Shown here: in pieces, positions 1 through 64,000 of the stretch | Position numbering within the stretch: position 1 is the stretch's first letter | Layout of the letters: each line of letters starts with the position of its first letter | Source: Histomonas meleagridis 2922-C6/04-290x | Taxonomy: Eukaryota; Protista; Parabasalia | Reading direction: 5' to 3' | NCBI GenBank assembly: GCA_020184695.1 | Contig: JAANOX010000075.1 | Coordinates: 62,001-126,000, forward strand | Length of the DNA stretch: 64,000 nucleotides | Made by a program: the position numbers and the translations under genes | Notes under the pieces: generated by a model | The model's database searches: none | What the model was told of the DNA's origin: nothing | Seen by the model: the letters and a program-made list of their open reading frames with translations, nothing else

Positions 1-809
1 ACATAAATGAATAATTTCTTCATTTCCACCTGCAATTGCATATTTACCTGTGTTTTCTACTTTAGCACCATTCATAAGTAAATATTTAAAACATTTAATT
101 GAAGAAAAAATGCTGCATAATCAATTAATGAGACATTTTCTTCATTAATAAATGAACATCTTTCATAAAGTGATGGTTTAATTGTTTGATTAAAATCAAA
201 TTTTGGTTGTGATGTTATTTCTTGAAGTTTTTCAATTTCATCATTTCGAATTATTTTTGCAATTTCATTTGGATTATGTCCTTCTTTGATTAATTTCTTA
301 TGAAGTTCCCATTCATTCTTTGATAATTCTTCATAATTAGCAATGATTTGGTTAAAAGAGCTAAAATTTTTTTGTTTATAAATTTCTTCTTTAGACATAT
401 AATGGATAAAATATGGATTTTTCTCATCTTACAATATTTTTAGATCAAGAATATTATTTTCATACATTTTCAAAAGTGGATAATATAATTTTTGCTCGTA
501 AATTCCTGTGTAATTTGGATCGAGGTCAATAAATTTTGCAAAAAGAAGGAAATTAGTAAAAACATCAAAAATTTTAGATTTGACTTTATTGGTTTCTTGA
601 AATTTTTCAATTTCTTTCATAAAATTCAAATATATATCGAAATCATTCTTTTCAATAAAAATACAGATAATAACATAATGACTCATAACGGCATTAAATG
701 AATATGGATAACTATAATCAAATATGGAAATAATTGATTGAGCTGCTTGAGAAATATTTTCTTTATTTAAACCAAATATGATTTGTTGAATTGATTTAAT
801 GATTTTCAT
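1..809 (-). CDS. DUF3447-type ankyrin family gene, N-terminal part, runs off the left edge
   Basis: ORFs 429-917 and 72-398 carry the family motif YEELSKNEWELHKK..EGHNPNEIAKIIRNDEIEKLQE..SLYERCSFIN..LIDYAAFF. Correcting one extra T near 105-110 continues into CFKYLLMNGAKVENTGKYAIAGGNEEIIHLC. Probable ATG at 809. Two frameshifts present. Confidence 0.7.
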
Positions 810-1510
810 TTCTTTTGTTCCTGGTTTTTGATTGTTTTCTTGTAAGTTACTCTTTTTCTCCAAAAAAAAAAAAAAAAAAATGTCAGTTTTAACTCCCCTC
901 AAATCAATTTGCCACACGTCATCTCATATAAATAGATTTTATCAAGGGCTATGAAATGTAAAGGGAAATAGGCTGAGAAAAAAATTATTACGTTTACAAG
1001 CTATCATTTATTTATGGTAATCTTTAATTAAAAATTTCTTGAGTGTGAAAGCAAAATTTTTTATAGACATTATAAAGCATTAATTTAATTATAATTTTTT
1101 TTCATTCTTTGTGTGGAATATATAATATAACAATGTAAAGTTAATAGAGCAAATGCAAGTATTGCTTTCTATTCTAGAATTAATAATACAACTACTGAAA
1201 GTCTTAAACCTACACATCATATGTAAATAAGGTGCTCCCCAACCTGATACTGGTATCTTTAAAGCGGAGTCTAAAAAAAAACATAAATTTTCAAAATAAT
1301 TTTTAAATATAAAATCTCATAAATGTAAGTATTATAACAATAATAGATCTTTAATAAATAATAAAACTTTTATTGAGGAGTTACAAGATTTATAACAAAA
1401 TAAATAATATTACGACAAAAATGTCACTCATAAAAAAAAGTAAATACAATAAGCGATGGTTTACATAGCAACATATTAAAAGTTAATTTATCTTCATAAT
1501 GTTTTATATG

Positions 1511-2082
1511 TTACGCTGAAAGTTGTTTTTCTTTACCCCGAGGACAACTACAAAACGGACACAAAATAAGAATTACATCCAGTACAAATGAAATGACATA
1601 TAAATAAAAGAACGCTTCGATGCTTGAGTGATATTTATTACATGTTTCTTTATCAAATCGCAATGCTTGTGTTTGGATATTTCTGATGCTTGAACACTTA
1701 TTTGGTGCTGAATAAGCAAAATAGCATATATCTGATGATAAATTGAATAATAGAATTAAAAATAATATAATTAAATAAATGTGGTATATCCTACCAGGGA
1801 TTTTTTGACGGATTTTGATTGGAATAATCAAGAAAATTATAATAAAAAGGCAAGAACAATTGGTGACACTCATGAAATTTTAGTCATAACATATAAAATA
1901 TACAAGTTGTAACTAATGTTTTCAGAATCTATTGAGTAATCATATCTAATTTTACTCCAATGAATTCCAGACAAAATAGTAAATGCAATGCAACAAATGA
2001 TAATTACTAAAATAAGTATAAAAATAATAACAAAATATGAAAGAAAAATAGCGCTTTCAGTAGGTGAAAATGTAATACTCAT
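1511..2082 (-). CDS. Putative multi-pass membrane protein (two ORFs, probably one frameshifted gene)
   Basis: Abutting ORFs 1870-2082 and 1511-1873, each with hydrophobic TM-like stretches; no recognisable family. Confidence 0.35.
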
Positions 2083-2594
2083 TTCGAAAAAAAACTTTGA
2101 ACATATCTGAAGAAATCACTTTTCATGTCAAACAAACTTTATCAAAAAAATTGATAGTAGGCTTATGTTAAGCAATGAACACAAATTCCAAGGATTTGTA
2201 AAACATGAGTCCTATTATGCTTTGTTGCAAAAAATTCTTATCAAAAGTATTTTTTTTTATCATAATATCCAATATGAATTTCAAGAATAAATACTGTTTT
2301 AAAACAAAATAATTTTTAAATCTCATTTTGAAATACTGTCAATATTTTAAATGTACTAGGCAATTTTATATCAAAGAAAATGTTAGTGAACATTTATTTT
2401 GTCATGTACTCCAAGTGTGTTATTTTCATCCATGTTAAAAGTAATTTTTTGTGTTTCCGACAAGTAAACTTCAAAGCAATTTTTTACAGATGCTAAGAAA
2501 GAAGAAAAAATTGATCTTTTATTAAAACTTACTTACATATGCAAGTGTATATTTCGTCACTAAAACATATTCAACAAAAAATCAGAAATTTTAT

Positions 2595-4218
2595 TTACCA
2601 AATCGTGCATTCAGGGGTCATATTAAGTTTTTCCTGATAGAAATTCATCTTTTCTTCGGAAGGTGCCACTCCAAAATCGCCTTCTGAATACACTCTTATT
2701 AATTCTATCAAAGCGAATCGATCATTCTGCTTTGCGCCATTTTCCAAAATTTCCAAAATTCGTTCATTATTTGGTGGGTTTTCTTCTTTTAACAATTTTA
2801 TAGCGACATCTAAAAATTGGAAATTTTGGTTATCGAACATAAATTGACATAACTCCAAAGCTCTTTTTGGATTTTTGGCAACATTTCCTTTCCCATTTGC
2901 ATAAATTTTAATTAAAGTATCAATAACTTTATAGTAATTCATTTTAATTAATTCTTCACATATATCGACAGCTTTTTGTACATTTTGTTCTATTCCATTA
3001 CCATTTAAATATATTAATGCCATGTTATGCATTGCCATTGTGTCCCCTTTCTTTCTTGCCATTTCGAAATATTCTAAAGCTTTCGGAATATTTTTCATTT
3101 CTTCATCTTGTGAATAAAGTACACCTAAATTATAAATTGCATTTAAATGTCCTTTTTTAGCAGCAGCTTCATAATACTCGGATGCTTTTATTTAAATCCT
3201 TTTTCGTCTCCTTTTCCATTATGTTTCATATCACCTAAATTAGTTAATGCTTGAACATGGTTATTACTTGCTGCTTTTTGATATAATTCTAAAGATTTCT
3301 TTTTATTTTTAGGTATTCCTTCACCTTTTTGATACATTAAAGCTAAGTTATAAGTACAATCATCATCACCTAATTCAGAACCTTTTTCATAATAATATAA
3401 TGATTTATAAGGATCTTTTTCCCTATAAATTTCAGCTAATTTTTTCATCGAATTTAAATCACCTAATTCAGAAGCTTTCGTTAAAAGTTCGATTGATCTT
3501 TTCGGATTACGTGGCACAAAATGTCCTGGTGTATTAACTAGTAAATTTGCTAAGTTATACATTGAACGTGTATGATTTTTTAAGATTGCTTCTTCATAAC
3601 ATTCAACAGACCTTTGAATAAGACTCGTGTTCTTCCCAATATATTCATAATATTCTCCTAACGAACATAATGCATCAGGATTCTTAGTTTTGGCTGATTC
3701 AACTAAAATTCTTCCACATTTCCCTAAATCTGGTGGAATCTCTTTAACCATCGCGATAAAGTTTTGACAATCATAGGGAACATTTTTCTCCACTTAAATA
3801 TTGTAATGCAAGATTATATAGAATGAGCAAAACCCTTTTGTGCTGATGTTTCGAGTAACTCAATACCACGTGGAATATTTTTTGGAACCCCATTACCTAC
3901 AATATAAATCATCGCTAAATTAAACATAGCTGTAAGATCGTTATTTAAGACACATTTCTCATATAAGTTGACGGCTTTTGGGATATCAATTGGATTACCT
4001 CCCAAACCGATATGATAAATTTGTGCAAGATTAAATGATGCATCATTTATTCCTGCATCAGACCCTTTTTGGAAATATTCAATCGCTTTATTGATATCAT
4101 GTTCAATACCTTCTCCTCTTAAGAATAAATTACCAAGCTCCATATATATTTGTGGATTTTCTTTTGCTTGTTCTTCAATTTGGGATAAGTTCTCTTTAAT
4201 TTTAGAAAAATCAGTCAT
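2595..4218 (-). CDS. Sel1-like repeat protein (single gene split by homopolymer/microsatellite indels)
   Basis: Three ORFs with Sel1 consensus (A.YNLA.MY..G.G...D..KA..YY.KAA..G). The gaps at ~3790-3815 and ~3100-3200 translate as continuing Sel1 repeats after 1-2 nt corrections. Confidence 0.85.
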
Positions 4219-4377
4219 AAAATTTTGTTTGGCAAATCTTTTTTATTGAATAGTTTACATATAGGATTTCAGAATGTTGTGTGATGTGATGTTTGAATTG
4301 CTTCAAAATCTACTCAAACCGTTAAAAACAATGAAAAAGCCGATACATACCGTTAGTAAAGACGGACCATAAATAAA

Positions 4378-6800
4378 ATGAAGAAGCAAAAACTATTAAA
4401 TGATATCGAAATTCATCAATCAATCATGCAAACCCTCTTTAGGTTGGCTAAAACAAATATTATAGAATCAGCAAATTCAATAATTGACATTTTTGATGAA
4501 AATCATCCTATTTCATTCAATTTTATATTAGCCCAAACAATATATACAATTTCCATGTTCAGAATGAATGACTTTGATATTTATTCAAAATTTTTAAAAC
4601 AAATTGAAATATTTGAAGAAAACAACAAAATTAATTCAAAAATTTTTGATGTATTTGAAGGTATACTTCTTTCTAAATATTCAGAAGAATCAAAGTATAT
4701 TCTTTATTATCTTTTTGAAAATAAATTTCTTCAGAGTCCAAAGGTTGATTATAAAAGAACCAATGGATGTTTTGCACATCACATGACGCAAGAAGAAATT
4801 AATGAATATTATTGCTATGGAATTAAACAGTATATAAAAAAACATTATGAAGAACTTTCAAAGAATGATTGGGAACTTCATAAGAAATATATTGAAGAAG
4901 GACATAATCCAAAATGAAATAACAAAAATAATTCGAGACGATGAAATTGAAAAACTTCAAGAAATATCATCACAAAATGATTTTGATTTTAATCAAATAA
5001 TTGAACCATCAGTTTATGAAAGATGTGATTTTATTAATCAATATCGGATTACATTAATTGAATATGCAGCATTTTTTTCTTCAGTTAAATGTTTTAAATA
5101 TTTACTTATGAATGGTGCAAAAGTGGAAAACACAGGTAAATATGCAGTTGCAGGTGGAAATGAAGAAATTATTCATTTATGTGAACAAAATCATTCATCA
5201 TTTAAAGATGCATATGAAACAGCAATTAAATTTCATTGTAATGATATCTTTAAATATCTTTATGAAAACAAATTAGAAGATATCAAAAATTTGGAATTTT
5301 TAGGAAAGAAATGTATCAAATGGAACAACTATGAACTCTTTACATATTTGCAAAAAGAAGGAATGGAAATTAATGATGATATTATTAATGCAGCTGCAAG
5401 AATTGGAAATAAATATCTCACAAAATATTTTATGAAAGAGCATCACACTCCAAAAGATATTTTAGGTTATTCATCTAAATCAGGAAATATTGAACTTGTA
5501 AAATACATTTTAGATCAAGAAGGAACTGATATTAATGCTGAAGATATTCATTTGTTTTATTTGAAATTTATTTTAATAATTTGATATTTCAAAATAATAT
5601 TTGGAAATTATTTCAAATATTTAATACAGCACTTATGTGGGCATCTGAAAAGGGTTATACAGAAATCGTTAAATTACTTCTTGAACAAGAAGGAATTGAT
5701 ATTAATGCTATAGATATTTTTTTATTTTATTTAAAATTTATTTTATTAATTTAATATTTCAAAATAATATTTGGAAATTATTTAAATTAAATAGTTCAGC
5801 ACTTATTTGTGCATCTTGGAAAAGTCATATAGAAATAGTTAAATTACTTCTTGAACAAAAAGGAATTGATATTAATGTTCAAAATCTTTAGTTGTTTTGT
5901 TTAATATTTGTTTTGATAATTTGGAATTTCAAAATGACATTTGGAAATTATTTAAATTATTTTATACAGCACTTATTTGGGCATCTTCAACTGGTTGTAT
6001 AGAAATCGTTAAATTACTTCTTGAACAAAAAGGAATTGATGTTAATGCTGAAAATATTTATATGTTTTGTTTTTTATTTATTTTAATAATTTTATATTTC
6101 AAAATAATATTTGGAAATTATTTAGAATACTTGAAACAGCACTTATTAAAGCATCTTATGAAGGTTATACAGAAATTGTTAAATTACTTCTTGAACAAGA
6201 AGGAATTGATATTAATTCTAAAGACATGTATTTGTTTTATTTGAAATTTATTTTAATAATTTGATATTTCAAAATAATATTTGGAAATTATTTCAAATAT
6301 TTAATACAGCACTTATGTGGGCATCTGAAAAGGGTTATACAGAAATCGTTAAATTACTTCTTGAACAAGAAGGAATTGATATTAATGCTAAAAATATTTA
6401 TTTGTTTTCTTTAGAATTTATTTTAATAATTTTATATTTCAAAATAATATTTGGAAATTATTTAAAATATTTAATACAGCACTTATATTAGCATCTTATA
6501 ATGGTTTTATAGAAATTGTTAAATTACTTCTTGAACAAAAAGGAATTGATATTAATGCTAAAGATAATCACTTGTTTTGCTTAGAATTTATTTTAATAAT
6601 ATTGGATTTCAAAATATTATTTGGAAATTATTTAAATTCTTTAAAACAGTACTTATGAAAGCATCTTCAAGAGGTCATACTGAAATCGTTAAATTACTTC
6701 TTGAACAAGAAGGAATTGATAGTAATGCTAAAGATATTTATTTGTTTAATTTAGAATTTCTTTGAATAATTTAATGTTTCAAAATAATATTTGGAAATTA
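4378..6800 (+). CDS. DUF3447-type ankyrin gene with 17-nt-insert repeats; one homopolymer frameshift (~4913); broken at ~6800 by a foreign insertion
   Basis: ORFs 4378-4917 and 4847-5584 join after removing one A (GHNP-NEITKIIRDDEIEKL). Followed by 8 repeat units at exact 170-nt spacing. Confidence 0.8.
5521..6800 (+). repeat. Tandem 170-nt unit = 102-nt ankyrin repeat + 4 x 17-nt inserts
   Basis: aggaa(c/t)tgat recurs at 5521, 5691, 5861, 6031, 6201, 6371, 6541, 6711 (period exactly 170). Confidence 0.97.
5546..5622 (+). other. Example set of four 17-nt inserts (5546-5562, 5566-5582, 5586-5602, 5606-5622) flanking single codons GAA, GAT, GGA
   Basis: gat[attcatttgttttattt]gaa[atttattttaataattt]gat[atttcaaaataatattt]gga[aattatttcaaatattt]aat aca gca ctt reads D-E-D-G-N-T-A-L after removal. 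Confidence 0.9.
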
Positions 6801-7298
6801 TAACTATAAGTTTGTGAAGGATACTAAAGAATATATTGAATTAGATGAATTTATTGATGATTTCATTGAATTTATTAAAAAAGAAGCTATTGATAAATAA
6901 GTCAATTCTTCTGAAAACACCTTATATAAGTTTATTTTTGAAAAACAGCTACTGTAGTATTATCTATCATAGAAGTTATTTTTCTATATCTCATAAAAAA
7001 TGCGTATTTGCGTTGTGCGTGGTAAAACCATAGCAATATGAAAGTCCCAAGATATAAGAGGAACCTAGAACATTGATTTTATAAAAATAATCCGTTAAAT
7101 GTTATTATTTTTAAAACGCCTCATTAAAGTATACTATAAAAAAGAGGCCTATGAGATCTCGCTTAAACCCATATATCATCTAAATAAAAGGATAATCTTT
7201 CGAAAAACATTTCATTAAAGAATACTATTGAAAAGAGGGATACGCGGATTTGCGCATCGGTATAAATGAAGGTGTCAGGATCATGTCATCTTAATAAT

Positions 7299-9278
7299 TT
7301 ACTTATGAAAAACAGCTACTGTAGTATCACCTATAATAGAAGTTATCTTTCCAATAATCATACTATTTATTTTTGTTGTTATAACAGTATCATCATCAAT
7401 AATACTACCATCATATATCACAATATCACCAATATTATGAATACTACTATCATCAACTTTAAAATAATAATCACCATGAGTAGCAAAATCTATAGTATTT
7501 TGATCAATAGAAATATCTTGTTTAATAGTATCATCAATTTGTAAAATTTCATTACTTCTATGTATAGCAACACAGATCCCAATAAATTCTTTATAATTAC
7601 CACTACTTTTAACAGATGGTATACAGTTAGTAGAATCTGTTGTAGAAATATATTTATAAGTTCCATTTTCATTAATTAATTTATATACATTACCTGTTAT
7701 AAACACTGGCTTTCCAATAGTAAAATTATCAATATTTTCATTATTTTCAATAGGAGCGTTATGAGTTATTGTTTTATTAATCTGTCCACCACCATTTACT
7801 GAAATATATGCTTTTCTATAATTTGAATCTGATATATGCCAAAACGCTAAATGATCTTCATAAGAAGCTATTCTCCAAGCATATTCACCGGGTGCTTCAT
7901 AAGAATCATTTTGATAAATGAAATCTAACAATCTTCCAGTTCTTAATACAGCATTTCGATAAGGCACTATTTCACTTAGTTTATGAGTGTGTCCATTTAC
8001 TGAGAAAAAACTTACATTAATATAGTTAATAGAATTACAATTTATATTGCCATTATTTCCATTATGACTGATATTACCATCATTATTATTAAGTTTACCA
8101 AAATATAATGTATTACCAGCAGATCTAATCCTCCAATCATAATCACTATTCAAATCATTATTATCATGAAAATCAATACATTCTCCAACTTCCATAACAC
8201 CATTCGTTTTTATAGTAGCTATACAAGGTAACGTTATTGTTGTATTAAAACCTCCACCAGAACTATTAGAAATATAATAATTATTAATTTTTCCGTTGAT
8301 AGTTAAGACATTATTAATAGTGTTGTGAGTTTGATTCAATAAAGAATATTTATTATCATGATTATGTGTATTTAATCAAATATTATCAGTATCAATTCCA
8401 TTAATTGTATCACAAGTGATATTTGTGCAAAATAAATCACAACAGATTATATCACTATTTAACATATTTATATTATCATTAATATCAACTGAATAATTAA
8501 TGTATAAAGTATTGTCATTTCTTGTAATTTTCTCTAATATATTATGTATATCAGTTAAACTTTCATTAGTTGAATAATTATTATGAGTATGATTAATTGA
8601 ATAATATTTATCATCATGATTATGTGTATTTAATGAAATATTATTAGTATCAATTCCATTAATATAATTACAACTTATATTACCGTTTCTAAATATACTT
8701 ACATGATTACCATCACAAGCTTTGAATCTTAAACAAGTATCAATATTGTCATCAGAACCAACATAATGTTCTATTATACTGCAATCATCACCACTCGGTA
8801 ATACACCTATTACCATTTTAATAGAATCTCCTACTTTAGCATCTGATTTATAAATATATAATCCGTCATAAATATTATTAGCACTCACATAGTTTTTACA
8901 TTCAATATTAATATTACGACTTGCTGACATAATTCTACATGAAATGTCATTACTCACTATTATTAAATCTTTCTCATTCTTAGTTTATTCACCAAATTCA
9001 TTATATGATATTCCTGTTGGAGTTTTATTCATATTAATTAAATTATCATTTGTTGAATATTGATCATGTGTATGATTTATTAATGAAAAATTATCAATAG
9101 ATATATTATTAATAGTATCAACTTCTATATTACCATTTACATTTGAATCTTGATTTATACCAGTATATATTTATAACGCTCCTTCTGACGGATCTACTTT
9201 TAATATAAAATTTACATCTGATGGGAAGAATCCTATATATCCAATTCATTGTAGATTTATTATTCAATTAGTATTCAT
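7299..9278 (-). pseudogene. Tail-fiber/spike-like gene, 660 codons in one frame with five premature stops
   Basis: ATG at 9278 is in frame with track ORFs 8376-8957 and 7299-8339. Repeated C.TINGIDT.NI.LNTHNHD.KY units. The motif GVMEVGECIDFH...DYDWRI resembles phage tail-fiber segments. Confidence 0.6.
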
Positions 9279-9360
9279 GTTTAATTATAGAAAGACAGTT
9301 GTGTTGTAAAAAGTTGTGTTTTGATAAGTAGAATTCCTGAAATATTTTTATATTAAATAA

Positions 9361-9575
9361 ATGTTTAATGAAACAATTGATTACACAATAAATTCATATG
9401 AATCATATGATTACATATACCATTACAATAGAATTGATATTAACCTACCTTCTCCTTGCACTAGACAAGCAAAAATGATAATTACTTCTTTAACAACTAA
9501 ATGTTCAATAGTAGTCATTGAAAATGATGATTATATACAAATTAATGAAAAACGATATTTTTTAATAAACAATAT
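9361..9575 (+). pseudogene. Truncated 5' part of an element-borne gene (possibly virion structural)
   Basis: MFNETIDYTINS...IDINLPSPCTRQAKMIITSLTTKCSIVVIENDDYIQIN, divergent from the fiber-like gene, then runs into ankyrin sequence. Function not assignable. Confidence 0.35.
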
Positions 9576-9578
9576 ACT

Positions 9579-9830
9579 GATATTAATTCTCAATGTAGAA
9601 ATAAAATTATATTTAAAGATAATATTTGGAATTTTTTTAAACTATTTAAAACAGCACTTATGAAAGCATCATATAATGAACCAGATATAATAAAATTACT
9701 TATTCAAAAAGGAGCAAATCTTTAAGCTACAGATATTTATATTTTTTATTTAATATTTATTACATCAATTTGAAAATTCAAAACATTTGAAAATCATCCA
9801 AATCATTTAATCATCTCTTAGCCTATAAAT
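9579..9830 (+). pseudogene. Degenerate distal ankyrin repeats with 17-nt inserts
   Basis: tat[atttaaagataatattt]gga[atttttttaaactattt]aaa aca gca ctt atg aaa gca (Y-G-K-T-A-L-M-K-A). The next repeat has an in-frame TAA. Confidence 0.7.
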
Positions 9831-10063
9831 AAGGCAACCAAGAAATAATAAACGAAAATATTCTTCAATATTTGGTCTAAAATCAAGCATAATTCTAGCT
9901 AATATTTTATCCGGTTTTAGTAAAGATAACGAAGCAGTACAAAATATTTTATAGATCTTGAATGAACTTGTTCTTGGTTCCAATTCTAATTCAGGTAATT
10001 TTGTTGATGAAGAAACTGCACTTCCTAACACCCTTGAATGTCACAACAATAATAAAAATTTTT

Positions 10064-12247
10064 TTATTCTTTTACTTTAATCTCAATAATTTTACTCTTA
10101 AAGTCACCCGACATCAATGGCATTCTCAATCCTGCCGCCATTAACGTTCTCCCATTGAATTCCTTATCGTCTATAACGTACACCTTATCCATCTTCAGTC
10201 CCCTTAGTTTTACTATTCGGCTTTTAGTGTTTGCCATTGCTCTTACTTGTACGTATATTAGCAGAGCGTTTCTTTTATCTTTACTTACGAACATACAACA
10301 ATCCACGAAACCGTTTAGATCCAAAGATTCTAATCGATAGTAATCTCCATCTCTAATTATTTCATTATATTTATTATAATTATTAATTTGCACTTTGATT
10401 AATTCCTTTTCGTTATTACTTAACTTGGTAATATCGAGTTCATAACCAAAAGTACCGAACAAAGCAATGTCGCCTCTTGTTTCGAATGGAGTAATTCTTC
10501 CATTACAATGATTCGGGCAAACACTTAAATGGTTACCAATCGTAAACACTGGATAAACTAATGCAGTTCCTTCTTGAATGCATAGCCTATCGATTGGGTC
10601 CATGTTATCAGAGCACCAAATCTGAGGACTATAGTATAACATTCCGGGATCAAATCGACCGCCGCCGCCTGAGCAGTTTTCCAATAAAACGTTTGGGAAC
10701 TCAGTGACGATTTTCTCTTGTAACTTATACACACCCAACACATAACGATGCGAAAGTTCATTTTGTTGCTCACTACTTAAGTTATAACTACCCAAAGTAG
10801 TGAGTTGTCGATTCATATCCCATTTCATATAACTTATGTTATAATTCCTCAAAAGGTTCGACAATATTTCATAGAGATAATTAATGACATCGTCATTACT
10901 CATGTCTAAAACATATTGCGAACGGATTTCAGTGATTTCCCGTTGTGGTATCTGTATTGCCCACTTCGGATGTTTCGCGTATAAATCGGAGTTCGGCGAT
11001 ACCATTTCAGGCTCGACCCAAATGCCGAACTTTAGTCCGACATTATTGATATTGTTTATTAATGGTTGTAACCCACCTTTGATTTTGTTCTCGTTGACAA
11101 TCCAATCGCCTAATGAACTTTCATCATTATTCCGCTTGCCAAACCATCCGTCATCCATTACTAACATTTCTATTCCGAGTTCTGATGCTTCTTTCGCAAT
11201 GTTTAATAATTTCGTCTCGTCGAAATCAAAATATGTCGCTTCCCAATTGTTAATTAATATTGGGCGACGTAAATGTAAATATTTGCTACGGATTAAATGG
11301 TTACGATATAAGTCATGATAAATGTGCGTCATTTTGCTTAAGCCTTTGCTTGAATAGACATTAACAACTTCAGGTGACGTGAATGTGTCATTCGGTAATA
11401 ATTTCCATGTGAAATTCTCGGGATGAATGCCCATTAATAAGCGGACTGAGTTGAATTCGTTCTTTTCGACTGACGCAATGAAGTTCCCTGAATACACAAA
11501 GTTCATGGAATACACTTCGCCAGTCGTTTGCGTGGTTGAAGGTGTAACTAATGCTATAAATGGATTCGTTTGATGACTGGATTTACCTTTGGTGGATGAA
11601 ATAACGTAACGGCCATATGAAAGTGGATTTCGTTGAATGTATCGCTCACGGGCCCATGAGCCAAATAAGCCAATAACCTCAAAGTTTTGGTCATCAAGAT
11701 CTATGCATGATGAAAGAACTTTCTCTAGGTATAAGGGATCTTGTCCTTCATTGGTAATTATGACTGACCGAATTATTGCATCGGAATCTTGGAAGATGGA
11801 ATAAAGAAGAGTACATTTAAGACCAAGAATAGAATCCTTGCAAAAGATTTTAAGGGTTAAACTGTCATCTTCAGTGCCAAATGTACATGGAAGACCTTCA
11901 AGTTTTGGTTTGCCTTTGATAATTTCATAGCCTTGGTAATTTAGTTCGCTACAACGATGGCCAGAATTGTTACGAACACAAAAGGCTGTTTCACGAAAAT
12001 CTCCCATTCCTGTTTCTGGATATTCCATTGGAGCGCTGTCAAGAAAACCACCCTTTTCACGTTTGTTTGAAGAAGGAACAAAAGGTGGTTCATCTTCCCT
12101 TAAAAGATATCGAATATCAGTGGAATCAAGATATTTTCCATAATATAAATGCCCTACATATTTGCCATCAACAATAGCTATACCATATGTCGTATTTTTT
12201 GTTTGAATTAGAAATACATTGTTCTTGTCGTCGAAAACGATTTTCAT
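10064..12247 (-). CDS. Alpha-galactosidase, glycoside hydrolase family 36 (bacterial melibiase type)
   Basis: INNWEATYFDF, VMDDGWFG, FGIWVEPEMV, YMKWDMNR, ENCSGGGGRFDPG, WCSDNMD motifs; intact 727-aa ORF. Confidence 0.95.
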   Translation of the reverse strand: MKIVFDDKNNVFLIQTKNTTYGIAIVDGKYVGHLYYGKYLDSTDIRYLLREDEPPFVPSSNKREKGGFLDSAPMEYPETGMGDFRETAFCVRNNSGHRCSELNYQGYEIIKGKPKLEGLPCTFGTEDDSLTLKIFCKDSILGLKCTLLYSIFQDSDAIIRSVIITNEGQDPLYLEKVLSSCIDLDDQNFEVIGLFGSWARERYIQRNPLSYGRYVISSTKGKSSHQTNPFIALVTPSTTQTTGEVYSMNFVYSGNFIASVEKNEFNSVRLLMGIHPENFTWKLLPNDTFTSPEVVNVYSSKGLSKMTHIYHDLYRNHLIRSKYLHLRRPILINNWEATYFDFDETKLLNIAKEASELGIEMLVMDDGWFGKRNNDESSLGDWIVNENKIKGGLQPLINNINNVGLKFGIWVEPEMVSPNSDLYAKHPKWAIQIPQREITEIRSQYVLDMSNDDVINYLYEILSNLLRNYNISYMKWDMNRQLTTLGSYNLSSEQQNELSHRYVLGVYKLQEKIVTEFPNVLLENCSGGGGRFDPGMLYYSPQIWCSDNMDPIDRLCIQEGTALVYPVFTIGNHLSVCPNHCNGRITPFETRGDIALFGTFGYELDITKLSNNEKELIKVQINNYNKYNEIIRDGDYYRLESLDLNGFVDCCMFVSKDKRNALLIYVQVRAMANTKSRIVKLRGLKMDKVYVIDDKEFNGRTLMAAGLRMPLMSGDFKSKIIEIKVKE

Positions 12248-12559
12248 CTGTTGAAATTTGACTTTTTAAATAGGAAAGTGAAATGTCATAACCGAAATTA
12301 TTATACAAAATCTGCTGAAAATAATTATTCATGATCAAGATTATCTTACAATTAATTGTACCAAAAATATTGTGCATTATAATTTTATTGACTTTAGGTT
12401 CTTGATAATGATTTATTTAATCAATTTTAAATTGATCAATCAATTTGAAATATGCAGAAATAAATAGATTTTCCAAAAGATCGCAATCCATAATCATTAT
12501 TTATATTTATACTATAATTAAATCTTTATGGAAGAAGAAAAAAGAAACATAATTTATGT

Positions 12560-14212
12560 TTATTTTTCATTTAAATCGATTGAACTCATTAAGTCCTGAA
12601 GTTTATAGTATGTTTCATTAAGGCGTTTTAGTCCGTAAGTTTCAAATTTACCCTGATTATAATCATCTGCAATTGCATCAAATTCCGCTTTTTGTGTTTC
12701 ATTCAATTTGCTATCGCTTCTCTCAAAAAGTGAAGAAATCGCATCACCTATTTTGGAAATGATGTTTCGCTTAGCCAGTTTTTGCAAAGTAGATTTTACA
12801 GCTGCTGTAGAATCTATCATGAACTTAATGTATTTATCTTCATCAGGATACCTAGATTTGAAATTAATGGGATAACAATCACCTTCATTCTTACACCATT
12901 GGATGGATCTAATACGAGGTGAATCATGTCGCATCTTAATGATGCCAAATGGTTTATCTGTTTCAGAAAATGTGATATTGGAGATGTTGACTAAATCAAT
13001 ATCTTGAGTATTGGAAACACCAAACTCAATATACCTAGGATCAGATTCAAGTCTAATAGTCTTACATCCTGTTGAATTTTCAATGATTTGTTCTGAGCAA
13101 TTTGAACCTTGAATGCACATCATATGAGTTTGTTGACATGTTAATGTTGTGTTCTTATTAATCTTTTTAACAAGCAACCCATTAGGAAATGGTGAATATC
13201 CAGATAGTTGTAGCGCTGAATAAACGCCGCCATAAGCTAAAAGCGAATTCGAAAATTCCTTTTTGATGGGAGCCGTTAAGTTCTGAGTAGCCGCTTTTAT
13301 CGTTGACATAACCGCTGAATTTGAGGAAGGTCCGCCGGTTACTTGAATTTCGTCAATTGTTCCATTAGTTTCAAACAAATTAATACCTGTCGTAACAACT
13401 TCGCTCAATTCGGCTAATGTATCTTCGATAAATTGATTTTTACTTCCTCTTATGAACAATTTTTGCGCTTTTTGTTCACTAATATTGAGCTTTTGTGATA
13501 GTTCTTGATGGAACTTTTTTCCACTAGCATAGTTTGTGGAAATAGTGAAAATTTCGATGCACTTTGATGACTTTCCATCCCACTCAAAGCTGATTCCTAA
13601 AATTTTGGTGGTCATGTATCCAATATCTATAAACATCACGTTGTATGGTTTTAATGAGTTTCTATTGATAAAGCGTTGAGTTTTAGAAGCTGCATAACCA
13701 ATACTAACTGCAGTGATTTCATCGATTATGGTTAAAACTGGAATTGATAAAAAGCTACAGGCGTGGAATAATAAATCACGCTGTGTTTCTGTCCAAAAGT
13801 CAGGGACAACTAATGTTATTGGATTATCTATTTTCGGTAAATATGAAAATAAATATGCTAAATAAAGTGAAAATGAAGGCAATGGATGCATGATATCTGT
13901 TGTGATAAAGGCTGTATTGTTATTTCCAACAGTCATTGGTAAGTATTGATATCCTAAAGATGGATCTCTTTTTAATGCAGCAAGAGCAGCTTTTCCAATT
14001 TTAATTTCAAAAGAATCAGCTGTTTCATTTGTTAGTTTTGTAATTGTTGAGTTCCTTGGTTTAAAAGAAATGGCTGCTGGGAGTCCTTGTTCATAGCCAG
14101 GTATTTTTTCGGGCACACCATTAAAATCAGATTTTGCAATCTTGATGTATTCACTTCCAATATCTAGGGCTACGTATTCAAGATTTATCCCAAGAAGAAA
14201 GAGTAAAATCAT
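12560..14212 (-). CDS. Divergent Hsp70-family protein with signal peptide (Grp170/HYOU1-like)
   Basis: Hydrophobic N-terminus, then ALDIGSEYIKIA, LVVPDFWTETQR, IIDEITAVSIGY, MFIDIG, IQVTGGPS motifs. Confidence 0.75.
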   Translation of the reverse strand: MILLFLLGINLEYVALDIGSEYIKIAKSDFNGVPEKIPGYEQGLPAAISFKPRNSTITKLTNETADSFEIKIGKAALAALKRDPSLGYQYLPMTVGNNNTAFITTDIMHPLPSFSLYLAYLFSYLPKIDNPITLVVPDFWTETQRDLLFHACSFLSIPVLTIIDEITAVSIGYAASKTQRFINRNSLKPYNVMFIDIGYMTTKILGISFEWDGKSSKCIEIFTISTNYASGKKFHQELSQKLNISEQKAQKLFIRGSKNQFIEDTLAELSEVVTTGINLFETNGTIDEIQVTGGPSSNSAVMSTIKAATQNLTAPIKKEFSNSLLAYGGVYSALQLSGYSPFPNGLLVKKINKNTTLTCQQTHMMCIQGSNCSEQIIENSTGCKTIRLESDPRYIEFGVSNTQDIDLVNISNITFSETDKPFGIIKMRHDSPRIRSIQWCKNEGDCYPINFKSRYPDEDKYIKFMIDSTAAVKSTLQKLAKRNIISKIGDAISSLFERSDSKLNETQKAEFDAIADDYNQGKFETYGLKRLNETYYKLQDLMSSIDLNEK

Positions 14213-14276
14213 TTGAAAAATCGGGGTGCCCCTATATAATTGAACGTTTTATATTTAGAACATTTATTTCTTTTAT

Positions 14277-14588
14277 ATGTTAAGCACTTTCAACAAAAAT
14301 ACTCATTTTTCATTTAGGTTTTTTCCCACAAAAACAGAGCTGAAGGCTCAAATAAAAAACGCAACCTCAAAAAAGGAAAAATTACAAAAACTTATACATG
14401 AATTTGACGATCTTGAAGAATGGTTGGCAGAAACAGCTGGACCAAATGGACTTGATGAAACTTCTAAATCTCTTTTGAAAAGGATTCAAGAACAAAGGAG
14501 TCAAGCTTTTGAAGCGATTTCACAAATCAAACAATATGAAATTTCTCTAAACGATGAACTTAAACACATAGAAACCATGAAACTCTAA
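14277..14588 (+). CDS. Small coiled-coil hypothetical protein
   Basis: 103-aa ORF with heptad-like pattern, head-to-head with the Hsp70-like gene. Confidence 0.5.
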   Translation: MLSTFNKNTHFSFRFFPTKTELKAQIKNATSKKEKLQKLIHEFDDLEEWLAETAGPNGLDETSKSLLKRIQEQRSQAFEAISQIKQYEISLNDELKHIETMKL

Positions 14589-14765
14589 TACGACCTTGAT
14601 AAGTCATATATATAGCAAGTAATAAAGTAATATTAATATTCATCTTCTTCTCAATATTAAATATTTCTAAATATTTTATCCCATCCACCGAAGGGCGTAT
14701 ATAAAAAGGAATACAAATTTTTAAAATTAATGGATTTTCTTCATTGATGTTTATTAATAAACTCA

Positions 14766-16835
14766 TTAATTTAATTTACTTTGGATCCATTTGCTAACTT
14801 CGCTGAAGTTATACGTGATCCGATATACATCATTTACACATAGTTTTTTGAGTTCTTCTAGAAGCATTTGTTTCTTATCTGCAGGAGCCTCTTCTTCGAT
14901 TCTCATTCTAATGAATTCTCTGGGGCTCGCAAATTGTTGAACAGGTCGTTGTTGAGGGTAAGGGACTTGTTGAACGTATGTTGTGTAATCATTTTTAGGC
15001 ATAAATTGAGAAGCCGTAAACTGACCATTAAAATGGGTAAGAGGACTCCTTATAGCTTCTTCAGCGTCCTTCTGTTCTTTGAAAAGAACTATGGCCTTTC
15101 TTTCTGAATCACCGTTTAAGCCATTATATTGAATCATGGCAAACTCAACAGGTCCAATAGTTTCTTCAAACTTCTGGCGGAGGTCTCTGCTGTTGATTGT
15201 GTCATCAACTCCTCTGCAATATATTAATCGATTATGAATATCGTTATATTCGTGCCCTTTAAGATATTGTTCTAAACGAACCCTGATGAGAATATGATAC
15301 CCAAGGAGGTCACATTTAATGCCTTTACTCTTAAAGTGCTTCATTGTTGCAACGACTGAGTCATATGTCATTAATGTAATGAATGCAGTCTTAGATTTCT
15401 CCGAACTCTTTAAGTATAACCCGATTACAGCTCGAATGTCTTTGTCACTAAGTTGTTGGTCAATTGATGCCTCTGTTTCGTTCTTTGGCAAGCCATAGCA
15501 GACGACGGTTCTTGCTCTCAAATTATCACAGAAACCGCCAATCACATCGTTCGGATTTAACGGCGGATAAAGAAAAGTGTTTTGAATGCCACTTTCGGCT
15601 TGTGCCTTTTTGGCTTCATCATATTTGTCAAACAAAATGTATCCAATTGACAATAAGTGAATTGTAGGAACAATGCTAATAGATATGACTGTTCCATAAG
15701 CTGAAAATTGATGAAGAAGATCATCATATGTTGTTTCAGCTTCAACTTCGTTGAGTTGTAAAAGACCAACGGGTTGATGTGTAAGACGCTTTTCATAGAA
15801 GGGTAAAACTCGAATTGGAGTAACTTGCTCTCCAAATGTTGTATGGTTCAATGTAGATATAGCTTTGTTACGAGATTCTTTGGTCTCGTATTGGGCAAGG
15901 CCTGCACGTTCACCTCCTGATCTGTCGTGGATTTCAAGTGAAACAATTTTTCCAGCCTGCTCTAAATGTTTTTTAATTGCGTCATTATCGCTGATTGCAA
16001 TATCAGCTAAATAGACGCGACACTCTTCGATGATGCTAAGGACTTGAGATTGCAGCTCCCTGCGAACACTTGTTAAAACCGATAATTTATCATGATGAAA
16101 TTCGGCATTAGCACGACTGGCAGCTGCTTGATTCTCGAAGAGGACAATCCCATAGTTGTCTATGACAAAAGTGTTAAGAATTACTCCATACTCCTTGAAT
16201 AAATCTTTGAGATTATTTTCGTTGATGAGATCAGTTGGACCTTCAACACATATTACGTTGGTTGGTAGTCTTGAAAGAAAGTCTTGACGCTTATCCACTG
16301 GCGTATAAAACTCAACGTGAAGTGGAGTATCTTTAATTAATAAATTTTGAATGCTTTCTTTAGCATTTCTTGCAACCTCTTGACTTTCGAAGCTTACGTA
16401 TCCAATACCATTTGATACACCATTCCTGTTTCTCTGGATTCGACACGACTTAATAGCAAATCCAAAATCTTCCAAAGCTGAATGCAATTGTTGTTCATCA
16501 ACATCTGTCGGAAGGTTTGATATAACCAAGTTTGCCATTGGATCATGGTCTTTTGAAGATGGATCAAACCATGAAATACGTATTGGAATGGAATTAATTT
16601 TTGTGTAATTACACTCTCGGATTGCTGCTTCAGCTTCTTCATGTGTGCTAAATGTAATAAATGCATTAGCTGTTTTTTGGAAAACTCTTTTTGTGATTTC
16701 TAAAATTGTTCCATATTCTGAGAAAAAATTATTTAACCATTCATCAGTTATGTTTGTTGGGAGATCTCCTACGTAAATTTTGTTAGAGAGTTGGTTGCTT
16801 GAATCACCAGACATTTTGAGAAAGTGTTGGGCCAA
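14766..16835 (-). CDS. Multi-RRM RNA-binding protein (polyadenylate-binding-protein-like)
   Basis: RNP2/RNP1 pairs: IYVGDLP...AFITF, LVISNLP...IGYVSFE, and several further degenerate RRMs. Confidence 0.85.
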   Translation of the reverse strand: MAQHFLKMSGDSSNQLSNKIYVGDLPTNITDEWLNNFFSEYGTILEITKRVFQKTANAFITFSTHEEAEAAIRECNYTKINSIPIRISWFDPSSKDHDPMANLVISNLPTDVDEQQLHSALEDFGFAIKSCRIQRNRNGVSNGIGYVSFESQEVARNAKESIQNLLIKDTPLHVEFYTPVDKRQDFLSRLPTNVICVEGPTDLINENNLKDLFKEYGVILNTFVIDNYGIVLFENQAAASRANAEFHHDKLSVLTSVRRELQSQVLSIIEECRVYLADIAISDNDAIKKHLEQAGKIVSLEIHDRSGGERAGLAQYETKESRNKAISTLNHTTFGEQVTPIRVLPFYEKRLTHQPVGLLQLNEVEAETTYDDLLHQFSAYGTVISISIVPTIHLLSIGYILFDKYDEAKKAQAESGIQNTFLYPPLNPNDVIGGFCDNLRARTVVCYGLPKNETEASIDQQLSDKDIRAVIGLYLKSSEKSKTAFITLMTYDSVVATMKHFKSKGIKCDLLGYHILIRVRLEQYLKGHEYNDIHNRLIYCRGVDDTINSRDLRQKFEETIGPVEFAMIQYNGLNGDSERKAIVLFKEQKDAEEAIRSPLTHFNGQFTASQFMPKNDYTTYVQQVPYPQQRPVQQFASPREFIRMRIEEEAPADKKQMLLEELKKLCVNDVYRITYNFSEVSKWIQSKLN

Positions 16836-17094
16836 ACTTATTCAATAAAACCATTTAATTGAATTTGGTAAAATTTCCGGCGGCAGTTAAAAGTGTCAAC
16901 ATTTCAAGACATTTGGGGGAGGGGGTACCTCGGTCAAAAGAAAAAGAAAAAAAGAAAAAAGTTCTCAATTGCCCATAGAGTGAACAAACTTTGTTATTAT
17001 CACTTATGTGCTGAGTCGAAAAGAAAAAAAAAATTTAACCAGAAAAACCGAAAAAAAAAGAAAATGTCTTAAAATCAATTGAATGGTTTACTTT

Positions 17095-17739
17095 TTACGA
17101 TGGTAAATTAAATGAATAATGTGCATTAGGTACAATTAAAACACTTGGTGAAGCTATTTCAAAATTAGTTTCACAAATATAAAATACATTATAATTAGAT
17201 GATGTAAAAAAACCAACTGTACGATCATTAAGTGATGGAAAAGTAGTACCAAAATCATATAAATAATAATAAAAAGTACCTGAACTAGAAAGTGAAGATT
17301 GAAGTAGATAATTAACAGTTATCTCTGTAAAATCAGAATTGGGTTGATTGCGTTCAATAACAATAAAAACATAATAATGAGTACCATCTATTGATGGTAA
17401 TGGATGACTTGCATCACGTAATGAAAATTGTTTCAAGGAAAATAAACCAGAAACATCTGAAATAGTAATAAAAGATATTGGTATATTAACACTAATAGTA
17501 GAACCTACGTCTAATGCTAATCGCCTAGTACTGACTTGACTAGGATATAAAATACTAAAAGACTGTGTAGAATAATCTGCAACCCTATCGTTGTTCTTAA
17601 GAACTTCATAAGCACGATCTAAATCATATTTAGACATAGGAGGATTAAGAGGAGGAACCAACTTACGTTGTAACACTCGTCCCTTATTACGTGAATAATA
17701 AGATTCACTAATAGGACCAATGCGATGAGGGTCAAACAT
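17095..17739 (-). CDS. Viral-cassette accessory/structural ORF, unknown function
   Basis: 214 aa, beta-rich composition, 26 nt downstream of the capsid-like gene. Confidence 0.55.
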   Translation of the reverse strand: MFDPHRIGPISESYYSRNKGRVLQRKLVPPLNPPMSKYDLDRAYEVLKNNDRVADYSTQSFSILYPSQVSTRRLALDVGSTISVNIPISFITISDVSGLFSLKQFSLRDASHPLPSIDGTHYYVFIVIERNQPNSDFTEITVNYLLQSSLSSSGTFYYYLYDFGTTFPSLNDRTVGFFTSSNYNVFYICETNFEIASPSVLIVPNAHYSFNLPS

Positions 17740-17765
17740 AAAAATAAAAGTAAGAAAATTTTTTA

Positions 17766-18275
17766 TTAATAAGTGATAGCATAATTTAATTGAACCCCTA
17801 AAAACTTATCGGTGATTTCAGTACCAGGAATAGATACCTTCAAACATAATACAATACAATCACCTGAATTCAAATTACGTGCTAACCTAGTACGAAATAC
17901 TTGAGTCTGTTGGGCATTGGGAGTAAGGTACCCTGACATAATAACATTTTGATTAGGTTCATATAATGATACAGGAGCAGGGGTACCAAGTGACATGGAT
18001 TGAGGAACCGTACCATCTGGAACATAAACTAATGCCCATAATAATGGGATATCGACATCAATGATCATTTTTAAAGTAAAATTTTTTACTTTACGCATAC
18101 CTTGAGTAGCAACAGCAGTAATTAGAGTGGTATTTACTTGATCACCTACGGCACCGTCACCAGAACCTGTATTGAATGTAATGTTTCCGGAACAATTATG
18201 AGTCTCATTAGAATACTTTACAGTTTTCAATGGACGTCCACGTGAATAACTACGTCTACGTAACCTACGAGGCAT
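17766..18275 (-). CDS. ssDNA-virus capsid-like protein
   Basis: N-terminal MPRRLRRRSYSRGRPLKTVKYSNET arm, then jelly-roll-like segments GMRKVKNFTL, WALVYVPDG, LYEPNQNVIMSG, RLARNLNSGDCIVL, LNYAI. Confidence 0.7.
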   Translation of the reverse strand: MPRRLRRRSYSRGRPLKTVKYSNETHNCSGNITFNTGSGDGAVGDQVNTTLITAVATQGMRKVKNFTLKMIIDVDIPLLWALVYVPDGTVPQSMSLGTPAPVSLYEPNQNVIMSGYLTPNAQQTQVFRTRLARNLNSGDCIVLCLKVSIPGTEITDKFLGVQLNYAITY

Positions 18276-18288
18276 AACAATAAAAAAT

Positions 18289-18498
18289 TTAATGCTGTGG
18301 GAGATTTATTAATTGAGGGTGAATAAGATATGAAGGAACATCCTTAAGGCGACGATCATAACGGATGGCACCTATCGAGACTATTGGAAGTACAATAACC
18401 CAATTCTCAACCAACTGAGGATTCTCCTTAATAAAGCCCTTAAGTAGGCCAACATTACTGAAATAAATGGATTTAACTTGGCCTTCATTATCTGGCAT
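18289..18498 (-). CDS. Small viral-cassette ORF
   Basis: 69 aa, ends 13 nt before the capsid ATG. The frame stays open upstream through a Pro-rich stretch (PYPIPPPVFTPPAP). Confidence 0.4.
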   Translation of the reverse strand: MPDNEGQVKSIYFSNVGLLKGFIKENPQLVENWVIVLPIVSIGAIRYDRRLKDVPSYLIHPQLINLPQH

Positions 18499-19402
18499 GA
18501 GGCATGGAGCAGGGGGAGTAAAAACTGGTGGAGGAATAGGATACGGTTTTTCATCGTCTTCCGACTGTATTGATTCGGGACAAACATTAATTTTCCAAGA
18601 CGATGCGTTTGTCTAAGAAAGTTTGGAATCGCACATTGTAATATCTAAAAGCGTTAAAGATGTGTTTACTTGATAGTTGTGCATACCATAAAAATAAGGT
18701 TCTCTTTTTTGCTTTGAGGAGACAAACCTCTTTCATTCCTCTAAAAGCTTTAGGAAAACTTGTATATGGCACCGGGCCATGTATATCCCAAACTTGTACT
18801 TTGTTTTATTATTTTTGTTCTAAATTCAGGATGAGTTTCATTTGTCTGCAAGATAGTGTTTAACAGAGCATTTTCCCACATGACGTCATGTGTTATTTTA
18901 TATCACTCAATTTTACAAAAAAATACCTTACAATTCATATTGACTAAATTTTTGAGAAAATCATTATTTTAATTTCAGATTATAAAAATGTATAATTTTT
19001 TAATTTAAACAAAACTTTAAATTTTATTATAGATTTATTCTCTAAGGTATAAATATGTATGTGTATATACAAAATTTTACTTTTCCCTTTGGATCAAATT
19101 TTCGATTTTGAAAAATTTGATAACTTTAAAATGAATGGATCTCCCAAGACCCATGGAAAAACATCGATGTTTTTGAGTGTGATTATATGATTTATTAATC
19201 TAATGATAATTGATTTCTTTTCTTTTTGTCTATATAAATATCGTCATTTTTATGTCGAAAATGATAAGGTAATTATTTGTCCGTTATGGTATTTTAATTT
19301 TAAGTGTGCTAACACATTTTTTTCGTTTGGAAAATTTTACTTTATTTTTGCCATGATCCAAAAATTAACGGTTTTTTCATTTTTTTTCTTTCGGATTTTT
19401 TC

Positions 19403-22400
19403 ATGGAAACAAGTTCAAGTGATCAAAATATTATTGCGCAAATATTAACAGACCTCAAGCATATAATTTTTAATTTGACTGAAAAAAATTTTGATTTATC
19501 TATACAACAAACAATGAACTTGTTTGATTCAAATTCACCATATTCTTTCGATGTTATAATATGTATTTTTGTTTTATCTGCATTTTCATCACTTAGGAAT
19601 GAAAGCGATATATATATTCGCTATTTACAATCAATCCAATCCAAAGAAGAAGAGCTAAACAAAGATAATCCAAAAATCATCGAAATATTTATTAAATATA
19701 TTGCTCAACTTCAAACACAAGAAGCATATTATTTCCTTGAACAGATGATTACTCATAATTTTGTTGATTCAAGTATTACTAAAAACATGGATACTAATTA
19801 TTTCATACATTATCGCTCAAAAAGTGTAACAGATATTAATAGTGTTTCTTATAAAGATGTTTATGCTTTATCATTTTTAGAAAACTTTTCAAAAATATCA
19901 ATGAATGATTTTGAATTGCATAGGAAATATGTTAAAATAGGACATAATCCAAGTGAAATTGGAGAAATAATTCGAAATGATGAAATAGAAAAACTTCAAG
20001 AATTATCATCACAAGAAGACTTTGATATTAATCAAATAATAGAACCATCACTTTATGAAAGATGTTCATTTATTAATCAAAATAATGTTTCGTTAATTGA
20101 TTATGCAGCATTTTTTTCAGCAGTTAAATGTTTTAAATATTTACTTATGAAAAATGCAAATGTAAATAAAACAGGAAAATATGCAGTTGCAGGTGGAAAT
20201 GATGAAATCATTCATTTATGTGAACAACATCATTCATCATTTGAAGGTGCATATGAAGCAGCAATTAAATTCCACCGAAATGATCTTTTTTATTATATTT
20301 ACGAAAATAATTTAGAAGAATTTGATGGATTTGTTCAACCAAATCCACGAATGAATAGAAATACTGATCAATTTTTACGCTTGATTATGAATAATCATAT
20401 TCATGGAACTAACTTTTTGCAATTAATGGAAAATCTAAATCCTTTGGATAACAATCAAATTCCGCAGAATTTAAATGATAAAATAATTAATAAATTAGTT
20501 GATGAATGTATTCACAATGGAAATTATGAAATCCTCTTATTTTTGGAAGATAAAGAAATAGAAATTAAAGAATCAATTATCAATGAAACAGCAAAATTTG
20601 GTAATTTATATCTTATCAAACATTTCCTTCAAAAAAATACAATACCAAAAAATATTTTGTTGTTTGCAACACAATCAGGAAATAATGAACTTGTACAATT
20701 TATACTTGAACAAAAAGATTTTGAAATTGATTTAAATATAAAAGAAATTTCTTTTATTAATTTGATATTTAATGAAAATATTTGGAAATTATTTAGATCA
20801 TTTAAAACGCCACTTATGATTGCGACTGAAAAAGGTTATGAGAAAATAGTTAAATTACTTCTTGAGCAAAACGGAATTGAAATAAATGTTAAAGATATTT
20901 ATTAATTTAATTTCACATTTTTTTGAATATTTTGATGTTTTGATATATTATTCGGAAACTATTTATATCATTTAATACATTACTAATTAAAGCATCTATA
21001 AAAGGTAATATTGAAATAATTAAAATGCTTCTTGAACAAGAAGGAATTGATATTAATGCCAAAAATGTTAATTTATTATGTTCAATGTTTATGAAAGAAT
21101 TTTGATGTTTTAATAAAATGTTTAAAATTTGTTCAAATTATTTTATACAGCACTTATGAAAGCATCTGAAAATGGGCATATAGAAATAGTTAAATTACTT
21201 CTTAAACAAAATGGAATTGAAATCAATATTAAAAATATTAATTAATTTCATATAAATTTGATTTTATTATTTTGCAATTTCAAAAGAAAATTTGGAAATT
21301 ATTAAAATGATTTGAAACAGCATATATATTGGCAACTAAATGTGGTTATATTGAAATAGCTAAATTACTTCATGAACTTGGAAACAATGATATCAATTTC
21401 AAAACTATTTTATCATTTTAATTGAAGTTTATTTTAATGATTTGGTATTTCAACTGAAATTTTGGAAAAACAACACTTATGTTGGCATCAAGAAATGGAC
21501 ATTTAGATGTAGTTAAATTTCTTCTTAAACAAGGAGGATTTGATATTAATGAAAAAGATGTTCATTAATTTCATTTAAAAATTATTTATTTAATTTGCCA
21601 TTTCAAAATAATATTTGGTGTTTGTTTGGGTTGTTTTGGACAGCACTTATGTTAGCATCAGCTAATGGTCATTATGAAATAGTTAAGTTATTACTTGAAC
21701 AAAAGGGAATTAATATTAATTATCAAGTTTATTTATTTTATTTAATGATAATTTAAAAAATTTTATATTTTATAATAAAAAATGGAATTTATTTTAAATA
21801 TTTGAAACAGCACTTATAGAGGCAGTAAAATGTAATAGCAGTGATATTGTTAAATTACTTCTTAAACAAGAAGGAATTGATATTAATGCTAAAGATGTTT
21901 ATCTGCTTTATTTATTATTTATTTCAATAATTTTATGTTTCAAAATGATATTTGGAATATAATAAAAAAATTTATTACAGCACTTATGATAGCATCTAAA
22001 AAAGGATTTTTAGATATTGTTAAAATGCTTATTGAACAAAAAGGAATTAATGTTAATGATAAAGATATTTATGGTATTTTCATAATTTATTTAATACTGC
22101 ATTTTTATATTCATGTGGAAATGGCCACACGGAAATAGTGAAATTACTTCTTCAACAAAAAGGAACTAATGTAAATGATAAAAAAATTTATTTATTTTAT
22201 TTTCTGATATTATAAAATATTATATGGGAATTATTAAAAATATTTTCTACAGCTTTAATGAATGCATCTAAGTTCGGTTATATAGAAATAGTTAAATTAC
22301 TTCTTGAACAAGAAGGAATTAATATTAATGCAAAAAAAATTTATTTGTTAAATTTGATATTTATTATAATAATTTGATATTTTAAAGTAATATTTGGAAA

Positions 22401-23603
22401 TTATTTGAATTGTTTTATTCAGCATTGATATTAGCATCTTTAAATGGTTATGCAGAAATAGTTAAATTACTTCTTGAACAAGAAGGAATTGATATTAATG
22501 CTAAAGAAATTTATTTGTTTTATTTGATATTTATTTTAATAATTTGATATTACAAAATAATATTTGGAAATTATTCAGATTATTTAATACAGCACTTATT
22601 TTGGCATCTCAATGTGGTCATACAGAAATAGTTAAATTACTTCTTGAACAAGAAGGAATTAATATTAATGCTCAAACAGTTTATGTAAATTATTTTATTT
22701 TTGTTTCATTGATATAGTATTTTATTATAATGTTTGGTGTTAATTTAAATTATTTTGGAATACATTAATGTTTGCATGTTCAGCTGGAAATAATGAAATA
22801 GTTGAGTTAATTCTTGAACATAAAGGAATTGATATTAATGCTAAAAATATTATTTTGTTAAATTTAATGTTTATCTTAAAAATTCGAAATTTAAAATATA
22901 TATTTGGAATGTATTTGAATTATTTCAAACAGCATTAATGCTTGCATCATATGCAAATCGTTTGAAAGCAGTTAAATTGCTTCTTGAACAAGAAGGAATT
23001 GATATTAATGCTAAAGATAATATTCGTTTTAAAGACATAATATTTTATAAATGAATTTGATAATTATTTTCATCTTTTGAAACAGCATTTATGATAACAT
23101 CTAAAAATGGTAATATCGATATAATTAAATTACTTCTTGAAAAAGAAGGAATTGATATTAATGCTAAAAACAACAAAGGAATGACAGCAATTTTACTTGC
23201 AGCTGATTTTGGCATGAAAAATATGGTTGATTTTCTTTCTACAATAGAAGGAATCGAATATGATAAAGAAAAAGCAGACAAACTAATTCTCAACCCACAA
23301 CAAAAACATCTTCGCCGTAATCTAAGAAATGTTATTTTCAATAAAGTTGACCATTGTTCAGCTGAACAAACGGGTAGAGATTATCTAAATGATAGAAGTT
23401 ATTTCTTATGCTTAACATGCAAAATTCTTCCTCCTTACTCCATATGTAGAGAATGTGCAAGGGTTTGTCACAAAGGTCATCACATGATGGAAATAGAACT
23501 GACAAATAATCAAGGATTCTTTTGTGATTGTGGTGTTGGCGATTGTGTTTTAGAATGTAAGCTAATGCATACACATAAACACAAAAAGGAAACAGATGAA
23601 TAA
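19403..23603 (+). CDS. DUF3447-type + ~16 ankyrin repeats + C-terminal UBR-type zinc finger; 53 x 17-nt inserts; reconstructed 1,099 aa
   Basis: 4201 nt minus 53x17 (901) = 3300 nt = 1100 codons. Manual translation finds no stop before TAA 23601-23603. C-terminus CSAEQTG...FLCLTC...SICRECARVCHKGH...FFCDCG. Confidence 0.85.
20744..23183 (+). repeat. Ankyrin array with 17-nt inserts; hairpin linkers of 83, 80, 66, 63, 32 and 15 nt
   Basis: 16 linkers counted by hand; each parses as codons plus n x 17 nt (n = 0, 1, 3 or 4). Confidence 0.92.
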
Positions 23604-23700
23604 AAATTAAAGTCTAATATTAATACACATTCTTAGATGTATAAATTAATTTGATGTTAAAAGTATAAAAATGAAAAGATATTATGAGAAAAAAACTTGT

Positions 23701-24426
23701 TTATTCGTATGTCACCTGTTTTGAAACACGGCCAGAAAGAAGAACTACTTCTTTAGCTTGTTCTTTTTTCTCAACCACTTTAGGTTTAGTCTTCTTCTCT
23801 GGACGAGAAATCTTCTTCCTTTTAACTGTCTTTTCAGGTGCAATTGTCTTAAGTCCTTGAGCTGAAAATGCATATGAATTTTTCTTTGCTTTCAAGAGTT
23901 TCTTTTCATGAAGAGATTCAAGAGTCTTCTTGGTTCTCTTTGGAATGAATTGGGGTAATCCCTCATCCATATAATCCTGTAGATATTGTTTGATTTTCTG
24001 ATAACTAATGTATTTGTTGTCTTCTGTTGTAAGATTAAAGATTGCCTCACTAACCCACTTAACATAAATGCTTCTATTTTCCTTCTTTTCAGTCTTTTGC
24101 TTTGTTGACTTCTTTGACTTTGTTGATTTCTCTGTAGTTTTCTTGGTTGGCTTTGTGGCTTTCTTCACCATCTTCTTTGTAGTTGTTTTCTTGGTTGTAG
24201 CTTTCTTTGAACCATCTTTCTTTGTACTAGTTTTCTTTGGGCTTGCTTTCTTTTTATCAGTTGTTGTTGTTTTCTTCTTTGTAGTTGTGGCCTTCTTATC
24301 ATTTGTCTTCTTTTTTGGAACGACTTTCTTTTTGGTTTCAGTCTTCTTTGTTGTAGTTTTCTTGACTTTCTTTTCTTCTTCCTTTTCCTCTTTGGCTACA
24401 GTATCTTTCTTTTTCTGTTCAGACAT
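23701..24426 (-). CDS. Linker histone H1-like protein
   Basis: Lys/Thr-rich N-terminal arm, winged-helix-like core (SIYVKWVSEAI...ISYQKIKQYL...KKTLESLHEKKLLKAKKNSYAFS), basic C-tail. Confidence 0.7.
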   Translation of the reverse strand: MSEQKKKDTVAKEEKEEEKKVKKTTTKKTETKKKVVPKKKTNDKKATTTKKKTTTTDKKKASPKKTSTKKDGSKKATTKKTTTKKMVKKATKPTKKTTEKSTKSKKSTKQKTEKKENRSIYVKWVSEAIFNLTTEDNKYISYQKIKQYLQDYMDEGLPQFIPKRTKKTLESLHEKKLLKAKKNSYAFSAQGLKTIAPEKTVKRKKISRPEKKTKPKVVEKKEQAKEVVLLSGRVSKQVTYE

Positions 24427-24678
24427 TTATGTGAACTGAAAAAGCGCGCCTTTTTTCCCCGCCGATTTTATGTTCGAATTAATTGAAAAATGAAATAAAC
24501 CTCTGTGAATTTGATAGATAAAATAATGTCTATTTACTCCTCATATTTTTGTTTACTCAAATCAAAAGGAATAATATTCAAATATCGAAAAATACAACAC
24601 ATTTCCCAAAGATGATAATATGAAATAAGTCCAGAAAAATACATTTCTAAAACAAAGAAAGTAACAAACATGTTTAAC

Positions 24679-25119
24679 TTACCAAAGGCAAAAAAGAAAA
24701 AACATTATCCAAAATATCAGAAAAAAAAATATCCCATAAAGAAGCAAATTGTTTTTGCGTTTGGGGTAAGGATATTTTGGAAAAGAACTCTGTGAAAAAT
24801 GAACTCTATTATTGGGCTTCAATACCTTATTATTTTTCTTTAAGATTGACTGCGGAATAAATCCAATACTATTTGTTGGAGATGGTGTTGTCTGATTTAA
24901 AGCAACTTTATTTGGAGGTGTTTTTAAAGGCGTCTGTGTATTGATTTCATTTTGTTTTTTAAGATATTCATTTCTGTATTTAGTCAAAGCAGATACCATT
25001 TTTTGTCTTGTAACCTTACCACTTATCTTTATGTTCTTCTCTTGGCATACCTTTTGAAGTGAAATAGCTGTATTTTTATTAAGAATTTTCCAATTTATAC
25101 CTCCGCCTAAATCCATCAT
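24679..25119 (-). CDS. Tail-anchored protein with N-terminal SAP/HeH-like motif
   Basis: SLQKVCQEKNIKISGKVTRQKMVSAL helix-extension-helix pattern; C-terminal TM LLLYGIFFFLIFWIMFFLFCLW. Confidence 0.5.
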   Translation of the reverse strand: MMDLGGGINWKILNKNTAISLQKVCQEKNIKISGKVTRQKMVSALTKYRNEYLKKQNEINTQTPLKTPPNKVALNQTTPSPTNSIGFIPQSILKKNNKVLKPNNRVHFSQSSFPKYPYPKRKNNLLLYGIFFFLIFWIMFFLFCLW

Positions 25120-25176
25120 TTGGGTTAAACGTACAAAAATTAAGAAACAAAAAATTTCACATCACATTTCATACCA

Positions 25177-26385
25177 ATGATTTGCACAGGCGACATTCAA
25201 GATCTTCTAAATATCAGAGATTTAACTCTTACAATTAACAAGAAGCAATACAAATTCAACAGCTATACATTAAAAGCATTTTCTAACATATTTAAAACTG
25301 ATATCACTCAAACAGAATTCAACATTAAAACCACACCAGAAGCAATCAACTTAGTGACTGACTTCCTTAGTTTCAAGGAGGTAGATTTTAAAGAACATGC
25401 AATGGAATGCCTTGTTATTGCTGCAACATTCGATATACCTGTTTTATGCAAACATTTATTTTCTTTTGTTGAAGAAACAACAACTAAGAGAAACTTTATG
25501 GATAGATATAGGGTTCTTTCAAATTATCCAAATTATTGTTTACCTCTTATTTCGTTCCTTATAAAAAATCATGACTTTTTCATTAACTTTCCAGAAATGC
25601 CACCATTTGGATTTGTTAAAGCTCTCTTAACTCCATTGAAAGGCAAATCACCATTTGAATCAGAAGATGAAAAGCTTTCATTTATTTTAAATCTTAAACC
25701 TTTCGATGACAGTGCATATATATCCCTTATTAAGTTTGTTGATTTTTCCAAACTTTCCATTAATTCCATTAATGATTTTTTCAAACATCAAAATTTTGAA
25801 CAGTTTTTAGAATACATACAACCAGAGTCCCTTCAGAATGCTGTTGCTTCCAAATTTAAGATGTTTTTAGAAAAATATTGGGTAGTTTCACATATATTGA
25901 AATCAGAACGAGAAAAATTCGAAATAAAATTAGCAGAAGCAAACAGTAAAGTAATTGAGTTTGAAGATTTACAAATTAAAATTAGAGTACAAGAAGAAAC
26001 TCTTCAAAAGATATTAAACAGCTTAAATGACTTCAAAGGGGAAATAATTGCCCTTAACGAGACCGTTAACGAATCCAAAAACTTTACAAAGAAATTTTCT
26101 CAATTTGATGAAAATATCAATAATTCAATCAGCCAGCTCATTGACTTCCAAGAAAATGGTGAACCGAACACTGGAAGAAGAGTAATTGTTCGAACAATTA
26201 GATATGTTTCAAAAAGGATCAATAATTATTTTGTATATGAAACTCCTGCAATCAAAATTTTAAAAGAAATTAAAGAAAGCTTCCATCAGCTTGTTAATTT
26301 ATATCAATCAACAATACCAAATACTGATTTCAATGTTCTTTTAGAGCAAATTGAAACAATCGAAAAAGTTATTCAGACGCTTTGA
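25177..26385 (+). CDS. BTB/POZ-like domain + coiled-coil protein
   Basis: DLTLTINKKQYKFNSYTLKAFSNIF...FLSFKEVDF...CLVIAATFDIPVL pattern; C-terminal heptads. Confidence 0.65.
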   Translation: MICTGDIQDLLNIRDLTLTINKKQYKFNSYTLKAFSNIFKTDITQTEFNIKTTPEAINLVTDFLSFKEVDFKEHAMECLVIAATFDIPVLCKHLFSFVEETTTKRNFMDRYRVLSNYPNYCLPLISFLIKNHDFFINFPEMPPFGFVKALLTPLKGKSPFESEDEKLSFILNLKPFDDSAYISLIKFVDFSKLSINSINDFFKHQNFEQFLEYIQPESLQNAVASKFKMFLEKYWVVSHILKSEREKFEIKLAEANSKVIEFEDLQIKIRVQEETLQKILNSLNDFKGEIIALNETVNESKNFTKKFSQFDENINNSISQLIDFQENGEPNTGRRVIVRTIRYVSKRINNYFVYETPAIKILKEIKESFHQLVNLYQSTIPNTDFNVLLEQIETIEKVIQTL

Positions 26386-26832
26386 ACATGCCTTTGTTTG
26401 TTGTGATTAAATGTTAACTTTTTCTGCAAAATCGATTTTTCAAAATTTTAATCAAATTTCCAAAAATTGGATTTTTTGGTCAGAAAGTGTTTGTATTAAG
26501 TAGTAAACAGTGATTTAATTTAAGATTTTTTTAAGGTTTTAACTATTTTGATCAAAACTATTTTCCCTTTTTTCTTCTTAAACTTAAATAGTTATACCAC
26601 AATAATGGGTATATAGTAAAGCTTGATATCTATAGGATATATAAGTTGCTTTTTAAATTGAGATTTTAATCAATTATTAATACATTATTTGAAAATATTT
26701 TTCTTGATTTTTTAAAAATCATTATATCTCATTATGATATAACCTTGATTATTATCAATATAGTATGAACATTTTTAGATGAGTTAATGAAATAGTTTTT
26801 TTCTATTTAACGAACGTTTATTAAATAGAAAA

Positions 26833-28026
26833 ATGTTTTTTGCTTTGTTGGTTCATGATATATTTTCTTATATAATTCATGGTGTAGATCCAAAGCTAAA
26901 ACAAATGTATGACTCCGCGATTGATGAAGAAAAAGGTACATTTATATGTTTTGATAAATCAAGAGTTATCTCGTTATTAAAATTAAATGATAATTACAGA
27001 GATTGCGATGATGGATCAGATGAGCCAGAGACTCCAGAAGGAAAATTGTCTGATTTTTATTGTGCCAATGATGGCTACATTCCAAATTACATTCCAAGAT
27101 GGAGTATAAATGATGGTATTTGTGATTGTTGTGATGGGTCTGATGAAATTCATAATCCAAGAGCAAACTGTTCAAATATTTGTAGTAATCTTGAAAGTCA
27201 AAGAAAAAAAATGATCAAAGAATTTACAGATTCATATCAAGAAGGCATAAACCAACTAAAAAAGCTTAAAAGAGAGGGCTCAAAAGAGCTATCATCCTTT
27301 AAAAAGCAAAAGAGGAAAATAAAATCGGAAATATCTTCAACCAAAAATCGAATCAAGCAACTTGAAGCAATGAAGAAGCGTTTATCCTCCAAGCCAACTC
27401 CAACCCCAACGCCAAATCCCTCCAATGAAACAACAGAAAATCAAAATGATTCCACATCAAACCAAAATAACAGCACATCAATTATCAAGGACATAATCAT
27501 TCGCGTTTGGCGTCTGACTTTCTTTGTTAGCATTGAAGATGACCCAACACAAGAAATCGAATCTGATAATTTAGATAACGAACTTTCGTCACTTAAATCT
27601 AAACTTAGCGAACTCGAAAGCAAAGAGCGAAACATTAAAGACAAAGACAAAGCTTTTTCCTCGAAAGTTCCACTTCAATATCTTTCACTCTATGACCAAG
27701 AATTCACATGCGAAGGCTCCAAACTTCGCTTCATGAACAACATTCAACAAGGCTCAACGGACATTGGAAGGTTCAAAGACTATGAAAACGAAACTTTATT
27801 CTTTGAAGATGGACAATATTGTTGGCAAACGCGGAGTGGAAGGAAGACAGAAATGCATTTGATGTGTTGGAAGGAAAGTAAACTGGTGAAAGCTGTGGAA
27901 GAGGAAACATGTAAATACAACGCATTGTTTATATCGCCACTTGTATGTAGTGAAAAGGATATAAAGAAGTTGGAGAACATGGATGTGAAGCAACTTTCTC
28001 AATTGAGAGATCAATTAGGCTTATAA
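26833..28026 (+). CDS. PRKCSH: Glucosidase II beta subunit-like (PRKCSH family)
   Basis: LNDNYRDCDDGSDEP...FYCANDGYIP...INDGICDCCDGSDE, coiled coil, and MRH-type FEDGQYCWQ..RKTEMHLMCW..VEEETCKY. Confidence 0.9.
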   Translation: MFFALLVHDIFSYIIHGVDPKLKQMYDSAIDEEKGTFICFDKSRVISLLKLNDNYRDCDDGSDEPETPEGKLSDFYCANDGYIPNYIPRWSINDGICDCCDGSDEIHNPRANCSNICSNLESQRKKMIKEFTDSYQEGINQLKKLKREGSKELSSFKKQKRKIKSEISSTKNRIKQLEAMKKRLSSKPTPTPTPNPSNETTENQNDSTSNQNNSTSIIKDIIIRVWRLTFFVSIEDDPTQEIESDNLDNELSSLKSKLSELESKERNIKDKDKAFSSKVPLQYLSLYDQEFTCEGSKLRFMNNIQQGSTDIGRFKDYENETLFFEDGQYCWQTRSGRKTEMHLMCWKESKLVKAVEEETCKYNALFISPLVCSEKDIKKLENMDVKQLSQLRDQLGL

Positions 28027-28275
28027 ATGTATTTGGATATAATAAATATTTACAAATTGTTTATGGTAACTTTAAGTATATGAAAGAGATCTTCTCCAAA
28101 TTCAGATGCTAACACATTTGCAAACATTGCTCCGACAATGAAAATATTTTCTGGTTGAAATTTACTTACACTAAAAAAAATAAAAAAAATTGCAGTTTTT
28201 TTGATAAATTATCGAACAGTGTTTTCAATAGGTATTTGCTAACGTTCTTAAAAATCATTTGATTGAGTGGTTTAC

Positions 28276-28893
28276 TCAGCAGCACTTTTTCTTTTTATCT
28301 TGATTATTATCTTCCTTAAGATCTACTCGCTTAACCGGATCATCAATTGGATCTTGTGGTTGTCTTGTTTTCAAATATTTTTCTGCTAAATTTTCGAAAA
28401 GTGCATCAATTCCGTCGCCTGATAAAGCACTTGTTTCAAAGTATTCAACATCCGTTAATTCTTCTGCTTTGTCGTTTCCTTCGTCAAATGATACTTTGCG
28501 ATCATCTAAATCGTTCATATTCCCGCATAATACAATAATAGCATTTTCATTTATGGACGTAACTTCTTCATACCATTTGCTAACTGAACTAAAAGAACTT
28601 CTGCTGATTGGTTTTTCTGGATTTGGATCTCCAACAGCAAAAACAATAATAACAATAGAAGCATCTCTATAATACATTGGTGTAAGTGTCCTATACTCTT
28701 CTTGTCCGGCTGTATCCCAAATTGCTAAATTAACTTTTTGTCCGTGAACATTTAATGATTTTGTCAAAATATCTGCCCCAATTGTTGACTCAGCAGGAGA
28801 ATATGCACCCTTTACGTAGCGCAACGTGATTGCTGTTTTTCCAACGGCAGAATCTCCGACGAGAACAACCTTCGCTGTTGCTTCTGACGCCAT
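28276..28893 (-). CDS. Rab-family GTPase (Rab5/21-like)
   Basis: GDSAVGKT, STIGAD, WDTAGQE, GNMND, ETSA; C-terminal CC. Confidence 0.92.
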   Translation of the reverse strand: MASEATAKVVLVGDSAVGKTAITLRYVKGAYSPAESTIGADILTKSLNVHGQKVNLAIWDTAGQEEYRTLTPMYYRDASIVIIVFAVGDPNPEKPISRSSFSSVSKWYEEVTSINENAIIVLCGNMNDLDDRKVSFDEGNDKAEELTDVEYFETSALSGDGIDALFENLAEKYLKTRQPQDPIDDPVKRVDLKEDNNQDKKKKCC

Positions 28894-29485
28894 TTGAAAC
28901 TTTAATGCATTAACCGTTGGGAAATCAAAAAGTCGATTTCAAATAAAATAAACAATTCAATTACCAAACCAATCTTTGGCATAAGTTGCAAAACAGAAAT
29001 TGGAAATTTCTAAGATCCAGAAAATCGATAAACTTTACCAAAAGTTCGTGAACAATAAAAAAATATGAAGCAATTTAGTATTTTCAAATACTAAGGATAA
29101 ACCATAACAATGTTGTATCTTTTTTTTTTCATTAGTAAGATATTACGTACAAAAGATTTTATGGTTTCTGGGTAACCAGCATGCCTAGCAGCATATTGCT
29201 TGAAAATTAAATAATTTTGAAGAAACAAGCTCAGATGAATCTAAGCGGTTTTTTAATTTTAACCGATCGTTTTTCTCTGATTTCCAACAGCGTTGTTATA
29301 AAATGACGATATACATTCAAACAGGCCAACCTCTGAAAAACTGTCAAATTGAACGAATTCCTATGAAAAAATAACTGTAGAAATTTGGATGAGTTCATAA
29401 ACCATACAAAAGTCTGCGCTTTTAAGGTTTTGCATTGAATGACAAAAAAAATTCAGAATTAATTTCTTCAGAAACCTTTACCAGA

Positions 29486-30088
29486 TTAGCAGGTGCAATT
29501 TGGCTCAGAATCCTTCTTCTGAGGTGCTTCATCAATTGCAGGAAGATCACTTTCTTTACGTTGTTGAATTGTTCCTTCTTTGACTCTCCTTAAGATTCCC
29601 ATTCCAAGACGAGCAAATGCTTCTTCAACGTTTGTTCCATCCTTTGCAGATGTTTCCAAGTAAATAAGGTTGTGACGTTTTGCATATTCTTCACCTTCGG
29701 TTTCGACTATTTGACGATCTTCAAGATCTTTCTTGTTACCAACAAGAATAATATATGTGTTTTGAGTACATAGTGCGTTGAGATCGTTGATCCAGGTATC
29801 GAGTTCATCGAATGATTGTCTAGATGTTAAATCGAAAACGAGGATTGCGCCAACAGCATTTCTGAAATAAGCTTTAGAGACAGAACGGAAGCGTTCCTGA
29901 CCAGCTGTGTCCCAAATTTGAAGCTTTACTGACTCATCGTCTGCTTGAATGGTGTATGATTTAAATTCAACACCAATTGTTGGTTGACCATCTTCTCTGA
30001 AAGTCTTGTTCACGAGTTGATTGACAAGGGCTGTTTTTCCAACACCTGAAGATCCAACAACAACAATCTTGAAGCCATTCGAACTCAT
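29486..30088 (-). CDS. Rab-family GTPase
   Basis: Probable start MSSNGFKIVVVG at 30088; GSSGVGKT, PTIGVEF, WDTAGQERFRS, GNKKD, ETSAK; C-terminal CxC. Confidence 0.93.
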   Translation of the reverse strand: MSSNGFKIVVVGSSGVGKTALVNQLVNKTFREDGQPTIGVEFKSYTIQADDESVKLQIWDTAGQERFRSVSKAYFRNAVGAILVFDLTSRQSFDELDTWINDLNALCTQNTYIILVGNKKDLEDRQIVETEGEEYAKRHNLIYLETSAKDGTNVEEAFARLGMGILRRVKEGTIQQRKESDLPAIDEAPQKKDSEPNCTC

Positions 30089-31063
30089 TTTACAAATGGA
30101 TGGCGGTTTCTGTGAAACCATGCTATGAAATAAATGGTTTATTCGAAAGTAGTCAACTCCTTCCTGACAGGATGCCTCATCGTACCAATAATTTTTGTAA
30201 ACATAAGAAATCAAAAAAAGGTTTTCCGGTTTTTCCGCTCAATTTTTCCCTTGGAATTCACACAGAAAAAGGGCAGAAAAATTCATCAAAAAACTGCCCT
30301 TAATCTTACAGAAGAAAAAAAAATTGCTTATGTGAATAATAAGCATTATCTTATTGTTTTAAATATCGTTTTAAAATACTTTTCTTTCCAAATCAATAAG
30401 ATACAAAACAATAAATTATAATATGATTCCAAAAAAAATTAATTGTATTCAAGAACACATTGGTGAGATGTGCTTTCAAAAAAAAGAAAAAAAAAATGTT
30501 TCTTTCTATATTTTCATAATACCATTTTAATGAAAAATACTTAAAAAGAAAATAAGTATAGCAAATAAAAAATTATTTTCAAAACTTAAGTCAGACAGAA
30601 TTTTGAATGGAATTTTTTTTTTTCTAAAGAATAAATCAATGGGGGAAAAAAATATCCTTTTTGTGAAATAACAAAAACTATACAGTATTCGTTATAAAAA
30701 AAATTGATAAATCATTAAATATCAGAGGTTCATTTAGACCATCAATTAATATTATTTCATTTAATTCCCCCAAAAGTATAGAAATTAATGAAAACACAAA
30801 TTAAATAATTATGGAATTTAGACGAACATATTAACACAAACGAAATCAAAAATTTGATTTCTCATTCAAAATTAAATTAATTTCTTTTATATTTCGCTTT
30901 TTTTTTCTTTTGGATTATCATGTGAAATTTTAAATATTTTCAAGTTTCTCCCACTCATTCATTTATACTATAATGAATATGTTAAAAATATCCAATAAAA
31001 ATCTTCTTATTATTACAAAGTAATATCATTTTAATAAAATATTTTATTAAGGCCAATTTTATA

Positions 31064-33010
31064 TTAGTACGAGTCTGAATTGTCCTCATCTTCATCATTA
31101 TCTTCTTCTTCTTCCTCGTAAATATACATGTAGGAATCGTCCTCACCGTACATCGATTGCAACTTGTCGTATCTATCTTCTTTTCTTATTTTTACGTTTT
31201 CTATTATTTCTTTTGGTAATGACGGGAATTTTTTGATTATATTTTCCTTTTCGTTTAAAGATATTTTCATTTTCGGATTTTCTAACAACAGTTCCATAAT
31301 TTCTTGAGAGCCATTTATTGCGATTTGTAAATGACTTGTTTTTATATCGAAATGTTGAGCATTATACCAAGTTCTAATATTTGGTATTATTCTTGGGTCA
31401 CTTAAAAGAATTCGTACAACTTCGACATTCTTTTTGTAAATTGCGCAACCTAATGCATTAATTTCATATGAATCATGTTTCCTATTAATATCAATCGAAG
31501 GATTCGTTAACATTTTCTTTAATATTTTTGTGTTTCCGTTCTCGCAACAAGTAAATAAACAATCTTCGTGGATATCATTTGGAATATTATAGTCAACATT
31601 TTCTTGTTCACTAAAATATTCGAAAATCTCAAAATCACTTAGAGAACATGCACGATGTATAGGTGTATAACCTTGAAAACCACGCTGATTAATATTCGGA
31701 TGATATTTTTCATTAAATGCTTTGATGAAATGAATGTTCCTGGATAAAATAACATCATCAAATGCTATGTTGACATCAATTTCAGCGAAATATTTATCAT
31801 AATAAAGTTCAAATACTTCCAAATTTCCTGTTCGACATATTTCCATTGTTTTGTTTCGGTAATTTTTACGCGTAGCTACATTGCTAAGTTGGTTCCCATA
31901 TTTATTAAGAAATATCTCCATGAATTCAACATTGTTCTGATTGATTATAGCAGAAAACATATCATCGATTGATATTTGAATATGCGCAGGCATTCTTTTG
32001 AGGCCATAATAAAAATCACTTAGTAAGCAATATCTTGATATGTTTTCTTGTAAACTTTTGGCCTTACAATCAACATTAGAAAGAATCCAATCAAAAACTT
32101 CTCGGCGATGATTATAGATCGCTCCAAAAATATCTGTGGGTCGAACTTTAATTTGCGATTCAATAAGATGAATAATTTCATTGTCCCCTCCACTGACTGC
32201 AAAGGTCATCGACGTCGTTTTGTCATTTGTTAAAAGTTCCGCTTTGTTAATGAAAAGATACTTGAAACATTTGGGCATCCCACGATATGCTGCATAGTCA
32301 ATAAGACTGACATCCCCATCAATAGGACTTGAATGCGTCGTAAAATGTGGAATTGTAAAGAATTTTGTATTGACGCTCAGAGAATGATCGGTTAGATATT
32401 CTTGGAGTGCATCAGAATCATCTTTGTCAATTATAGAAGATAGGTCACGCGCAATTGTGGCATCATGATTTTCATATACATGGCTATAATCTTCATTGAA
32501 TTGTTCCGGAAGTGTGGTTGACCTCTGAAGAAAATCATCATAGGAAGATTGTGGCACTAAGCCGGCACGAATGAGTGCTTGAATGAAATAAAGCTTATTG
32601 TGTGAATACCCAAAATTTGTCAAATGACGACGAACAATATCTTCAAAATGGAGCATTTTAACGAGCTCTACAAATTGGTCAATGCAACTGTACTTGGTTT
32701 CAGCAATATTGTAAATAAAGCGAACTATAGCAAGTTCGTGATCTGGATGTTTGGAAATGAAATTAAATATTGTAGAAAATGCATTATTGATCGTGTCAGG
32801 TGTAAGATCTTGAAGTGCACTTTGCACATTTAGGAGTGGTTCAAAGATTGGATCTTCGACGAAATCCATTTGAATTATATTGTCGTTTCTAGAGATATTG
32901 CGACCGTTATCAGGCAAAACAAGGACCCTGAAAAAGTCGTTTTTTAAGTTGAAAATAATCGTATTGTAATATTTGGCCGACTGATTATGTGCACAAAACA
33001 TGAATTTCAA
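31064..33010 (-). CDS. Divergent DUF3447-type ankyrin protein WITHOUT inserts
   Basis: LIDYAAYRGMPKCFKYL, AVSGGDNEII, uninterrupted hairpins (NINQRGFQGYTPIHRAC); acidic tail. The true start may be a downstream Met. Confidence 0.85.
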   Translation of the reverse strand: MKFMFCAHNQSAKYYNTIIFNLKNDFFRVLVLPDNGRNISRNDNIIQMDFVEDPIFEPLLNVQSALQDLTPDTINNAFSTIFNFISKHPDHELAIVRFIYNIAETKYSCIDQFVELVKMLHFEDIVRRHLTNFGYSHNKLYFIQALIRAGLVPQSSYDDFLQRSTTLPEQFNEDYSHVYENHDATIARDLSSIIDKDDSDALQEYLTDHSLSVNTKFFTIPHFTTHSSPIDGDVSLIDYAAYRGMPKCFKYLFINKAELLTNDKTTSMTFAVSGGDNEIIHLIESQIKVRPTDIFGAIYNHRREVFDWILSNVDCKAKSLQENISRYCLLSDFYYGLKRMPAHIQISIDDMFSAIINQNNVEFMEIFLNKYGNQLSNVATRKNYRNKTMEICRTGNLEVFELYYDKYFAEIDVNIAFDDVILSRNIHFIKAFNEKYHPNINQRGFQGYTPIHRACSLSDFEIFEYFSEQENVDYNIPNDIHEDCLFTCCENGNTKILKKMLTNPSIDINRKHDSYEINALGCAIYKKNVEVVRILLSDPRIIPNIRTWYNAQHFDIKTSHLQIAINGSQEIMELLLENPKMKISLNEKENIIKKFPSLPKEIIENVKIRKEDRYDKLQSMYGEDDSYMYIYEEEEEDNDEDEDNSDSY

Positions 33011-33526
33011 TAGTTTACATCGTTGAGGTTGTTATTAATCTTACTTATTAATAAGTCTACATTTGAGCATTTTATTCATGATGTATCACAATTTTATATA
33101 TATTTCAGATTGAAATTTTATTCCTTATTTAAAATCATTTTTTAATAAAGCAATTACAAGTTATTTGGCTTTAAAATCGATATTCATATAAAAAATTTAC
33201 CAACAGGTGCAACCAAACCGTGACCGAACTTTTGAATGTAAATTATATTTTGTGATTATAATTCAATACAAATTTGATTTCTTTTTCACGATGTGATCTT
33301 TTTATTTGTGGTTTCTTTCCTTCCGTTGTTTTTGTTAAGTATCTCGGTATAATTTTTTCCAAATTATAAACATTTTGCTGTTGATTTGAAAATATTGATC
33401 CAAAACTAAAATTTCAGCTTACGTCTGCACATTAATTAAATAACATGCACTAAAGACTTTAATTCACTTCAATTTACCTCAAAACATAAAAATTATTTTT
33501 AAGTAAACTAATTTATTAATTCGAAA

Positions 33527-36038
33527 TTATTTTCTTTTTTTCTTAATTATTTCTGCAACTTCTTGTCCATCTTTTCCCAAATTATTTGCATAAAAGAGTG
33601 CGTTTACAAACAAATCAAATAAACACCAAACACATGAACCAAACTAAAACAATACTAATGAAACACTCAACAAAACGAAATAACATTTTTAATATTTATA
33701 TCAATGCCTTCTTGTTCAAGAAGTATCAAAGCAACTTCGGGGTGATAAAATTCCAACGAAACCATTAAAGCTGTAGAAAAACAATTAAATAAATTCCAAA
33801 TATTCAACATAAACCATATTATCTTTCACATTTAATTTAATATCCTTATGTTGCACGAGTTTTTTAACAATATCAATATGACCACCTCTAGCAGCAGATA
33901 TAAGAAAAGCTTCGAATAACATTAAAAAACTCCAAACAAACAATAAAAAACAAGAAAAGAACAAAAACAAACATCAAAAATATTACATAAACATTTCGTT
34001 CATTAACATCAATTCCTTCAATTCCTAAAAGATAATCAATAAGTTCCATGTTATTGAAGCCTATAGACATTGTAAGTGGTTTAAAAAACAATTAAAGAAA
34101 CGTCCAAAAATTATATTAAAATATATAAATAATGAACAAACCTTTGTACATTTTCTCAATACTAAAGCCGTCTTGTTTCATAATGTAACTGAAGAATTCC
34201 GGATTCCCTGAAAATATGACCTCTGTGAGTATCTTTTTCGAGTATGGAACTTTCTCACTAAAACATTTGAACAAAAAGATGTCGCCGCAATTAGCAACTT
34301 CATTAAGAATCTTATCATCAATAAAATCGCCTTTCGTAAGTAGAAATGATAAAAGTTCATAGTTGTTGTAGAAGATGCAGAGAGTTAACAGCTTCTTCAT
34401 GTTGTCGAGTGTGAAATTGTCCTTAATTGGGCTTAGCGAATCTTCCTTATTATTATCGTTTGGTTTTTCGTCTTTTTCGTCATTGTTTTCATTTTCTTTG
34501 TTATCCTCATTCTTTTCATTTTGCTTTTCTACATTTTCTTTGTTGTCGTTTTCGTTTTGTTTTTCATTTTCGATATTTTCGCCTTGTGTTTCTTCTTTTA
34601 CATTTTCCTTGTTATCCTCATTTTGCTTTTCATTTTCTTTATTATTGTTTTCACCATTTTCAGAATCACCTAATAATTCGAACATTGACTTTATATCTCC
34701 GAATAATTTACCGAAGAATGCTCCAGGATTTAGTTCTCCTTCGTCTCCTTCATCTTCATTAGGCTTATCTTTATCATCCTGATGACTTCCGAATAACTTA
34801 CTAAAGAATGTTTCATGATCTCCTTCTTTTTCAGGTTCATTTGTATCATTTTTATTACTTCCGAATAACTTGTTAAAGAACGATTCATATTCTGCTTCAT
34901 CTTTTTCACCTTCATTTTGTGGAGGTTCAAGTTCATTCTTATGACTTCCAAATAATTTACCAAAGAATGACTCATGGTTTGTTTCTTCTTCTACTTTAGG
35001 ATGTTGCTGAAGATTTTGTTGATTTCCTAAATTAGCAAACATTGTTGGGTCAAAACCAGGTAATGCATTTGCTAAAGAGCTCGAAATCTTTGCAAGATTG
35101 TTTTGAATTTGTTGCATGTTATCATCTAATTGAGGTATTCCTTTATTTTCATTTAAGTCTTCGATTTGACTATCGAAAAGATAATGAAATATTTCCTTCC
35201 TATTATATTCGATTGCTTTTTCAAACGCTCCTCTAAATGTCGAATTGTTTTGTTCGCATAAACGAATAATTTCATTGTTTCCTCCTGCAACTGCATATTT
35301 ACCTGCGTTTTCGACTTTCGCTCCATTCATAAGTAAAAACTTAAAACATTTAATAGCGCCTAAAAATGCACAACATTCTATAAGTGTAACATTTGCTTCG
35401 TTAATAATCGAATTCTTCTCATAGAGTGATGGTTCAATGCATTGATTAAAATCAAAGTTTGGTTGAGTGGACATTTCTTGAAGCTTTTGAATGTCATCTT
35501 CACGAAGAACTTTAACAAGCTCTGATGGATTAACGCCTTCGTTTGTTAATTCTTTTTGAAGTTTCCAATCATTAGCTGATAACTTATTATAGTTTTCACG
35601 AAATTCTTGATAAAATGGGAAAAATAAAAGATCTTGATTAGGTCGATATTGTTGGAAATAAAATGTTCGAATCTTTTGAACAAAATCTGTATCGATTAAG
35701 CCTTGTAAAATCATTTTATTAAGTATGTAATATGCTTCTTGCTTCTTAACTTTAGCCAGATAGTTCCTAAAAATTCTTGTTATTTTTGGTACATTTGTTG
35801 AATTATCATTTTTACTTTCGAGTTTTTTTAAATATTCACAAATAATTTCTGGCTTTTTACATTGAGATTTAAATGATGCATATAATAATTTGGAAATAAT
35901 TAAGTTAGAGGTATATGGGAAATTGTAATCAAATAATTCAATTGTTGATTGAACTGATGACTCAACATTACTTTCATCAAAACCAAAAATGATTTTTTGT
36001 ATTGTTAGTAAATTTTGAAGATCGCTTAATGTTTGCAT
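33527..36038 (-). CDS. DUF3447-type ankyrin gene with acidic internal insert and 13 hairpin inserts
   Basis: The track ORF stops at 34116 inside the first insert set. Removing 51+70+34+68 nt gives 763 codons with hairpins KYGF, NDLGE, DNMGS, NSLGV, ending at TAA 33527. Confidence 0.75.
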
Positions 36039-36671
36039 ATTATTGTGTACTTGTCAAATGATCGAAATTCGGGTAAATTCGACTACATACAAAAAGTCGA
36101 ATTTTTCTATTGGAATCGAACGTTAAACACATTCAAATATCGAATATGCACTGAAAATCGAAAACGATTTCGATGAAACTTTTTGTAAGACAATTCAATT
36201 GAAACCGATCGTTGTTACTCCTAATGAGAAGTATCATTGAATAAAATCATTGATTATTTGTTATCAATATATTTTAATCGTTTTTTTAGATTGAATAGAA
36301 GATATTTCCGAAATGATTCGACATCATTCAAATTCGTAATGTTTTTTATGGTTAAAAATAATGTTGGTTGCTTTATTAAAGTTGAAAGAAAATGATGAAT
36401 CAAAAGACAAATAAACTGAAAGCACTCCAGTATATGCAACAAATTATTTATGGTGAATGAAGAAGCATATTTCTCAAGCAATATATTTGTTATCAGATAA
36501 ATTTGATGATAATTATATAGACTCTTTTTAAACTCTTTCTTACTCAAATGATAAATTTTGATTTTTAGATTATTTTTTATTAATGAAATTGGTAAAGGCA
36601 TAAAACATCTGCTTGAAATACTTTTTGTTATCAGAAATTATGAAACAATTTTATATTTACCAACAAATTTT

Positions 36672-39482
36672 TTATTTAGTTAATGTTCTAAATCTATTTT
36701 GTAGTCTCCTATTCTTACCGAATCCCTTTGTAATTTCTCTTTCCAATCCCTTATATTTTCTGATTCCCATTTTTATTATATCTTTCATTTCCACTATAGT
36801 CTCTCTACTTAAGCAAAACTCTTCCAATTTCTCTTTTTCATTCATCAAAACATCAACGAAATTTTTGACAATTTTTTCTTCGAATTTTTCCCATTTTTTG
36901 TCATCTCTTTGTATCATATCAATTAAAGCTAAAGACATTTGATCACATTTACCTAACTCTGGATTAAATGGATATAAATCCAAAATTTCGTTTAACAATT
37001 CGATTGATATATCTTCGCCAATTGCACATAACTCGAGAATTGCAAGTGAAAGCATTGAGTAAAACGAAGAACTTTTATCAACTTCTTCACTAATTAATTG
37101 ATATAATTGATTTACAAATTCATTAATATTCACATTTTCGAAATTAATTTTTATCAGTTTAATAATAATTCCTAAAATTTCTTCTGAAGTTTCTTTATCT
37201 TGAATATAATTTAATCGATTAATTAAGAATTTTAATAATTGACTAACATCAATTAAATCAGGAAATTCAGTTATGAATGAAAGTGGTTCAATATAAACAT
37301 TAAACATATACAATGGCGCTTCAATTGAAGTCTTAAAAATGAAATTACAAATTTCGGGTAATAATTCATTTTCATATGTAACTCCTACACATTGTAAAAA
37401 TGTGAATATTTTAGTTTCTTTATCATTAAATAATGATGGAGGCTTATGCATAAATATTGGATGTGAACCTGATAATATTGAACTGACCGACGATACAACC
37501 AATTCAATTGGTATCGGACACTTCTTCAGAATTTTTCTGAGTGCTTCAAGAATTGAATTGAACTGGATTTTGTCAACAACATTCAATGCTTTATTTGTCA
37601 ACAAGTCGAAAATTTTGATAATTAAATTGATGTCATTTGTTGAACGTAATAATTCTGCGATCATACTTGCTGCAGTAATTAAATGAGTTTCATTAGTTTG
37701 TAAGAAGCGTTCCATAATTTCTATGATTCGAATAAAATCATTTCTTAAATCTAATCGAATGATTAAACTCGAATAAGCAATTGATACATTTGATTGTATT
37801 TTTTCGTTTGTCATAATTTCACCAATTGATATCGCGTATAATCTTGGAAGCAATTTAATAACTTGTTTCTTGGTGATGTCTGGTGAGATTGAAGCAAATA
37901 ATACTAATGAACGTGATGAAAATGAATACGTAGTTATGATATCAGAATTTAATAATTCGATTGTTATTGGTATTAATGTTTCTATCTCTTGAAATATTAA
38001 CTCATCGAAATCAATCGATGCAATTGAACATATAATTGATAAACATTGTGATAAAAGTTCTGGTGTTTTATCATCTTTAGATTTGATAATTGTAATTATA
38101 AACTCGAAAATGTTTAAAATTACATTTTCATCAAGTCCTTCGATTCTTAAAAGTTTTCGTAATAACTTAAAGTATTTATAAATTTCATTTGGTTTAACAT
38201 CATTAAATATTTCTAATAAATGTGTAACTTGATCTGTATGTATAAATATGTTATTAATTATTAATGCTGTAAATGTTCGATATGCTGAATCACGAACAAT
38301 TTCTCGATCATCAGCTAATAAACTAACAAAATTAATTAATATTTCATTAGGTAATTCAAACTCTAAGTCATCACTATAATGACTTAAACATTCAAAGATT
38401 TTTAACCCAAGTGAAACTCGAATTGGATCATTTTCTTTAATTAATTGTGAGACAAGTTCAAATACTTTATTTGGGCCAATCTCTTCTGCAAATTGTGGAA
38501 CAAATGCAGAATATATACATAATGTTGACGTGTTGTTGGTATTACTCAAATGTGATATGACCGATTTCATGTTATCGGTTGTCACTTTTTCTAATGGCGA
38601 ATTATCAATGGAATCAATGATGTCGTGAGGGATTTGGTGCTTCGTTGCTATTTCGGTTGATGATAAGTTCTCAAGTTTCGTAAGTAATGACATTAATGAT
38701 GTACTGTTGAGAAGATGAATAACTGTAAGAATTGATTTAACTTGTTTGATTTCAGTAATGTTTTCAATTGCACGTAGAAGACTTGGAGATTCAAGATTTG
38801 TAAGCGTTGGATTATTAGTAAATATGTCTTCAAGAATTGGTACAATGAAATTGGATATCTCTATATCATTATTTAACATATATATAATAGAATCCCAAAT
38901 TTTATCTACAAGATCACTTGATTGTTTTAATGCGGCTGTGGCATCAATTCGTGCTAAAATTACTATAAGTCCACTTCGAATGGATACTGAAGATTTTGGT
39001 AATAAAGTGGAAATTATGCGTACAATCCCAGAAAATTTAGACGAAAGAAATTCGTCATCACAGATAGGAAGTAATCTGATTAAGAGAAGGCCATTTAAAT
39101 CTGTTGGATTTTCGGAAAATAAAAATTCTATTAAATCATTCCAATCTTTGCCAAGATATTTAAATATGTGAGTACATGCATCAGCAAACCTTGGAAGAGA
39201 TTTTGGATGCATTGGTTTTTTAAATAATTGAACAAATTTAGAAACTAATGTTTTCTTTTGTTCTTCATTAAGGCCTCCCCAAACTTCATCAATAGCATTT
39301 GGAAGAATATTTAAAATTCCAACTTCGAGTGGAGATTTTGGATCACCTATATTATTTAGAAGTTCATTTATTTGATCTATATTTAAATTTAGTTCTGGCT
39401 CAATTATAGTTTCTCCTTTTATAGGTGAAATTATTTGTTCACCAAATTTCGTGATTGCATCCAAAAGATTCTTTTCGACCAT
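36672..39482 (-). CDS. HEAT/ARM-repeat protein
   Basis: 936 aa, Leu/Ile-rich helical repeats (e.g. RVSLGLKIFECLS, VRDSAYRTFTAL). Confidence 0.75.
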   Translation of the reverse strand: MVEKNLLDAITKFGEQIISPIKGETIIEPELNLNIDQINELLNNIGDPKSPLEVGILNILPNAIDEVWGGLNEEQKKTLVSKFVQLFKKPMHPKSLPRFADACTHIFKYLGKDWNDLIEFLFSENPTDLNGLLLIRLLPICDDEFLSSKFSGIVRIISTLLPKSSVSIRSGLIVILARIDATAALKQSSDLVDKIWDSIIYMLNNDIEISNFIVPILEDIFTNNPTLTNLESPSLLRAIENITEIKQVKSILTVIHLLNSTSLMSLLTKLENLSSTEIATKHQIPHDIIDSIDNSPLEKVTTDNMKSVISHLSNTNNTSTLCIYSAFVPQFAEEIGPNKVFELVSQLIKENDPIRVSLGLKIFECLSHYSDDLEFELPNEILINFVSLLADDREIVRDSAYRTFTALIINNIFIHTDQVTHLLEIFNDVKPNEIYKYFKLLRKLLRIEGLDENVILNIFEFIITIIKSKDDKTPELLSQCLSIICSIASIDFDELIFQEIETLIPITIELLNSDIITTYSFSSRSLVLFASISPDITKKQVIKLLPRLYAISIGEIMTNEKIQSNVSIAYSSLIIRLDLRNDFIRIIEIMERFLQTNETHLITAASMIAELLRSTNDINLIIKIFDLLTNKALNVVDKIQFNSILEALRKILKKCPIPIELVVSSVSSILSGSHPIFMHKPPSLFNDKETKIFTFLQCVGVTYENELLPEICNFIFKTSIEAPLYMFNVYIEPLSFITEFPDLIDVSQLLKFLINRLNYIQDKETSEEILGIIIKLIKINFENVNINEFVNQLYQLISEEVDKSSSFYSMLSLAILELCAIGEDISIELLNEILDLYPFNPELGKCDQMSLALIDMIQRDDKKWEKFEEKIVKNFVDVLMNEKEKLEEFCLSRETIVEMKDIIKMGIRKYKGLEREITKGFGKNRRLQNRFRTLTK

Positions 39483-39649
39483 TTGGCCTAAAATTTTCGA
39501 AGTTGAACGAATTTCAAAAATGTCAGTATAAAAGTTATCAAATTCACATTGGAATAATTTTTATTCAATTTTTTTGACTGTCAATATTTTTTGTTATTGA
39601 CATTATATAAATTGAATGAAAATCAAAATACGTTTTTTGTTGTATTTGC

Positions 39650-40984
39650 ATGTCCATAACTTCTTTCAAAGAGAGAAATTTTAATTTCCCTCAGAGCACA
39701 ACACCTGAAAATGTTGGACCAGGAAGTTATGATTTGGATGTTCATTTCAAAAGATATCGAAAACCAATACCATTTGGATCTACAACTCGCCGAGAACTTT
39801 TTCCAAATATAAATGAAAATTCTAATATAGATCCAGGAACATATAATCCAATAATTCCAAATAGATCAAGATCAGCACAAAGTATTTTTAAATCTCATTC
39901 CAAAAGAGAATATTTTCAAGAATATGCACAAAACCCAGGTCCTGCAGATTACTCAAGCCTCTGTGTTTGGGGTAAAAAGCATCCATCAATGCAAAAACGA
40001 AATATTTCATTCACAAAAAAAGAAGAAGAACCAACTCCCGGGCCAGGGTCTTATTCTCCTCATCTCCCACAAAACAAAAATGCGTATCCATTTTCACTTT
40101 CACGCTCTCCTCAAAGAGAAGTTATGGTATACAATGGTATTCCTGGTCCTGGGCGTTATTACAATGAGAGTCCTCAACATAAACAAACAGAGTCACCTGC
40201 ATTTCGTAACAAACAAACTCGAACAATTTTTAAATCAGAAGTTAATGATTCTTACATGCTTGAACATACTGCATGGAATATAGAATCACCAAGCAACCGT
40301 CCTTTCGGTGGCCTTTCGAAACGTGACTTTAACCTTGGCAACACTGAAACAGATTCTAACGTAGGCCCAGGCCGTTACTCGCCAAAAGAAATTTCCAAAC
40401 CGAAAATTAACCGCTCTCAATTCAGCACCGATAGAAGTACAATTTTTGATGTAAACGATTCAAATCCTGGGCCTGGATATTATTACGATAGTGAGCCACA
40501 ACAACCGAATCATGGGTTAGTAATTCCAAGAGAAAAGCGTGGTGAACTTTGGAATATACAAAGGACTCCATCGCCAGGTCAATATGAAACTAATGTTGCT
40601 GATGAAATGGAAAAAGAACATAAAAATCGTATTCCTAACCCAGCATTTAAATCAAAGGAAGCTAGAGACTGTTATCAAATTAGCGATGGACCTGGTCCAA
40701 AATACAATATTGAATCATCGAACTCAAAAAAGCATCAAACTCCAACATTCCCAAGATCTAAACGATTTGGTGATGACAGAACGGATGTTCCTAGTCCAGA
40801 TTCATACATGGTACATCCAAATCAGAGAAAATCTATTGGAGGATATATTACAAAAGGTAAAAGATTTGCAGAACGAAAGAAGAGCTGGGTGCCGTCCCCT
40901 GATGCATACCAAAATGGCAATAAGTGTAACCTCATTCATCAATCTGCAAATGTCAACTTTCAAACTGGCAAAAAGCATACATAA
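39650..40984 (+). CDS. SHIPPO/ODF3-like PGPGxY-repeat cytoskeletal protein
   Basis: Repeated (V/P)GPG(S/R/Y)Y, PGPADY, PSPGQY, PSPDSY with F-rich spacers. Confidence 0.85.
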   Translation: MSITSFKERNFNFPQSTTPENVGPGSYDLDVHFKRYRKPIPFGSTTRRELFPNINENSNIDPGTYNPIIPNRSRSAQSIFKSHSKREYFQEYAQNPGPADYSSLCVWGKKHPSMQKRNISFTKKEEEPTPGPGSYSPHLPQNKNAYPFSLSRSPQREVMVYNGIPGPGRYYNESPQHKQTESPAFRNKQTRTIFKSEVNDSYMLEHTAWNIESPSNRPFGGLSKRDFNLGNTETDSNVGPGRYSPKEISKPKINRSQFSTDRSTIFDVNDSNPGPGYYYDSEPQQPNHGLVIPREKRGELWNIQRTPSPGQYETNVADEMEKEHKNRIPNPAFKSKEARDCYQISDGPGPKYNIESSNSKKHQTPTFPRSKRFGDDRTDVPSPDSYMVHPNQRKSIGGYITKGKRFAERKKSWVPSPDAYQNGNKCNLIHQSANVNFQTGKKHT

Positions 40985-41315
40985 CGAATACCTCAATCAT
41001 AAATAGAGTGCAAAATTAATGTTTTTATATATATAAAATATGTATTATTATTCATTTTTAAATTTGTTTTTAATTGGAAATCAATGAGAAGAAAATGAAA
41101 TTTCAATAGAATTAAAATGAAATTTATAATTATATTTGATTATCTTTGCACTCCTTTCTCTTTCCTATTTAACTTAAAGTAATCATGATCTGCTTTTTCA
41201 ATATTTCAATGAATGAAATGCATTTGGTTGTATCTGAAAAAGTTGTTGACAGCTTTACCAATGATTATAAATCTTAGTTATATACACTTGTTTATTGATA
41301 AATGGTTTATCTGTT

Positions 41316-44045
41316 TTACTTTTGTTGAGAAAATCCAAAACTCCAACAATTGCCCCATTGCGAATTACCCCAACCACCACCGCCAGACGGAGGTCGACCT
41401 TTGTTGCTTCCAAAAGTACTCCCTGATGCCCAACTATTCATTGGATGCTGGGTAGAAGGAGTAGTTGATGCAGCCCAACCATATAATGATGTTTGAGCAT
41501 TAGTTGAACCCCAAACTCTTGACCCTAATTTACCAAATGAATTTCCTGCTTTCCAAGTGCCACAACCTGTTGATTGATTGTTGACATTTATTACACCCCA
41601 ACAATCTTCTGAAGATTTATTAATAATTGGGCGATAATTTTTACTTATACATGTATCTTCTTCTTTAAGCAAATAAACAATTTGGGAATTTTTATTTTTA
41701 GTTGCATAATTTAGTGCTGTTTTATGTATTTTAAAGGATTACCTAATATCATTATTTAATATTATAAAAATAAAATAAACTACATATAAAATAAAATAAT
41801 ATCTTTAGCATTTTTATCAATTGCTTTTTGTTCAAAAAGTAATATTGCTATATTTCTATGACCTCTATCACAAGTATAAATTAATGCCGTTTTAAACTAG
41901 TACAACAAATATCATAAATTATTTTGAAACACAAAAAAGAATTCTTAGAAGCAAGCCCATAATATGTAAAACTTACATCTTTTGCATTGATATCAATTCC
42001 TTCTTGTTCAAGAAGTAATTTGACTATTTCCATATAACCAAATCTAGATGCAAATATAAGTGCTGTATAATCAAGTTTATATTATTACCAAATACTATTC
42101 CGAAATCTAAAATTAATATAATAAATATTATCTTTAGCATTAACATCAATTCCTTCTTGCCCAAGAAGTAATTTAACTATTTCTACGTGATCATTTTGAG
42201 AAGCCAAAATAAGTGCTGTACTAAATAATTGAAATAATTTTCAAATAATAATTTAAAATATTAAATCATTAAAATATTTATTACTTTTAGTATTGGCATC
42301 AATTCCTTCTTTTGCAAGAAGTAATTTAACTATTTCCGTATGACCATTAAAAGAAGCTAAAATCAGTTCTGTACTAAATAATTGGAATAAATTCCAAAAA
42401 ATATTTTAAAACAATAAATTTTTAAATTATTTATTATTTTTAATATTGGTATCAATTCCTTTTGGTTCAAGAAGTAATTTGACTATTTCTGTATGACCAC
42501 ATCTAGATGCAAACATAATTGTATTCCAATTTTTTTTTAAATAATTCCCAGATAATTATTTGACATACCTTACTGTTGAAATGAATATTACTTGTAGCAT
42601 TAACATCAATTCCTTTTCGTTCTAGTAGTAATTTAACTATTTCCACATGATTATTTTGAGATGCTTAAATAAGTGCTGTTTTAAATATTTTATATAATTT
42701 CCAAATATTACATTTAGACCAAATATTTTAAGATTAAACATTATTATTATAATTAATATTAAATGCATCTAGTTTAAGAATTCTTTGAAAAATATCAATA
42801 TAACCTTTTTCACATGCTAATAGAAGTGATTCATTAAATAATATAAGCCAAAATTCTAATTATTAAATAAACATTCAATATAAAAAATAAATTATATTAT
42901 TAGTACAACTTTCATATTCAAAAATTAAATTAATAAGATCCAAATTTCCATATTGGGTTGCAAATAATAAAGTAATCCAGGAATTGGATTAATCTCAAGA
43001 TAGTAGTTAACAAGAAAGAAATTGCCAACTCTTGCAGATTCATTAATTATTTTATTATTGATTTTCATTCCTTCTCCGATTAAAAAATTAAGAATTTCAA
43101 AATTGTCATAATTAATACAAAATTCTCCAAATTTACTAAGATCAAATGTTTTAGGATTAGAATTATTTTCATAAAGATAACGAAAAACATCATTTCGATG
43201 GAATTTAATCTCTATTTCTAAAGTGCCTATAAAAGATATGTGATTTTGTTCACACGAATGAATGATTTCAAGATTTCCACCTGCAACTGCATATTTACCT
43301 GTATTATTGTAAATAGATTTATTTAATATTAAATATTTAAAACAAATAATTGATTCAAAAAATGCTGCATAATCAACTAATCTAACATTTTCCTTATTAA
43401 TAAATGAACATCTTTCATAAAGTGAAGGCTCAATAGTCTGATTAAAAATAAAATTTATTTGTGATGCTTTTTCGATGAGTTTTTCTATTTCATCATTTCG
43501 AATTATTCTTGCATTTTCATTTGGATTAATCCTTCTTCAACATATTTCTTATGAAGGACCCAATTATTACCTGAAAGTTCTTCATAACTATTTAAAAATA
43601 TATTACAAAATGGATCATTGTTATTTTTTATTTTATTTTGTGAATCAGTTTTATAATATGCAAAATATTTTGATTGAATATTTGTTGTGATATTTGAAAC
43701 AATTAATTTTTTCTTAATCATTTTTTCAAGAAGATAATTCGATTCTTGTGTTTTTTCGTCCGGGGGGCTTTGTGTAAACATTTCAATAAGCTTTAAATTA
43801 GTGAACTCTTTTTCTTTTGTTTGTATTGCTTGTAAATATATAAAATATGTTTCATATTTTTCTTTCATAGAAGCAAAAGCATGTTTAACAAAAGAACAAA
43901 TAATATTATTACATGGATAAATAAAATAAGTATCAAGTAGATTTATTGTTTGTTGAACAGAAAAATTTATATTTTCTTTGTTTATATCAAACACAATTTG
44001 TTCGAGTTGTTGTAGCCCTTGAATTGAGGTGAGTTTATTGGACAC
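41316..44045 (-). pseudogene. DUF3447-type ankyrin gene with 17-nt inserts and Gly/Trp-rich tail; probably inactivated
   Basis: Frameshifts near 43520 and 42970, in-frame TAA near 42666, and a TAG micro-exon near 42100. Eight insert-containing linkers at 41721-42895. Confidence 0.7.
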
Positions 44046-44523
44046 TCCATAGAGAATTTTGTAATCAGCCTTTCAATTTTATGTTTGCTACTTGTTCTTT
44101 TAAACACATAAAACTGATGCGATCACATTTTGGCATTAGCATTATGCCATTGTATTAAAATGAGACTTCTTGCAAATAAAAATCCTTGAAACACAAATTC
44201 TGGTAGAATATTAGCTAATGCTTTTCCATAAATAAAGAGATTAAAGAAAAGATTTCATAAAAGATATCAATTTTGTTAAATGTTTTTTCTTTGTATAAAT
44301 TATTTTTGATGGAATAGCTTCATAGTTATTTACAATATCTCCATAATTATACAAATTATTTATTACATTTTACAAGAAATTTGAGGTTTAGTTCACATTT
44401 TCCAAAAAAATTGCTAGCTTTATTTCAAAAAGTGCTCACTTTTAGTCAAGTAAATCATTGAAAAAAAGGTTTCAAAACCGTCACAAATTTTGCTTGAAGT
44501 TGACCGTTAAATGCATAGCAAAA

Positions 44524-44555
44524 AGCGGTTTTCAAAACGGTTTTGGTCGACCTTT
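44524..44555 (+). promoter_or_regulatory. Trichomonad-type M3 (RCGGTT) and M5 (CCTTT) core promoter motifs of RPS4
   Basis: agcggtt 44524, aacggtt 44536, ccttt 44551-44555, 8 nt before the ATG. Matches the M3/M5 arrangement described for T. vaginalis ribosomal protein genes. Confidence 0.6.
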
Positions 44556-44562
44556 TCCTTGA

Positions 44563-45339
44563 ATGCCACGTTGCCAACGTAAGCACTTAAAGCGCCTTGC
44601 TGCCCCACACCACTGGATGCTCGCCAAGACAGCCGGTAAATTTGCCACAAGCCCATCCTCTGGTCCACACAAGCTTAGGGAATGCCTTCCAATCACTGTT
44701 TTCCTTCGTAACCGTCTTAAGTATGCTCTTAATGCCCGTGAAGTTACAGCTATTGTTGCTCGTAGACTTGTTAAGATTGATGGAAAAGTCCGTACTGACC
44801 CACGTTTCCCAGCAGGTCTTATGGATGTAATTGAACTCGGAAAATCCAACGAACAATTCCGTCTTCTCTATGATGCCAAAGGACGTTTTGTTGCCCACAA
44901 GATCGAACCAAAGGAAGCTGAATTCAAGCTTCTCCGTATCAACAAATATTTCATTGGTGAAAGAGGAGTTCCACATCTCGTCGCCCATGATGGTCACACT
45001 CTTCGTTATGTTGACCCATCAATCCGTATGAACGACACTGTCAAATACAACCTTAAGACACACGAAGTTGATAACTTCATCAAGTTCGAAAAGGGTAATG
45101 TTGCTATGGTCACATCCGGTGGTAACGTCGGTCGTGTTGGTGTCATCCAATCCATCGAACCACAAATGGTTGGATTCTCAATTGTTCACATCAAGGATGC
45201 ATCTGGTGCTGAATTCGCCACACGTATTCCAAACGTTTTCGTCATTGGTCAAGGTGAGAATCCACTCATCAGTCTTCCACGTCGTGCTGGTGTTCGTCCA
45301 TCAATTCTTGAAGGAATTGATATCGAAACCCAAGAATAA
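44563..45339 (+). CDS. RPS4: 40S ribosomal protein S4 (eS4)
   Basis: KHLKRLAAPHHWML, PSSGPHKLRECLP, RNRLKYAL, DGKVRTDPRFPAGLMDVI, FATRIPNVFVIG. Confidence 0.99.
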   Translation: MPRCQRKHLKRLAAPHHWMLAKTAGKFATSPSSGPHKLRECLPITVFLRNRLKYALNAREVTAIVARRLVKIDGKVRTDPRFPAGLMDVIELGKSNEQFRLLYDAKGRFVAHKIEPKEAEFKLLRINKYFIGERGVPHLVAHDGHTLRYVDPSIRMNDTVKYNLKTHEVDNFIKFEKGNVAMVTSGGNVGRVGVIQSIEPQMVGFSIVHIKDASGAEFATRIPNVFVIGQGENPLISLPRRAGVRPSILEGIDIETQE

Positions 45340-45567
45340 ACAAGCTGATTCAACTAATGTTTTATATTTAAATATTAACTTATTACCAAATGTAAGGTTC
45401 AATTGCTTTGATCAATTTGGTCTATGAATTTAAATGGTTTACGTGAAAGGTGGCATTAGAATTCTCAGTAATAACTTATCGAGCAGTGTTTTGTTTAAAA
45501 ACGCATAAGATAACTTGGTTTCCAAAAACACAAAAGAGTTGACGAATTAAGCATTTTACTTAATATT

Positions 45568-45954
45568 TTAGGATGATAAAATTGAAGCCGCTGTCTGAAC
45601 ATTCTTCTTGAATTGTTCATCTTCAATTGGTGATTTGGCATCGTAAAATGGGTTCATTAAAAGTTGAGCATAATATGAATGAACTTGTTGGAAAAACTTC
45701 TTAATTGTTTCTGACTTACGCTTAGGATGTAAGAGAAGAAAAGCAGTTTGTCCAGGTGTAACGTAAGCACTTATTGAATATGACTCATATGTATCAATTG
45801 ATTCTCTAAATGGAGTTGGATCTTTGAGATCTAAGGAATCCAGAGCAGCATAGAGAATAAACTGGAAAAGGTATGATTTTTCGCTGGCATTTTCTACCAA
45901 ATTTGATATTTCGAGGGAAAATAAAAGGCTATTGTCTCCAACAACAGCAAACAT
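45568..45954 (-). CDS. TRAPPC2: TRAPP complex subunit Trs20/sedlin
   Basis: FILYAALDSLD, ISAYVTPGQTAFLLLH, FFQQVHSYYAQLLMNPFY. Confidence 0.85.
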   Translation of the reverse strand: MFAVVGDNSLLFSLEISNLVENASEKSYLFQFILYAALDSLDLKDPTPFRESIDTYESYSISAYVTPGQTAFLLLHPKRKSETIKKFFQQVHSYYAQLLMNPFYDAKSPIEDEQFKKNVQTAASILSS

Positions 45955-46724
45955 TTGCCACTTTTTAGAATCACATCACATGTCTGAATAAACGGTCTTT
46001 TACCAAGGTGAAGAAACATAATTTTGAACAGCAACTTGATAGCACACGCAAATGAAAAAGCATTTTTTTTGTTCATCTATAAAGGGGAATTTAAATTAGT
46101 TAAATTCTTTCTTCAAGAAGAGGTCTCAAAGCAATTTAGAATTCATTTGAAGCTTAAATACCCATGTTTCAAACAGATGAATTTTTTACGTATGCTAAAA
46201 AACAGAAACAAAACAGAACATGCTCGATCACACAATGCGAAAATACCATTTTATAAAAATATGACCAATTTTTTTTTTAATTTTTTGCATTATTCCCACA
46301 GAGTTTACCAAATGGCATTTAGATACAAAACACATTATTAACGATATATGTACAAAACCAACCCACCATGTTTTAGTACCCAAGCTAAAACTTATGAAAT
46401 CTGATTTTATATTTTTTCAAAATAAATCCACTAAAACCATTACATTTGATCAAGACAACCTCCCTATACAAATCCTGGTTAAGTATCATGATGATATGTG
46501 TCTGTTACATTGGAAACCTTCTTTTTATCTCTTGGCGCACAACGACAACAATTTTAAACGAATTACAATTAATTGTTTACTTCACCTGATCACAATTTTT
46601 TCAATTCTGATAGCGGTTTATATTAAATTCTATCAGAAAAATTCAATACTTACAAGCACATTTCAGAAAAAAGATTCATTCAAAGTTGAACCGAAAACCG
46701 AAATTGTTTTTGTGCTTTTTTTCA

Positions 46725-47784
46725 TGAATTCTTATCATATATAGTGAGAGAAATAGTTCTACTCTTTTAATAGAAAATTCAGACGATTTTTATCAAACAA
46801 TCATTAATGATTATAAAAATCAAACAGAAAATATTATTATTAGTGAAAATATTACTTTAATCCCAAATAATGCATTTATTAATTGTACATTAGTTATTTA
46901 TGTGAATCTTTCTAATTCAATAACAAAAATAGAAGCTTCGGCATTTTCATATTGTACATCACTGATAAATATTACAATTCCAAATTCAGTTACAACCATC
47001 GGAGACTCAGCGTTTTCGCACTGCTCTTCTTTAAGAATATTGGAACTTGGCACTGGTTTGACAGTAATTTCATATGCTGCATTTTCGGATTGTCATAATC
47101 TTCAATGTATTTATTATTTCGGTTCTACACAACCATCGATTGGAGAAAGAGCTTTTTCTTCAGTGAATGCAACAGTTCTTACATATCCAACATATGAAAA
47201 CTCAAGATTTGGTTCATTTCAAGTTAATGAACATAGTGAAGGAGCATGCGTTATCTACATATTCGTTTTCAAGCTCAAACACATACACAAAGTCGAACAC
47301 ATTTACAAAATCGATGCAAAGTGATTTAACAGAATCCTTTTCTTATATTTTAACAATTTCATTATCATTTATGCATTCATATACTATTCATAAGACTCAA
47401 ACAAAATCATTTTCATTATTTGTAAGTAATTCAACGTTTTCATATATTGGAACAGAATTTATTTTTTATGATTACACAGTTATTATTTACTCGACATATT
47501 GCAATTATTATTCGAATTATTTTACGTATATAAGTTATATTTCAAATGTTTCATCAAATGGAATTACAACTTCAGCTTTAATTGGGATTATTTGTGGATC
47601 GTTTGCATTCGTTTTGATGATTATTGGAATTGTTATATTTTTAATTAAAAGTAATGAGAAAAAAGATAAAACAACTTCAAAATTACAATTTAAAGACACA
47701 ACAACATCAAGCACAAAGCAAAAAGAAGAAGTTGACTTTTTAGAGGAAGATATTATCAACGAAGATGAAGATAATTGGTTATGA
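46725..47784 (+). CDS. BspA-like leucine-rich-repeat surface protein with Ser/Thr stalk and C-terminal TM
   Basis: TpLRR repeats (IEASAFSYCTSLINITIPNSVTTIGDSAFSHCSSL), SNTFT repeats, TM ALIGIICGSFAFVLMIIGIVIFLI, acidic tail. 1-nt frameshifts near 46728 and 47255; start approximate. Confidence 0.8.
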
Positions 47785-48361
47785 TACATATGTGTAAAAA
47801 AACTAATGTTTACATATTTTGATTTTTTATATAAAAAATATAATTTCGATTCTATTATCCTTTTCATTAAGTTTCAAATTATTTATATTTTTGTGTTATA
47901 TTTTAGTGAAGGAATTCCTTAATTATAATTATAAATTGTTAGAATCAAATTTATACTAATAAACGCAAGGGAAAAAGAAAAAATTAAGTAGAACCTGTAG
48001 ACCGACGACAAAATATTAGATAAATCTAAATTCTTATATAGTTTGTTAGCAAATAGAAATTTTAGCATATGTTTATTTCCAAAAATATGAACTAATTAAA
48101 ACATGTAAAGAAAATCGAGGAAAAAGATTTTTTCGTGCCAACATACTCCTTAGTGAAAATGGGATATTAGGAAAAGTAAATATACATCATTAAATATGTT
48201 CTCTATGAATAATAATACTACAGAGTAGGCGTGAGTTATATTACGGTGTTGGTATACAGTTTTTTCACTGCATTTACACACAAACTTTTTTAAATTTGAC
48301 GGATGATATCTTTAACAGAAGCAAATTTCTCAGTTGAATTACAAATTTATAATTTTCTATT

Positions 48362-50632
48362 TCAAACTATTTTATTCATTTCAACATCATAACAAAATCT
48401 TTTCCAGTCAATGTCGCCATTAAAGTTTACCTTATATTCCCTCAATAGCTTTTGCATATCGCTTTCAGAGATTATCAGTCCAAATGATTCAACGCATCTT
48501 CGAAAGTCTCGAGCAGGAATTGATTCAGACTTCATTCCTCTAAAAGGTGTCTCAACTCTTTTGTGCCTTGCAAGTAATTTTTCCCTTAATTGACTTGTAA
48601 TTCTGAGCACATCAGAGTTTGTTGTAACTTTTTCCACTTTTTGAGTTTGCTTCAAATCGTTTTGTGAAATTTCAATTTCATTCAATTTTGAACACAACCG
48701 TTTGTATCGGAATTTTTCGGTTATTCGATGATCGGTAAAATTGTCAACTAATAAATTAATCTCTGATTCCGAAAGATGAAGACCAAAACCAGAAAGTATT
48801 GGCATAAGCCGTGATGTAGGAATTGTCCCATTTCCATTAGTGTCATATGGAATGAATATCGTATCTGGAGATATATTTTTTGAGTAAAAAGCAAGTTTAA
48901 GTGTCTTTAATATGTTGTTCAATGGTGATTCTGATGGTGTAGATGGTAATGGATCACTTTGTTTGATGCGCTTAAATCCAAATTCATTTATATCTTGACA
49001 AAAGTTTTGGTAATTAATCTCACTGTTTTCGGAATTGGAATAAAAGCGAGTCAAAGAAAGAATTTCATCATCTGTAAGTGATAATGGTAATGATAAAAGT
49101 ATATCTGTAAAAATGGTTTTGGTCACTGTATTTGTATGCCGGGTGTCATAGCCTTTAAACTCGTCTATAAGATTTATTCCTTGTTTTTGTATTAAAGATG
49201 CAATTTTTGTAATTATGTCGAGAACAATAGTAGCAGGCTCGACGTACTCTTTCCGTGGTATTATTTGTTTGGGTTTTGGTGGTTCTATTATTGGATCAAC
49301 AAGTTCAGTAAAATCATCAATATTCACCATTTCATCAGATCCTCGTGCAAACGTTTGCTTAAGAACCGCCTGTTCATTGTTGTTAAGATCAAATTCTACA
49401 TCCCTTAAAACACTTAGAAGTTGAGAAAATTGAATTTTCCCGGTTCGATTTTTGTCAAACCGTAAAAGTTTCGGTTTGATTTGAATTTGGTGACCGTTAA
49501 GGTGATCTTGGAGACGAATTAAAATATCTTCAACTTGAACTTTAGGAGATGCTTGAGGCATTACAAAGTTGAGGAAAGTGAGGTAATCAACATTTCCTTT
49601 GCCATCATTGAACTCTTCTTCAATTGACCTAATCTCTGATTGGTCTAATGAAAAATTGTTCATATATAAAACTCTCATAAACCTTTGAGCCGGTATGAGC
49701 CCATTTCTGTTAACATCGAATTGCTCAAATTGTGGAAGAATATTGGAATGACGAGATTGAATTTCTTTGGAAAGCTTAAGTAGAACCGAATCAATATCAA
49801 TTTTTACAGGTGCTTGGGATGGGGTCTTTTTGTTGAGAATAGAAATTGCTCGTTGTACTTCATCATTAAATGTGACATAATCAAATAATGCATTCTCGGT
49901 AAAAGCATCAGCAAGTTCAACCATACCTTCAGGGCTAATACTAACATTGAGTGAATTAATGATTCTAACAAATTCTGAAGGTTGAATTCTTCGTTTTTTG
50001 TATCGATCAATTGATTGGAAAAGCTGAAATAAATCTTCACCTTGTGATTTGACAGCTTTAGCAATTTGATTTATCATTTCTTGTATTTTATACGGATCAA
50101 TTGGGGCACCAGAATATTTTGCATCAAGAACTCTTTTAACATCGTTTGCCAATCTTACATATTCAACATAGCCACTAACAGGATTTGTGTATGCCTTACA
50201 AACTAATTGTCCAAGTGGAGTAGAACTAATTTCTCGAAGGAAAATAGATGCTGGTACTGAACCATTTCTTTGTCTGTCAAATTGTCTTAAATAATCGATG
50301 AGATCAACACCTCTATCTCTAAGAGGCAATCCGAATTCCCTCAATTGGCTTTCATTAAGTTTTGAAGAAGATCCTTTTCGAGAAGCTTCTTCGGCATCTT
50401 TAATAAAATCTGCATAAAAAAATGTGTTTCCTTTGATGTATGGTCCTGCCATATCAAAAAATGAGTTATCATCAATATAAAGACCAAGATTTGCAACTAA
50501 TTTTTTGAACCTTGGAATATCTATTCTTTTTGTTCCTGATGGATCATTTTCTTCTAGGAATTCTGATAAATCGGCTCCTTTTCTTTTTGCTTTATTTTTT
50601 AAATTATTTACAAAAATAATGTTTGCTTCCAT
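48362..50632 (-). CDS. Multi-EF-hand protein
   Basis: Repeated loops DPSGTKRID, DRQRNGSVP, DRYKKRRIQ, DVNRNGLIP, DKNRTGKIQ, DTNGNGTIP. Confidence 0.9.
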   Translation of the reverse strand: MEANIIFVNNLKNKAKRKGADLSEFLEENDPSGTKRIDIPRFKKLVANLGLYIDDNSFFDMAGPYIKGNTFFYADFIKDAEEASRKGSSSKLNESQLREFGLPLRDRGVDLIDYLRQFDRQRNGSVPASIFLREISSTPLGQLVCKAYTNPVSGYVEYVRLANDVKRVLDAKYSGAPIDPYKIQEMINQIAKAVKSQGEDLFQLFQSIDRYKKRRIQPSEFVRIINSLNVSISPEGMVELADAFTENALFDYVTFNDEVQRAISILNKKTPSQAPVKIDIDSVLLKLSKEIQSRHSNILPQFEQFDVNRNGLIPAQRFMRVLYMNNFSLDQSEIRSIEEEFNDGKGNVDYLTFLNFVMPQASPKVQVEDILIRLQDHLNGHQIQIKPKLLRFDKNRTGKIQFSQLLSVLRDVEFDLNNNEQAVLKQTFARGSDEMVNIDDFTELVDPIIEPPKPKQIIPRKEYVEPATIVLDIITKIASLIQKQGINLIDEFKGYDTRHTNTVTKTIFTDILLSLPLSLTDDEILSLTRFYSNSENSEINYQNFCQDINEFGFKRIKQSDPLPSTPSESPLNNILKTLKLAFYSKNISPDTIFIPYDTNGNGTIPTSRLMPILSGFGLHLSESEINLLVDNFTDHRITEKFRYKRLCSKLNEIEISQNDLKQTQKVEKVTTNSDVLRITSQLREKLLARHKRVETPFRGMKSESIPARDFRRCVESFGLIISESDMQKLLREYKVNFNGDIDWKRFCYDVEMNKIV

Positions 50633-50711
50633 TTTTGATTTATTTAACGTTCGCTATGAAATAAACCACTGTATTTAAGACGATACACAGGATTCAAAGG
50701 CTATCGTTTGT

Positions 50712-51311
50712 ATGGAGGTAAGGCTAAAAGTTGTTGATCTTGGGGACGAAGGAGTAGGCAAAACATCAATCGTTAACAGAGAGTTCAGCGGTTTATTTAA
50801 AGAAGAATACCCATCTTCAGGTTTAAAAATCGAAAGTTATCATTTTGATTATCGCTCATCGAAATATATACTTGATATTTGGGAAATGAAGTGCGCAAAA
50901 GGATACGAATCATTAATTCCCACATCTTTACACGATGCACATGTAGTTTTTGTGATATTTTCGTTAACTTATGAATCTTCTTTTAATAATATTGATTTCT
51001 ATGCAAAGCATACTGTAGATAAAGTTTACCTAAATGATGTTGTTACATTTTTAGTTGGCAATAAGTCAGATTTAAAAGAATCTAGAGTAATATCAAAAGA
51101 AATTGCAGAAAAAAAAGCGGAAGAATACCATTTTCGCTATATCGAAACAAGCGCATTTACTGGAGAAAATGTAAAAAATCTTTTTGATACTGTTTGCGAA
51201 ATAATATATCAAAAAAGCATACCAACAGAATCACCTCCCATATGTCCTGATGACATCAGAAGGAGGCGCTTCAGTAGCAGTTGTTATTCTTCACATAGAT
51301 ATCGTTGGTAA
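50712..51311 (+). CDS. Atypical Rab-like GTPase with degenerate switch motifs
   Basis: G1 GDEGVGKT, G4 NKSD and G5 ETSA intact; G3 reads WEMKCAK; no terminal Cys motif. Confidence 0.8.
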   Translation: MEVRLKVVDLGDEGVGKTSIVNREFSGLFKEEYPSSGLKIESYHFDYRSSKYILDIWEMKCAKGYESLIPTSLHDAHVVFVIFSLTYESSFNNIDFYAKHTVDKVYLNDVVTFLVGNKSDLKESRVISKEIAEKKAEEYHFRYIETSAFTGENVKNLFDTVCEIIYQKSIPTESPPICPDDIRRRRFSSSCYSSHRYRW

Positions 51312-51536
51312 TAAATCAATTTTAAATAAATTTTCTATACATTCATTTTCTAAAATTTATTACCAACTTTATTATGTGGTCAATTTTTAAGAAATAAATG
51401 AGTGTGACAAACCATATCCGAAATAATTTTGTTTTTTCTGGTTTTCAAAAATCAAAACTTTTTGAAAGACAAGAGATTTTGTTGGCAAATTTTATAACCG
51501 CCAATCTTGATAGCTAAATATAAACGGCCGAAATGA

Positions 51537-52118
51537 ATGAAAACACTAACTCGATTGTTTGAGCGCATTCTGACCAAAGCTTATCACCAAATCATCCAAG
51601 ATGACTTGTGCCTATACAATGAGGATTTTAGCCACTTGTTATATTTTAAAAACAATGAAATGAGACAATTGTTCAACCAAGTTGCATCTTCAATATCAAG
51701 ATTTTATCTATCCAAAAAGCTTTTAACTTTTGTAATGGCTTTTGATACAATTGCATTTTGCATGAGGTTTAAACCTAATAACAATAGGATGAGCATTAAT
51801 GTAAAATTAATCGATGATTCTATGTCTGACTTACCAAAATCATCAGGAGACCCTGTGTTCCTTATTGGTGCAACTGATAAAATAAGTTCTTATGGTTGGG
51901 AACCAATTGAATATCTCAATTCTCAACCAAATTGTGAAATTTTCCCATTAATTGATTTTGATGATGTTTCACTTTATTGGGCCAAAACACAAGATGAAGG
52001 TGCAATTAATTTCTCACAATTCTTTTCTTATCCTTCTTCAGAACCAATCAGTGCTCATTTTGTAAAACAAACTTTGAGTAATTCAACATCATGGGGCGAA
52101 GAAAGCCAAAACACATAA
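51537..52118 (+). CDS. Hypothetical protein
   Basis: 193-aa ORF with host-like composition; no family recognised. Confidence 0.55.
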   Translation: MKTLTRLFERILTKAYHQIIQDDLCLYNEDFSHLLYFKNNEMRQLFNQVASSISRFYLSKKLLTFVMAFDTIAFCMRFKPNNNRMSINVKLIDDSMSDLPKSSGDPVFLIGATDKISSYGWEPIEYLNSQPNCEIFPLIDFDDVSLYWAKTQDEGAINFSQFFSYPSSEPISAHFVKQTLSNSTSWGEESQNT

Positions 52119-52580
52119 ATTGTTATGTTTTACTTCGAAAAAGCGCACTTGCAAGAAATGCAATCTTGTTTTAAACACATTTTTCTCAATAAAATATTGA
52201 TGTCTTCCAGCATGTTTATATTAAATTAATATTTTTGATAGAAATTCATTAGTAAAATTAAATTGTACATTAATGAAAATTATTATTGTCCGAAAATAAA
52301 ATTTTAGCTTTTCTTTATTGATGTATTTCTAAACCGATAGCAAATTTGTTGATAAGTCAAATAAGTATACTAATCTTATTTTCATCATTTTGAATTTATA
52401 TGATTTTGTTTTATATTTCGAACTATTAGTGCAACTCCATCTTGAAAGCATATAATTGTTCCGTTCCACGCAACAAATGATCGCAAAAGCTATGATTGTG
52501 ATCAGATCATATTGTATATGAAACCGTTAACTACAAAGAGGTATTCGGAGGTTTTGACACAAACAGACCTCTGTTAATGC

Positions 52581-52600
52581 GACGGTTATGGTCTTCCTTT
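52581..52600 (+). promoter_or_regulatory. M3 (gacggtt) and M5 (ccttt) motifs of RPL11
   Basis: gacggtt 52581-52587; ccttt 52596-52600, 7 nt before the ATG. Confidence 0.6.
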
Positions 52601-52606
52601 TGAAGA

Positions 52607-53125
52607 ATGGCCCAGAAACAAAACAAGCTCAACGAAATCCGTGTTTCCAAGCTCTGCATCAACATCAACCCTGGTTCAGTTGGTGATCAAGTTACACGTG
52701 CTTCCCGTGTTATCGAACAATTAACCAAACAAAAGGCTATGCTTGCCCGTTCACACCGTACAATTCCAAAGTTCGGTGTTCGTCGTAATGATAAAATCGC
52801 TGCTTATGTTACAGTTCGTGGTCAAAATGCCCTCAAGATCTTAAACGATGCTCTCCAAGTTCACGATTTTGAAATCAGCTCACACTGCTTCTCAAGCACT
52901 GGTAACTTTGGTTTCGGTATCAAGGAACACATTGATCTTGGTCTTAAGTATGATCGTGATATTGGTATCCATGGTATGGACCTTTATGTTGTTCTTGAAC
53001 GCCCAGGTGCACGTGTTGCTAAGAGGAAGCACTGCCGCTCAAGGATTGGTCCAAAGCAAAGGGTTACAAAGGAAGAAGCCAAAGAATGGTATATTCAAAA
53101 GTTCCAAGGCACTCTTCTTAAGTAA
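52607..53125 (+). CDS. RPL11: 60S ribosomal protein L11 (uL5)
   Basis: KLCININPGSVGDQVTRASRVIEQLT, FGVRRNDKIA, TGNFGFGIKEHIDLGLKYD..IGIHGMD. Confidence 0.99.
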   Translation: MAQKQNKLNEIRVSKLCININPGSVGDQVTRASRVIEQLTKQKAMLARSHRTIPKFGVRRNDKIAAYVTVRGQNALKILNDALQVHDFEISSHCFSSTGNFGFGIKEHIDLGLKYDRDIGIHGMDLYVVLERPGARVAKRKHCRSRIGPKQRVTKEEAKEWYIQKFQGTLLK

Positions 53126-53380
53126 ACTAAATCATCGCTTTTACCTTATCCAAATTATTCTTTGAATATTTTAATTTTTTTGAAACAATTTCCATTTTGA
53201 ATTTCTTTCAACAAATCCATCTAACTTAATAATTGTATTACCATTTATAAAAGAAATAGTTTCTCTTTTCTTTTCGATAAATCATTTTAAAGAAAAGAAG
53301 TAAGAAAAGGAGCAAAAATCTTGTTCAAAAATTCAATGATTTACAAAGATTTTTTTTGAATCGAAAGTGGCATTTGGCCA

Positions 53381-56300
53381 ATGGAAGAGATTGCTCATAA
53401 TTTTTTACAAGCATTTGCAGTATTAAGATCTAATGATAGTGATGCAATTAACAACATTACTCCAATTATCGAAAATATGTGTTCAAATCTTTTTTCATTA
53501 GCTGCATTAACTGCAATAATTCAAACAAATCAAGAAGAATACTTTAGGTTTCAAGCAGTTCTTACATTAAAAATTACCATTCGTAAAACTTGGGCAGAAC
53601 GTGAAAATAAAGGAGAATTAATACAGCATTTTCTTCAATTAGTCGTTAGGGAACCGAATAGTTTAATTCGTTCAAATTTTATCCATGTAATTGCTTATGC
53701 TATTGATGAAGGAACATTACCAATAGCTGTTAATTTTGCAACTTTTGCACTTCAAACAGCAGATCAAGTCCAAATTCATTCTGCTATATTACTTTTAGGT
53801 GAACTTATTGGTATTATCAATCCTAGTGATCAACTTACAAGCTTTATCGACAATTTATGTATTTCATCCACCAGTTTTAATAATATTGAAATTTCTATAG
53901 ATGCGATTCAACTTGCTTTTGACTACCACAGGCCTCCCTATAATATATTAACAGAATCCATACAAAAAATTTGGAGTTTTTCAGTATCATTAATTCCACA
54001 ACTTATTAATGTTCCCGATAAATTTTGGGAATTATCATCAATTCTTGGCGATGCATATGAAAACGAATGTTCTTTTACTAATTCCGAAGAACTTTTTCCA
54101 GTGATCTTTCCATACTTATTAAATCTTAACAAAGATGTTTCCCCTGAAATCAAGACGGGCATTATCTATATCATTGATTCCATTTGTTATGTTGACAACA
54201 AATTTATCCTTAATGCGAATGTTTTACAACAATTATTCCAACAATATGTACAAATATCAATCAATGAATTTAATCCAGAAGATGAATTTAATCTTCAAGA
54301 CATTGATGTTTTTTCCAACATTTGTAAATCATTTTCATCATTTTTACCATTTATTGAATTAGTATTAAATGTAATTCAACAACTTGTTGTTAATGATGCC
54401 GGAAAATGTATTTCAGTCTTAATATTAAAACATTGTTATCGAAGAGGACGGAAATATTTAATTGATTATCTTGATGACATTGTTAATATATTATTAGTAT
54501 CATTAGAATCACCAATAGTTATTACCCGAAATGCGACATTAACATCAATTGAATCATTTATTATGGAATTCCAAATCGATGCACAATGTTATGTTAAATC
54601 ATTTGAAGATGTAATTATTAAATTACTTAAAGTTAGTCCATCATATGAATTATTAGAGAATTTAACAATGTTAATTAATTTCTCGATGGATTCGGATGAA
54701 ATTTATGATGAATTATTCCCAATATTATTAAATTTAATAACAAATTCTAATGCAGAAAGTTTAATACATATTTTCCCTACTTTTGCAGTATTAAATCGTT
54801 GGTCGAACATTGGTGTTAGAGAACAATTTAATGTTGTTTTAAATATATTACAAAGTGCTATAACAAATCCAAACTTAAGTTTCATTAAACATATGGCAAT
54901 TGAATGTTTATCTACATTAGCACAATGTAATCCAGATCAATTTGCATCAATATTACCACAATATGTACAATGTTTAATTGAAGGAATGATGTCTAATGAT
55001 GATACATTAATATGTTCATGTTTGAATTCATTTGGTACATTATTATTATTCGCTACTAAATATATGCAACCTTTTATCGAACAAATAATTCCAATAGTTA
55101 ATGAATTATGTAATAGAGATAAAACACTTGAAATCCAAATGTTAGCTGAAGAAAAAGATATTAAGAAAAATGGAGTTGATCAATATGATTTCGATACACA
55201 AGCATTAGAAACATTTCAATCTTCAGCTTCATTAGAAGTTGCAGGTGGAGCATTTTTAGTCTTTTCATCAATCATTGAACAATTTCCTCAATACTTAGCT
55301 AATTGTATTGAAGAATATTATAATAAATTTAGGATATTAACTGATTCAGTGATAACGCAATCGAATGAAAAGGCTTGTAAAGGTTTAATGTTTGTTTGTA
55401 ATGCAATTAAAACATTAGATTTCAAAGTGCCGGTAATAATTAATAACTTTGTTATTAGTTTATTAAAGATGATCGAAGGAACGAATTCTGATAATGTATT
55501 AGAATTAGCAATTACATCTTTAGCTAAGTTAATTATATCTGTTGATCTTCAAACTTTAGGTCAATCTTCAATTGAAATGATAATTAATTTATTAATTGCA
55601 ATATTACAATGTAATTTATTACCTTTATATGATGATGATGAAGAAGAAGAAAAGTTTTTATCTGATGAATTTTATGCGCCTGTAAATTATTTAATATTTT
55701 CATTAATCGAAATTTTAGATCAACAAACATTAACAGTAATATTTACAAATGTAATACCCGAAGTATTACGTTATGCTAAAAGTAATGATATTAATAATCA
55801 AACATTTTCATTAGAAATTCTTGAGAAATATTGTGAAAAAGCATTAAATATTACGCCGGACTTTTTACAAAGTATTTTACAATTATCATTAAATGTAATA
55901 CAAAATAATGAATCAATAGGTTTTTATTGTATTAAAAGATTTGTAACTATTTGTCCCGACTTAATTAAAGCTAATTTGGAACAAATATTACAAATTTCTT
56001 CTGCGAAATTGACTGAAAAGAAACGTAAAGTTTCAAGTAAGATTTTGGCTATGTGTGATAACTGTGTAACTGCAATCGGTGCAATAGCTATGAATATATT
56101 ACAAGATCAATTCCCTCTACAACAATATATGCATATACTATTGGAGAAAATGCCTGCGCAAGTGGACGAGGCTGAAAACCCAGACATGTTCGTCCTGTTT
56201 TTTTGGATATTGGAAAAAGGAATAAATGAAATAGTTCCAGACGCTATAGCTGTTCTCGCAAGACTGTTCGCAAGGTCACCTCAACAACTCGCTGAAACTT

Positions 56301-56446
56301 CTTTAAGTCCCGAAGTTTTACAGAATTTGAAAATTGTTCTGGTGAAATTGTTGAAGCAATGCCAAAATGGTGAAGAAATTTGTAGAAGAGCGCTCGGAAA
56401 TAATAAAACAAAAATGAGATTGTTACAGGAAATACTCTCGCAATGA
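53381..56446 (+). CDS. Importin-beta family karyopherin (importin-4/5-like)
   Basis: IBN_N-like N-terminus (EYFRFQAVLTLKITIRKTW), HEAT repeats, acidic loop, C-terminal CDNCVTAIG...MP..DEAEN. Confidence 0.8.
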   Translation: MEEIAHNFLQAFAVLRSNDSDAINNITPIIENMCSNLFSLAALTAIIQTNQEEYFRFQAVLTLKITIRKTWAERENKGELIQHFLQLVVREPNSLIRSNFIHVIAYAIDEGTLPIAVNFATFALQTADQVQIHSAILLLGELIGIINPSDQLTSFIDNLCISSTSFNNIEISIDAIQLAFDYHRPPYNILTESIQKIWSFSVSLIPQLINVPDKFWELSSILGDAYENECSFTNSEELFPVIFPYLLNLNKDVSPEIKTGIIYIIDSICYVDNKFILNANVLQQLFQQYVQISINEFNPEDEFNLQDIDVFSNICKSFSSFLPFIELVLNVIQQLVVNDAGKCISVLILKHCYRRGRKYLIDYLDDIVNILLVSLESPIVITRNATLTSIESFIMEFQIDAQCYVKSFEDVIIKLLKVSPSYELLENLTMLINFSMDSDEIYDELFPILLNLITNSNAESLIHIFPTFAVLNRWSNIGVREQFNVVLNILQSAITNPNLSFIKHMAIECLSTLAQCNPDQFASILPQYVQCLIEGMMSNDDTLICSCLNSFGTLLLFATKYMQPFIEQIIPIVNELCNRDKTLEIQMLAEEKDIKKNGVDQYDFDTQALETFQSSASLEVAGGAFLVFSSIIEQFPQYLANCIEEYYNKFRILTDSVITQSNEKACKGLMFVCNAIKTLDFKVPVIINNFVISLLKMIEGTNSDNVLELAITSLAKLIISVDLQTLGQSSIEMIINLLIAILQCNLLPLYDDDEEEEKFLSDEFYAPVNYLIFSLIEILDQQTLTVIFTNVIPEVLRYAKSNDINNQTFSLEILEKYCEKALNITPDFLQSILQLSLNVIQNNESIGFYCIKRFVTICPDLIKANLEQILQISSAKLTEKKRKVSSKILAMCDNCVTAIGAIAMNILQDQFPLQQYMHILLEKMPAQVDEAENPDMFVLFFWILEKGINEIVPDAIAVLARLFARSPQQLAETSLSPEVLQNLKIVLVKLLKQCQNGEEICRRALGNNKTKMRLLQEILSQ

Positions 56447-57226
56447 TTATATATATAAATAATAAAAAGAAATATATTATTTTCGCTTTGTTAATGCTGA
56501 AATTATATAGAAAATAATGTGTTATGATATCGAAATCATATTCTGTTAATTCCAAATAAAAAAAATGTCTTCTTTTTTAGGGAATTTCAGTACAATATTT
56601 GTAAAAGGCAATGCATTATATGATATATTGATTAAAAATTCTTGATTACTGCATTAGTATTTTTTAATTTGGTATGTTTTTTCTATTATGCATTTCAGAA
56701 ATTGTTTCTTATTTATGTTCACTAATGCATCTAAAGAAGCTTTGGAAGCAGCAAACCGAACTTATAAAATGTGTGATTACATTGTTGTCATGATAAATTT
56801 CTTCCTTTTACCATCATGTTTTGAACATTGCATCATTTATTGATGAAAAATATCCTCTTGAAGGCAAGAAAGCATCACTTATTGTTACATCTGATGGCTC
56901 ATTAGTTTCATTATATCACCAATTTATATGGTATATTGAAAATTTAAAAAAGATGTTATTTTATAAAGAGAACCAAGATATTTCAAATAGAATTTTATCA
57001 CCATTTCCAAGCATTACTACGATTTTAAATTATAATGAAAAATTTAATAAACCACAAAAATTAATTTCATTAATGTAAAGCGTAAATAAATCCCCTTACC
57101 TGAGGTTATATATGAAAAAGTTGAATGATGTGGAAGGTCAAATTCAGAAAGAAGTCCGATAATTCTATAGTCAAATTTGTGTGAAGGGTGCCCCTTTTCT
57201 ATTCAAAATGAAACGATATCGTTTTT

Positions 57227-59745
57227 ATGAGTTTTCAAAGTTTTTCAAACATGAATGAATTGGAACTTCTCCAAAGAATTCATCAAGTCATCACTAATTT
57301 AAGTAGAGAAAATTTTGCACAATCACTAAGTTCAATACTTGAAACAATTAAATCTCAATATTCATATTCTATTTCCTTAATTATCAGCCAAATTATATCT
57401 TCACCATTTACAATTCTGGAGAAAGATTTTAATTTGTATATTGATTTTATGAGAGAAATTGAAAAATTTGAAGAAATTAATAACATTACACCAACAATAT
57501 TCGAAATATTTAAAGATTTTACTCTAGATGGAGACATACATGACGCAAATTATTTTTTTGGAATCCTATATGAACAAGATTTAATTGATCTTCGCACTAT
57601 TCAAAGTTTAAAATGTCCATATTTTGCCCATTTTATATCAAAAGAATACCTTAAACCAAGTAATAACGTTCCTTTTACTAGTTATATCATTGACAATTAT
57701 GAAGAACTTTCAAAGAATGATTGGGAACTTCATAAAAAATATATTAAAGAAGGACATAATCAGGATGAACTTGCAAAGATAATTCGAAATGATGACATAG
57801 AAAAACTCCAAGAAATGGCTTCACATCCAAATTTTGATTTTGATCAATATATTGAACCATCACTTTATGAAAGATGTGATGTAATAAATAATGAAAACAC
57901 TACACTAATTGATTATGCAGCATTTTTCGGCGCGATTAATTGTTTTAAATATTTGTTAATGAATGGTGCAAATGTTGAAGATACAGGTGGATATGCAATT
58001 TCAGGTGGAAATTTTGAAATTGTTCATTTATGTGAACAGAATCATTCATCTTTTTATGGAGCGTTTGAATCAGCAATTGTATTTAATCGAAATGATATTT
58101 TTTATTATCTATATGAAAATTATTCTAAAGGGAATAAAATTTGTAGACTTAGTAGTCTCGAAGAATTAGGGGTGTATTGTGTTATGTATAACAATTTTGA
58201 AATTTTATCATTTCTAATTGAAAAAGGTATGAAAATTAATGAAAAAATTATTGCTCAAATATTAAAAACGGGAAACTTATTCCTCTTTAAATATTTATGT
58301 AATGAAAATCAATTTCCAAAAGATGTTTTAATTATGGCATCAGAATCAGGAAATGTTGAACTTGTTCAATATATATTACAAATAAAAAACATAGATATAA
58401 ATTATAAAAACATTTTTTTGTTTTATTTAAATTTTGTTTTAATATTTCGATGTTTCTCAATATTATTTGGAAATTATTTAAATTATTTTATACAGCACTT
58501 ATTTATGCATCTAAATTTGGTCATCCAGAATTAGTTAAGTTCCTTCTAAAACAAACTGGAATTGAAATAAATGCTAAAACTATTTCTATATTTAATTTGC
58601 AATTTTATGTAAAATAAATTTCATGTTTCAAAATAATATTTGAAATTTAAATGAACTATTTAATACAGCACTTGCACTTGCATCATATAATAATCATTGC
58701 GAAGTTACTAAATTACTTCTTGAGCAAAAAGGGATTGATGTTAATTGTAAAAATGATATTTCACTTAATATTATGAAATTTCATATTAATATATGGAATT
58801 TATTCAAGTTTTTTGATACGCCAATTAATTTAGCATGTAAAAGAGGTCATATTGATATAGTTAATTTACTTCTGATACAAAAAGGAGTTGATGTAAACCT
58901 GCAAAATATTCGTTTATTTGTATTAAAGTTTATTATTATAATTTTTTATTTGAAAATAATATTTGGAAATTATTTGATTTATTTAATACAGCACTTATAT
59001 GGGCATCATCTAATGGATATTCTGAAATTGTTCAATCTCTTCTTAAATGTGAAAAAATTAATGTTAACATTAAAAGTATTTATATATTTAATATAATATT
59101 TTCTTTACAAATTTTCTATTCATCGAAAATATTTGGGGATTATTACATTTATTATTTACTGCATTATTCGGAGCATCTCAATACGGTCATATAAAGATAG
59201 TGCAATCACTTCTTGAACATGAAGGAATTGATATTAATTCAAAAGATATTTAATTAATTCATTTAATTTTCATGAAATCAATTTGATGTTATTAAATAAT
59301 ATTTGGAAATTATTCAAATTATTTTATACAGCACTCATATTTGCTGCTCAGAAAGGTAACGTAGAAATAGCTCAATTGCTCCTTTCACAAAATGGAATTG
59401 ATATTAATGCTAAAGATATTTGTTTGTTTTATTTAAAATTTCTTTTGAATTTATAATGTCTCTCTATAATATTTGGAAATCTTTTAAATTATTTAACACA
59501 GCTCTTTCTTGGGCTGCTCAAAATGGTCACACTCAATTTGTTAAATTACTTCTTTCGCAAGAGGAAATAAAAACAAATATCAAAAATATTTATTTGCTGG
59601 TTTTAATATTTGTTTTAATATCAAAAAATTTCAAAATAATATTTGGAAATAATTTTTAATACTTCAAACAGCATTTTCACTTGCAACCGAAAATTCACAT
59701 GATGAAATTGCTAGACTGCTCGATGTAACATCTAATCTCTCTTAA
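57227..59745 (+). CDS. DUF3447-type ankyrin gene with 31 hairpin inserts; reconstructed ~663 aa
   Basis: 2519 nt minus 31x17 (527) = 1992 nt = 664 codons, no internal stop by manual translation. Hairpins NKDGY, NDEGD, NKFGN, SNSGF, DNDGY, DKNGN, NNKGQ. Confidence 0.85.
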
Positions 59746-60004
59746 TAAAACACAGAGATAACTTTTTTTTATAATTAATTCAATCATTATGATATTCAAA
59801 ATTTTGTAAAATTATCCAAAATTGCATCTCGATCACAACATCCAAAATAGTTTATCAAGTTTTGCATGCATTTTATTATAAATGTCTAACTATTTCATGA
59901 ATTTGAACAAAAGATTTTTCCAAACACCTCCTAAATAGTGATTCGTGGACTGTACATGAAATTTGAATATTATTGGAATTGGTCTGAGGTTGTGAATTGA
60001 TCCA

Positions 60005-60800
60005 TTATTTTAATGCAATCATAAGCGCTGTATTAAACAATTTAAATAATTTCCAAATATTGTTTTGTCTCACATCATTAAAATAAATTTTATCTTTCGC
60101 ATTAATATCAATTTCTTTTTGTTTTAAAACGTATTCAACAAGTTCAATATTTCCTGATCCAGATGAAAAAACCAAAATATCATGCGGAATTGAATGATTT
60201 TTAAGAAAATTTTCAACTAAAAAAATTTTTCCAATAATTACTGCTTCATTAACAACATCATCATTGATTTTCATTCCTTCTTTAAGTAAAAATGAAAATA
60301 TTTTAAATATTTTAAAAATATCATTTCGATGAAATTTAATTGCTATTTCATAAGCATCTTTAAAAGATGAATGATTTTGCTCACATATATGGATAATTTC
60401 TTCATTTCCACCTGCAACTGCATATTCACCTGTATTATTTACATTTGCATTATTCAAAAGTAAATATTTGAAACATTTAATTGATCCAAAGAATGCTGCA
60501 TAATCAATTAATGTAACATAATAATCATTAATAAATCAACATCTTTCATAAAGGATGATTCAATGGTTTGATTAAAATCAAAATCATTTTGTGATGATAT
60601 TTCTTGAAGTTGCTATTTCATTTGGATTATGAGCTTTCCTCATTAATTTATTATGTAATTCCCAATCGTTCTTTGAAAGTTCTTCATAATTTACAAAATC
60701 ATGTTCCCTTAAAATTCCTAATTTTTCTTTAGACATTTAATGTACAAAATAAACATCCTGGTTGTTTTTTACAATGTTTGGTTCAATAAAATCATGTTCC
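60005..60800 (-). pseudogene. 5'-truncated, decayed DUF3447-type ankyrin copy
   Basis: Family motifs (YEELSKNDWELH, AVAGGNEEIIHICEQ) with deletions and frameshifts. One linker has 17/14/17-nt inserts. Confidence 0.75.
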
Positions 60801-61073
60801 ATTTGGTTCAAAAGCCAAAAAAAAGAGTACAGAGCGTGATAAAGAAAGAAAGCAGAAACAAAGGTGTCAAAAGAGAGGATCTCTAGAATGACGCAGATTA
60901 AATAATTATTTTTTTAAAAAATAAATTCCTTTAATAATGAAAATTTATTTTCTCTATTGTACAGAGATTATTGAGATTATTATGAAAAATTTCGAAAACG
61001 ATTTTTTGACAAGATATTTTCATTTTTTTTCTAAGCCCGTATTTGACACGGTTATGAGGCAGTAAAACAACGA

Positions 61074-61712
61074 ATGGATGAAATAAAAAATGAGTTAATG
61101 AAAATACAGAGTCGTCCAGAAAACCAAAAATGCGCTGACTGTGGATGTAAAAATCCAGTATGGGCTAGTGTAACATATGGTATTTGGATATGCATTGAAT
61201 GTGCAGGAAAGCATCGTGCGTTGGGAATTCATAATTCTTTTGTTAGATCGCTGGCATTAGATAAATGGAATGAGTCACAACTAAAAATAATGAGAGTTGG
61301 TGGAAATCGTAGAGCAAAAGAATACTTTAAATCTATTGGAATAGAAAACCTCCCAATTGCATCCAAGTACTGTTCAAGGGGAGCACACCAATATGCAAAA
61401 AAGCTTAGCAATGAAGCTGGTGAAGCTTTTACAAAGCCCGAACCAATTGAACCAGAAATTCCACAAAGTCAGCCACAACCAAAGATAACAAAATCAGAGT
61501 CTGCGCCAATGCCACTTAAAAAGATTGTTTCCAAAGAAACTAAACAAATTCAACAAAGTCAAGATGATCTTCCTTTAATGCTACAACCAACAGTGCAAAA
61601 AGGAAACATAAGACAACGCAAGCCAGGAAGCAAAGGACCAAATAGGGTTTCAATCATTAAGCTATCACCAGATAAATCTTTTGATGATCTTCTTGATGAA
61701 GAAACGTCCTAA
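61074..61712 (+). CDS. ArfGAP (Gcs1/ArfGAP1-like zinc finger)
   Basis: [50 protein letters not shown]. Confidence 0.95.
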
Positions 61713-62052
61713 AGAACTTAAGCCTCCAAGCAGTGCAATTTCATTTGCGTACTATGGTCTCGTTATCAAATGAAATTCCGGTAATTTAGAATAAATATTT
61801 CTTTTAATATGTTTTGTTATATAACAAGAAATTTTAACAATGCTTTATACGTGCCCTTGGAAAAAAAATTATAATGTTCATATCTCATTGAAATTTGAAA
61901 TGATTAATCATTAAAATAATTTTGAATACCCTTCAACCCATTCTAAAATATTCTAGAAACATTTCTAAATGGTGCTTATATCCATAAAGTTAAAATATTT
62001 CTTCTTCAATAAAACTTTAATTTGTTAAGTGTTTATCTGAAAAGTGCTAAAA

Positions 62053-62535
62053 ATGTCGAACGAAGTGAGAAATACAAGCGCTTTTCCTCCGCCACCAGAT
62101 GAATATAAGGCTTTTACTTCAGAAGAAAAGATTGAGTCTATTCAGCCGCCATTCCCTCCATCAGGACCAATAAAGGTTTTTGGCCAAAATCAAACAGAAG
62201 AACAAGTTCAAACATTGGAAGAACAAGGAATTCCAGTTCTTTACGACGAAAGTCAACCATCTCTACTTGAACTTAAAAAACTTAATCATAAAATCCTATT
62301 TGCATTTCAAAAATTAGTCGGAATTATAGCCGAAGGTAATGAATCAACTGACGAATGCCTTGAACATATAAAACATTTATTCCTAAATGCACATTATATT
62401 TTACACAAATTAAGATCTATTCAGGCATACGAACATATGCACTATTGTCTACAAGAACAGACAAGGCAGCTCGATGCGTTCAAGCAAGATTTTGATGCAA
62501 AACTTGAAGAAATTTCACACTTAACCCCACCATAG
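62053..62535 (+). CDS. MED7: Mediator subunit 7
   Basis: SAFPPPPDEYKAFT, PPFPPSGPIKVFG, ELKKLNHKILFAFQKLV, IKHLFLNAHYILHKLRSIQA. Confidence 0.85.
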   Translation: MSNEVRNTSAFPPPPDEYKAFTSEEKIESIQPPFPPSGPIKVFGQNQTEEQVQTLEEQGIPVLYDESQPSLLELKKLNHKILFAFQKLVGIIAEGNESTDECLEHIKHLFLNAHYILHKLRSIQAYEHMHYCLQEQTRQLDAFKQDFDAKLEEISHLTPP

Positions 62536-62849
62536 ATATCAAAAATTAAATTTGGCTTAATGTTAATATCCACTTCTAATAAATAAACAGACATCCCCAA
62601 TATTACTATTTTGCTTGAATTATGTCTTTTTTAATTTGTTTTAAATAATTTCCTTTCAATTTTTTATTGTCATTATCAAAGCGGATAATAATTGGGTAGA
62701 TAAAGGCTAGCTGTTGCCATGGTATGGATGCTGCTAATGACATTTTTCCAGTATTTCAGAAAGAAAAATCATTTTGGGGCATCCCGCATAACCGTTCTTG
62801 ATGGAAGTCTCTTTTATTTGAAGCCCTTGCGTGAAATCGTTTTTTTATT

Positions 62850-64000
62850 ATGTCAGTTATAGGTATTGATTTAGGTACAACATACAGTTGTGTTGGTGTT
62901 TTCAGATACAATCGTGTTGATATTATAGCGAATGATATGGGTAATCGTACAACACCATCTTATGTTGCATTTACAGAAGAAGTAAGACTTGTTGGTGATG
63001 CCGCAAAGAACCAAGCAGCCATGAATCCAACAAATACAGTATTTGATGCCAAGCGTATGATAGGACGTAAATTTAGTGATCCAGTTGTTCAAAAAGATAT
63101 GCAACATTGGCCATTCAAAGTCGTTCGTGGTGAAGTAGATCGTCCAAGAATTCAAGTTCAATGGAAAGGTGAAACGAAACAATTCTATCCGGAAGAAATC
63201 TCAGCTATGGTGTTAGGTAAAATGAAAGAAATTGCAGAAAGTCAACTTACAGACAAAGTCAAAGATGCGGTTATTACAGTTCCCGCATATTTCAATGATG
63301 CCCAACGTCAAGCCACAAAAGATGCATGTGTCATTGCAGGATTAAATGTTCTTCGTATTGTTGATGAGCCAATAGCGGCTGCAATTGCATTTGGCTTTAA
63401 TGAGATATACGGTTCAAAGCGTCATGTTTTAGTCTTCGATCTTGGCGGCGGTACATTTGATGTTTCATTACTTGACATCGATGGCGACATGTTCGAAGTT
63501 CGTGCCACAGCAGGCGATACACATCTTGGCGGCGAAGACTTCGATAATCGTATGGTTAATTACTTTGCAGATCGATTCCAAAAGAAGTTCAAATGCGACT
63601 TACGACAATCGCCACGTGCATTACGTACATTACGAGCAGCATGCGAACGATCTAAGCGAACATTATCCACAGCCACATCCGCATCCATTGTTTGTGACTC
63701 ATTATATGAAGGCCACGACTTTGTGGATAACATTTCACGTGCAATGTTCGAGAACTTAAATGATGAATTGTTCAGATCGACGATGACACCAGTTGCACAA
63801 GTATTAAGGGATGCGAACATGTCGAAGTCAGACGTCACAGATATAGTTTTAGTTGGAGGTTCATCACGTATTCCACGTGTTCAACAATTGTTACAAGACT
63901 TCTTCAATGGCAAGCAGCCATGCCGTGGCGTTGATCTGGATGAAGCAGTTGCATATGGTGCAGCATTACAAGCAGCAATTATCAAAGGCAATATCTTCAA
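62850..64000 (+). CDS. HSP70: Cytosolic-type Hsp70, partial (runs off the right edge; absent from the ORF track)
   Basis: [89 protein letters not shown]. Confidence 0.98.

Follow-up and report, generated by a model that had tools for sequence, protein, structure and literature searches.

Ankyrin genes in a 64-kb stretch of AT-rich DNA from the parabasalid Histomonas meleagridis (the window) are interrupted by units of 17 nt. These units are introns in the operational sense. Very probably, they are autonomous, fixed-length, ultra-short, non-canonical introns that are excised from the pre-mRNA, most likely by a modified spliceosome. A preliminary description of the same DNA had proposed that 17-nt units are removed or skipped by an unrecognised system, acting on RNA, on DNA or during translation. 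Contigs from RNA runs support that proposal, and place the removal at the RNA level in gene 2.

Interrupted ankyrin hairpins of gene 1

Positions 5516–6801 form a tandem array of 7.6 copies with a period of 170 nt (TRF). Each copy comprises a 30-codon ankyrin body (T-A-L…D-I-N-A-x-D), followed by 80 nt that break the reading frame and contain stop codons. In seven of seven hairpins (5546–6645), exactly 80 nt separate the D/N codon from the T codon. All seven gaps parse as 17-3-17-3-17-3-17-3, four 17-mers alternating with triplets, which is the arrangement given for 5543–6800 in the preliminary description. Together with their flanking codons, the triplets spell DEDGN, DKNGS, NNGGY, NFYGE, DEDGN, NRYGN and DRWGK, the same seven D-x-x-G-x hairpins that had been read from the micro-exon codons before. 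Also as claimed there, the inserts hold stops in the upstream frame and keep their length, 17 nt throughout; each 17-mer shifts the frame by 2. The eighth hairpin, with three 17-mers, continues in-frame into a C-terminal tail and its stop codon (table 1).

Gene models were derived as the Viterbi path through a process in which, at each step, either a codon is read or 17 nt are skipped. Deletion of 31 17-mers leaves gene 1 with a single 508-aa ORF, from the ATG at 4847 to the terminal TAA. The product consists of a DUF3447 domain, eight hairpins between 34-residue ankyrin repeats and a short acidic tail. In Pfam, the uninterrupted N-terminal part matches DUF3447 (7e-13) and Ank_2 (2e-11). Gene 1 is classed as encoding an ankyrin and DUF3447 protein from these matches, which concern the N-terminal part only, and from the tandem 34-residue repeats of the conceptually spliced product.

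The same lattice in other ankyrin genes

A hidden Markov model (HMM) of the seven gene 1 bodies was searched against the window in six frames. It recovered 44 ankyrin bodies, which belong to five or more genes and lie on both strands. Window-wide, the gap that separates a D/N codon from the following T codon measures 12+17n nt, with n between 1 and 4, in 30 of 37 cases: 80 nt (21 gaps), 63 nt (eight), 46 nt (one) and 29 nt (one). Most of the remaining gaps depart from this series by whole codons. An uninterrupted hairpin of 12 nt (n=0), read by eye, lies at 23169–23180. Every 80-nt gap of the window follows the 17-3 order found in gene 1 and gives D/N-x-x-G-x-T. Shorter gaps contain the same four codons but a smaller number of 17-mers, which may occupy the four slots in any combination, and hairpins with n=1, 2 or 3 parse with intact x-x-G-x codons; D-I-Y-G-[17]-N-T at 22067–22095 is a single-unit example.

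Twenty-two cassettes on the 17-3 lattice contain no stop codon, and 21 of them have Gly at slot 3. The triplet columns are the most variable part of these cassettes (entropy 1.07 versus 0.71 for the 17-mers), and the third position of the Gly codon varies among GGA, GGT and GGG. No other offset of the 20-nt lattice combines freedom from stops, a fixed Gly and variable triplets in the 22 cassettes. The lattice triplets bear a coding signature, and the regularity of gap lengths exceeds chance.

Gene 2 yields a 1099-aa ORF after 53 skips, from 19403 to the TAA at 23601, and its product has an in-frame Cys/His-rich C-terminal domain. Because each of the 53 skips shifts the frame by 2, an accidental ORF of this length is impossible. 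Gene 3 behaves like genes 1 and 2 in the skip model. Gene 4, judged from its sequence, is probably a decaying copy. A position weight matrix (PWM) scan for 17-mers in the non-ankyrin genes of the window gave no lattice; in AT-rich DNA the PWM is not specific enough, and GC content in the window is 22–37%.

Table 1. Features of the interrupted ankyrin genes, with window coordinates. The letter n is the number of 17-mers in a hairpin.
Feature	Position	Strand	Basis
Gene 1, first long exon (ATG, DUF3447, first ankyrin repeats; last codon D, GAT 5543–5545)	4847..5545	+	ORF, Pfam, 508-aa model
Gene 1, cassette 1: 17-mers at 5546, 5566, 5586, 5606; single-codon exons 5563–5565 GAA, 5583–5585 GAT, 5603–5605 GGA	5546..5622	+	lattice parse, gene model
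Gene 1, 93-nt exon: fourth hairpin codon and 30-codon ankyrin body (N-TALMWAS…INAID)	5623..5715	+	HMM body, parse, model
Gene 1, cassette 2: four 17-mers and three single-codon exons, D|KNGS	5716..5792	+	parse, model
Gene 1, cassette 3: N|NGGY	5886..5962	+	parse, model
Gene 1, cassette 4: N|FYGE	6056..6132	+	parse, model
Gene 1, cassette 5: D|EDGN	6226..6302	+	parse, model
Gene 1, cassette 6: N|RYGN	6396..6472	+	parse, model
Gene 1, cassette 7: D|RWGK	6566..6642	+	parse, model
Gene 1, cassette 8: three 17-mers (6736, 6756, 6776), two single-codon exons	6736..6792	+	PWM scores 15.0, 15.3, 10.5; model
Gene 1, terminal exon: GGA, C-terminal tail, stop TAA 6898–6900	6793..6900	+	gene model
Gene 2, same family: 53 17-mers between 20747 and 23078, hairpins n=0, 1, 3, 4	19403..23603	+	HMM, gaps, parse, model, RNA contigs
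Gene 2, RNA-verified hairpin n=3: 57 genomic nt to 6 letters, net loss 51; predicted GAT GGA	20747..20803	+	RNA X1 record 2, X4 record 17; DNA record 20 colinear
Gene 2, RNA-verified hairpin n=3: 21407–21462, 56 nt to 5 letters, net loss 51	21407..21463	+	RNA X1 record 3, X3 record 9; DNA record 21
Gene 2, RNA-verified hairpin n=4: 21560–21635, 76 nt to 8 letters, net loss 68	21560..21636	+	RNA X1 record 3, X3 record 9; DNA record 21
Gene 2, hairpin n=4 with low-depth unspliced RNA contig 21697–21833 besides the spliced form	21727..21803	+	records 4, 10 (depth 7.3, 3) versus 3, 9 (38, 13.3)
Short ankyrin array with n=2 hairpin (46-nt gap, D|NMGS|T)	33685..34031	-	HMM, gaps, parse
Gene 4: same lattice, mostly n=3; in-frame stops in one body exon and one micro-exon	41801..42826	-	HMM, gaps, parse
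Gene 3, same family: about 31 17-mers between 58412 and 59664	57227..59745	+	HMM, gaps, parse, model

Removal at the RNA level

Assembled contigs from three public RNA runs and one DNA run, all of the same organism, were compared with positions 19400–23400. Gene 2 was chosen because its repeats have diverged enough to assemble. The RNA runs are labelled ‘RNA?’, and unspliced or genomic-like contigs also occur among their contigs. At three hairpins, the RNA contigs show net losses of 3×17, 3×17 and 4×17 nt. The lattice predicts that 6, 6 and 9 letters are retained and the RNA contigs hold 6, 5 and 8, the match being judged by the number of letters; the counts of 5 and 8 arise because the last letter, a T, equally matches the genomic base just ahead of the next exon (21463 and 21636). 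The RNA pieces at these joints have zero mismatches, and they end and start at the predicted first and last 17-mer bases, with one ambiguous T allowed. Contigs of the DNA run (records 20 and 21) pass through the inserts, colinear with the window and at the depth of the flanks (about 500–600), which argues against excision from DNA. Because the RNA contigs lack the inserts while DNA contigs from the same organism keep them, the inserts of gene 2 are removed at the RNA level, precisely and to an extent of n×17. Four of its hairpins are thus interrupted in genomic DNA by sequence absent from transcripts. The unspliced contig at the fourth has exactly 30 nt on each side of the inserts, as expected of a k=31 assembly bubble (21726/21727 to 21803/21804) where spliced and unspliced forms coexist. 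Paralogous RNA contigs contain 12 letters between the D and T codons at each joint checked, typically with GGA and one codon last.

Two simpler readings are set aside by these contigs. A single intron of 68 nt or 77–80 nt per repeat is rejected: the RNA keeps 5–8 unalignable letters, and paralogues differ by multiples of 17. Frameshifting or read-through had been considered, as the downstream frame is open through some inserts and the 63-nt gaps are in frame; the RNA evidence makes it unnecessary. Translational skipping is likewise unnecessary, because the RNA contigs already lack the inserts; in translational bypass, the insert is kept in the mRNA, whereas the predominant RNA contigs are without it.

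For gene 1, the share of sampled words from 5543–6800 is 0.42–0.48 in the RNA runs and 0.71 in the DNA runs, and words free of any 17-mer amount to 0.587 of this stretch. These shares lend indirect support to the view that its inserts are likewise gone from RNA, the direct RNA joints being those of the n=3 and n=4 hairpins of gene 2. When the 167-aa piece preceding the first insert was used as a protein query, with the aim of detecting transcript-derived proteins across the junction, no match was returned.

Anatomy of the 17-nucleotide unit

The anatomy of the unit was determined from 84 to 115 units of the window. The consensus is RTTTA-N8-ATTT. Units are composed of 58% T, 34% A and 9% G+C, with C alone at 4%. 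Position 1 is A (75%) or G (19%). Positions 2–4 are TTT, an A at position 2 occurring mainly in slot 4; position 5 is mostly A, and positions 15–17 are TTT. Position 14 is A in 93 of 115 units (81%), and this residue, A14, is a candidate branch-point adenosine. The 5′ ends are AT (46/84), AA (17/84) or GT (15/84), and 73 of 84 3′ ends are TT. The triplets that flank the units are purine-rich (R-R-W). Registration as canonical or AT-AC introns through sliding of the boundaries is excluded: 37 of 115 units cannot slide by even one base, and these start with A or G and finish with T. The earlier statement that the inserts are non-GT-AG stands on the same units.

The units fall outside the established intron classes. 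They lack the U2-type combination of GT or GC at the 5′ end with AG at the 3′ end. Instead of the ATATCC 5′ end and AC 3′ end of U12-type AT-AC introns, they have 5′ ATTTA and 3′ ATTT. The trichomonad type A/B signature, CTAAC fused to ACAG in an intron of at least 23 nt, is missing from the 17-nt units. The CTAAC branch motif is absent from the units altogether, and no trichomonad ACTAACACACAG-type 3′ intron motif occurs in the window within one mismatch. An Rfam scan of the window gave zero matches. RNAalifold on 22 cassettes found zero conserved pairs, and a 7-bp stem around the Gly codon was discarded for want of covariation; the units thus do not form bulge-helix-bulge introns, which have a conserved structure of that name at the cut sites. 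They differ from ciliate-type internally eliminated sequences (IESs), which are lost from DNA and bounded by TA: DNA contigs retain the units, and the unit ends are not TA. They do agree with ultra-short introns of uniform length (one or two lengths below 20 nt), in the gap series as in the RNA losses.

Each of the four slots has its own 17-mer consensus. In comparisons between genes, conservation of the 17-mers does not exceed that of synonymous sites (0.725 versus 0.783), and shared ancestry or gene conversion alone is enough to explain the slot-specific consensus. A sequence-specific guide RNA, suggested by that consensus, is therefore unneeded.

Proposed mechanism and alternatives

The 17-mers would be handled as follows. 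(i) Units interrupt the ankyrin β-hairpin between codons, which would make them phase 0 introns. (ii) Each unit is always 17 nt long, is U-rich in its body and has RUUUA…AUUU ends, without GU-AG or CUAAC. (iii) The machinery would gauge length and read the short U-rich ends flanked by purine-rich triplets. (iv) A14 may act as the branch point, with the 3′ site set by distance. (v) Where up to four units share a hairpin, the exons between them would be single codons. (vi) The mRNA after excision would then encode ordinary ankyrin repeats of 34 residues, whose hairpins read D/N-x-x-G-x-T.

Because paralogous hairpins carry 0, 1, 2, 3 or 4 units in any slot, we infer that each 17-mer is an independent unit, removed individually. 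The presence of 0–4 units per hairpin in functional-looking genes is the pattern expected from precise intron loss or gain. Strict length, lack of structure and short U-rich end motifs suggest a distance-measuring machine. A modified spliceosome is the leading guess for its identity, by analogy, because the spliceosome is the sole known remover of unstructured 15–18 nt segments from nuclear pre-mRNA. To our knowledge, there is no case of a spliceosome that handles exons of 3 nt with a 17-nt intron on either side. Features that speak against a modified spliceosome are the lack of GT-AG ends, of a ACTAACACACAG-type motif and of a hidden canonical registration, and a C content of 4%.

The units have no GU-AG ends and no branch motif at all, and the exons measure 3 nt, which gives a different machinery genuine scope. 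A more far-reaching proposal can be offered only tentatively: that Histomonas, and probably its relatives too, possess a system for RNA excision that does not depend on the canonical GU-AG spliceosome and would remove exactly 17 nt between any two codons and tolerate 3-nt exons. Such a system might be either an additional, divergent spliceosome that has separate snRNAs or an endonuclease/ligase that acts as a protein ruler. Removal from RNA by non-spliceosomal means appears unlikely, whether through a dedicated endonuclease and ligase or through some other activity, ruler-type or guide-directed, with U-rich 17-mers between purine-rich triplets as its signal. The unit ends, the missing branch motif, the exons of just 3 nt and the strict length of 17 nt would all suit it, but the cassettes have neither the bulge-helix-bulge nor any other conserved structure. 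For a guide-directed variant, the conservation of the 17-mers between genes demands no guide, and sequence complementary to the units is absent from the window outside the ankyrin genes.

Excision from DNA in some nuclei or molecules, with the excised copies alone being transcribed in the manner of ciliate IESs, is very improbable. The inserts are indeed short, AT-rich and constrained in length, and joints in the DNA run were incompletely counted. Against this, DNA contigs span the inserts at flank depth, the units are not bounded by TA, and the unspliced form also found in the RNA runs fits a precursor. In the DNA run, the single insert-skipping joint listed has a depth of 0. That the genes are decaying pseudogenes or satellite, that the lattice arose by accident from a 20-nt internal repeat and that the spliced contigs are artefacts of assembly or reverse transcription is scarcely credible: a weak 20-nt periodicity inside some inserts (TRF), in-frame stops in some copies and several other lattice offsets that are stop-free too, through T-rich triplets, have to be set against ORFs of 508 and 1099 aa restored over 31 and 53 frame-shifting units, identical mismatch-free junctions in three runs, the loss of both ATTT repeats where template switching would leave one copy, and micro-exon triplets that vary while Gly is fixed.

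Comparison with known systems

Introns of the Bigelowiella nucleomorph measure 18 nt and up. Like the 17-mers, the introns of Mikrocytos, Stentor and Bigelowiella are removed at the RNA level, extremely short and confined to a very narrow range of lengths. They have GT-AG ends and exons of ordinary size, whereas the 17-mers have AT, GT or AA at the 5′ end and TT at the 3′ end, occur up to four in tandem and enclose 3-nt exons. Mikrocytos mackini has uniform spliceosomal introns of 16–17 nt (PMC10245619), so a length of 17 nt lies within reach of a spliceosome. Stentor introns measure 15–16 nt; a length of 15 nt is cited in PMC12316389.

Trichomonad introns come from the same eukaryotic group, and 17-mers that start with G begin GTTT or GTTA. 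The introns of Trichomonas have GT-AG ends, and their 3′ end is fused with a CTAAC branch site; none of these motifs is found in the 17-mers. They number about 60 per genome, with a maximum of one or two per gene, whereas up to 53 17-mers occur in one gene. Trichomonas vaginalis introns are of type A (56–196 nt) or type B (23–25 nt); the short type B introns have a poly-T interior and begin at the 5′ end with GT[A/T][C/T] (PMC12316389). The 17-mers are shorter than the 23-nt minimum of Trichomonas introns.

The nonconventional introns of euglenids and the non-canonical introns of Fritillaria are nuclear and lack GT-AG, yet are precisely removed. Euglenid nonconventional introns pair end to end and are much longer, in contrast to the 17-mers with their fixed length and no conserved pairing. 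Bypass elements (phage T4 gene 60; Magnusiomyces mitochondrial byps) and ciliate IESs are short non-coding inserts missing from the protein. Bypass elements stay in the mRNA and ciliate IESs leave at the DNA level, whereas the 17-mers are present in DNA and missing from RNA. Animal and plant micro-exons are isolated between long canonical introns, and those of Histomonas stand three in a row, 17 nt apart. Single-codon exons do occur among the animal and plant micro-exons, which range from 3 to 30 nt (PMC8632122, PMC8831610). No description of tandem single-codon exons with 17-nt non-canonical introns was found in the open full-text literature (subscription journals aside), in keeping with the earlier impression that the system is undescribed.

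Distribution and significance

Beyond the window, the lattice recurs in other sequences. The N-terminus of gene 2 has an annotated H. meleagridis paralogue with 53% identity. In the H. meleagridis assembly, 5 kb downstream of an annotated 421-aa gene carry no gene call, yet contain 20 ankyrin bodies; gaps in this stretch are mostly 80 or 63 nt, and some copies have stops. Two ENA metagenome contigs encode N-terminal domains 41–44% identical to that of gene 2 and show the same 17-3 lattice, with the hairpins D|SSGY|T, N|YGGE|T and D|HDGS|T. That no match exceeds 53% identity hints that these contigs may come from a different organism. A first pattern scan of JGI metagenome contigs gave 0 matches; a second gave 120 single matches, none with ankyrin units, which were put down to chance. 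The homologous locus of Tritrichomonas foetus has a T-rich interruption of about 190 nt in which no 17-nt lattice was recognised.

If the units are spliceosomal, a spliceosome would be removing AU/AA…UU-ended introns that lack a recognisable branch motif and lie 3 nt apart, beyond all known limits on splice-site identity and minimum exon size. If they are not, they would represent a new route for the removal of intervening sequences from nuclear mRNA. The junctions left by the 17-mers are invisible to standard aligners and gene finders, and a large ankyrin family of this poultry pathogen is truncated or missing in public annotation. For the genome of H. meleagridis, which has a GC content of 28.7%, introns have been described in about 5% of genes and never more than one per gene (PMC8529796); this figure would be a large underestimate. 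The units are experimentally tractable, being short and numerous, with natural presence/absence variants at four defined slots. Traces of the window sequence were seen in chicken gut metagenomes.

Gene 2 and the DUF3447 family

When all 53 of its 17-nt units are taken out, and only then, gene 2 (the ankyrin gene with direct RNA evidence) keeps in frame a Cys/His-rich C-terminus (...CDCG...C...C...H.H...), which from its residue pattern looks like a putative zinc-finger domain. In all the RNA and DNA runs alike, summed word depth climbs by three to five orders of magnitude over the DUF3447 core of the same gene. The ankyrin family therefore probably comprises very many near-identical paralogues.

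Coordinates of the features discussed (window positions unless a contig is named)
Feature	Contig	Position	Strand	Remark
179-aa ORF		4378-4917	+	ends at TGA 4915-4917
Gene 1 ORF		4847-5584	+	
Asn-rich ORF		7299-8339	-	346 aa
Asn-rich ORF		8376-8957	-	193 aa
Degenerate ankyrin unit		9600-9800	+	
Gene 2, DUF3447 core		19936-20337	+	
Gene 2, C-terminus		23280-23603	+	
Gene 4		41801-42826	-	
Comparison locus L121	ENA contig	1854-1865		first hairpin
Comparison locus L123	Tritrichomonas foetus MLAK01000993.1	5480-5700		T-rich split
Comparison locus L124	H. meleagridis GCA_020186115.1, WSYJ01000186.1	6266-11266		

Gene 1, probable decaying copies and other reading frames

The gene 1 ORF overlaps the 179-aa ORF in a different frame. 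Because its paralogues, genes 2 and 3, read without interruption through the equivalent stretch (...GHNP-x-E-I-x-x-I-I-R-D-D...), gene 1 must carry a 1-nt frame shift, in or adjoining an A run near 4911-4915. The shift could be an assembly error or a real mutation; alternatively, the overlap could be explained by an internal start at ATG 4847. Gene 4 is probably a pseudogene: besides the 17-nt lattice (17-mer inserts alternating with single codons in ankyrin hairpins), it has a body exon broken by an in-frame TAA (T-A-L-I-stop-A-S), one micro-exon slot that reads TAG and one 86-nt gap beginning GTAAGT. Elsewhere in the window lies a lone degenerate ankyrin unit, flanked on either side by lattice-like 17-mers and carrying an in-frame stop, likely a gene fragment. 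Neither of the two Asn-rich ORFs has a Pfam match.

Comparison loci

In Tritrichomonas foetus, the annotation divides a DUF3447 ankyrin gene into two neighbouring genes, split at a hairpin position by a T-rich stretch of ~190 nt. Neither the 17-nt lattice nor the trichomonad intron motif was recognised in this stretch, which may represent another kind of interruption. On the ENA contig, the first hairpin lacks both insert and Gly, reading V-M-F-E, and the hairpin that follows bears a full four-unit lattice. In the named H. meleagridis assembly, 20 ankyrin units with 17-nt lattices extend over 5 kb that carry no gene call, downstream of a 421-aa gene annotated 'caskin'; the C-terminus of the annotated protein diverges from the family consensus immediately ahead of the repeats.

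What the first reader, a model, noticed from the sequence alone, without database searches (positions are those of the whole stretch)
19403..23603. Removing 53 inserts rebuilds a complete 1,099-aa ORF ending in an intact UBR-type zinc finger
Seen: 15 interrupted linkers contain 3,4,4,4,3,4,4,4,1,3,4,4,4,4,3 units. Subtracting 901 nt from 4201 leaves 3300 nt with no stop or frameshift. The 3' end encodes an undecayed Cys/His cluster (FLCLTC...ICRECARVCHKGH...FFCDCG) that is unreachable without removal. Established: UBR boxes recognise N-degrons in N-end-rule E3 ligases. Inference: purifying selection across all inter-insert segments argues that the full protein is made.
Basis: partly seen in the sequence, partly recalled or inferred. 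Interest (0 to 1): 0.9.

Follow-up and report, generated by a model that had tools for sequence, protein, structure and literature searches.

The report
Ankyrin gene with RNA-removed 17-nt inserts
A gene of a Histomonas-type gut parasite is interrupted 53 times by exactly 17-letter inserts that sit between single codons and lack normal intron signals, and public RNA data show the inserts tested are cut out of the transcript, which points to an undescribed kind of tiny intron.

Summary
Removing 53 segments of exactly 17 nt from 19403-23603 (+) gives a 3,300-nt, stop-free ORF of 1,099 aa: DUF3447, about 17 ankyrin repeats, then a C-terminal UBR box (Pfam 36 bits, cut-off 25.2).

ORF rebuilding alone proves little, because any skip length not divisible by 3 also gives a stop-free path. 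The real evidence is:
- Repeat periods of 170/153/119/167 nt, which equal 102 (or 99) coding nt plus 4, 3 or 1 × 17.
- Restored 33/34-aa ankyrin register with G-x-T.
- Isolated codons that vary like classical ankyrin variable positions.
- RNA contigs from three public runs that lack 17, 51, 51 and 68 nt at four linkers (11 inserts). They keep the predicted 0, 6, 6 and 9 letters. A DNA run keeps the single insert tested (0 of 645 depth).

Inserts are T-rich (RTTTA-N8-ATTT), never GT-AG, and have no conserved fold. In this window they occur only in four ankyrin genes. The same layout appears in the public Histomonas meleagridis assembly, in a stretch with no called genes, and on gut-type metagenome contigs.

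I found no paper describing it. First-stage readers of this scan noted the pattern on other DNA of this genome, but none had followed it up. The removal machinery is unknown. No ligase domain was found, so an E3 role is not implied.

The parts
19403..23603 (+). Whole gene: 1,099 codons plus the stop codon once 53 inserts of 17 nt are removed
   Evidence: Reconstruction. Parts of it are covered by RNA contigs.
19403..20746 (+). First exon (448 codons). Holds the N-terminal family domain, DUF3447 at about 20165-20314, and the first uninterrupted ankyrin-like repeats.
   Evidence: ORF. Pfam DUF3447 at 38 bits and Ank_2 at 55 bits. Homologs in Histomonas meleagridis and Tritrichomonas foetus.
20747..20803 (+). 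Linker 1: 3 inserts, isolated codons GAT and GGA
   Evidence: Parse. RNA contigs jump from 20746 to 20804 with 6 letters between, so 51 nt are removed (X5 record 23).
20897..20973 (+). Linker 2: 4 inserts, isolated codons CAC, GAT, GGA (gives KD-HDG-NT)
   Evidence: Parse. Not individually verified in RNA.
21067..21143 (+). Linker 3: 4 inserts, isolated codons AAT, GAT, AAA
   Evidence: Parse. A paralogous RNA contig skips 80 nt here with 12 letters between, a net 68 nt (tables 5 and 5c).
21237..21313 (+). Linker 4: 4 inserts, isolated codons AAA, GCA, GGA
   Evidence: Parse.
21407..21463 (+). Linker 5: 3 inserts, isolated codons GAA and GGT. The fourth slot is empty (GGA AAA ACA are contiguous).
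   Evidence: RNA contigs X3 record 11 and X4 record 18 go from 21406 to 21463 with 5 letters between, so 51 nt are removed.
21560..21636 (+). Linker 6: 4 inserts, isolated codons AAA, GCC, GGT
   Evidence: The same RNA contigs go from 21559 to 21636 with 8 letters between, so 68 nt are removed.
21727..21803 (+). Linker 7: 4 inserts, isolated codons AAT, TAT, GGA. The preceding exon is one codon shorter, giving a 167-nt period.
   Evidence: An unspliced low-depth RNA contig also covers it (X3 record 12).
21897..21973 (+). Linker 8: 4 inserts, isolated codons ATT, TAT, GGA
   Evidence: Parse. X4 record 19 has 77 unaligned letters before 21974, consistent with splicing. X3 record 13 retains 21917-21973.
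22076..22092 (+). Linker 9: a single insert (ATTTTCATAATTTATTT, or the same shifted 1 nt left). The other three slots are empty (GAT ATT TAT GGT are contiguous).
   Evidence: 17 nt are left out at 22075 in RNA runs X3 and X4 at full local depth. None is left out in 645-fold DNA run X1 (table 4).
22186..22245 (+). Linker 10: 3 inserts, codons TCT GAT (contiguous) and GGG
   Evidence: Parse.
22339..22415 (+). Linker 11: 4 inserts, isolated codons GAT, GAT, GGA
   Evidence: Parse.
22509..22585 (+). Linker 12: 4 inserts, isolated codons GAT, GAT, GGA
   Evidence: Parse.
22679..22755 (+). Linker 13: 4 inserts, isolated codons TAT, AGT, GGT
   Evidence: Parse.
22849..22925 (+). Linker 14: 4 inserts, isolated codons AAT, GAA, GGA
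   Evidence: Parse. X5 record 26 has 30 non-collinear letters before 22926.
23022..23078 (+). Linker 15: 3 inserts, isolated codons AAT and GAT
   Evidence: Parse.
23079..23603 (+). Last exon: two ankyrin repeats joined by an uninterrupted hairpin (AKNNKGMTA), then the UBR box at 23388-23543, then the stop codon
   Evidence: Pfam zf-UBR, E 7.3e-9. RNA contigs are collinear with the genome over 23144-23700 in three runs.

Best explanation
This is one expressed nuclear gene of a Histomonas-type parabasalid. The window has 29% GC. The best named homologs come from Histomonas meleagridis, and the same architecture occurs in that species' public assembly. The gene encodes a protein with DUF3447, about 17 ankyrin repeats and a UBR box.

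In 15 of its ankyrin beta-hairpin loops, the codons for D-x-x-G-x are separated from each other by intervening sequences of exactly 17 nt.
- They are T-rich, with consensus R-T-T-T-A, eight variable positions, then A-T-T-T.
- All are in phase 0.
- None has GT-AG ends.
- Up to three exons per loop are therefore a single codon.

Shown: the intervening sequences are present in genomic DNA and are removed from RNA as 17-nt units with the single codons kept. This was seen for 11 inserts in 4 linkers.

Inferred:
- All 53 are removed, giving a 1,099-aa protein.
- Each insert is excised on its own, by a reaction that reads short terminal motifs and a fixed length.
- My preferred machinery (about 45%) is a strongly derived, minimal-length form of spliceosomal splicing. 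This follows the fixed 15-17-nt introns of heterotrich ciliates and mikrocytids, with the conserved A at position 14 as a possible branch point.
- A dedicated cut-and-rejoin activity independent of the spliceosome is nearly as likely (about 35%).

The 53 copies probably descend from a few events. An ancestral repeat already carried four inserts, and TRF sees 20-nt modules of insert plus codon. That repeat was then amplified within and between genes, followed by occasional exact losses of single inserts.
For: RNA evidence:
- 17 nt are left out at 22075 in RNA runs X3 and X4, but in none of the 645-fold DNA depth of X1.
- RNA contigs join 20746 to 20804, 21406 to 21463 and 21559 to 21636 with 6, 5(+1) and 8(+1) letters between. 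These are exactly the 2, 2 and 3 predicted codons, for net removals of 51, 51 and 68 nt.
- All of these pieces match the window with 0 other letters.
- Loose ends after exon ends read GAT GGA AAx ACA GCA CTT in RNA runs, but insert-like AT-rich sequence in the DNA run.

Anatomy:
- Repeat periods of 170/153/119/167 nt.
- 53 × 17 nt removed gives 3,300 nt with no stop.
- Insert logo: position 1 is A in 37 and G in 14 of 53, position 3 is T in 50, position 14 is A in 43, and position 17 is T in 50.

Selection:
- Codon position 2 identity is 0.82-0.88, against 0.67-0.86 for position 3.
- Isolated codons 1 and 2 vary as much (0.33-0.51) as exon-embedded variable ankyrin positions, while the G codon keeps GG and varies in its third base.

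Spread:
- Four ankyrin genes in this window carry the inserts, and insert-like matches cluster only there.
- The H. meleagridis assembly locus L002:9388-11400 has 170-nt-period repeats in a stretch without called genes.
- Metagenome contigs L001, L005, L006 and L007 have 17/3 linkers with diverged insert sequence but unchanged length.

Precedent: fixed-length tiny introns are known in mikrocytids (16-17 nt) and heterotrichs (15-16 nt) (PMC10245619).
Against: - Only 11 of 53 inserts are verified for this gene, and only through assembled contigs. For the multi-insert linkers I have letter counts, not the letters of the retained codons.
- No record spans the whole transcript, and there is no protein evidence.
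- The RNA and DNA runs are probably different isolates: all RNA runs read A at 23237 where the DNA reads T.
- Unspliced sequence is also present in the RNA libraries at lower depth.

Against the spliceosome specifically:
- No insert ends in AG, and most start with AT.
- There is no CTAAC-type branch motif. Known parabasalid introns are GT-AG, at least 23 nt long, and carry a long conserved 3' motif (PMC12316389).
- A branch A only 3 nt from the 3' end would be unusually close.
- Neighbouring introns 3 nt apart would crowd any large machine.
Confidence: 0.82

Rival explanations
1. The inserts are removed by a dedicated machinery that is not the spliceosome. It would be an endonuclease that recognises the AUUU-type ends and measures 17 nt, followed by an RNA ligase, or a guide-RNA-directed excision. 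This differs from the main statement only in the enzyme.
For: - Termini are RT...TT and none of the 53 ends in AG.
- No parabasalid branch motif is present, and canonical introns in the group are strictly GT-AG with a long 3' motif.
- Each slot has its own consensus, shared between genes. This would fit sequence-specific recognition.
- Inserts are confined to one gene family in the window.
Against: - No bulge-helix-bulge or any other conserved fold (-0.8 kcal/mol, one covarying pair).
- No candidate enzyme or guide RNA was identified.
- A narrow fixed length is the known hallmark of minimal spliceosomal introns.
- Insert interiors diverge freely on the metagenome contigs, which argues against a long guide.
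Confidence: 0.35
2. The array is a decaying pseudogene or satellite-like tandem repeat. Only the 500-aa product, and perhaps a separately started UBR peptide, are made. The codon-by-codon reading is over-fitting.
For: - A stop-free path can be forced with many skip lengths.
- The public Histomonas annotation calls no genes over a comparable array.
- Unspliced RNA contigs exist.
Against: - RNA contigs lack the inserts in exact multiples of 17 with the predicted number of retained letters.
- No exon has a stop or indel, although repeats are about 30% diverged.
- The codon-position and ankyrin-position variability patterns are those of a selected protein.
- Insert length is invariant.
Confidence: 0.03
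3. The inserts are removed from DNA (programmed elimination in part of the nuclei, or absence in the RNA-study isolate), or the insert-free RNA comes from uninterrupted paralogs.
For: - The RNA and DNA runs differ at 23237, so they are probably different isolates.
- The family has many paralogs that cross-map at 92% likeness.
Against: - The DNA run has no contig with the 17-nt deletion at 645-fold depth.
- The same RNA libraries also contain the unspliced form with 0 mismatches (X3 records 12 and 13).
- Spliced RNA pieces match three successive exons of this gene with 0 other letters.
- The inserts are conserved in the Histomonas assembly and on metagenome contigs.
- Parabasalids are not known to have nuclear dualism (general knowledge).
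Confidence: 0.04
4. The inserts stay in the mRNA and are skipped by the ribosome (translational bypassing).
For: None beyond the absence of splice signals.
Against: The RNA lacks the inserts. There are no matched take-off and landing codons.
Confidence: 0.01

Closest known systems
Fixed-length tiny spliceosomal introns: mikrocytids (Mikrocytos mackini, 16-17 nt), heterotrich ciliates (Stentor, 15-16 nt), chlorarachniophyte nucleomorphs (18-21 nt)
   Same: They are intervening sequences removed from RNA. Their length range is extremely narrow, at the lower limit known, and 17 nt falls inside it. They are U-rich with conserved short end motifs (PMC10245619).
   Different: - Those introns are reported as spliceosomal and are spread over many kinds of genes. 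From my own knowledge they have GT-AG ends, which the text I read does not state.
- Here no insert ends in AG and most start with AT.
- Here they sit in tandem, 3 nt apart.
- In this window they occur only in the hairpin loops of one ankyrin gene family.
Canonical parabasalid introns (Trichomonas vaginalis types A and B)
   Same: Same broad lineage. Type B introns are very short (from 23 nt) and largely poly-T between the motifs (PMC12316389).
   Different: The Trichomonas introns carry a conserved 5' motif and a long conserved 3' branch-site motif (ACTAA-type). There are only about 60 per genome, usually one per gene. The 17-nt inserts have none of these motifs and number 53 in this one gene.
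Micro-exons of animals and plants (3-30 nt)
   Same: Exons as short as one codon are spliced into an mRNA.
   Different: Known micro-exons lie between long canonical introns and depend on exon-definition factors. Here up to three consecutive 3-nt exons are separated by 17-nt inserts.
Non-conventional introns of euglenids, and endonuclease/ligase introns (tRNA bulge-helix-bulge introns, IRE1 targets)
   Same: RNA-level removal without GT-AG ends.
   Different: From my own knowledge, those depend on RNA secondary structure that brings the ends together. No conserved structure is predicted here. Their lengths also vary, whereas these are fixed.
DUF3447-ankyrin proteins of trichomonads, and UBR-box ('zinc finger in N-recognin') proteins of Histomonas
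   Same: The encoded protein has the DUF3447 plus ankyrin architecture common in Tritrichomonas and Histomonas. Its UBR box is most like those of a Histomonas UBR-box family.
   Different: - The Tritrichomonas foetus homolog examined (P0018, L003) shows no interrupted linkers.
- The ankyrin plus C-terminal UBR combination was not seen among the hits I inspected.
- No ligase domain was found in the two pieces searched.

Membership tests
Spliceosomal (U2- or U12-type) intron | Removed from the RNA transcript but present in genomic DNA | tested here: met
   17, 51, 51 and 68 nt are absent from RNA contigs at four linkers. The tested insert is present in the DNA run (0 of 645 depth lacks it).
Spliceosomal (U2- or U12-type) intron | GT-AG (GC-AG) or AT-AC terminal dinucleotides | tested here: not met
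   Position 1 is A in 37 and G in 14 of 53. Position 17 is T in 50 and C in 3, and never G. The RNA-verified insert at 22075/22076 is TA..TT or AT..TT.
Spliceosomal (U2- or U12-type) intron | Branch-site motif of the lineage (ACTAAC-type) upstream of the 3' end, and lariat formation | tested here: inconclusive
   No CTAAC motif occurs in the inserts. A conserved A at position 14 (43 of 53) could be a branch point. Lariat formation cannot be tested with these tools.
Fixed-length tiny introns (mikrocytid / heterotrich type) | Very narrow length distribution at 15-17 nt | tested here: met
   All 53 parsed inserts are 17 nt. Repeat periods differ only by multiples of 17, or by 3. Length is kept on diverged metagenome contigs.
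Fixed-length tiny introns (mikrocytid / heterotrich type) | Spread over many unrelated genes of the genome | tested here: not met
   In this 64-kb window, insert-like matches cluster in four ankyrin genes only. The ten other large ORFs scanned are uninterrupted ordinary genes. The rest of the genome was not tested here.
Endonuclease/ligase introns (bulge-helix-bulge, IRE1-type) | Conserved RNA structure that presents both cut sites | tested here: not met
   The consensus fold of 17 linkers is -0.8 kcal/mol, with 7 weak pairs and a single compensatory change.
Internal eliminated sequences (DNA-level removal) | Absent from the DNA of the expressing nucleus | tested here: not met
   The DNA run carries the insert at full depth with no deleted contig. 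The unspliced form is also seen in the RNA libraries.
Translational bypass elements | Insert retained in the mature mRNA | tested here: not met
   The inserts are missing from the dominant RNA contigs.
Ankyrin-repeat protein with DUF3447 | Pfam Ank/Ank_2 and DUF3447 above the gathering score | tested here: met
   Ank_2 scores 55.3 bits (cut-off 27.3) and DUF3447 scores 38.2 bits (cut-off 26.9) in the 5' piece. Ank_2 scores 34.4 bits in the 3' piece.
UBR-box protein | Pfam zf-UBR above the gathering score with its Cys/His pattern | tested here: met
   zf-UBR scores 36 bits (cut-off 25.2), covering profile positions 8-58 of 69. The Cys/His-rich stretch at 23388-23543 is uninterrupted.
N-recognin E3 ubiquitin ligase (UBR1-like) | A ligase domain (RING, HECT or similar) in the same protein | tested here: not met
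   No ligase domain is found in the 500-aa 5' ORF or in the last 170 residues. The rebuilt repeats between them could not be submitted to Pfam.

The most novel reading that the evidence does not exclude
The 17-nt inserts would be substrates of a previously unknown RNA excision system that is not the spliceosome. It would measure length, read AUUU-type ends, and be confined to the binding-loop codons of an expanded ankyrin family. Optional inclusion or skipping of the single-codon exons keeps the frame, so it might also produce loop variants from one gene.
Probability: 0.3. Interest if true: 0.97.

Novelty: new variant of a known kind. Interest (0 to 1): 0.88.

Why it matters
If it holds, this is a new extreme of gene interruption: tandem 17-nt intervening sequences without GT-AG ends, with single codons as exons.

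- **Splicing mechanism.** It bears on how short an intron and an exon can be, and on what minimal information suffices for exact RNA excision. That question becomes experimentally approachable in an organism that can be cultured.
- **Genome annotation.** The gene family is invisible to standard gene callers. A comparable array in the public Histomonas meleagridis assembly lies in a stretch with no called genes. The genome paper reports at most one intron per gene (PMC8529796). The proteome of this poultry parasite is therefore probably missing a family of large ankyrin proteins.
- **Existing data.** Published transcriptome and proteome data could be re-read once the family is annotated.

Tried and rejected
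- **ORF rebuilding as evidence.** Rejected as discriminating. Every skip length from 10 to 25 nt that is not a multiple of 3 gives a stop-free path.
- **Conserved RNA structure in the linker.** None found.
- **Rfam over the window.** No match.
- **Trichomonas-type introns (GTAYGT...CTAAC...AG).** A loose regex in Python gave only chance-like hits inside ORFs.
- **Dedicated diversity generator.** The isolated codons are no more variable than the variable ankyrin positions inside exons, so no special mechanism is called for. It is not excluded.
- **Representative-library search with the last 170 aa.** It was swamped by ankyrin repeats. The three UBR-led hits are tandem-UBR proteins, not ankyrin-UBR. 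I should have queried the UBR part alone.
- **PDB sequence search with the same piece.** Only designed or natural ankyrin repeats.
- **Exact scan of JGI metagenomes for a 26-nt conserved linker motif.** 0 hits.
- **Literature.** Eight full-text searches and five papers read. None describes 17-nt inserts, single-codon exons or interrupted ankyrin genes in Histomonas, Dientamoeba or trichomonads. The library does not cover most subscription journals.
- **X3 record 13 as a splicing intermediate.** The contig has retained inserts on its left and a removed insert on its right. I do not count it as proof of a partly processed molecule, because a k-mer assembler can join two isoform populations across a 102-nt exon.
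Full report
**What is there**

The window is AT-rich (29% GC) and carries ordinary, uninterrupted eukaryotic genes: GH36 alpha-galactosidase, an RRM protein, glucosidase II beta and EF-hand proteins.

- From 19403 an ORF of 500 aa runs to a stop at 20903-20905.
- It holds DUF3447 and ankyrin repeats.
- A 170-aa ORF ending at 23603 holds ankyrin repeats and a UBR box (zf-UBR, E 7.3e-9, 36 bits against a cut-off of 25.2).
- Between the two, ankyrin helices appear in all three frames, with cores spaced 170, 153, 167 or 119 nt apart.

I parsed each linker from the fixed ankyrin landmarks.

- The 15 linkers hold 3,4,4,4,3,4,4,4,1,3,4,4,4,4,3 segments of exactly 17 nt.
- Removing these 53 segments leaves 3,300 nt with no internal stop, 1,099 aa in all.
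- The inserts separate single codons. A typical loop reads AAA GAT, insert, CAC, insert, GAT, insert, GGA, insert, AAT ACA, which gives K-D-H-D-G-N-T.

**How much of this is chance?**

The stop-free ORF by itself is weak evidence. A dynamic-programming control finds a stop-free path for any skip length from 10 to 25 nt that is not a multiple of 3, with 31-40 skips. The minimum for 17 nt is 35.

The discriminating facts are these:
1. The periods equal 102 (once 99) coding nt plus 4, 3 or 1 × 17, with no period off by one or two bases. This holds although the repeats are only 68-84% identical.
2. The rebuilt repeats have the 33/34-aa ankyrin register. The gene's one uninterrupted hairpin (AKNNKGMTA, about 23166) has the same spacing.
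3. The triplet before the last insert is GGA, GGT or GGG in 12 of 15 linkers, inside spacers with 5.6% G.
4. Across repeats, isolated codons 1 and 2 are as variable (0.33-0.51 nucleotide identity) as the classical variable ankyrin positions that lie inside exons (codons 1, 6, 9, 10, 13). Framework codons are 0.8-1.0 identical.
5. Codon position 2 is more conserved than positions 1 and 3.

**RNA evidence**

Public runs of the same organism hold the stretch: two DNA samples from 2021, four RNA samples from 2023 and one from 2013. I laid contigs of three RNA runs and one DNA run on 19300-23700.

| Linker | RNA contig pieces | Letters between | Net removed | Prediction |
|---|---|---|---|---|
| 9 | 17 nt left out at 22075 (X3, X4, all local depth) | 0 | 17 | one insert |
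| 1 | 20746, then 20804 (X5 record 23) | 6 | 51 | GAT GGA |
| 5 | 21406, then 21463 (X3 record 11, X4 record 18) | 5 | 51 | GAA GGT (the last T also matches the genome) |
| 6 | 21559, then 21636 (same contigs) | 8 | 68 | AAA GCC GGT (the last T also matches the genome) |

- For linker 9, the DNA run shows no contig with the deletion at a depth of 645.
- All of these RNA pieces match the window with 0 other letters.
- Eleven inserts in four linkers are therefore removed from RNA, with outer boundaries exact to the base and the predicted number of retained letters.
- Across the family, loose ends after exon ends read GAT GGA AAx ACA GCA CTT in RNA runs, but insert-like AT-rich sequence in the DNA run.

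Limits of this evidence:
- These are assembled contigs, not reads.
- For the multi-insert linkers I have letter counts, not letter identities.
- No record spans the whole gene.
- Unspliced sequence is present at lower depth (X3 record 12 at depth 7, against 38 for the spliced contig).
- All RNA runs read A at 23237 where the DNA reads T, a synonymous change. The RNA and DNA runs are therefore probably different isolates.

**Anatomy of the inserts**

- Position 1 is A in 37 and G in 14 of 53. Positions 2-4 are T, position 5 is mostly A, position 14 is A in 43, and positions 15-17 are T (position 17 is T in 50 and C in 3).
- None ends in AG. Composition is 58% T and 33% A.
- The RNA-verified single insert can only be TA...TT or AT...TT.
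- The four slots have their own consensus sequences, shared between genes: ATTTATTTGTTTTATTT, ATTTATTTTAATAATTT, ATTTCAAAATAATATTT and AATTATTTAAATTATTT.
- TRF sees 20-nt modules of insert plus codon.
- Seventeen linkers give no conserved RNA fold.
- Rfam finds nothing in the window.

**Distribution**

- Four ankyrin genes in the window carry the same linkers: about 4847-6800 (+), this gene, about 41900-44045 (-), and 57227-59745 (+).
- A weight matrix built from the 53 inserts finds its matches concentrated in those loci and at background level elsewhere.
- The best named homolog of the N-terminal domain is from Histomonas meleagridis, followed by Tritrichomonas foetus DUF3447 proteins.
- In the public H. 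meleagridis assembly, L002:9388-11400 holds ankyrin repeats, two of them 170 nt apart, with stops in the linkers and no called gene.
- Metagenome contigs from two ENA studies (L001, L005, L006, L007; GC 21-30%) show the same 17/3 layout. Their insert interiors have diverged, but the length is unchanged.
- The one T. foetus homolog I examined shows no interrupted linkers.
- First-stage readers of this scan noted the pattern in many other windows of this genome, but none had been followed up.

**How it most likely works**

Shown: removal happens at RNA level, in 17-nt units, with single codons retained.

Inferred: each insert is excised independently by a reaction that reads short end motifs and a fixed length.

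Fixed lengths of 15-17 nt are the known signature of minimal spliceosomal introns in heterotrichs and mikrocytids (PMC10245619). I therefore favour a derived spliceosomal reaction, at about 45%.

The case against it is real:
- None of the 53 inserts ends in AG, and most start with A.
- The lineage's branch motif is absent. Trichomonas introns are at least 23 nt long, carry a long conserved 3' motif and number about 60 per genome (PMC12316389).
- Neighbouring inserts lie only 3 nt apart.

A dedicated cut-and-rejoin activity is nearly as likely, at about 35%. Three other explanations are contradicted: DNA-level elimination, translational bypass and a decaying pseudogene.

**Origin**

The slot-specific consensus shared by all repeats and genes implies that an ancestral repeat already had four inserts before amplification. 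The 53 copies are therefore few independent events.

Linkers with 3 or 1 inserts show exact absence of single inserts with the codons left contiguous. In linker 9, GAT ATT TAT GGT fits either of two routes, which I cannot separate:
- precise loss of three inserts from a sequence like linker 8, or
- a 51-nt deletion, because the first insert starts with ATTTAT.

**The protein**

The architecture is DUF3447, about 17 ankyrin repeats, then a UBR box.
- The UBR box is intact by Pfam.
- Its nearest relatives found are Histomonas proteins made of several UBR boxes.
- No ligase domain was found in the two pieces searched, so an E3 role is not implied.

**Novelty**

- The H. meleagridis genome paper reports scarce introns, at most one per gene, and mentions neither ankyrin genes nor these inserts (PMC8529796).
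- Eight full-text searches found no description of this arrangement.
- I rate it a new variant of a known kind (tiny fixed-length introns) that departs from every described member in end signals, tandem arrangement and single-codon exons. If the machinery proves not to be the spliceosome, it would be categorically new.

Noticed in passing
window 4847-6800 (+): A second DUF3447-ankyrin gene with six exact 170-nt periods and the same four-insert linkers. Its inserts are 81-95% identical between repeats, while isolated codons 1 and 2 are only 20-60% identical.
   Followed up: partly
window 57227-59745 (+) and about 41900-44045 (-): Two more ankyrin genes with 17/3 linkers (periods 170, 153, 3 × 170). 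One linker on the minus strand has TAG at an isolated-codon position, so that copy may be defective or needs a different parse.
   Followed up: partly
L002:9388-11400 (Histomonas meleagridis GCA_020186115.1, contig WSYJ01000186.1): An ankyrin array with two cores 170 nt apart and stop-containing linkers, in a stretch where the public annotation calls no gene. This family is probably missing from the published proteome.
   Followed up: partly
L001, L004, L005, L006, L007 (ENA metagenome contigs, GC 21-30%): Related DUF3447-ankyrin genes whose first linkers have the same 17/3 layout. Insert interiors have diverged and more inserts start with GT. They are probably from several related parabasalids, and the sample types are unknown to me.
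   Followed up: partly
window 23237: All three RNA runs read A where the window and the DNA run read T (synonymous CTT to CTA). This is most simply a strain difference between the RNA and DNA studies, but editing is not excluded.
   Followed up: no
window 23701-24426 (-): A convergent neighbour gene for a lysine-rich, 241-aa protein that looks like a linker histone, with no Pfam hit at 1e-5. The RNA contig covering it has a word depth of 247, against 12-38 for contigs of the ankyrin gene, and it extends across that gene's 3' end.
   Followed up: no
window 19300-19402 and upstream: An RNA contig of 1,559 nt runs about 860 nt upstream of 19300, across the apparent intergenic region. This could be a long 5' leader, read-through, or DNA carry-over in the RNA libraries.
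   Followed up: no
window 17095-17739 (-): A 214-aa ORF that another first-stage note calls a CRESS-DNA-virus-like capsid. It has no Pfam match at 1e-5 in my scan.
   Followed up: no

Follow-up and report, generated by a model that had tools for sequence, protein, structure and literature searches.

Results

The window, a 64,000-nucleotide stretch of nuclear DNA from the poultry parasite Histomonas meleagridis, holds more than 120 inserts of 17 nt (here called units) that split the ankyrin inter-repeat hairpin turn codon by codon. The gene at 19403..23603 (forward strand) encodes a DUF3447 N-terminal domain, an ankyrin array and a C-terminal UBR-box zinc finger, and a Pfam search with its uninterrupted pieces returned DUF3447, Ank and zf-UBR. 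Its first unit begins after 20746, and it carries 53 units across 15 linkers, the 16th linker having none. Once all 53 units are taken out, an ORF of 3,300 nt remains, which encodes 1,099 aa and has its only stop at the end; keeping any single unit leads to a stop after 1-23 codons. A second gene with such linkers lies at 57227-59745 (forward strand), and its last linker keeps four units. An array at 5540..6645 (forward strand) has seven four-unit linkers, in which the units are 78-95% identical between repeats compared with 40-57% for the single codons between units. In a further array at 42067..42748 (reverse strand), a stop lies inside one core and one micro-exon reads TAG; the gene is probably decaying.

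Within the 85 kb examined, units were found only in ankyrin linkers. We scanned for PWM-positive 17-mers whose removal would fuse a pair of open frames, each with 50 codons or more; matches were confined to the ankyrin linkers with the exception of a weak chance match (PWM 8.0) at 19371, just upstream of the gene start. No gene calls are on record over the arrays at 57227-59745 of the window or at 12600-20743 of a second contig (L002). Summed over contigs, the depth suggests linker copies in the thousands, a figure that does not equal copy number. The importin ORF of the window lies letter for letter on H. meleagridis WSYJ01000138.1 (GCA_020186115.1). Two ORFs were used to seek the attenuated-strain copy of the window: one found no match, and the other matched the window's own contig alone.

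A full linker consists of five codons, at ankyrin repeat positions 32, 33, 1, 2 and 3, and four 17-nt inserts, and linker length follows 15 + 17k. We write the state of slots 1-4 as four digits, 1 for filled and 0 for empty. The reference four-unit linker at 22506..22588 (forward strand), near the family consensus, has codons GAA GAT GAT GGA AAT and units at 22509-22525, 22529-22545, 22549-22565 and 22569-22585, and its PWM score of 56.6 is the top of the gene 19403-23603. A second full linker, at 21557..21639 (forward strand; codons GAT AAA GCC GGT TGG; units 21560-21576, 21580-21596, 21600-21616 and 21620-21636), is supported by RNA.

The preliminary description had proposed that the inserts come and go in exact 17-nt quanta, and all seven of the linkers it cited indeed consist of five intact codons with 0-4 inserts of 17 nt each. 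Five of them lie in the gene 19403-23603, on the forward strand. The linker at 21404..21469 lacks only slot 4 (1110), parsing as ACT[17]GAA[17]GGT[17]GGA AAA with units at 21407-21423, 21427-21443 and 21447-21463, 30 bits above the next parse. The one at 22064..22095 (0001) has slot 4 alone filled, GAT ATT TAT GGT[17]AAT, by the unit 22076-22092 between GGT and AAT. At 22183..22248 slot 2 is empty (1011), AAA[17]TCT GAT[17]GGG[17]TCT with units at 22186-22202, 22209-22225 and 22229-22245; this assignment comes from the sequence parse (28.6 versus 13.4 for the next), and the PWM by itself puts each unit in its own slot. Slot 1 is the empty one at 23016..23081 (0111), GAT AAT[17]AAT[17]GAT[17]GAA with units at 23022-23038, 23042-23058 and 23062-23078 (parse 8.7 versus -7.8). 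The gene's last linker, 23169..23183 (0000), holds no unit, and its five codons AAC AAC AAA GGA ATG are read directly, in frame within ORF 23091-23603. On the reverse strand, 33775..33823 (0011) has two units, 33814-33798 and 33794-33778, in GAT AAT ATG[17]GGA[17]TCT (4.1 versus -5.6 bits). For the linker at 58752..58817 (forward strand), in the gene 57227-59745, the three units proposed are present (58758-58774, 58778-58794 and 58798-58814 in the best parse, 0111), but the choice of slot 1 as the empty one is ambiguous, at 18.3 bits versus 16.6 for slot 2, a gap of 1.7. Another uninterrupted linker was seen at 1848-1865 of L001, a metagenome relative.

The same quantization is seen across 78 core-HMM-anchored linkers from the window, L002 and L001, a length sample with a scope of 85 kb from two contigs. 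The peaks predicted at 15, 32, 49, 66 and 83 nt were found, with 40 linkers at 83 and 12 at 66 when the K31 codon is left out; with this codon included, the lengths are 86 (40 linkers), 69 (12), and 52, 35 and 18 (one each). Another 12 linkers are one codon off, at 89 (five), 32 (three), and 83, 72, 66 and 15 (one each, K31 included). Thirty-eight linkers have a length other than 86 nt, and in 15 of them the difference from that value is exactly a multiple of 17 (binomial P = 1.5e-9, p = 1/17). In 33 of 40 linkers the retained codons encode D or N at repeat position 32 and a G at position 2, in line with the ankyrin consensus. The remaining 10 of 78 are off-quantum, mostly by +/-1 nt in A/T homopolymer runs or beside degenerate cores; their lengths include 70, 85 and 87 nt, and decayed arrays are also present. 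An example of a +/-1-nt linker is 42595-42526, and homopolymer frameshifts occur elsewhere in this Nanopore-based assembly too.

These exact quanta with intact codons agree with the earlier claim that the pattern is not one of random AT-rich deletion. A separate reading, in which small genomic deletions occur at random and selection leaves survivors that removed exactly one unit, can draw on the frameshift and stop that follow from any other result, and on the off-quantum lengths and decayed arrays noted above. We regard it as decidedly unlikely: microhomology at the unit edges is just 1-2 nt, slippage has no reason to strike exact boundaries, the 15 of 38 variant linkers at exact multiples of 17 are far above chance, and most off-quantum cases are the +/-1-nt homopolymer changes just described.

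The units share one A/U-rich architecture in all four slots, with the consensus RTTT-N9-ATTT (RUUU-N9-AUUU in RNA) and about 9% G+C. Of the 53 units of the gene 19403-23603, none has GT..AG ends; they start with AT (29), GT (13) or AA (8) and end with TT (45), AT (5) or TC (3). Only one A, that of position 14, is conserved in every slot (70-87%); it lies 3 nt short of the 3' end. Each slot has in addition its own consensus, within-slot identity being 0.64-0.69 compared with 0.49-0.62 between slots, and leave-one-out classification assigned 82% of units to the right slot. This slot-specific consensus is common to different genes, to L002 and to the metagenome relatives L001 and L004. A scan of JGI metagenomes with a 26-mer of slot 3, GGA and slot 4 gave 0 matches.

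The RNA evidence consists of assembler contigs rather than reads, and for spliced contigs of the window it takes the form of piece coordinates and gap sizes, not letters; the types of the runs were assigned by guess ('RNA?', 'DNA?'). For the unit 22076-22092, exactly 17 nt are omitted after 22075 in all of the RNA depth (16.3/16.3 in run X3 and 63.2/63.2 in X4), a gap compatible with the registers TA..TT, AT..TT or TT..TA. RNA contig record 11, which has 0 mismatches, connects 21406 with 21463 across the three-unit linker 21404-21469, leaving 5 letters in between, and 21559 with 21636 across the four-unit linker 21557-21639, leaving 8; these fit two and three retained codons, respectively, after a 1-nt slip of the boundary. 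RNA alignments break at 20746|20747, 21406|21407 and 21559|21560, and in two runs the RNA contigs cease to align at 20746, the last base ahead of the gene's first unit. At loose ends, RNA contigs from paralogues leave the window at 23021|23022 and continue uninterrupted as ...GGA AAA ACA GCA CTT. The boundaries that whole-unit absence fixes are thus confirmed independently by the RNA contigs, through the breaks immediately before units and the 17 nt omitted after 22075. Each unit is excised from the transcript individually, leaving single-codon exons.

Excision is seen in RNA and not in DNA. The unit 22076-22092 is missing in 0 of 645.5 depth of DNA run X1, which lends no support to precise excision at the DNA level, and the DNA contigs are collinear with the window and carry the units at single-copy depth. 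The same DNA run and the collinear contigs rule against programmed DNA elimination of the kind that removes ciliate IESs. Translational bypass or recoding would keep the element in the mature mRNA, but the RNA contigs are without units.

Could the apparent deletions in RNA instead reflect paralogues, unit-free strain DNA or assembly error, the units in fact staying in the RNA? The RNA and DNA data come from different studies, with at least one fixed SNP between the two strains (23237 T>A), and both the guessed run types and the use of contigs leave some room for such an artefact. Nevertheless, we consider it highly improbable, given RNA contigs that match the window over 244-331 nt with 0 mismatches and skip units at four separate linkers, one run that holds an unprocessed contig (record 12, depth 7 versus 38) together with the processed form, units present in DNA contigs of single-copy depth, and a 1,099-aa ORF that arises from unit removal alone.

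Removal from the transcript is what a U2-type spliceosomal intron would show, but the GU/AG ends of that class are missing in all 53 units. The U12 (AT-AC) class needs a 5' ATATCC and a 3' AC, and the units start with ATTT, GTTT or AATT and end with TTT. Trichomonad introns have an extended 3' motif of the ACTAACACACAG type; a search of the window with CTAACACACAG, allowing <=1 mismatch, gave 0 matches, and the unit logo holds no such motif. With the ultra-short introns of ciliates and mikrocytids the units share a tiny, near-invariant length (15 + 17k) and not the GU..AG ends. RNAalifold predicted 0 pairs on 43 linkers, five single folds gave z-scores of -1.1 to +1.3 against shuffles, and Rfam had no match within the window. 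The lack of a conserved helix or stem-loops in the 43 linkers removes tRNA-type (bulge-helix-bulge) and IRE1-type splicing as candidates; the euglenid type is excluded by unit ends that are both U-rich (RUUU, AUUU) and non-complementary, again with no consensus pairing. A MITE or introner-type transposon does not fit ends that are direct (ATTT...ATTT) and flanking codons that differ on the two sides. Nor is each linker one ordinary GT..AG intron of ~80 nt, as a hand check of 5540-5625 and 21889-21976 found no frame-keeping GT..AG pair and the unit at 22076 is removed singly. The 17-nt units fit no known intron class and behave like tiny introns of a kind not described before.

The empty-slot states are 0111 (six linkers), 1011 (three), 1110 (two) and 1101 (one). 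These sets are not nested, and therefore no single order of gains yields them. Retained units classify to their own slot in 29 of 39 cases, and partial linkers are isolated among four-unit neighbors. By parsimony and slot homology, in a comparison among repeats, the non-nested empty slots and the slot-specific sequence of the retained units favor loss over gain, and we infer a four-unit ancestral linker with several exact losses. A tree of the 168-nt flanking cores was star-like, with 1 of 34 branches supported, and did not polarize the events, and partial linkers clustered on it no more than shuffled labels.

The opposite direction, in which linkers at first had no units, like those of other eukaryotes, and gained them one slot at a time (through reverse splicing, for instance, or the copying of a neighboring unit), would make the partial linkers intermediates. 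A nested series 0000, 0001, 0011, 0111, 1111 does exist and is readable in this way, uninterrupted linkers are found (23169-23183; L001 1848-1865), and RTTT-N9-ATTT is common to the four slots, so units could derive from one another. Stepwise gain is nonetheless unlikely, as 1011, 1101 and 1110 misfit one gain order, retained units carry the slot consensus of other genes and relatives, which points to inheritance from a four-unit ancestor, and the partial linkers stand alone between four-unit ones.

A somewhat unlikely, though not negligible, account requires few or no new deletions, with a small number of old empty-slot states being shuffled among repeats, through gene conversion and unequal crossing-over that involve linkers with and without units. 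Four linkers of the array 42067..42748 are 0111, and therefore their three-unit state appears to have been inherited through repeat duplication, so states can spread in this manner; moreover, terminal empty runs (0111, 0011, 0001 and 1110) make up 10 of 14 partial linkers, as a one-sided conversion tract gives. However, the internal empties (1011 three times, 1101 once) require two tract ends within ~40 nt, where intra-linker homology is confined to 3-nt codons and short AT-rich units, and the original exact loss would still be required, which makes shuffling a complement to loss from a four-unit ancestor.

As to the route of that loss, whole elements are removed exactly with intact flanking codons, as in loss mediated by reverse transcriptase. 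A consistent 3' bias was not seen: the gene 19403-23603 ends in an empty linker and has one linker in state 0001, and the gene 57227-59745 ends with four units. Several losses are single and internal, with lone units missing 3 nt from intact neighbors, and joint loss of adjacent units was not evident.

Discussion

We propose, with a probability of roughly 0.7, that the units are autonomous 17-nt elements that are excised individually and that descend from a four-unit ancestor by exact unit losses. Up to four such A/U-rich elements would separate the five codons of the hairpin turn, linkers with fewer units would have lost them whole and precisely, in the manner of intron loss, and some partial states would then have spread by repeat duplication. 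The likeliest route of loss may be recombination with cDNA copied from transcripts that had been processed in part or in full. Selection would act as a filter through which exact 17-nt quanta alone survive in working genes, because any unit that is retained or imprecisely deleted causes a frameshift and truncates the protein within ~20 codons.

How the units are excised can be suggested only tentatively. A spliceosome-derived pathway with ruler-type recognition of two linear U-rich end motifs is the mechanism to which we incline, short of even odds, and a dedicated endonuclease plus ligase is possible, if somewhat doubtful. Equally speculative would be a non-spliceosomal RNA cut-and-rejoin system of tritrichomonad parabasalids that measures 17 nt between two U-rich end motifs, tolerates single-codon exons and processes tens of thousands of sites, all of them in ankyrin hairpin turns. 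If such a system exists, the binding face of a very large ankyrin family might be diversified or regulated as units are gained, lost or retained and as the codons between them change rapidly. Linkers seen in Tritrichomonas foetus come from an ambiguous hand parse and are a lead only.

We found no literature that describes such inserts for Histomonas, Dientamoeba or trichomonads, and ~570 introns are given in the public annotation of H. meleagridis (PMC8529796). No gene is called over the arrays, and therefore a large ankyrin family of this organism is absent from proteome, expression and comparative studies. Inserts of 17 nt without GU..AG, placed three bases apart, reach or exceed the limits known for exon size and for the recognition of splice sites, and the system offers a tractable test of minimum intron and exon size. 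The presence or absence of single units gives their boundaries at nucleotide level without experiment and shows each unit to be an independent, heritable and losable element, with many natural loss events for the study of intron loss.

Several known systems resemble this one in part. Single-codon exons occur and are spliced accurately as the 3-nt micro-exons of animals and plants; these stand alone, with long canonical introns on either side, and are often alternative, whereas Histomonas has up to three 3-nt exons in series, each between two 17-nt units. The non-canonical introns of euglenids and Amoebophrya interrupt nuclear mRNA without GT..AG, and in that they are like the units; however, they are variable in length and defined by end pairing or repeats, and the Histomonas units are fixed at 17 nt with no pairing predicted or conserved. 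Precise intron loss mediated by reverse transcriptase is established in yeasts, fungi, plants and animals, and there too the intervening sequence is removed exactly, the flanking codons are untouched and paralogues differ in presence or absence. In its classic form such loss is 3'-biased and neighboring introns go together, in contrast to the single units that are missing 3 nt from intact neighbors, with inconsistent 3' bias, in Histomonas.

Within the phylum, Trichomonas vaginalis has 63 introns, the shortest of 23 nt, with extended motifs, and like Histomonas it combines short introns with a genome that has few others (PMC12316389), but it has ~60 introns per genome compared with more than 120 units per 64-kb window here, and the units lack GT..AG and any motif of the ACTAACACACAG type. 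The ultra-short, uniform spliceosomal introns of Stentor coeruleus (15/16 nt) and Mikrocytos mackini (16/17 nt) are similar in their tiny, near-invariant length, AU-richness, conserved internal sequence and removal from RNA (PMC9505925, PMC10245619). They differ in that they are found in genes of every kind, between ordinary exons, whereas the Histomonas units have GT..AG in 0 of 53 cases, carry RU...UU ends and occupy four successive codon junctions separated by 3-nt exons. With respect to how the units might work, namely by a length ruler, the introns of Stentor and Mikrocytos are the closest analogue.

Coding Logic of the Linkers

The ankyrin array in the window has a period of 170 nt, each period being made up of an open core of 87 nt, which covers repeat positions 4-31 plus K31, and an AT-rich linker. 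Read straight through, the linker loses the frame; the ankyrin turn is restored if it is taken as five codons (positions 32, 33, 1, 2, and 3) with a 17-nt insert, or unit, after each of codons 1-4, these four gaps being slots 1-4. Parsed without its inserts, 5540-5625 gives E-D-E-D-G-N followed by TALM, and among the retained codons of full linkers position 32 is Asp or Asn in 36 of 40 and position 2 is Gly in 33 of 40. For the host gene, 19403-23603 (+), subtraction of the 53 parsed units leaves a 3,300-nt ORF of 1,099 amino acids with a UBR box at its end, and any single unit left in leads to a stop 1-23 codons on (median 11).

A logo of 160 units reads R-T-T-T-(A)...A-T-T-T, with A (63%) or G (30%) as the first base and ∼90% T in the last three. 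Among the 53 units of the host gene, G+C content is ∼9%. The consensus is ATTTATTTGTTTTATTT for slot 1, ATTTATTTTAATAATTT for slot 2, ATTTCAAAATAATATTT for slot 3, and AATTATTTAAATTATTT for slot 4. Identity is 0.64-0.69 within slots versus 0.49-0.62 between them, and 82% of units are placed in their correct slot by leave-one-out classification. Conservation of the units matches or exceeds that of the third codon positions of the cores, and the codons between them (positions 33, 1, and 3) lie far lower, at 0.37-0.56 identity. In the gene at 5456-6730 (array 5540-6645) the same codons stand at 0.40-0.57 between repeats, versus 0.78-0.95 for the flanking units; they also vary much more than core third positions. 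From these comparisons, the variable codons could mean that the hairpin tip is under diversifying selection or that the units are strongly constrained.

Removal of Units from RNA

Public sequencing runs of guessed type (RNA or DNA) were aligned on 19300-23800 as assembler contigs rather than reads. After 22075, exactly 17 nt are absent from the whole depth of two RNA runs (16.3 of 16.3 and 63.2 of 63.2) and from none of the DNA run (0 of 645.5); retention of the unit in DNA does not fit DNA elimination, and RNA contigs without units do not fit translational bypass. For the spliced contigs of the window itself the evidence consists of piece coordinates and gap sizes, not letters. One RNA contig aligns with 0 mismatches in three pieces, 21314-21406, 21463-21559, and 21636-21726, separated by 5 and 8 letters, which fits the excision of three units from one linker, with two single codons left, and of four from the next, with three left, given a 1-nt alignment slip. 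RNA contigs from two runs also lose their match at 20746, the final base before the first unit of the gene. At the loose ends, RNA contigs of paralogues carry uninterrupted turns (...GGA AAA ACA GCA CTT), and DNA contigs carry unit-like sequence. At two linkers singled out in the preliminary description, the RNA contigs directly confirm the unit boundaries.

Unprocessed RNA contigs coexist at lower depth: one spans 21724-21806 intact, and another has lost the unit at 22076 and kept three upstream units. Removal therefore proceeds unit by unit, in an order that is not strict.

Two further features of these alignments were recorded. Position 23237 is T in the assembly and the DNA run, and both 2023 RNA runs have A there throughout their depth; either the two sources differ in strain or, less likely, the RNA is edited. 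Across the linkers and the conserved stretch of the N-terminal DUF3447 domain (19904-20356), contig depth rises more than 1000-fold in DNA and RNA runs alike, which points to a very large gene family, summed depth not being equivalent to copy number.

Linker Lengths and Slot States

With cores anchored by an HMM trained on repeats of the window itself, we measured all linkers in the window, a second H. meleagridis locus (L002), and a metagenome contig (L001). Lengths include the K31 codon, so that exact quanta equal 18 + 17k. Exact quanta were seen at 86 (40 linkers), 69 (12), 52, 35, and 18 nt (one each). Others were one codon longer or shorter (89 nt, five; 32 nt, three; 83, 72, 66, and 15 nt, one each), and 10 were off-quantum, most by ±1 nt within a homopolymer or next to degenerate cores. 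The earlier claim that units come and go in exact 17-nt quanta is borne out far beyond chance: for 15 of the 38 non-86-nt linkers, the deviation from 86 nt is exactly divisible by 17 (p = 1.5e-9).

The assembly is Nanopore-based, with homopolymer frameshifts elsewhere, e.g. ∼4895-4905. In two family members the N-terminal domain is split by 1-nt frameshifts in A-runs (4895-4905, ∼43527, and ∼42975), which are either Nanopore homopolymer errors or marks of pseudogenes; the same cause probably underlies the ±1-nt off-quantum linkers, such as 42595-42526 (70 nt). The member at 44036-41800 (minus strand) is probably decaying: it has frameshifts, a stop within core 42679-42596, and, in linker 42135-42067, a micro-exon that reads TAG.

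Slot-specific weight matrices trained on full linkers and applied to partial ones (1, unit present; 0, slot empty) parsed 21404-21469 as 1110, 22064-22095 as 0001, 22183-22248 as 1011, 23016-23081 as 0111, and 33775-33823 (minus strand) as 0011; 23169-23183 is 0000. All the earlier slot calls were reproduced, that for 58752-58817 alone being ambiguous (0111 over 1011 by 1.7 bits).

Gain or Loss of Units

The four slot-specific units are common to different genes of the window, L002, and the ENA metagenome contigs of relatives (L001 and L004), whose N-terminal domains are just 40-49% identical; the four-unit linker is therefore older than these lineages of the gene. Partial states comprise 0111 (six), 1011 (three), 1110 (two), and 1101, 0011, and 0001 (one each), plus 0000. 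Because none of the four three-unit states nests within another, they cannot all stem from one order of gains, and on the parsed states either three or more exact losses or repeated gains would be needed. Within partial linkers, 29 of 39 retained units classify to their own slot. Some partial states appear to be inherited, as in the minus-strand array 42748-42067, where four linkers share 0111. A maximum-likelihood tree of flanking cores, the mapping proposed earlier to polarize gain versus loss, is star-like with partial linkers scattered, and neither backs nor contradicts loss. Given the old four-unit state, the non-nested partial states, and the slot-matched retained units, the pattern is best read as probable repeated, precise loss of whole units from a four-unit ancestor.

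Exact intron loss is usually explained by a cDNA route, which is a candidate here. Losses have no consistent 3′ bias, and single internal units are missing alone; cDNA-mediated loss of such units would require either templates that are only partly processed or conversion tracts that are very short. The quanta must also be sharpened by purifying selection against inexact change, because a retained unit brings an early stop.

Distribution of the Family

A search with the N-terminal domain matched a Histomonas meleagridis paralogue and Tritrichomonas foetus DUF3447 proteins. The published H. meleagridis genome (43 Mb, 28% GC, AUGUSTUS annotation, 573-638 introns) is described with no mention of ankyrin or splicing (PMC8529796). 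The importin ORF of the window is identical, letter for letter, on contig WSYJ01000138.1 of GCA_020186115.1, and the gene calls on record for that assembly cover neither the array at window 57227-59745 nor that at L002 12600-20743; the ankyrin family seems largely missing from public annotation.

L001 and L004, short contigs of the ENA metagenome assemblies ERZ25039391 and ERZ28614869, contain members of this gene family whose linkers are 86 nt long and follow the same slot consensus, so those samples include relatives, or Histomonas itself. A scan of JGI metagenomes for the motif gave no match. In T. foetus (GCA_001839685.2), DUF3447-ankyrin genes (L003:11640-12400 and L005:11486-11700) also shift frame in the linkers between repeats, and their annotated proteins end at the first such shift. 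An ambiguous hand parse suggests inserts of ∼17-19 nt, starting GT and ending AT, between single codons; if these are real, the system predates Histomonas and units are not 17 nt long everywhere.

Comparison with Known Introns

U2-type introns do not match the units, 0 of the 53 in gene 19403-23603 having GT..AG ends; nor do trichomonad introns, whose motif has no match in the window, or tRNA-type and IRE1-type splicing, no secondary structure being predicted or conserved. The units do not show the defining features of U12-type introns or of euglenid nonconventional introns. Unit-like inserts are confined within the window to ankyrin linkers, save one weak chance match at 19371, just upstream of the gene start. 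By their defining features the units therefore fall outside all of these classes, as well as DNA elimination and bypass.

No account of this insert system turned up in the full-text searches. We class the units as ultra-short intervening sequences cut from RNA, with a substantial possibility that they are excised by categorically new machinery. The canonical introns of T. vaginalis, 63 in a census, have a minimum of 23 nt (PMC12316389), and with the introns of Stentor and Mikrocytos the units share their invariant tiny length alone.
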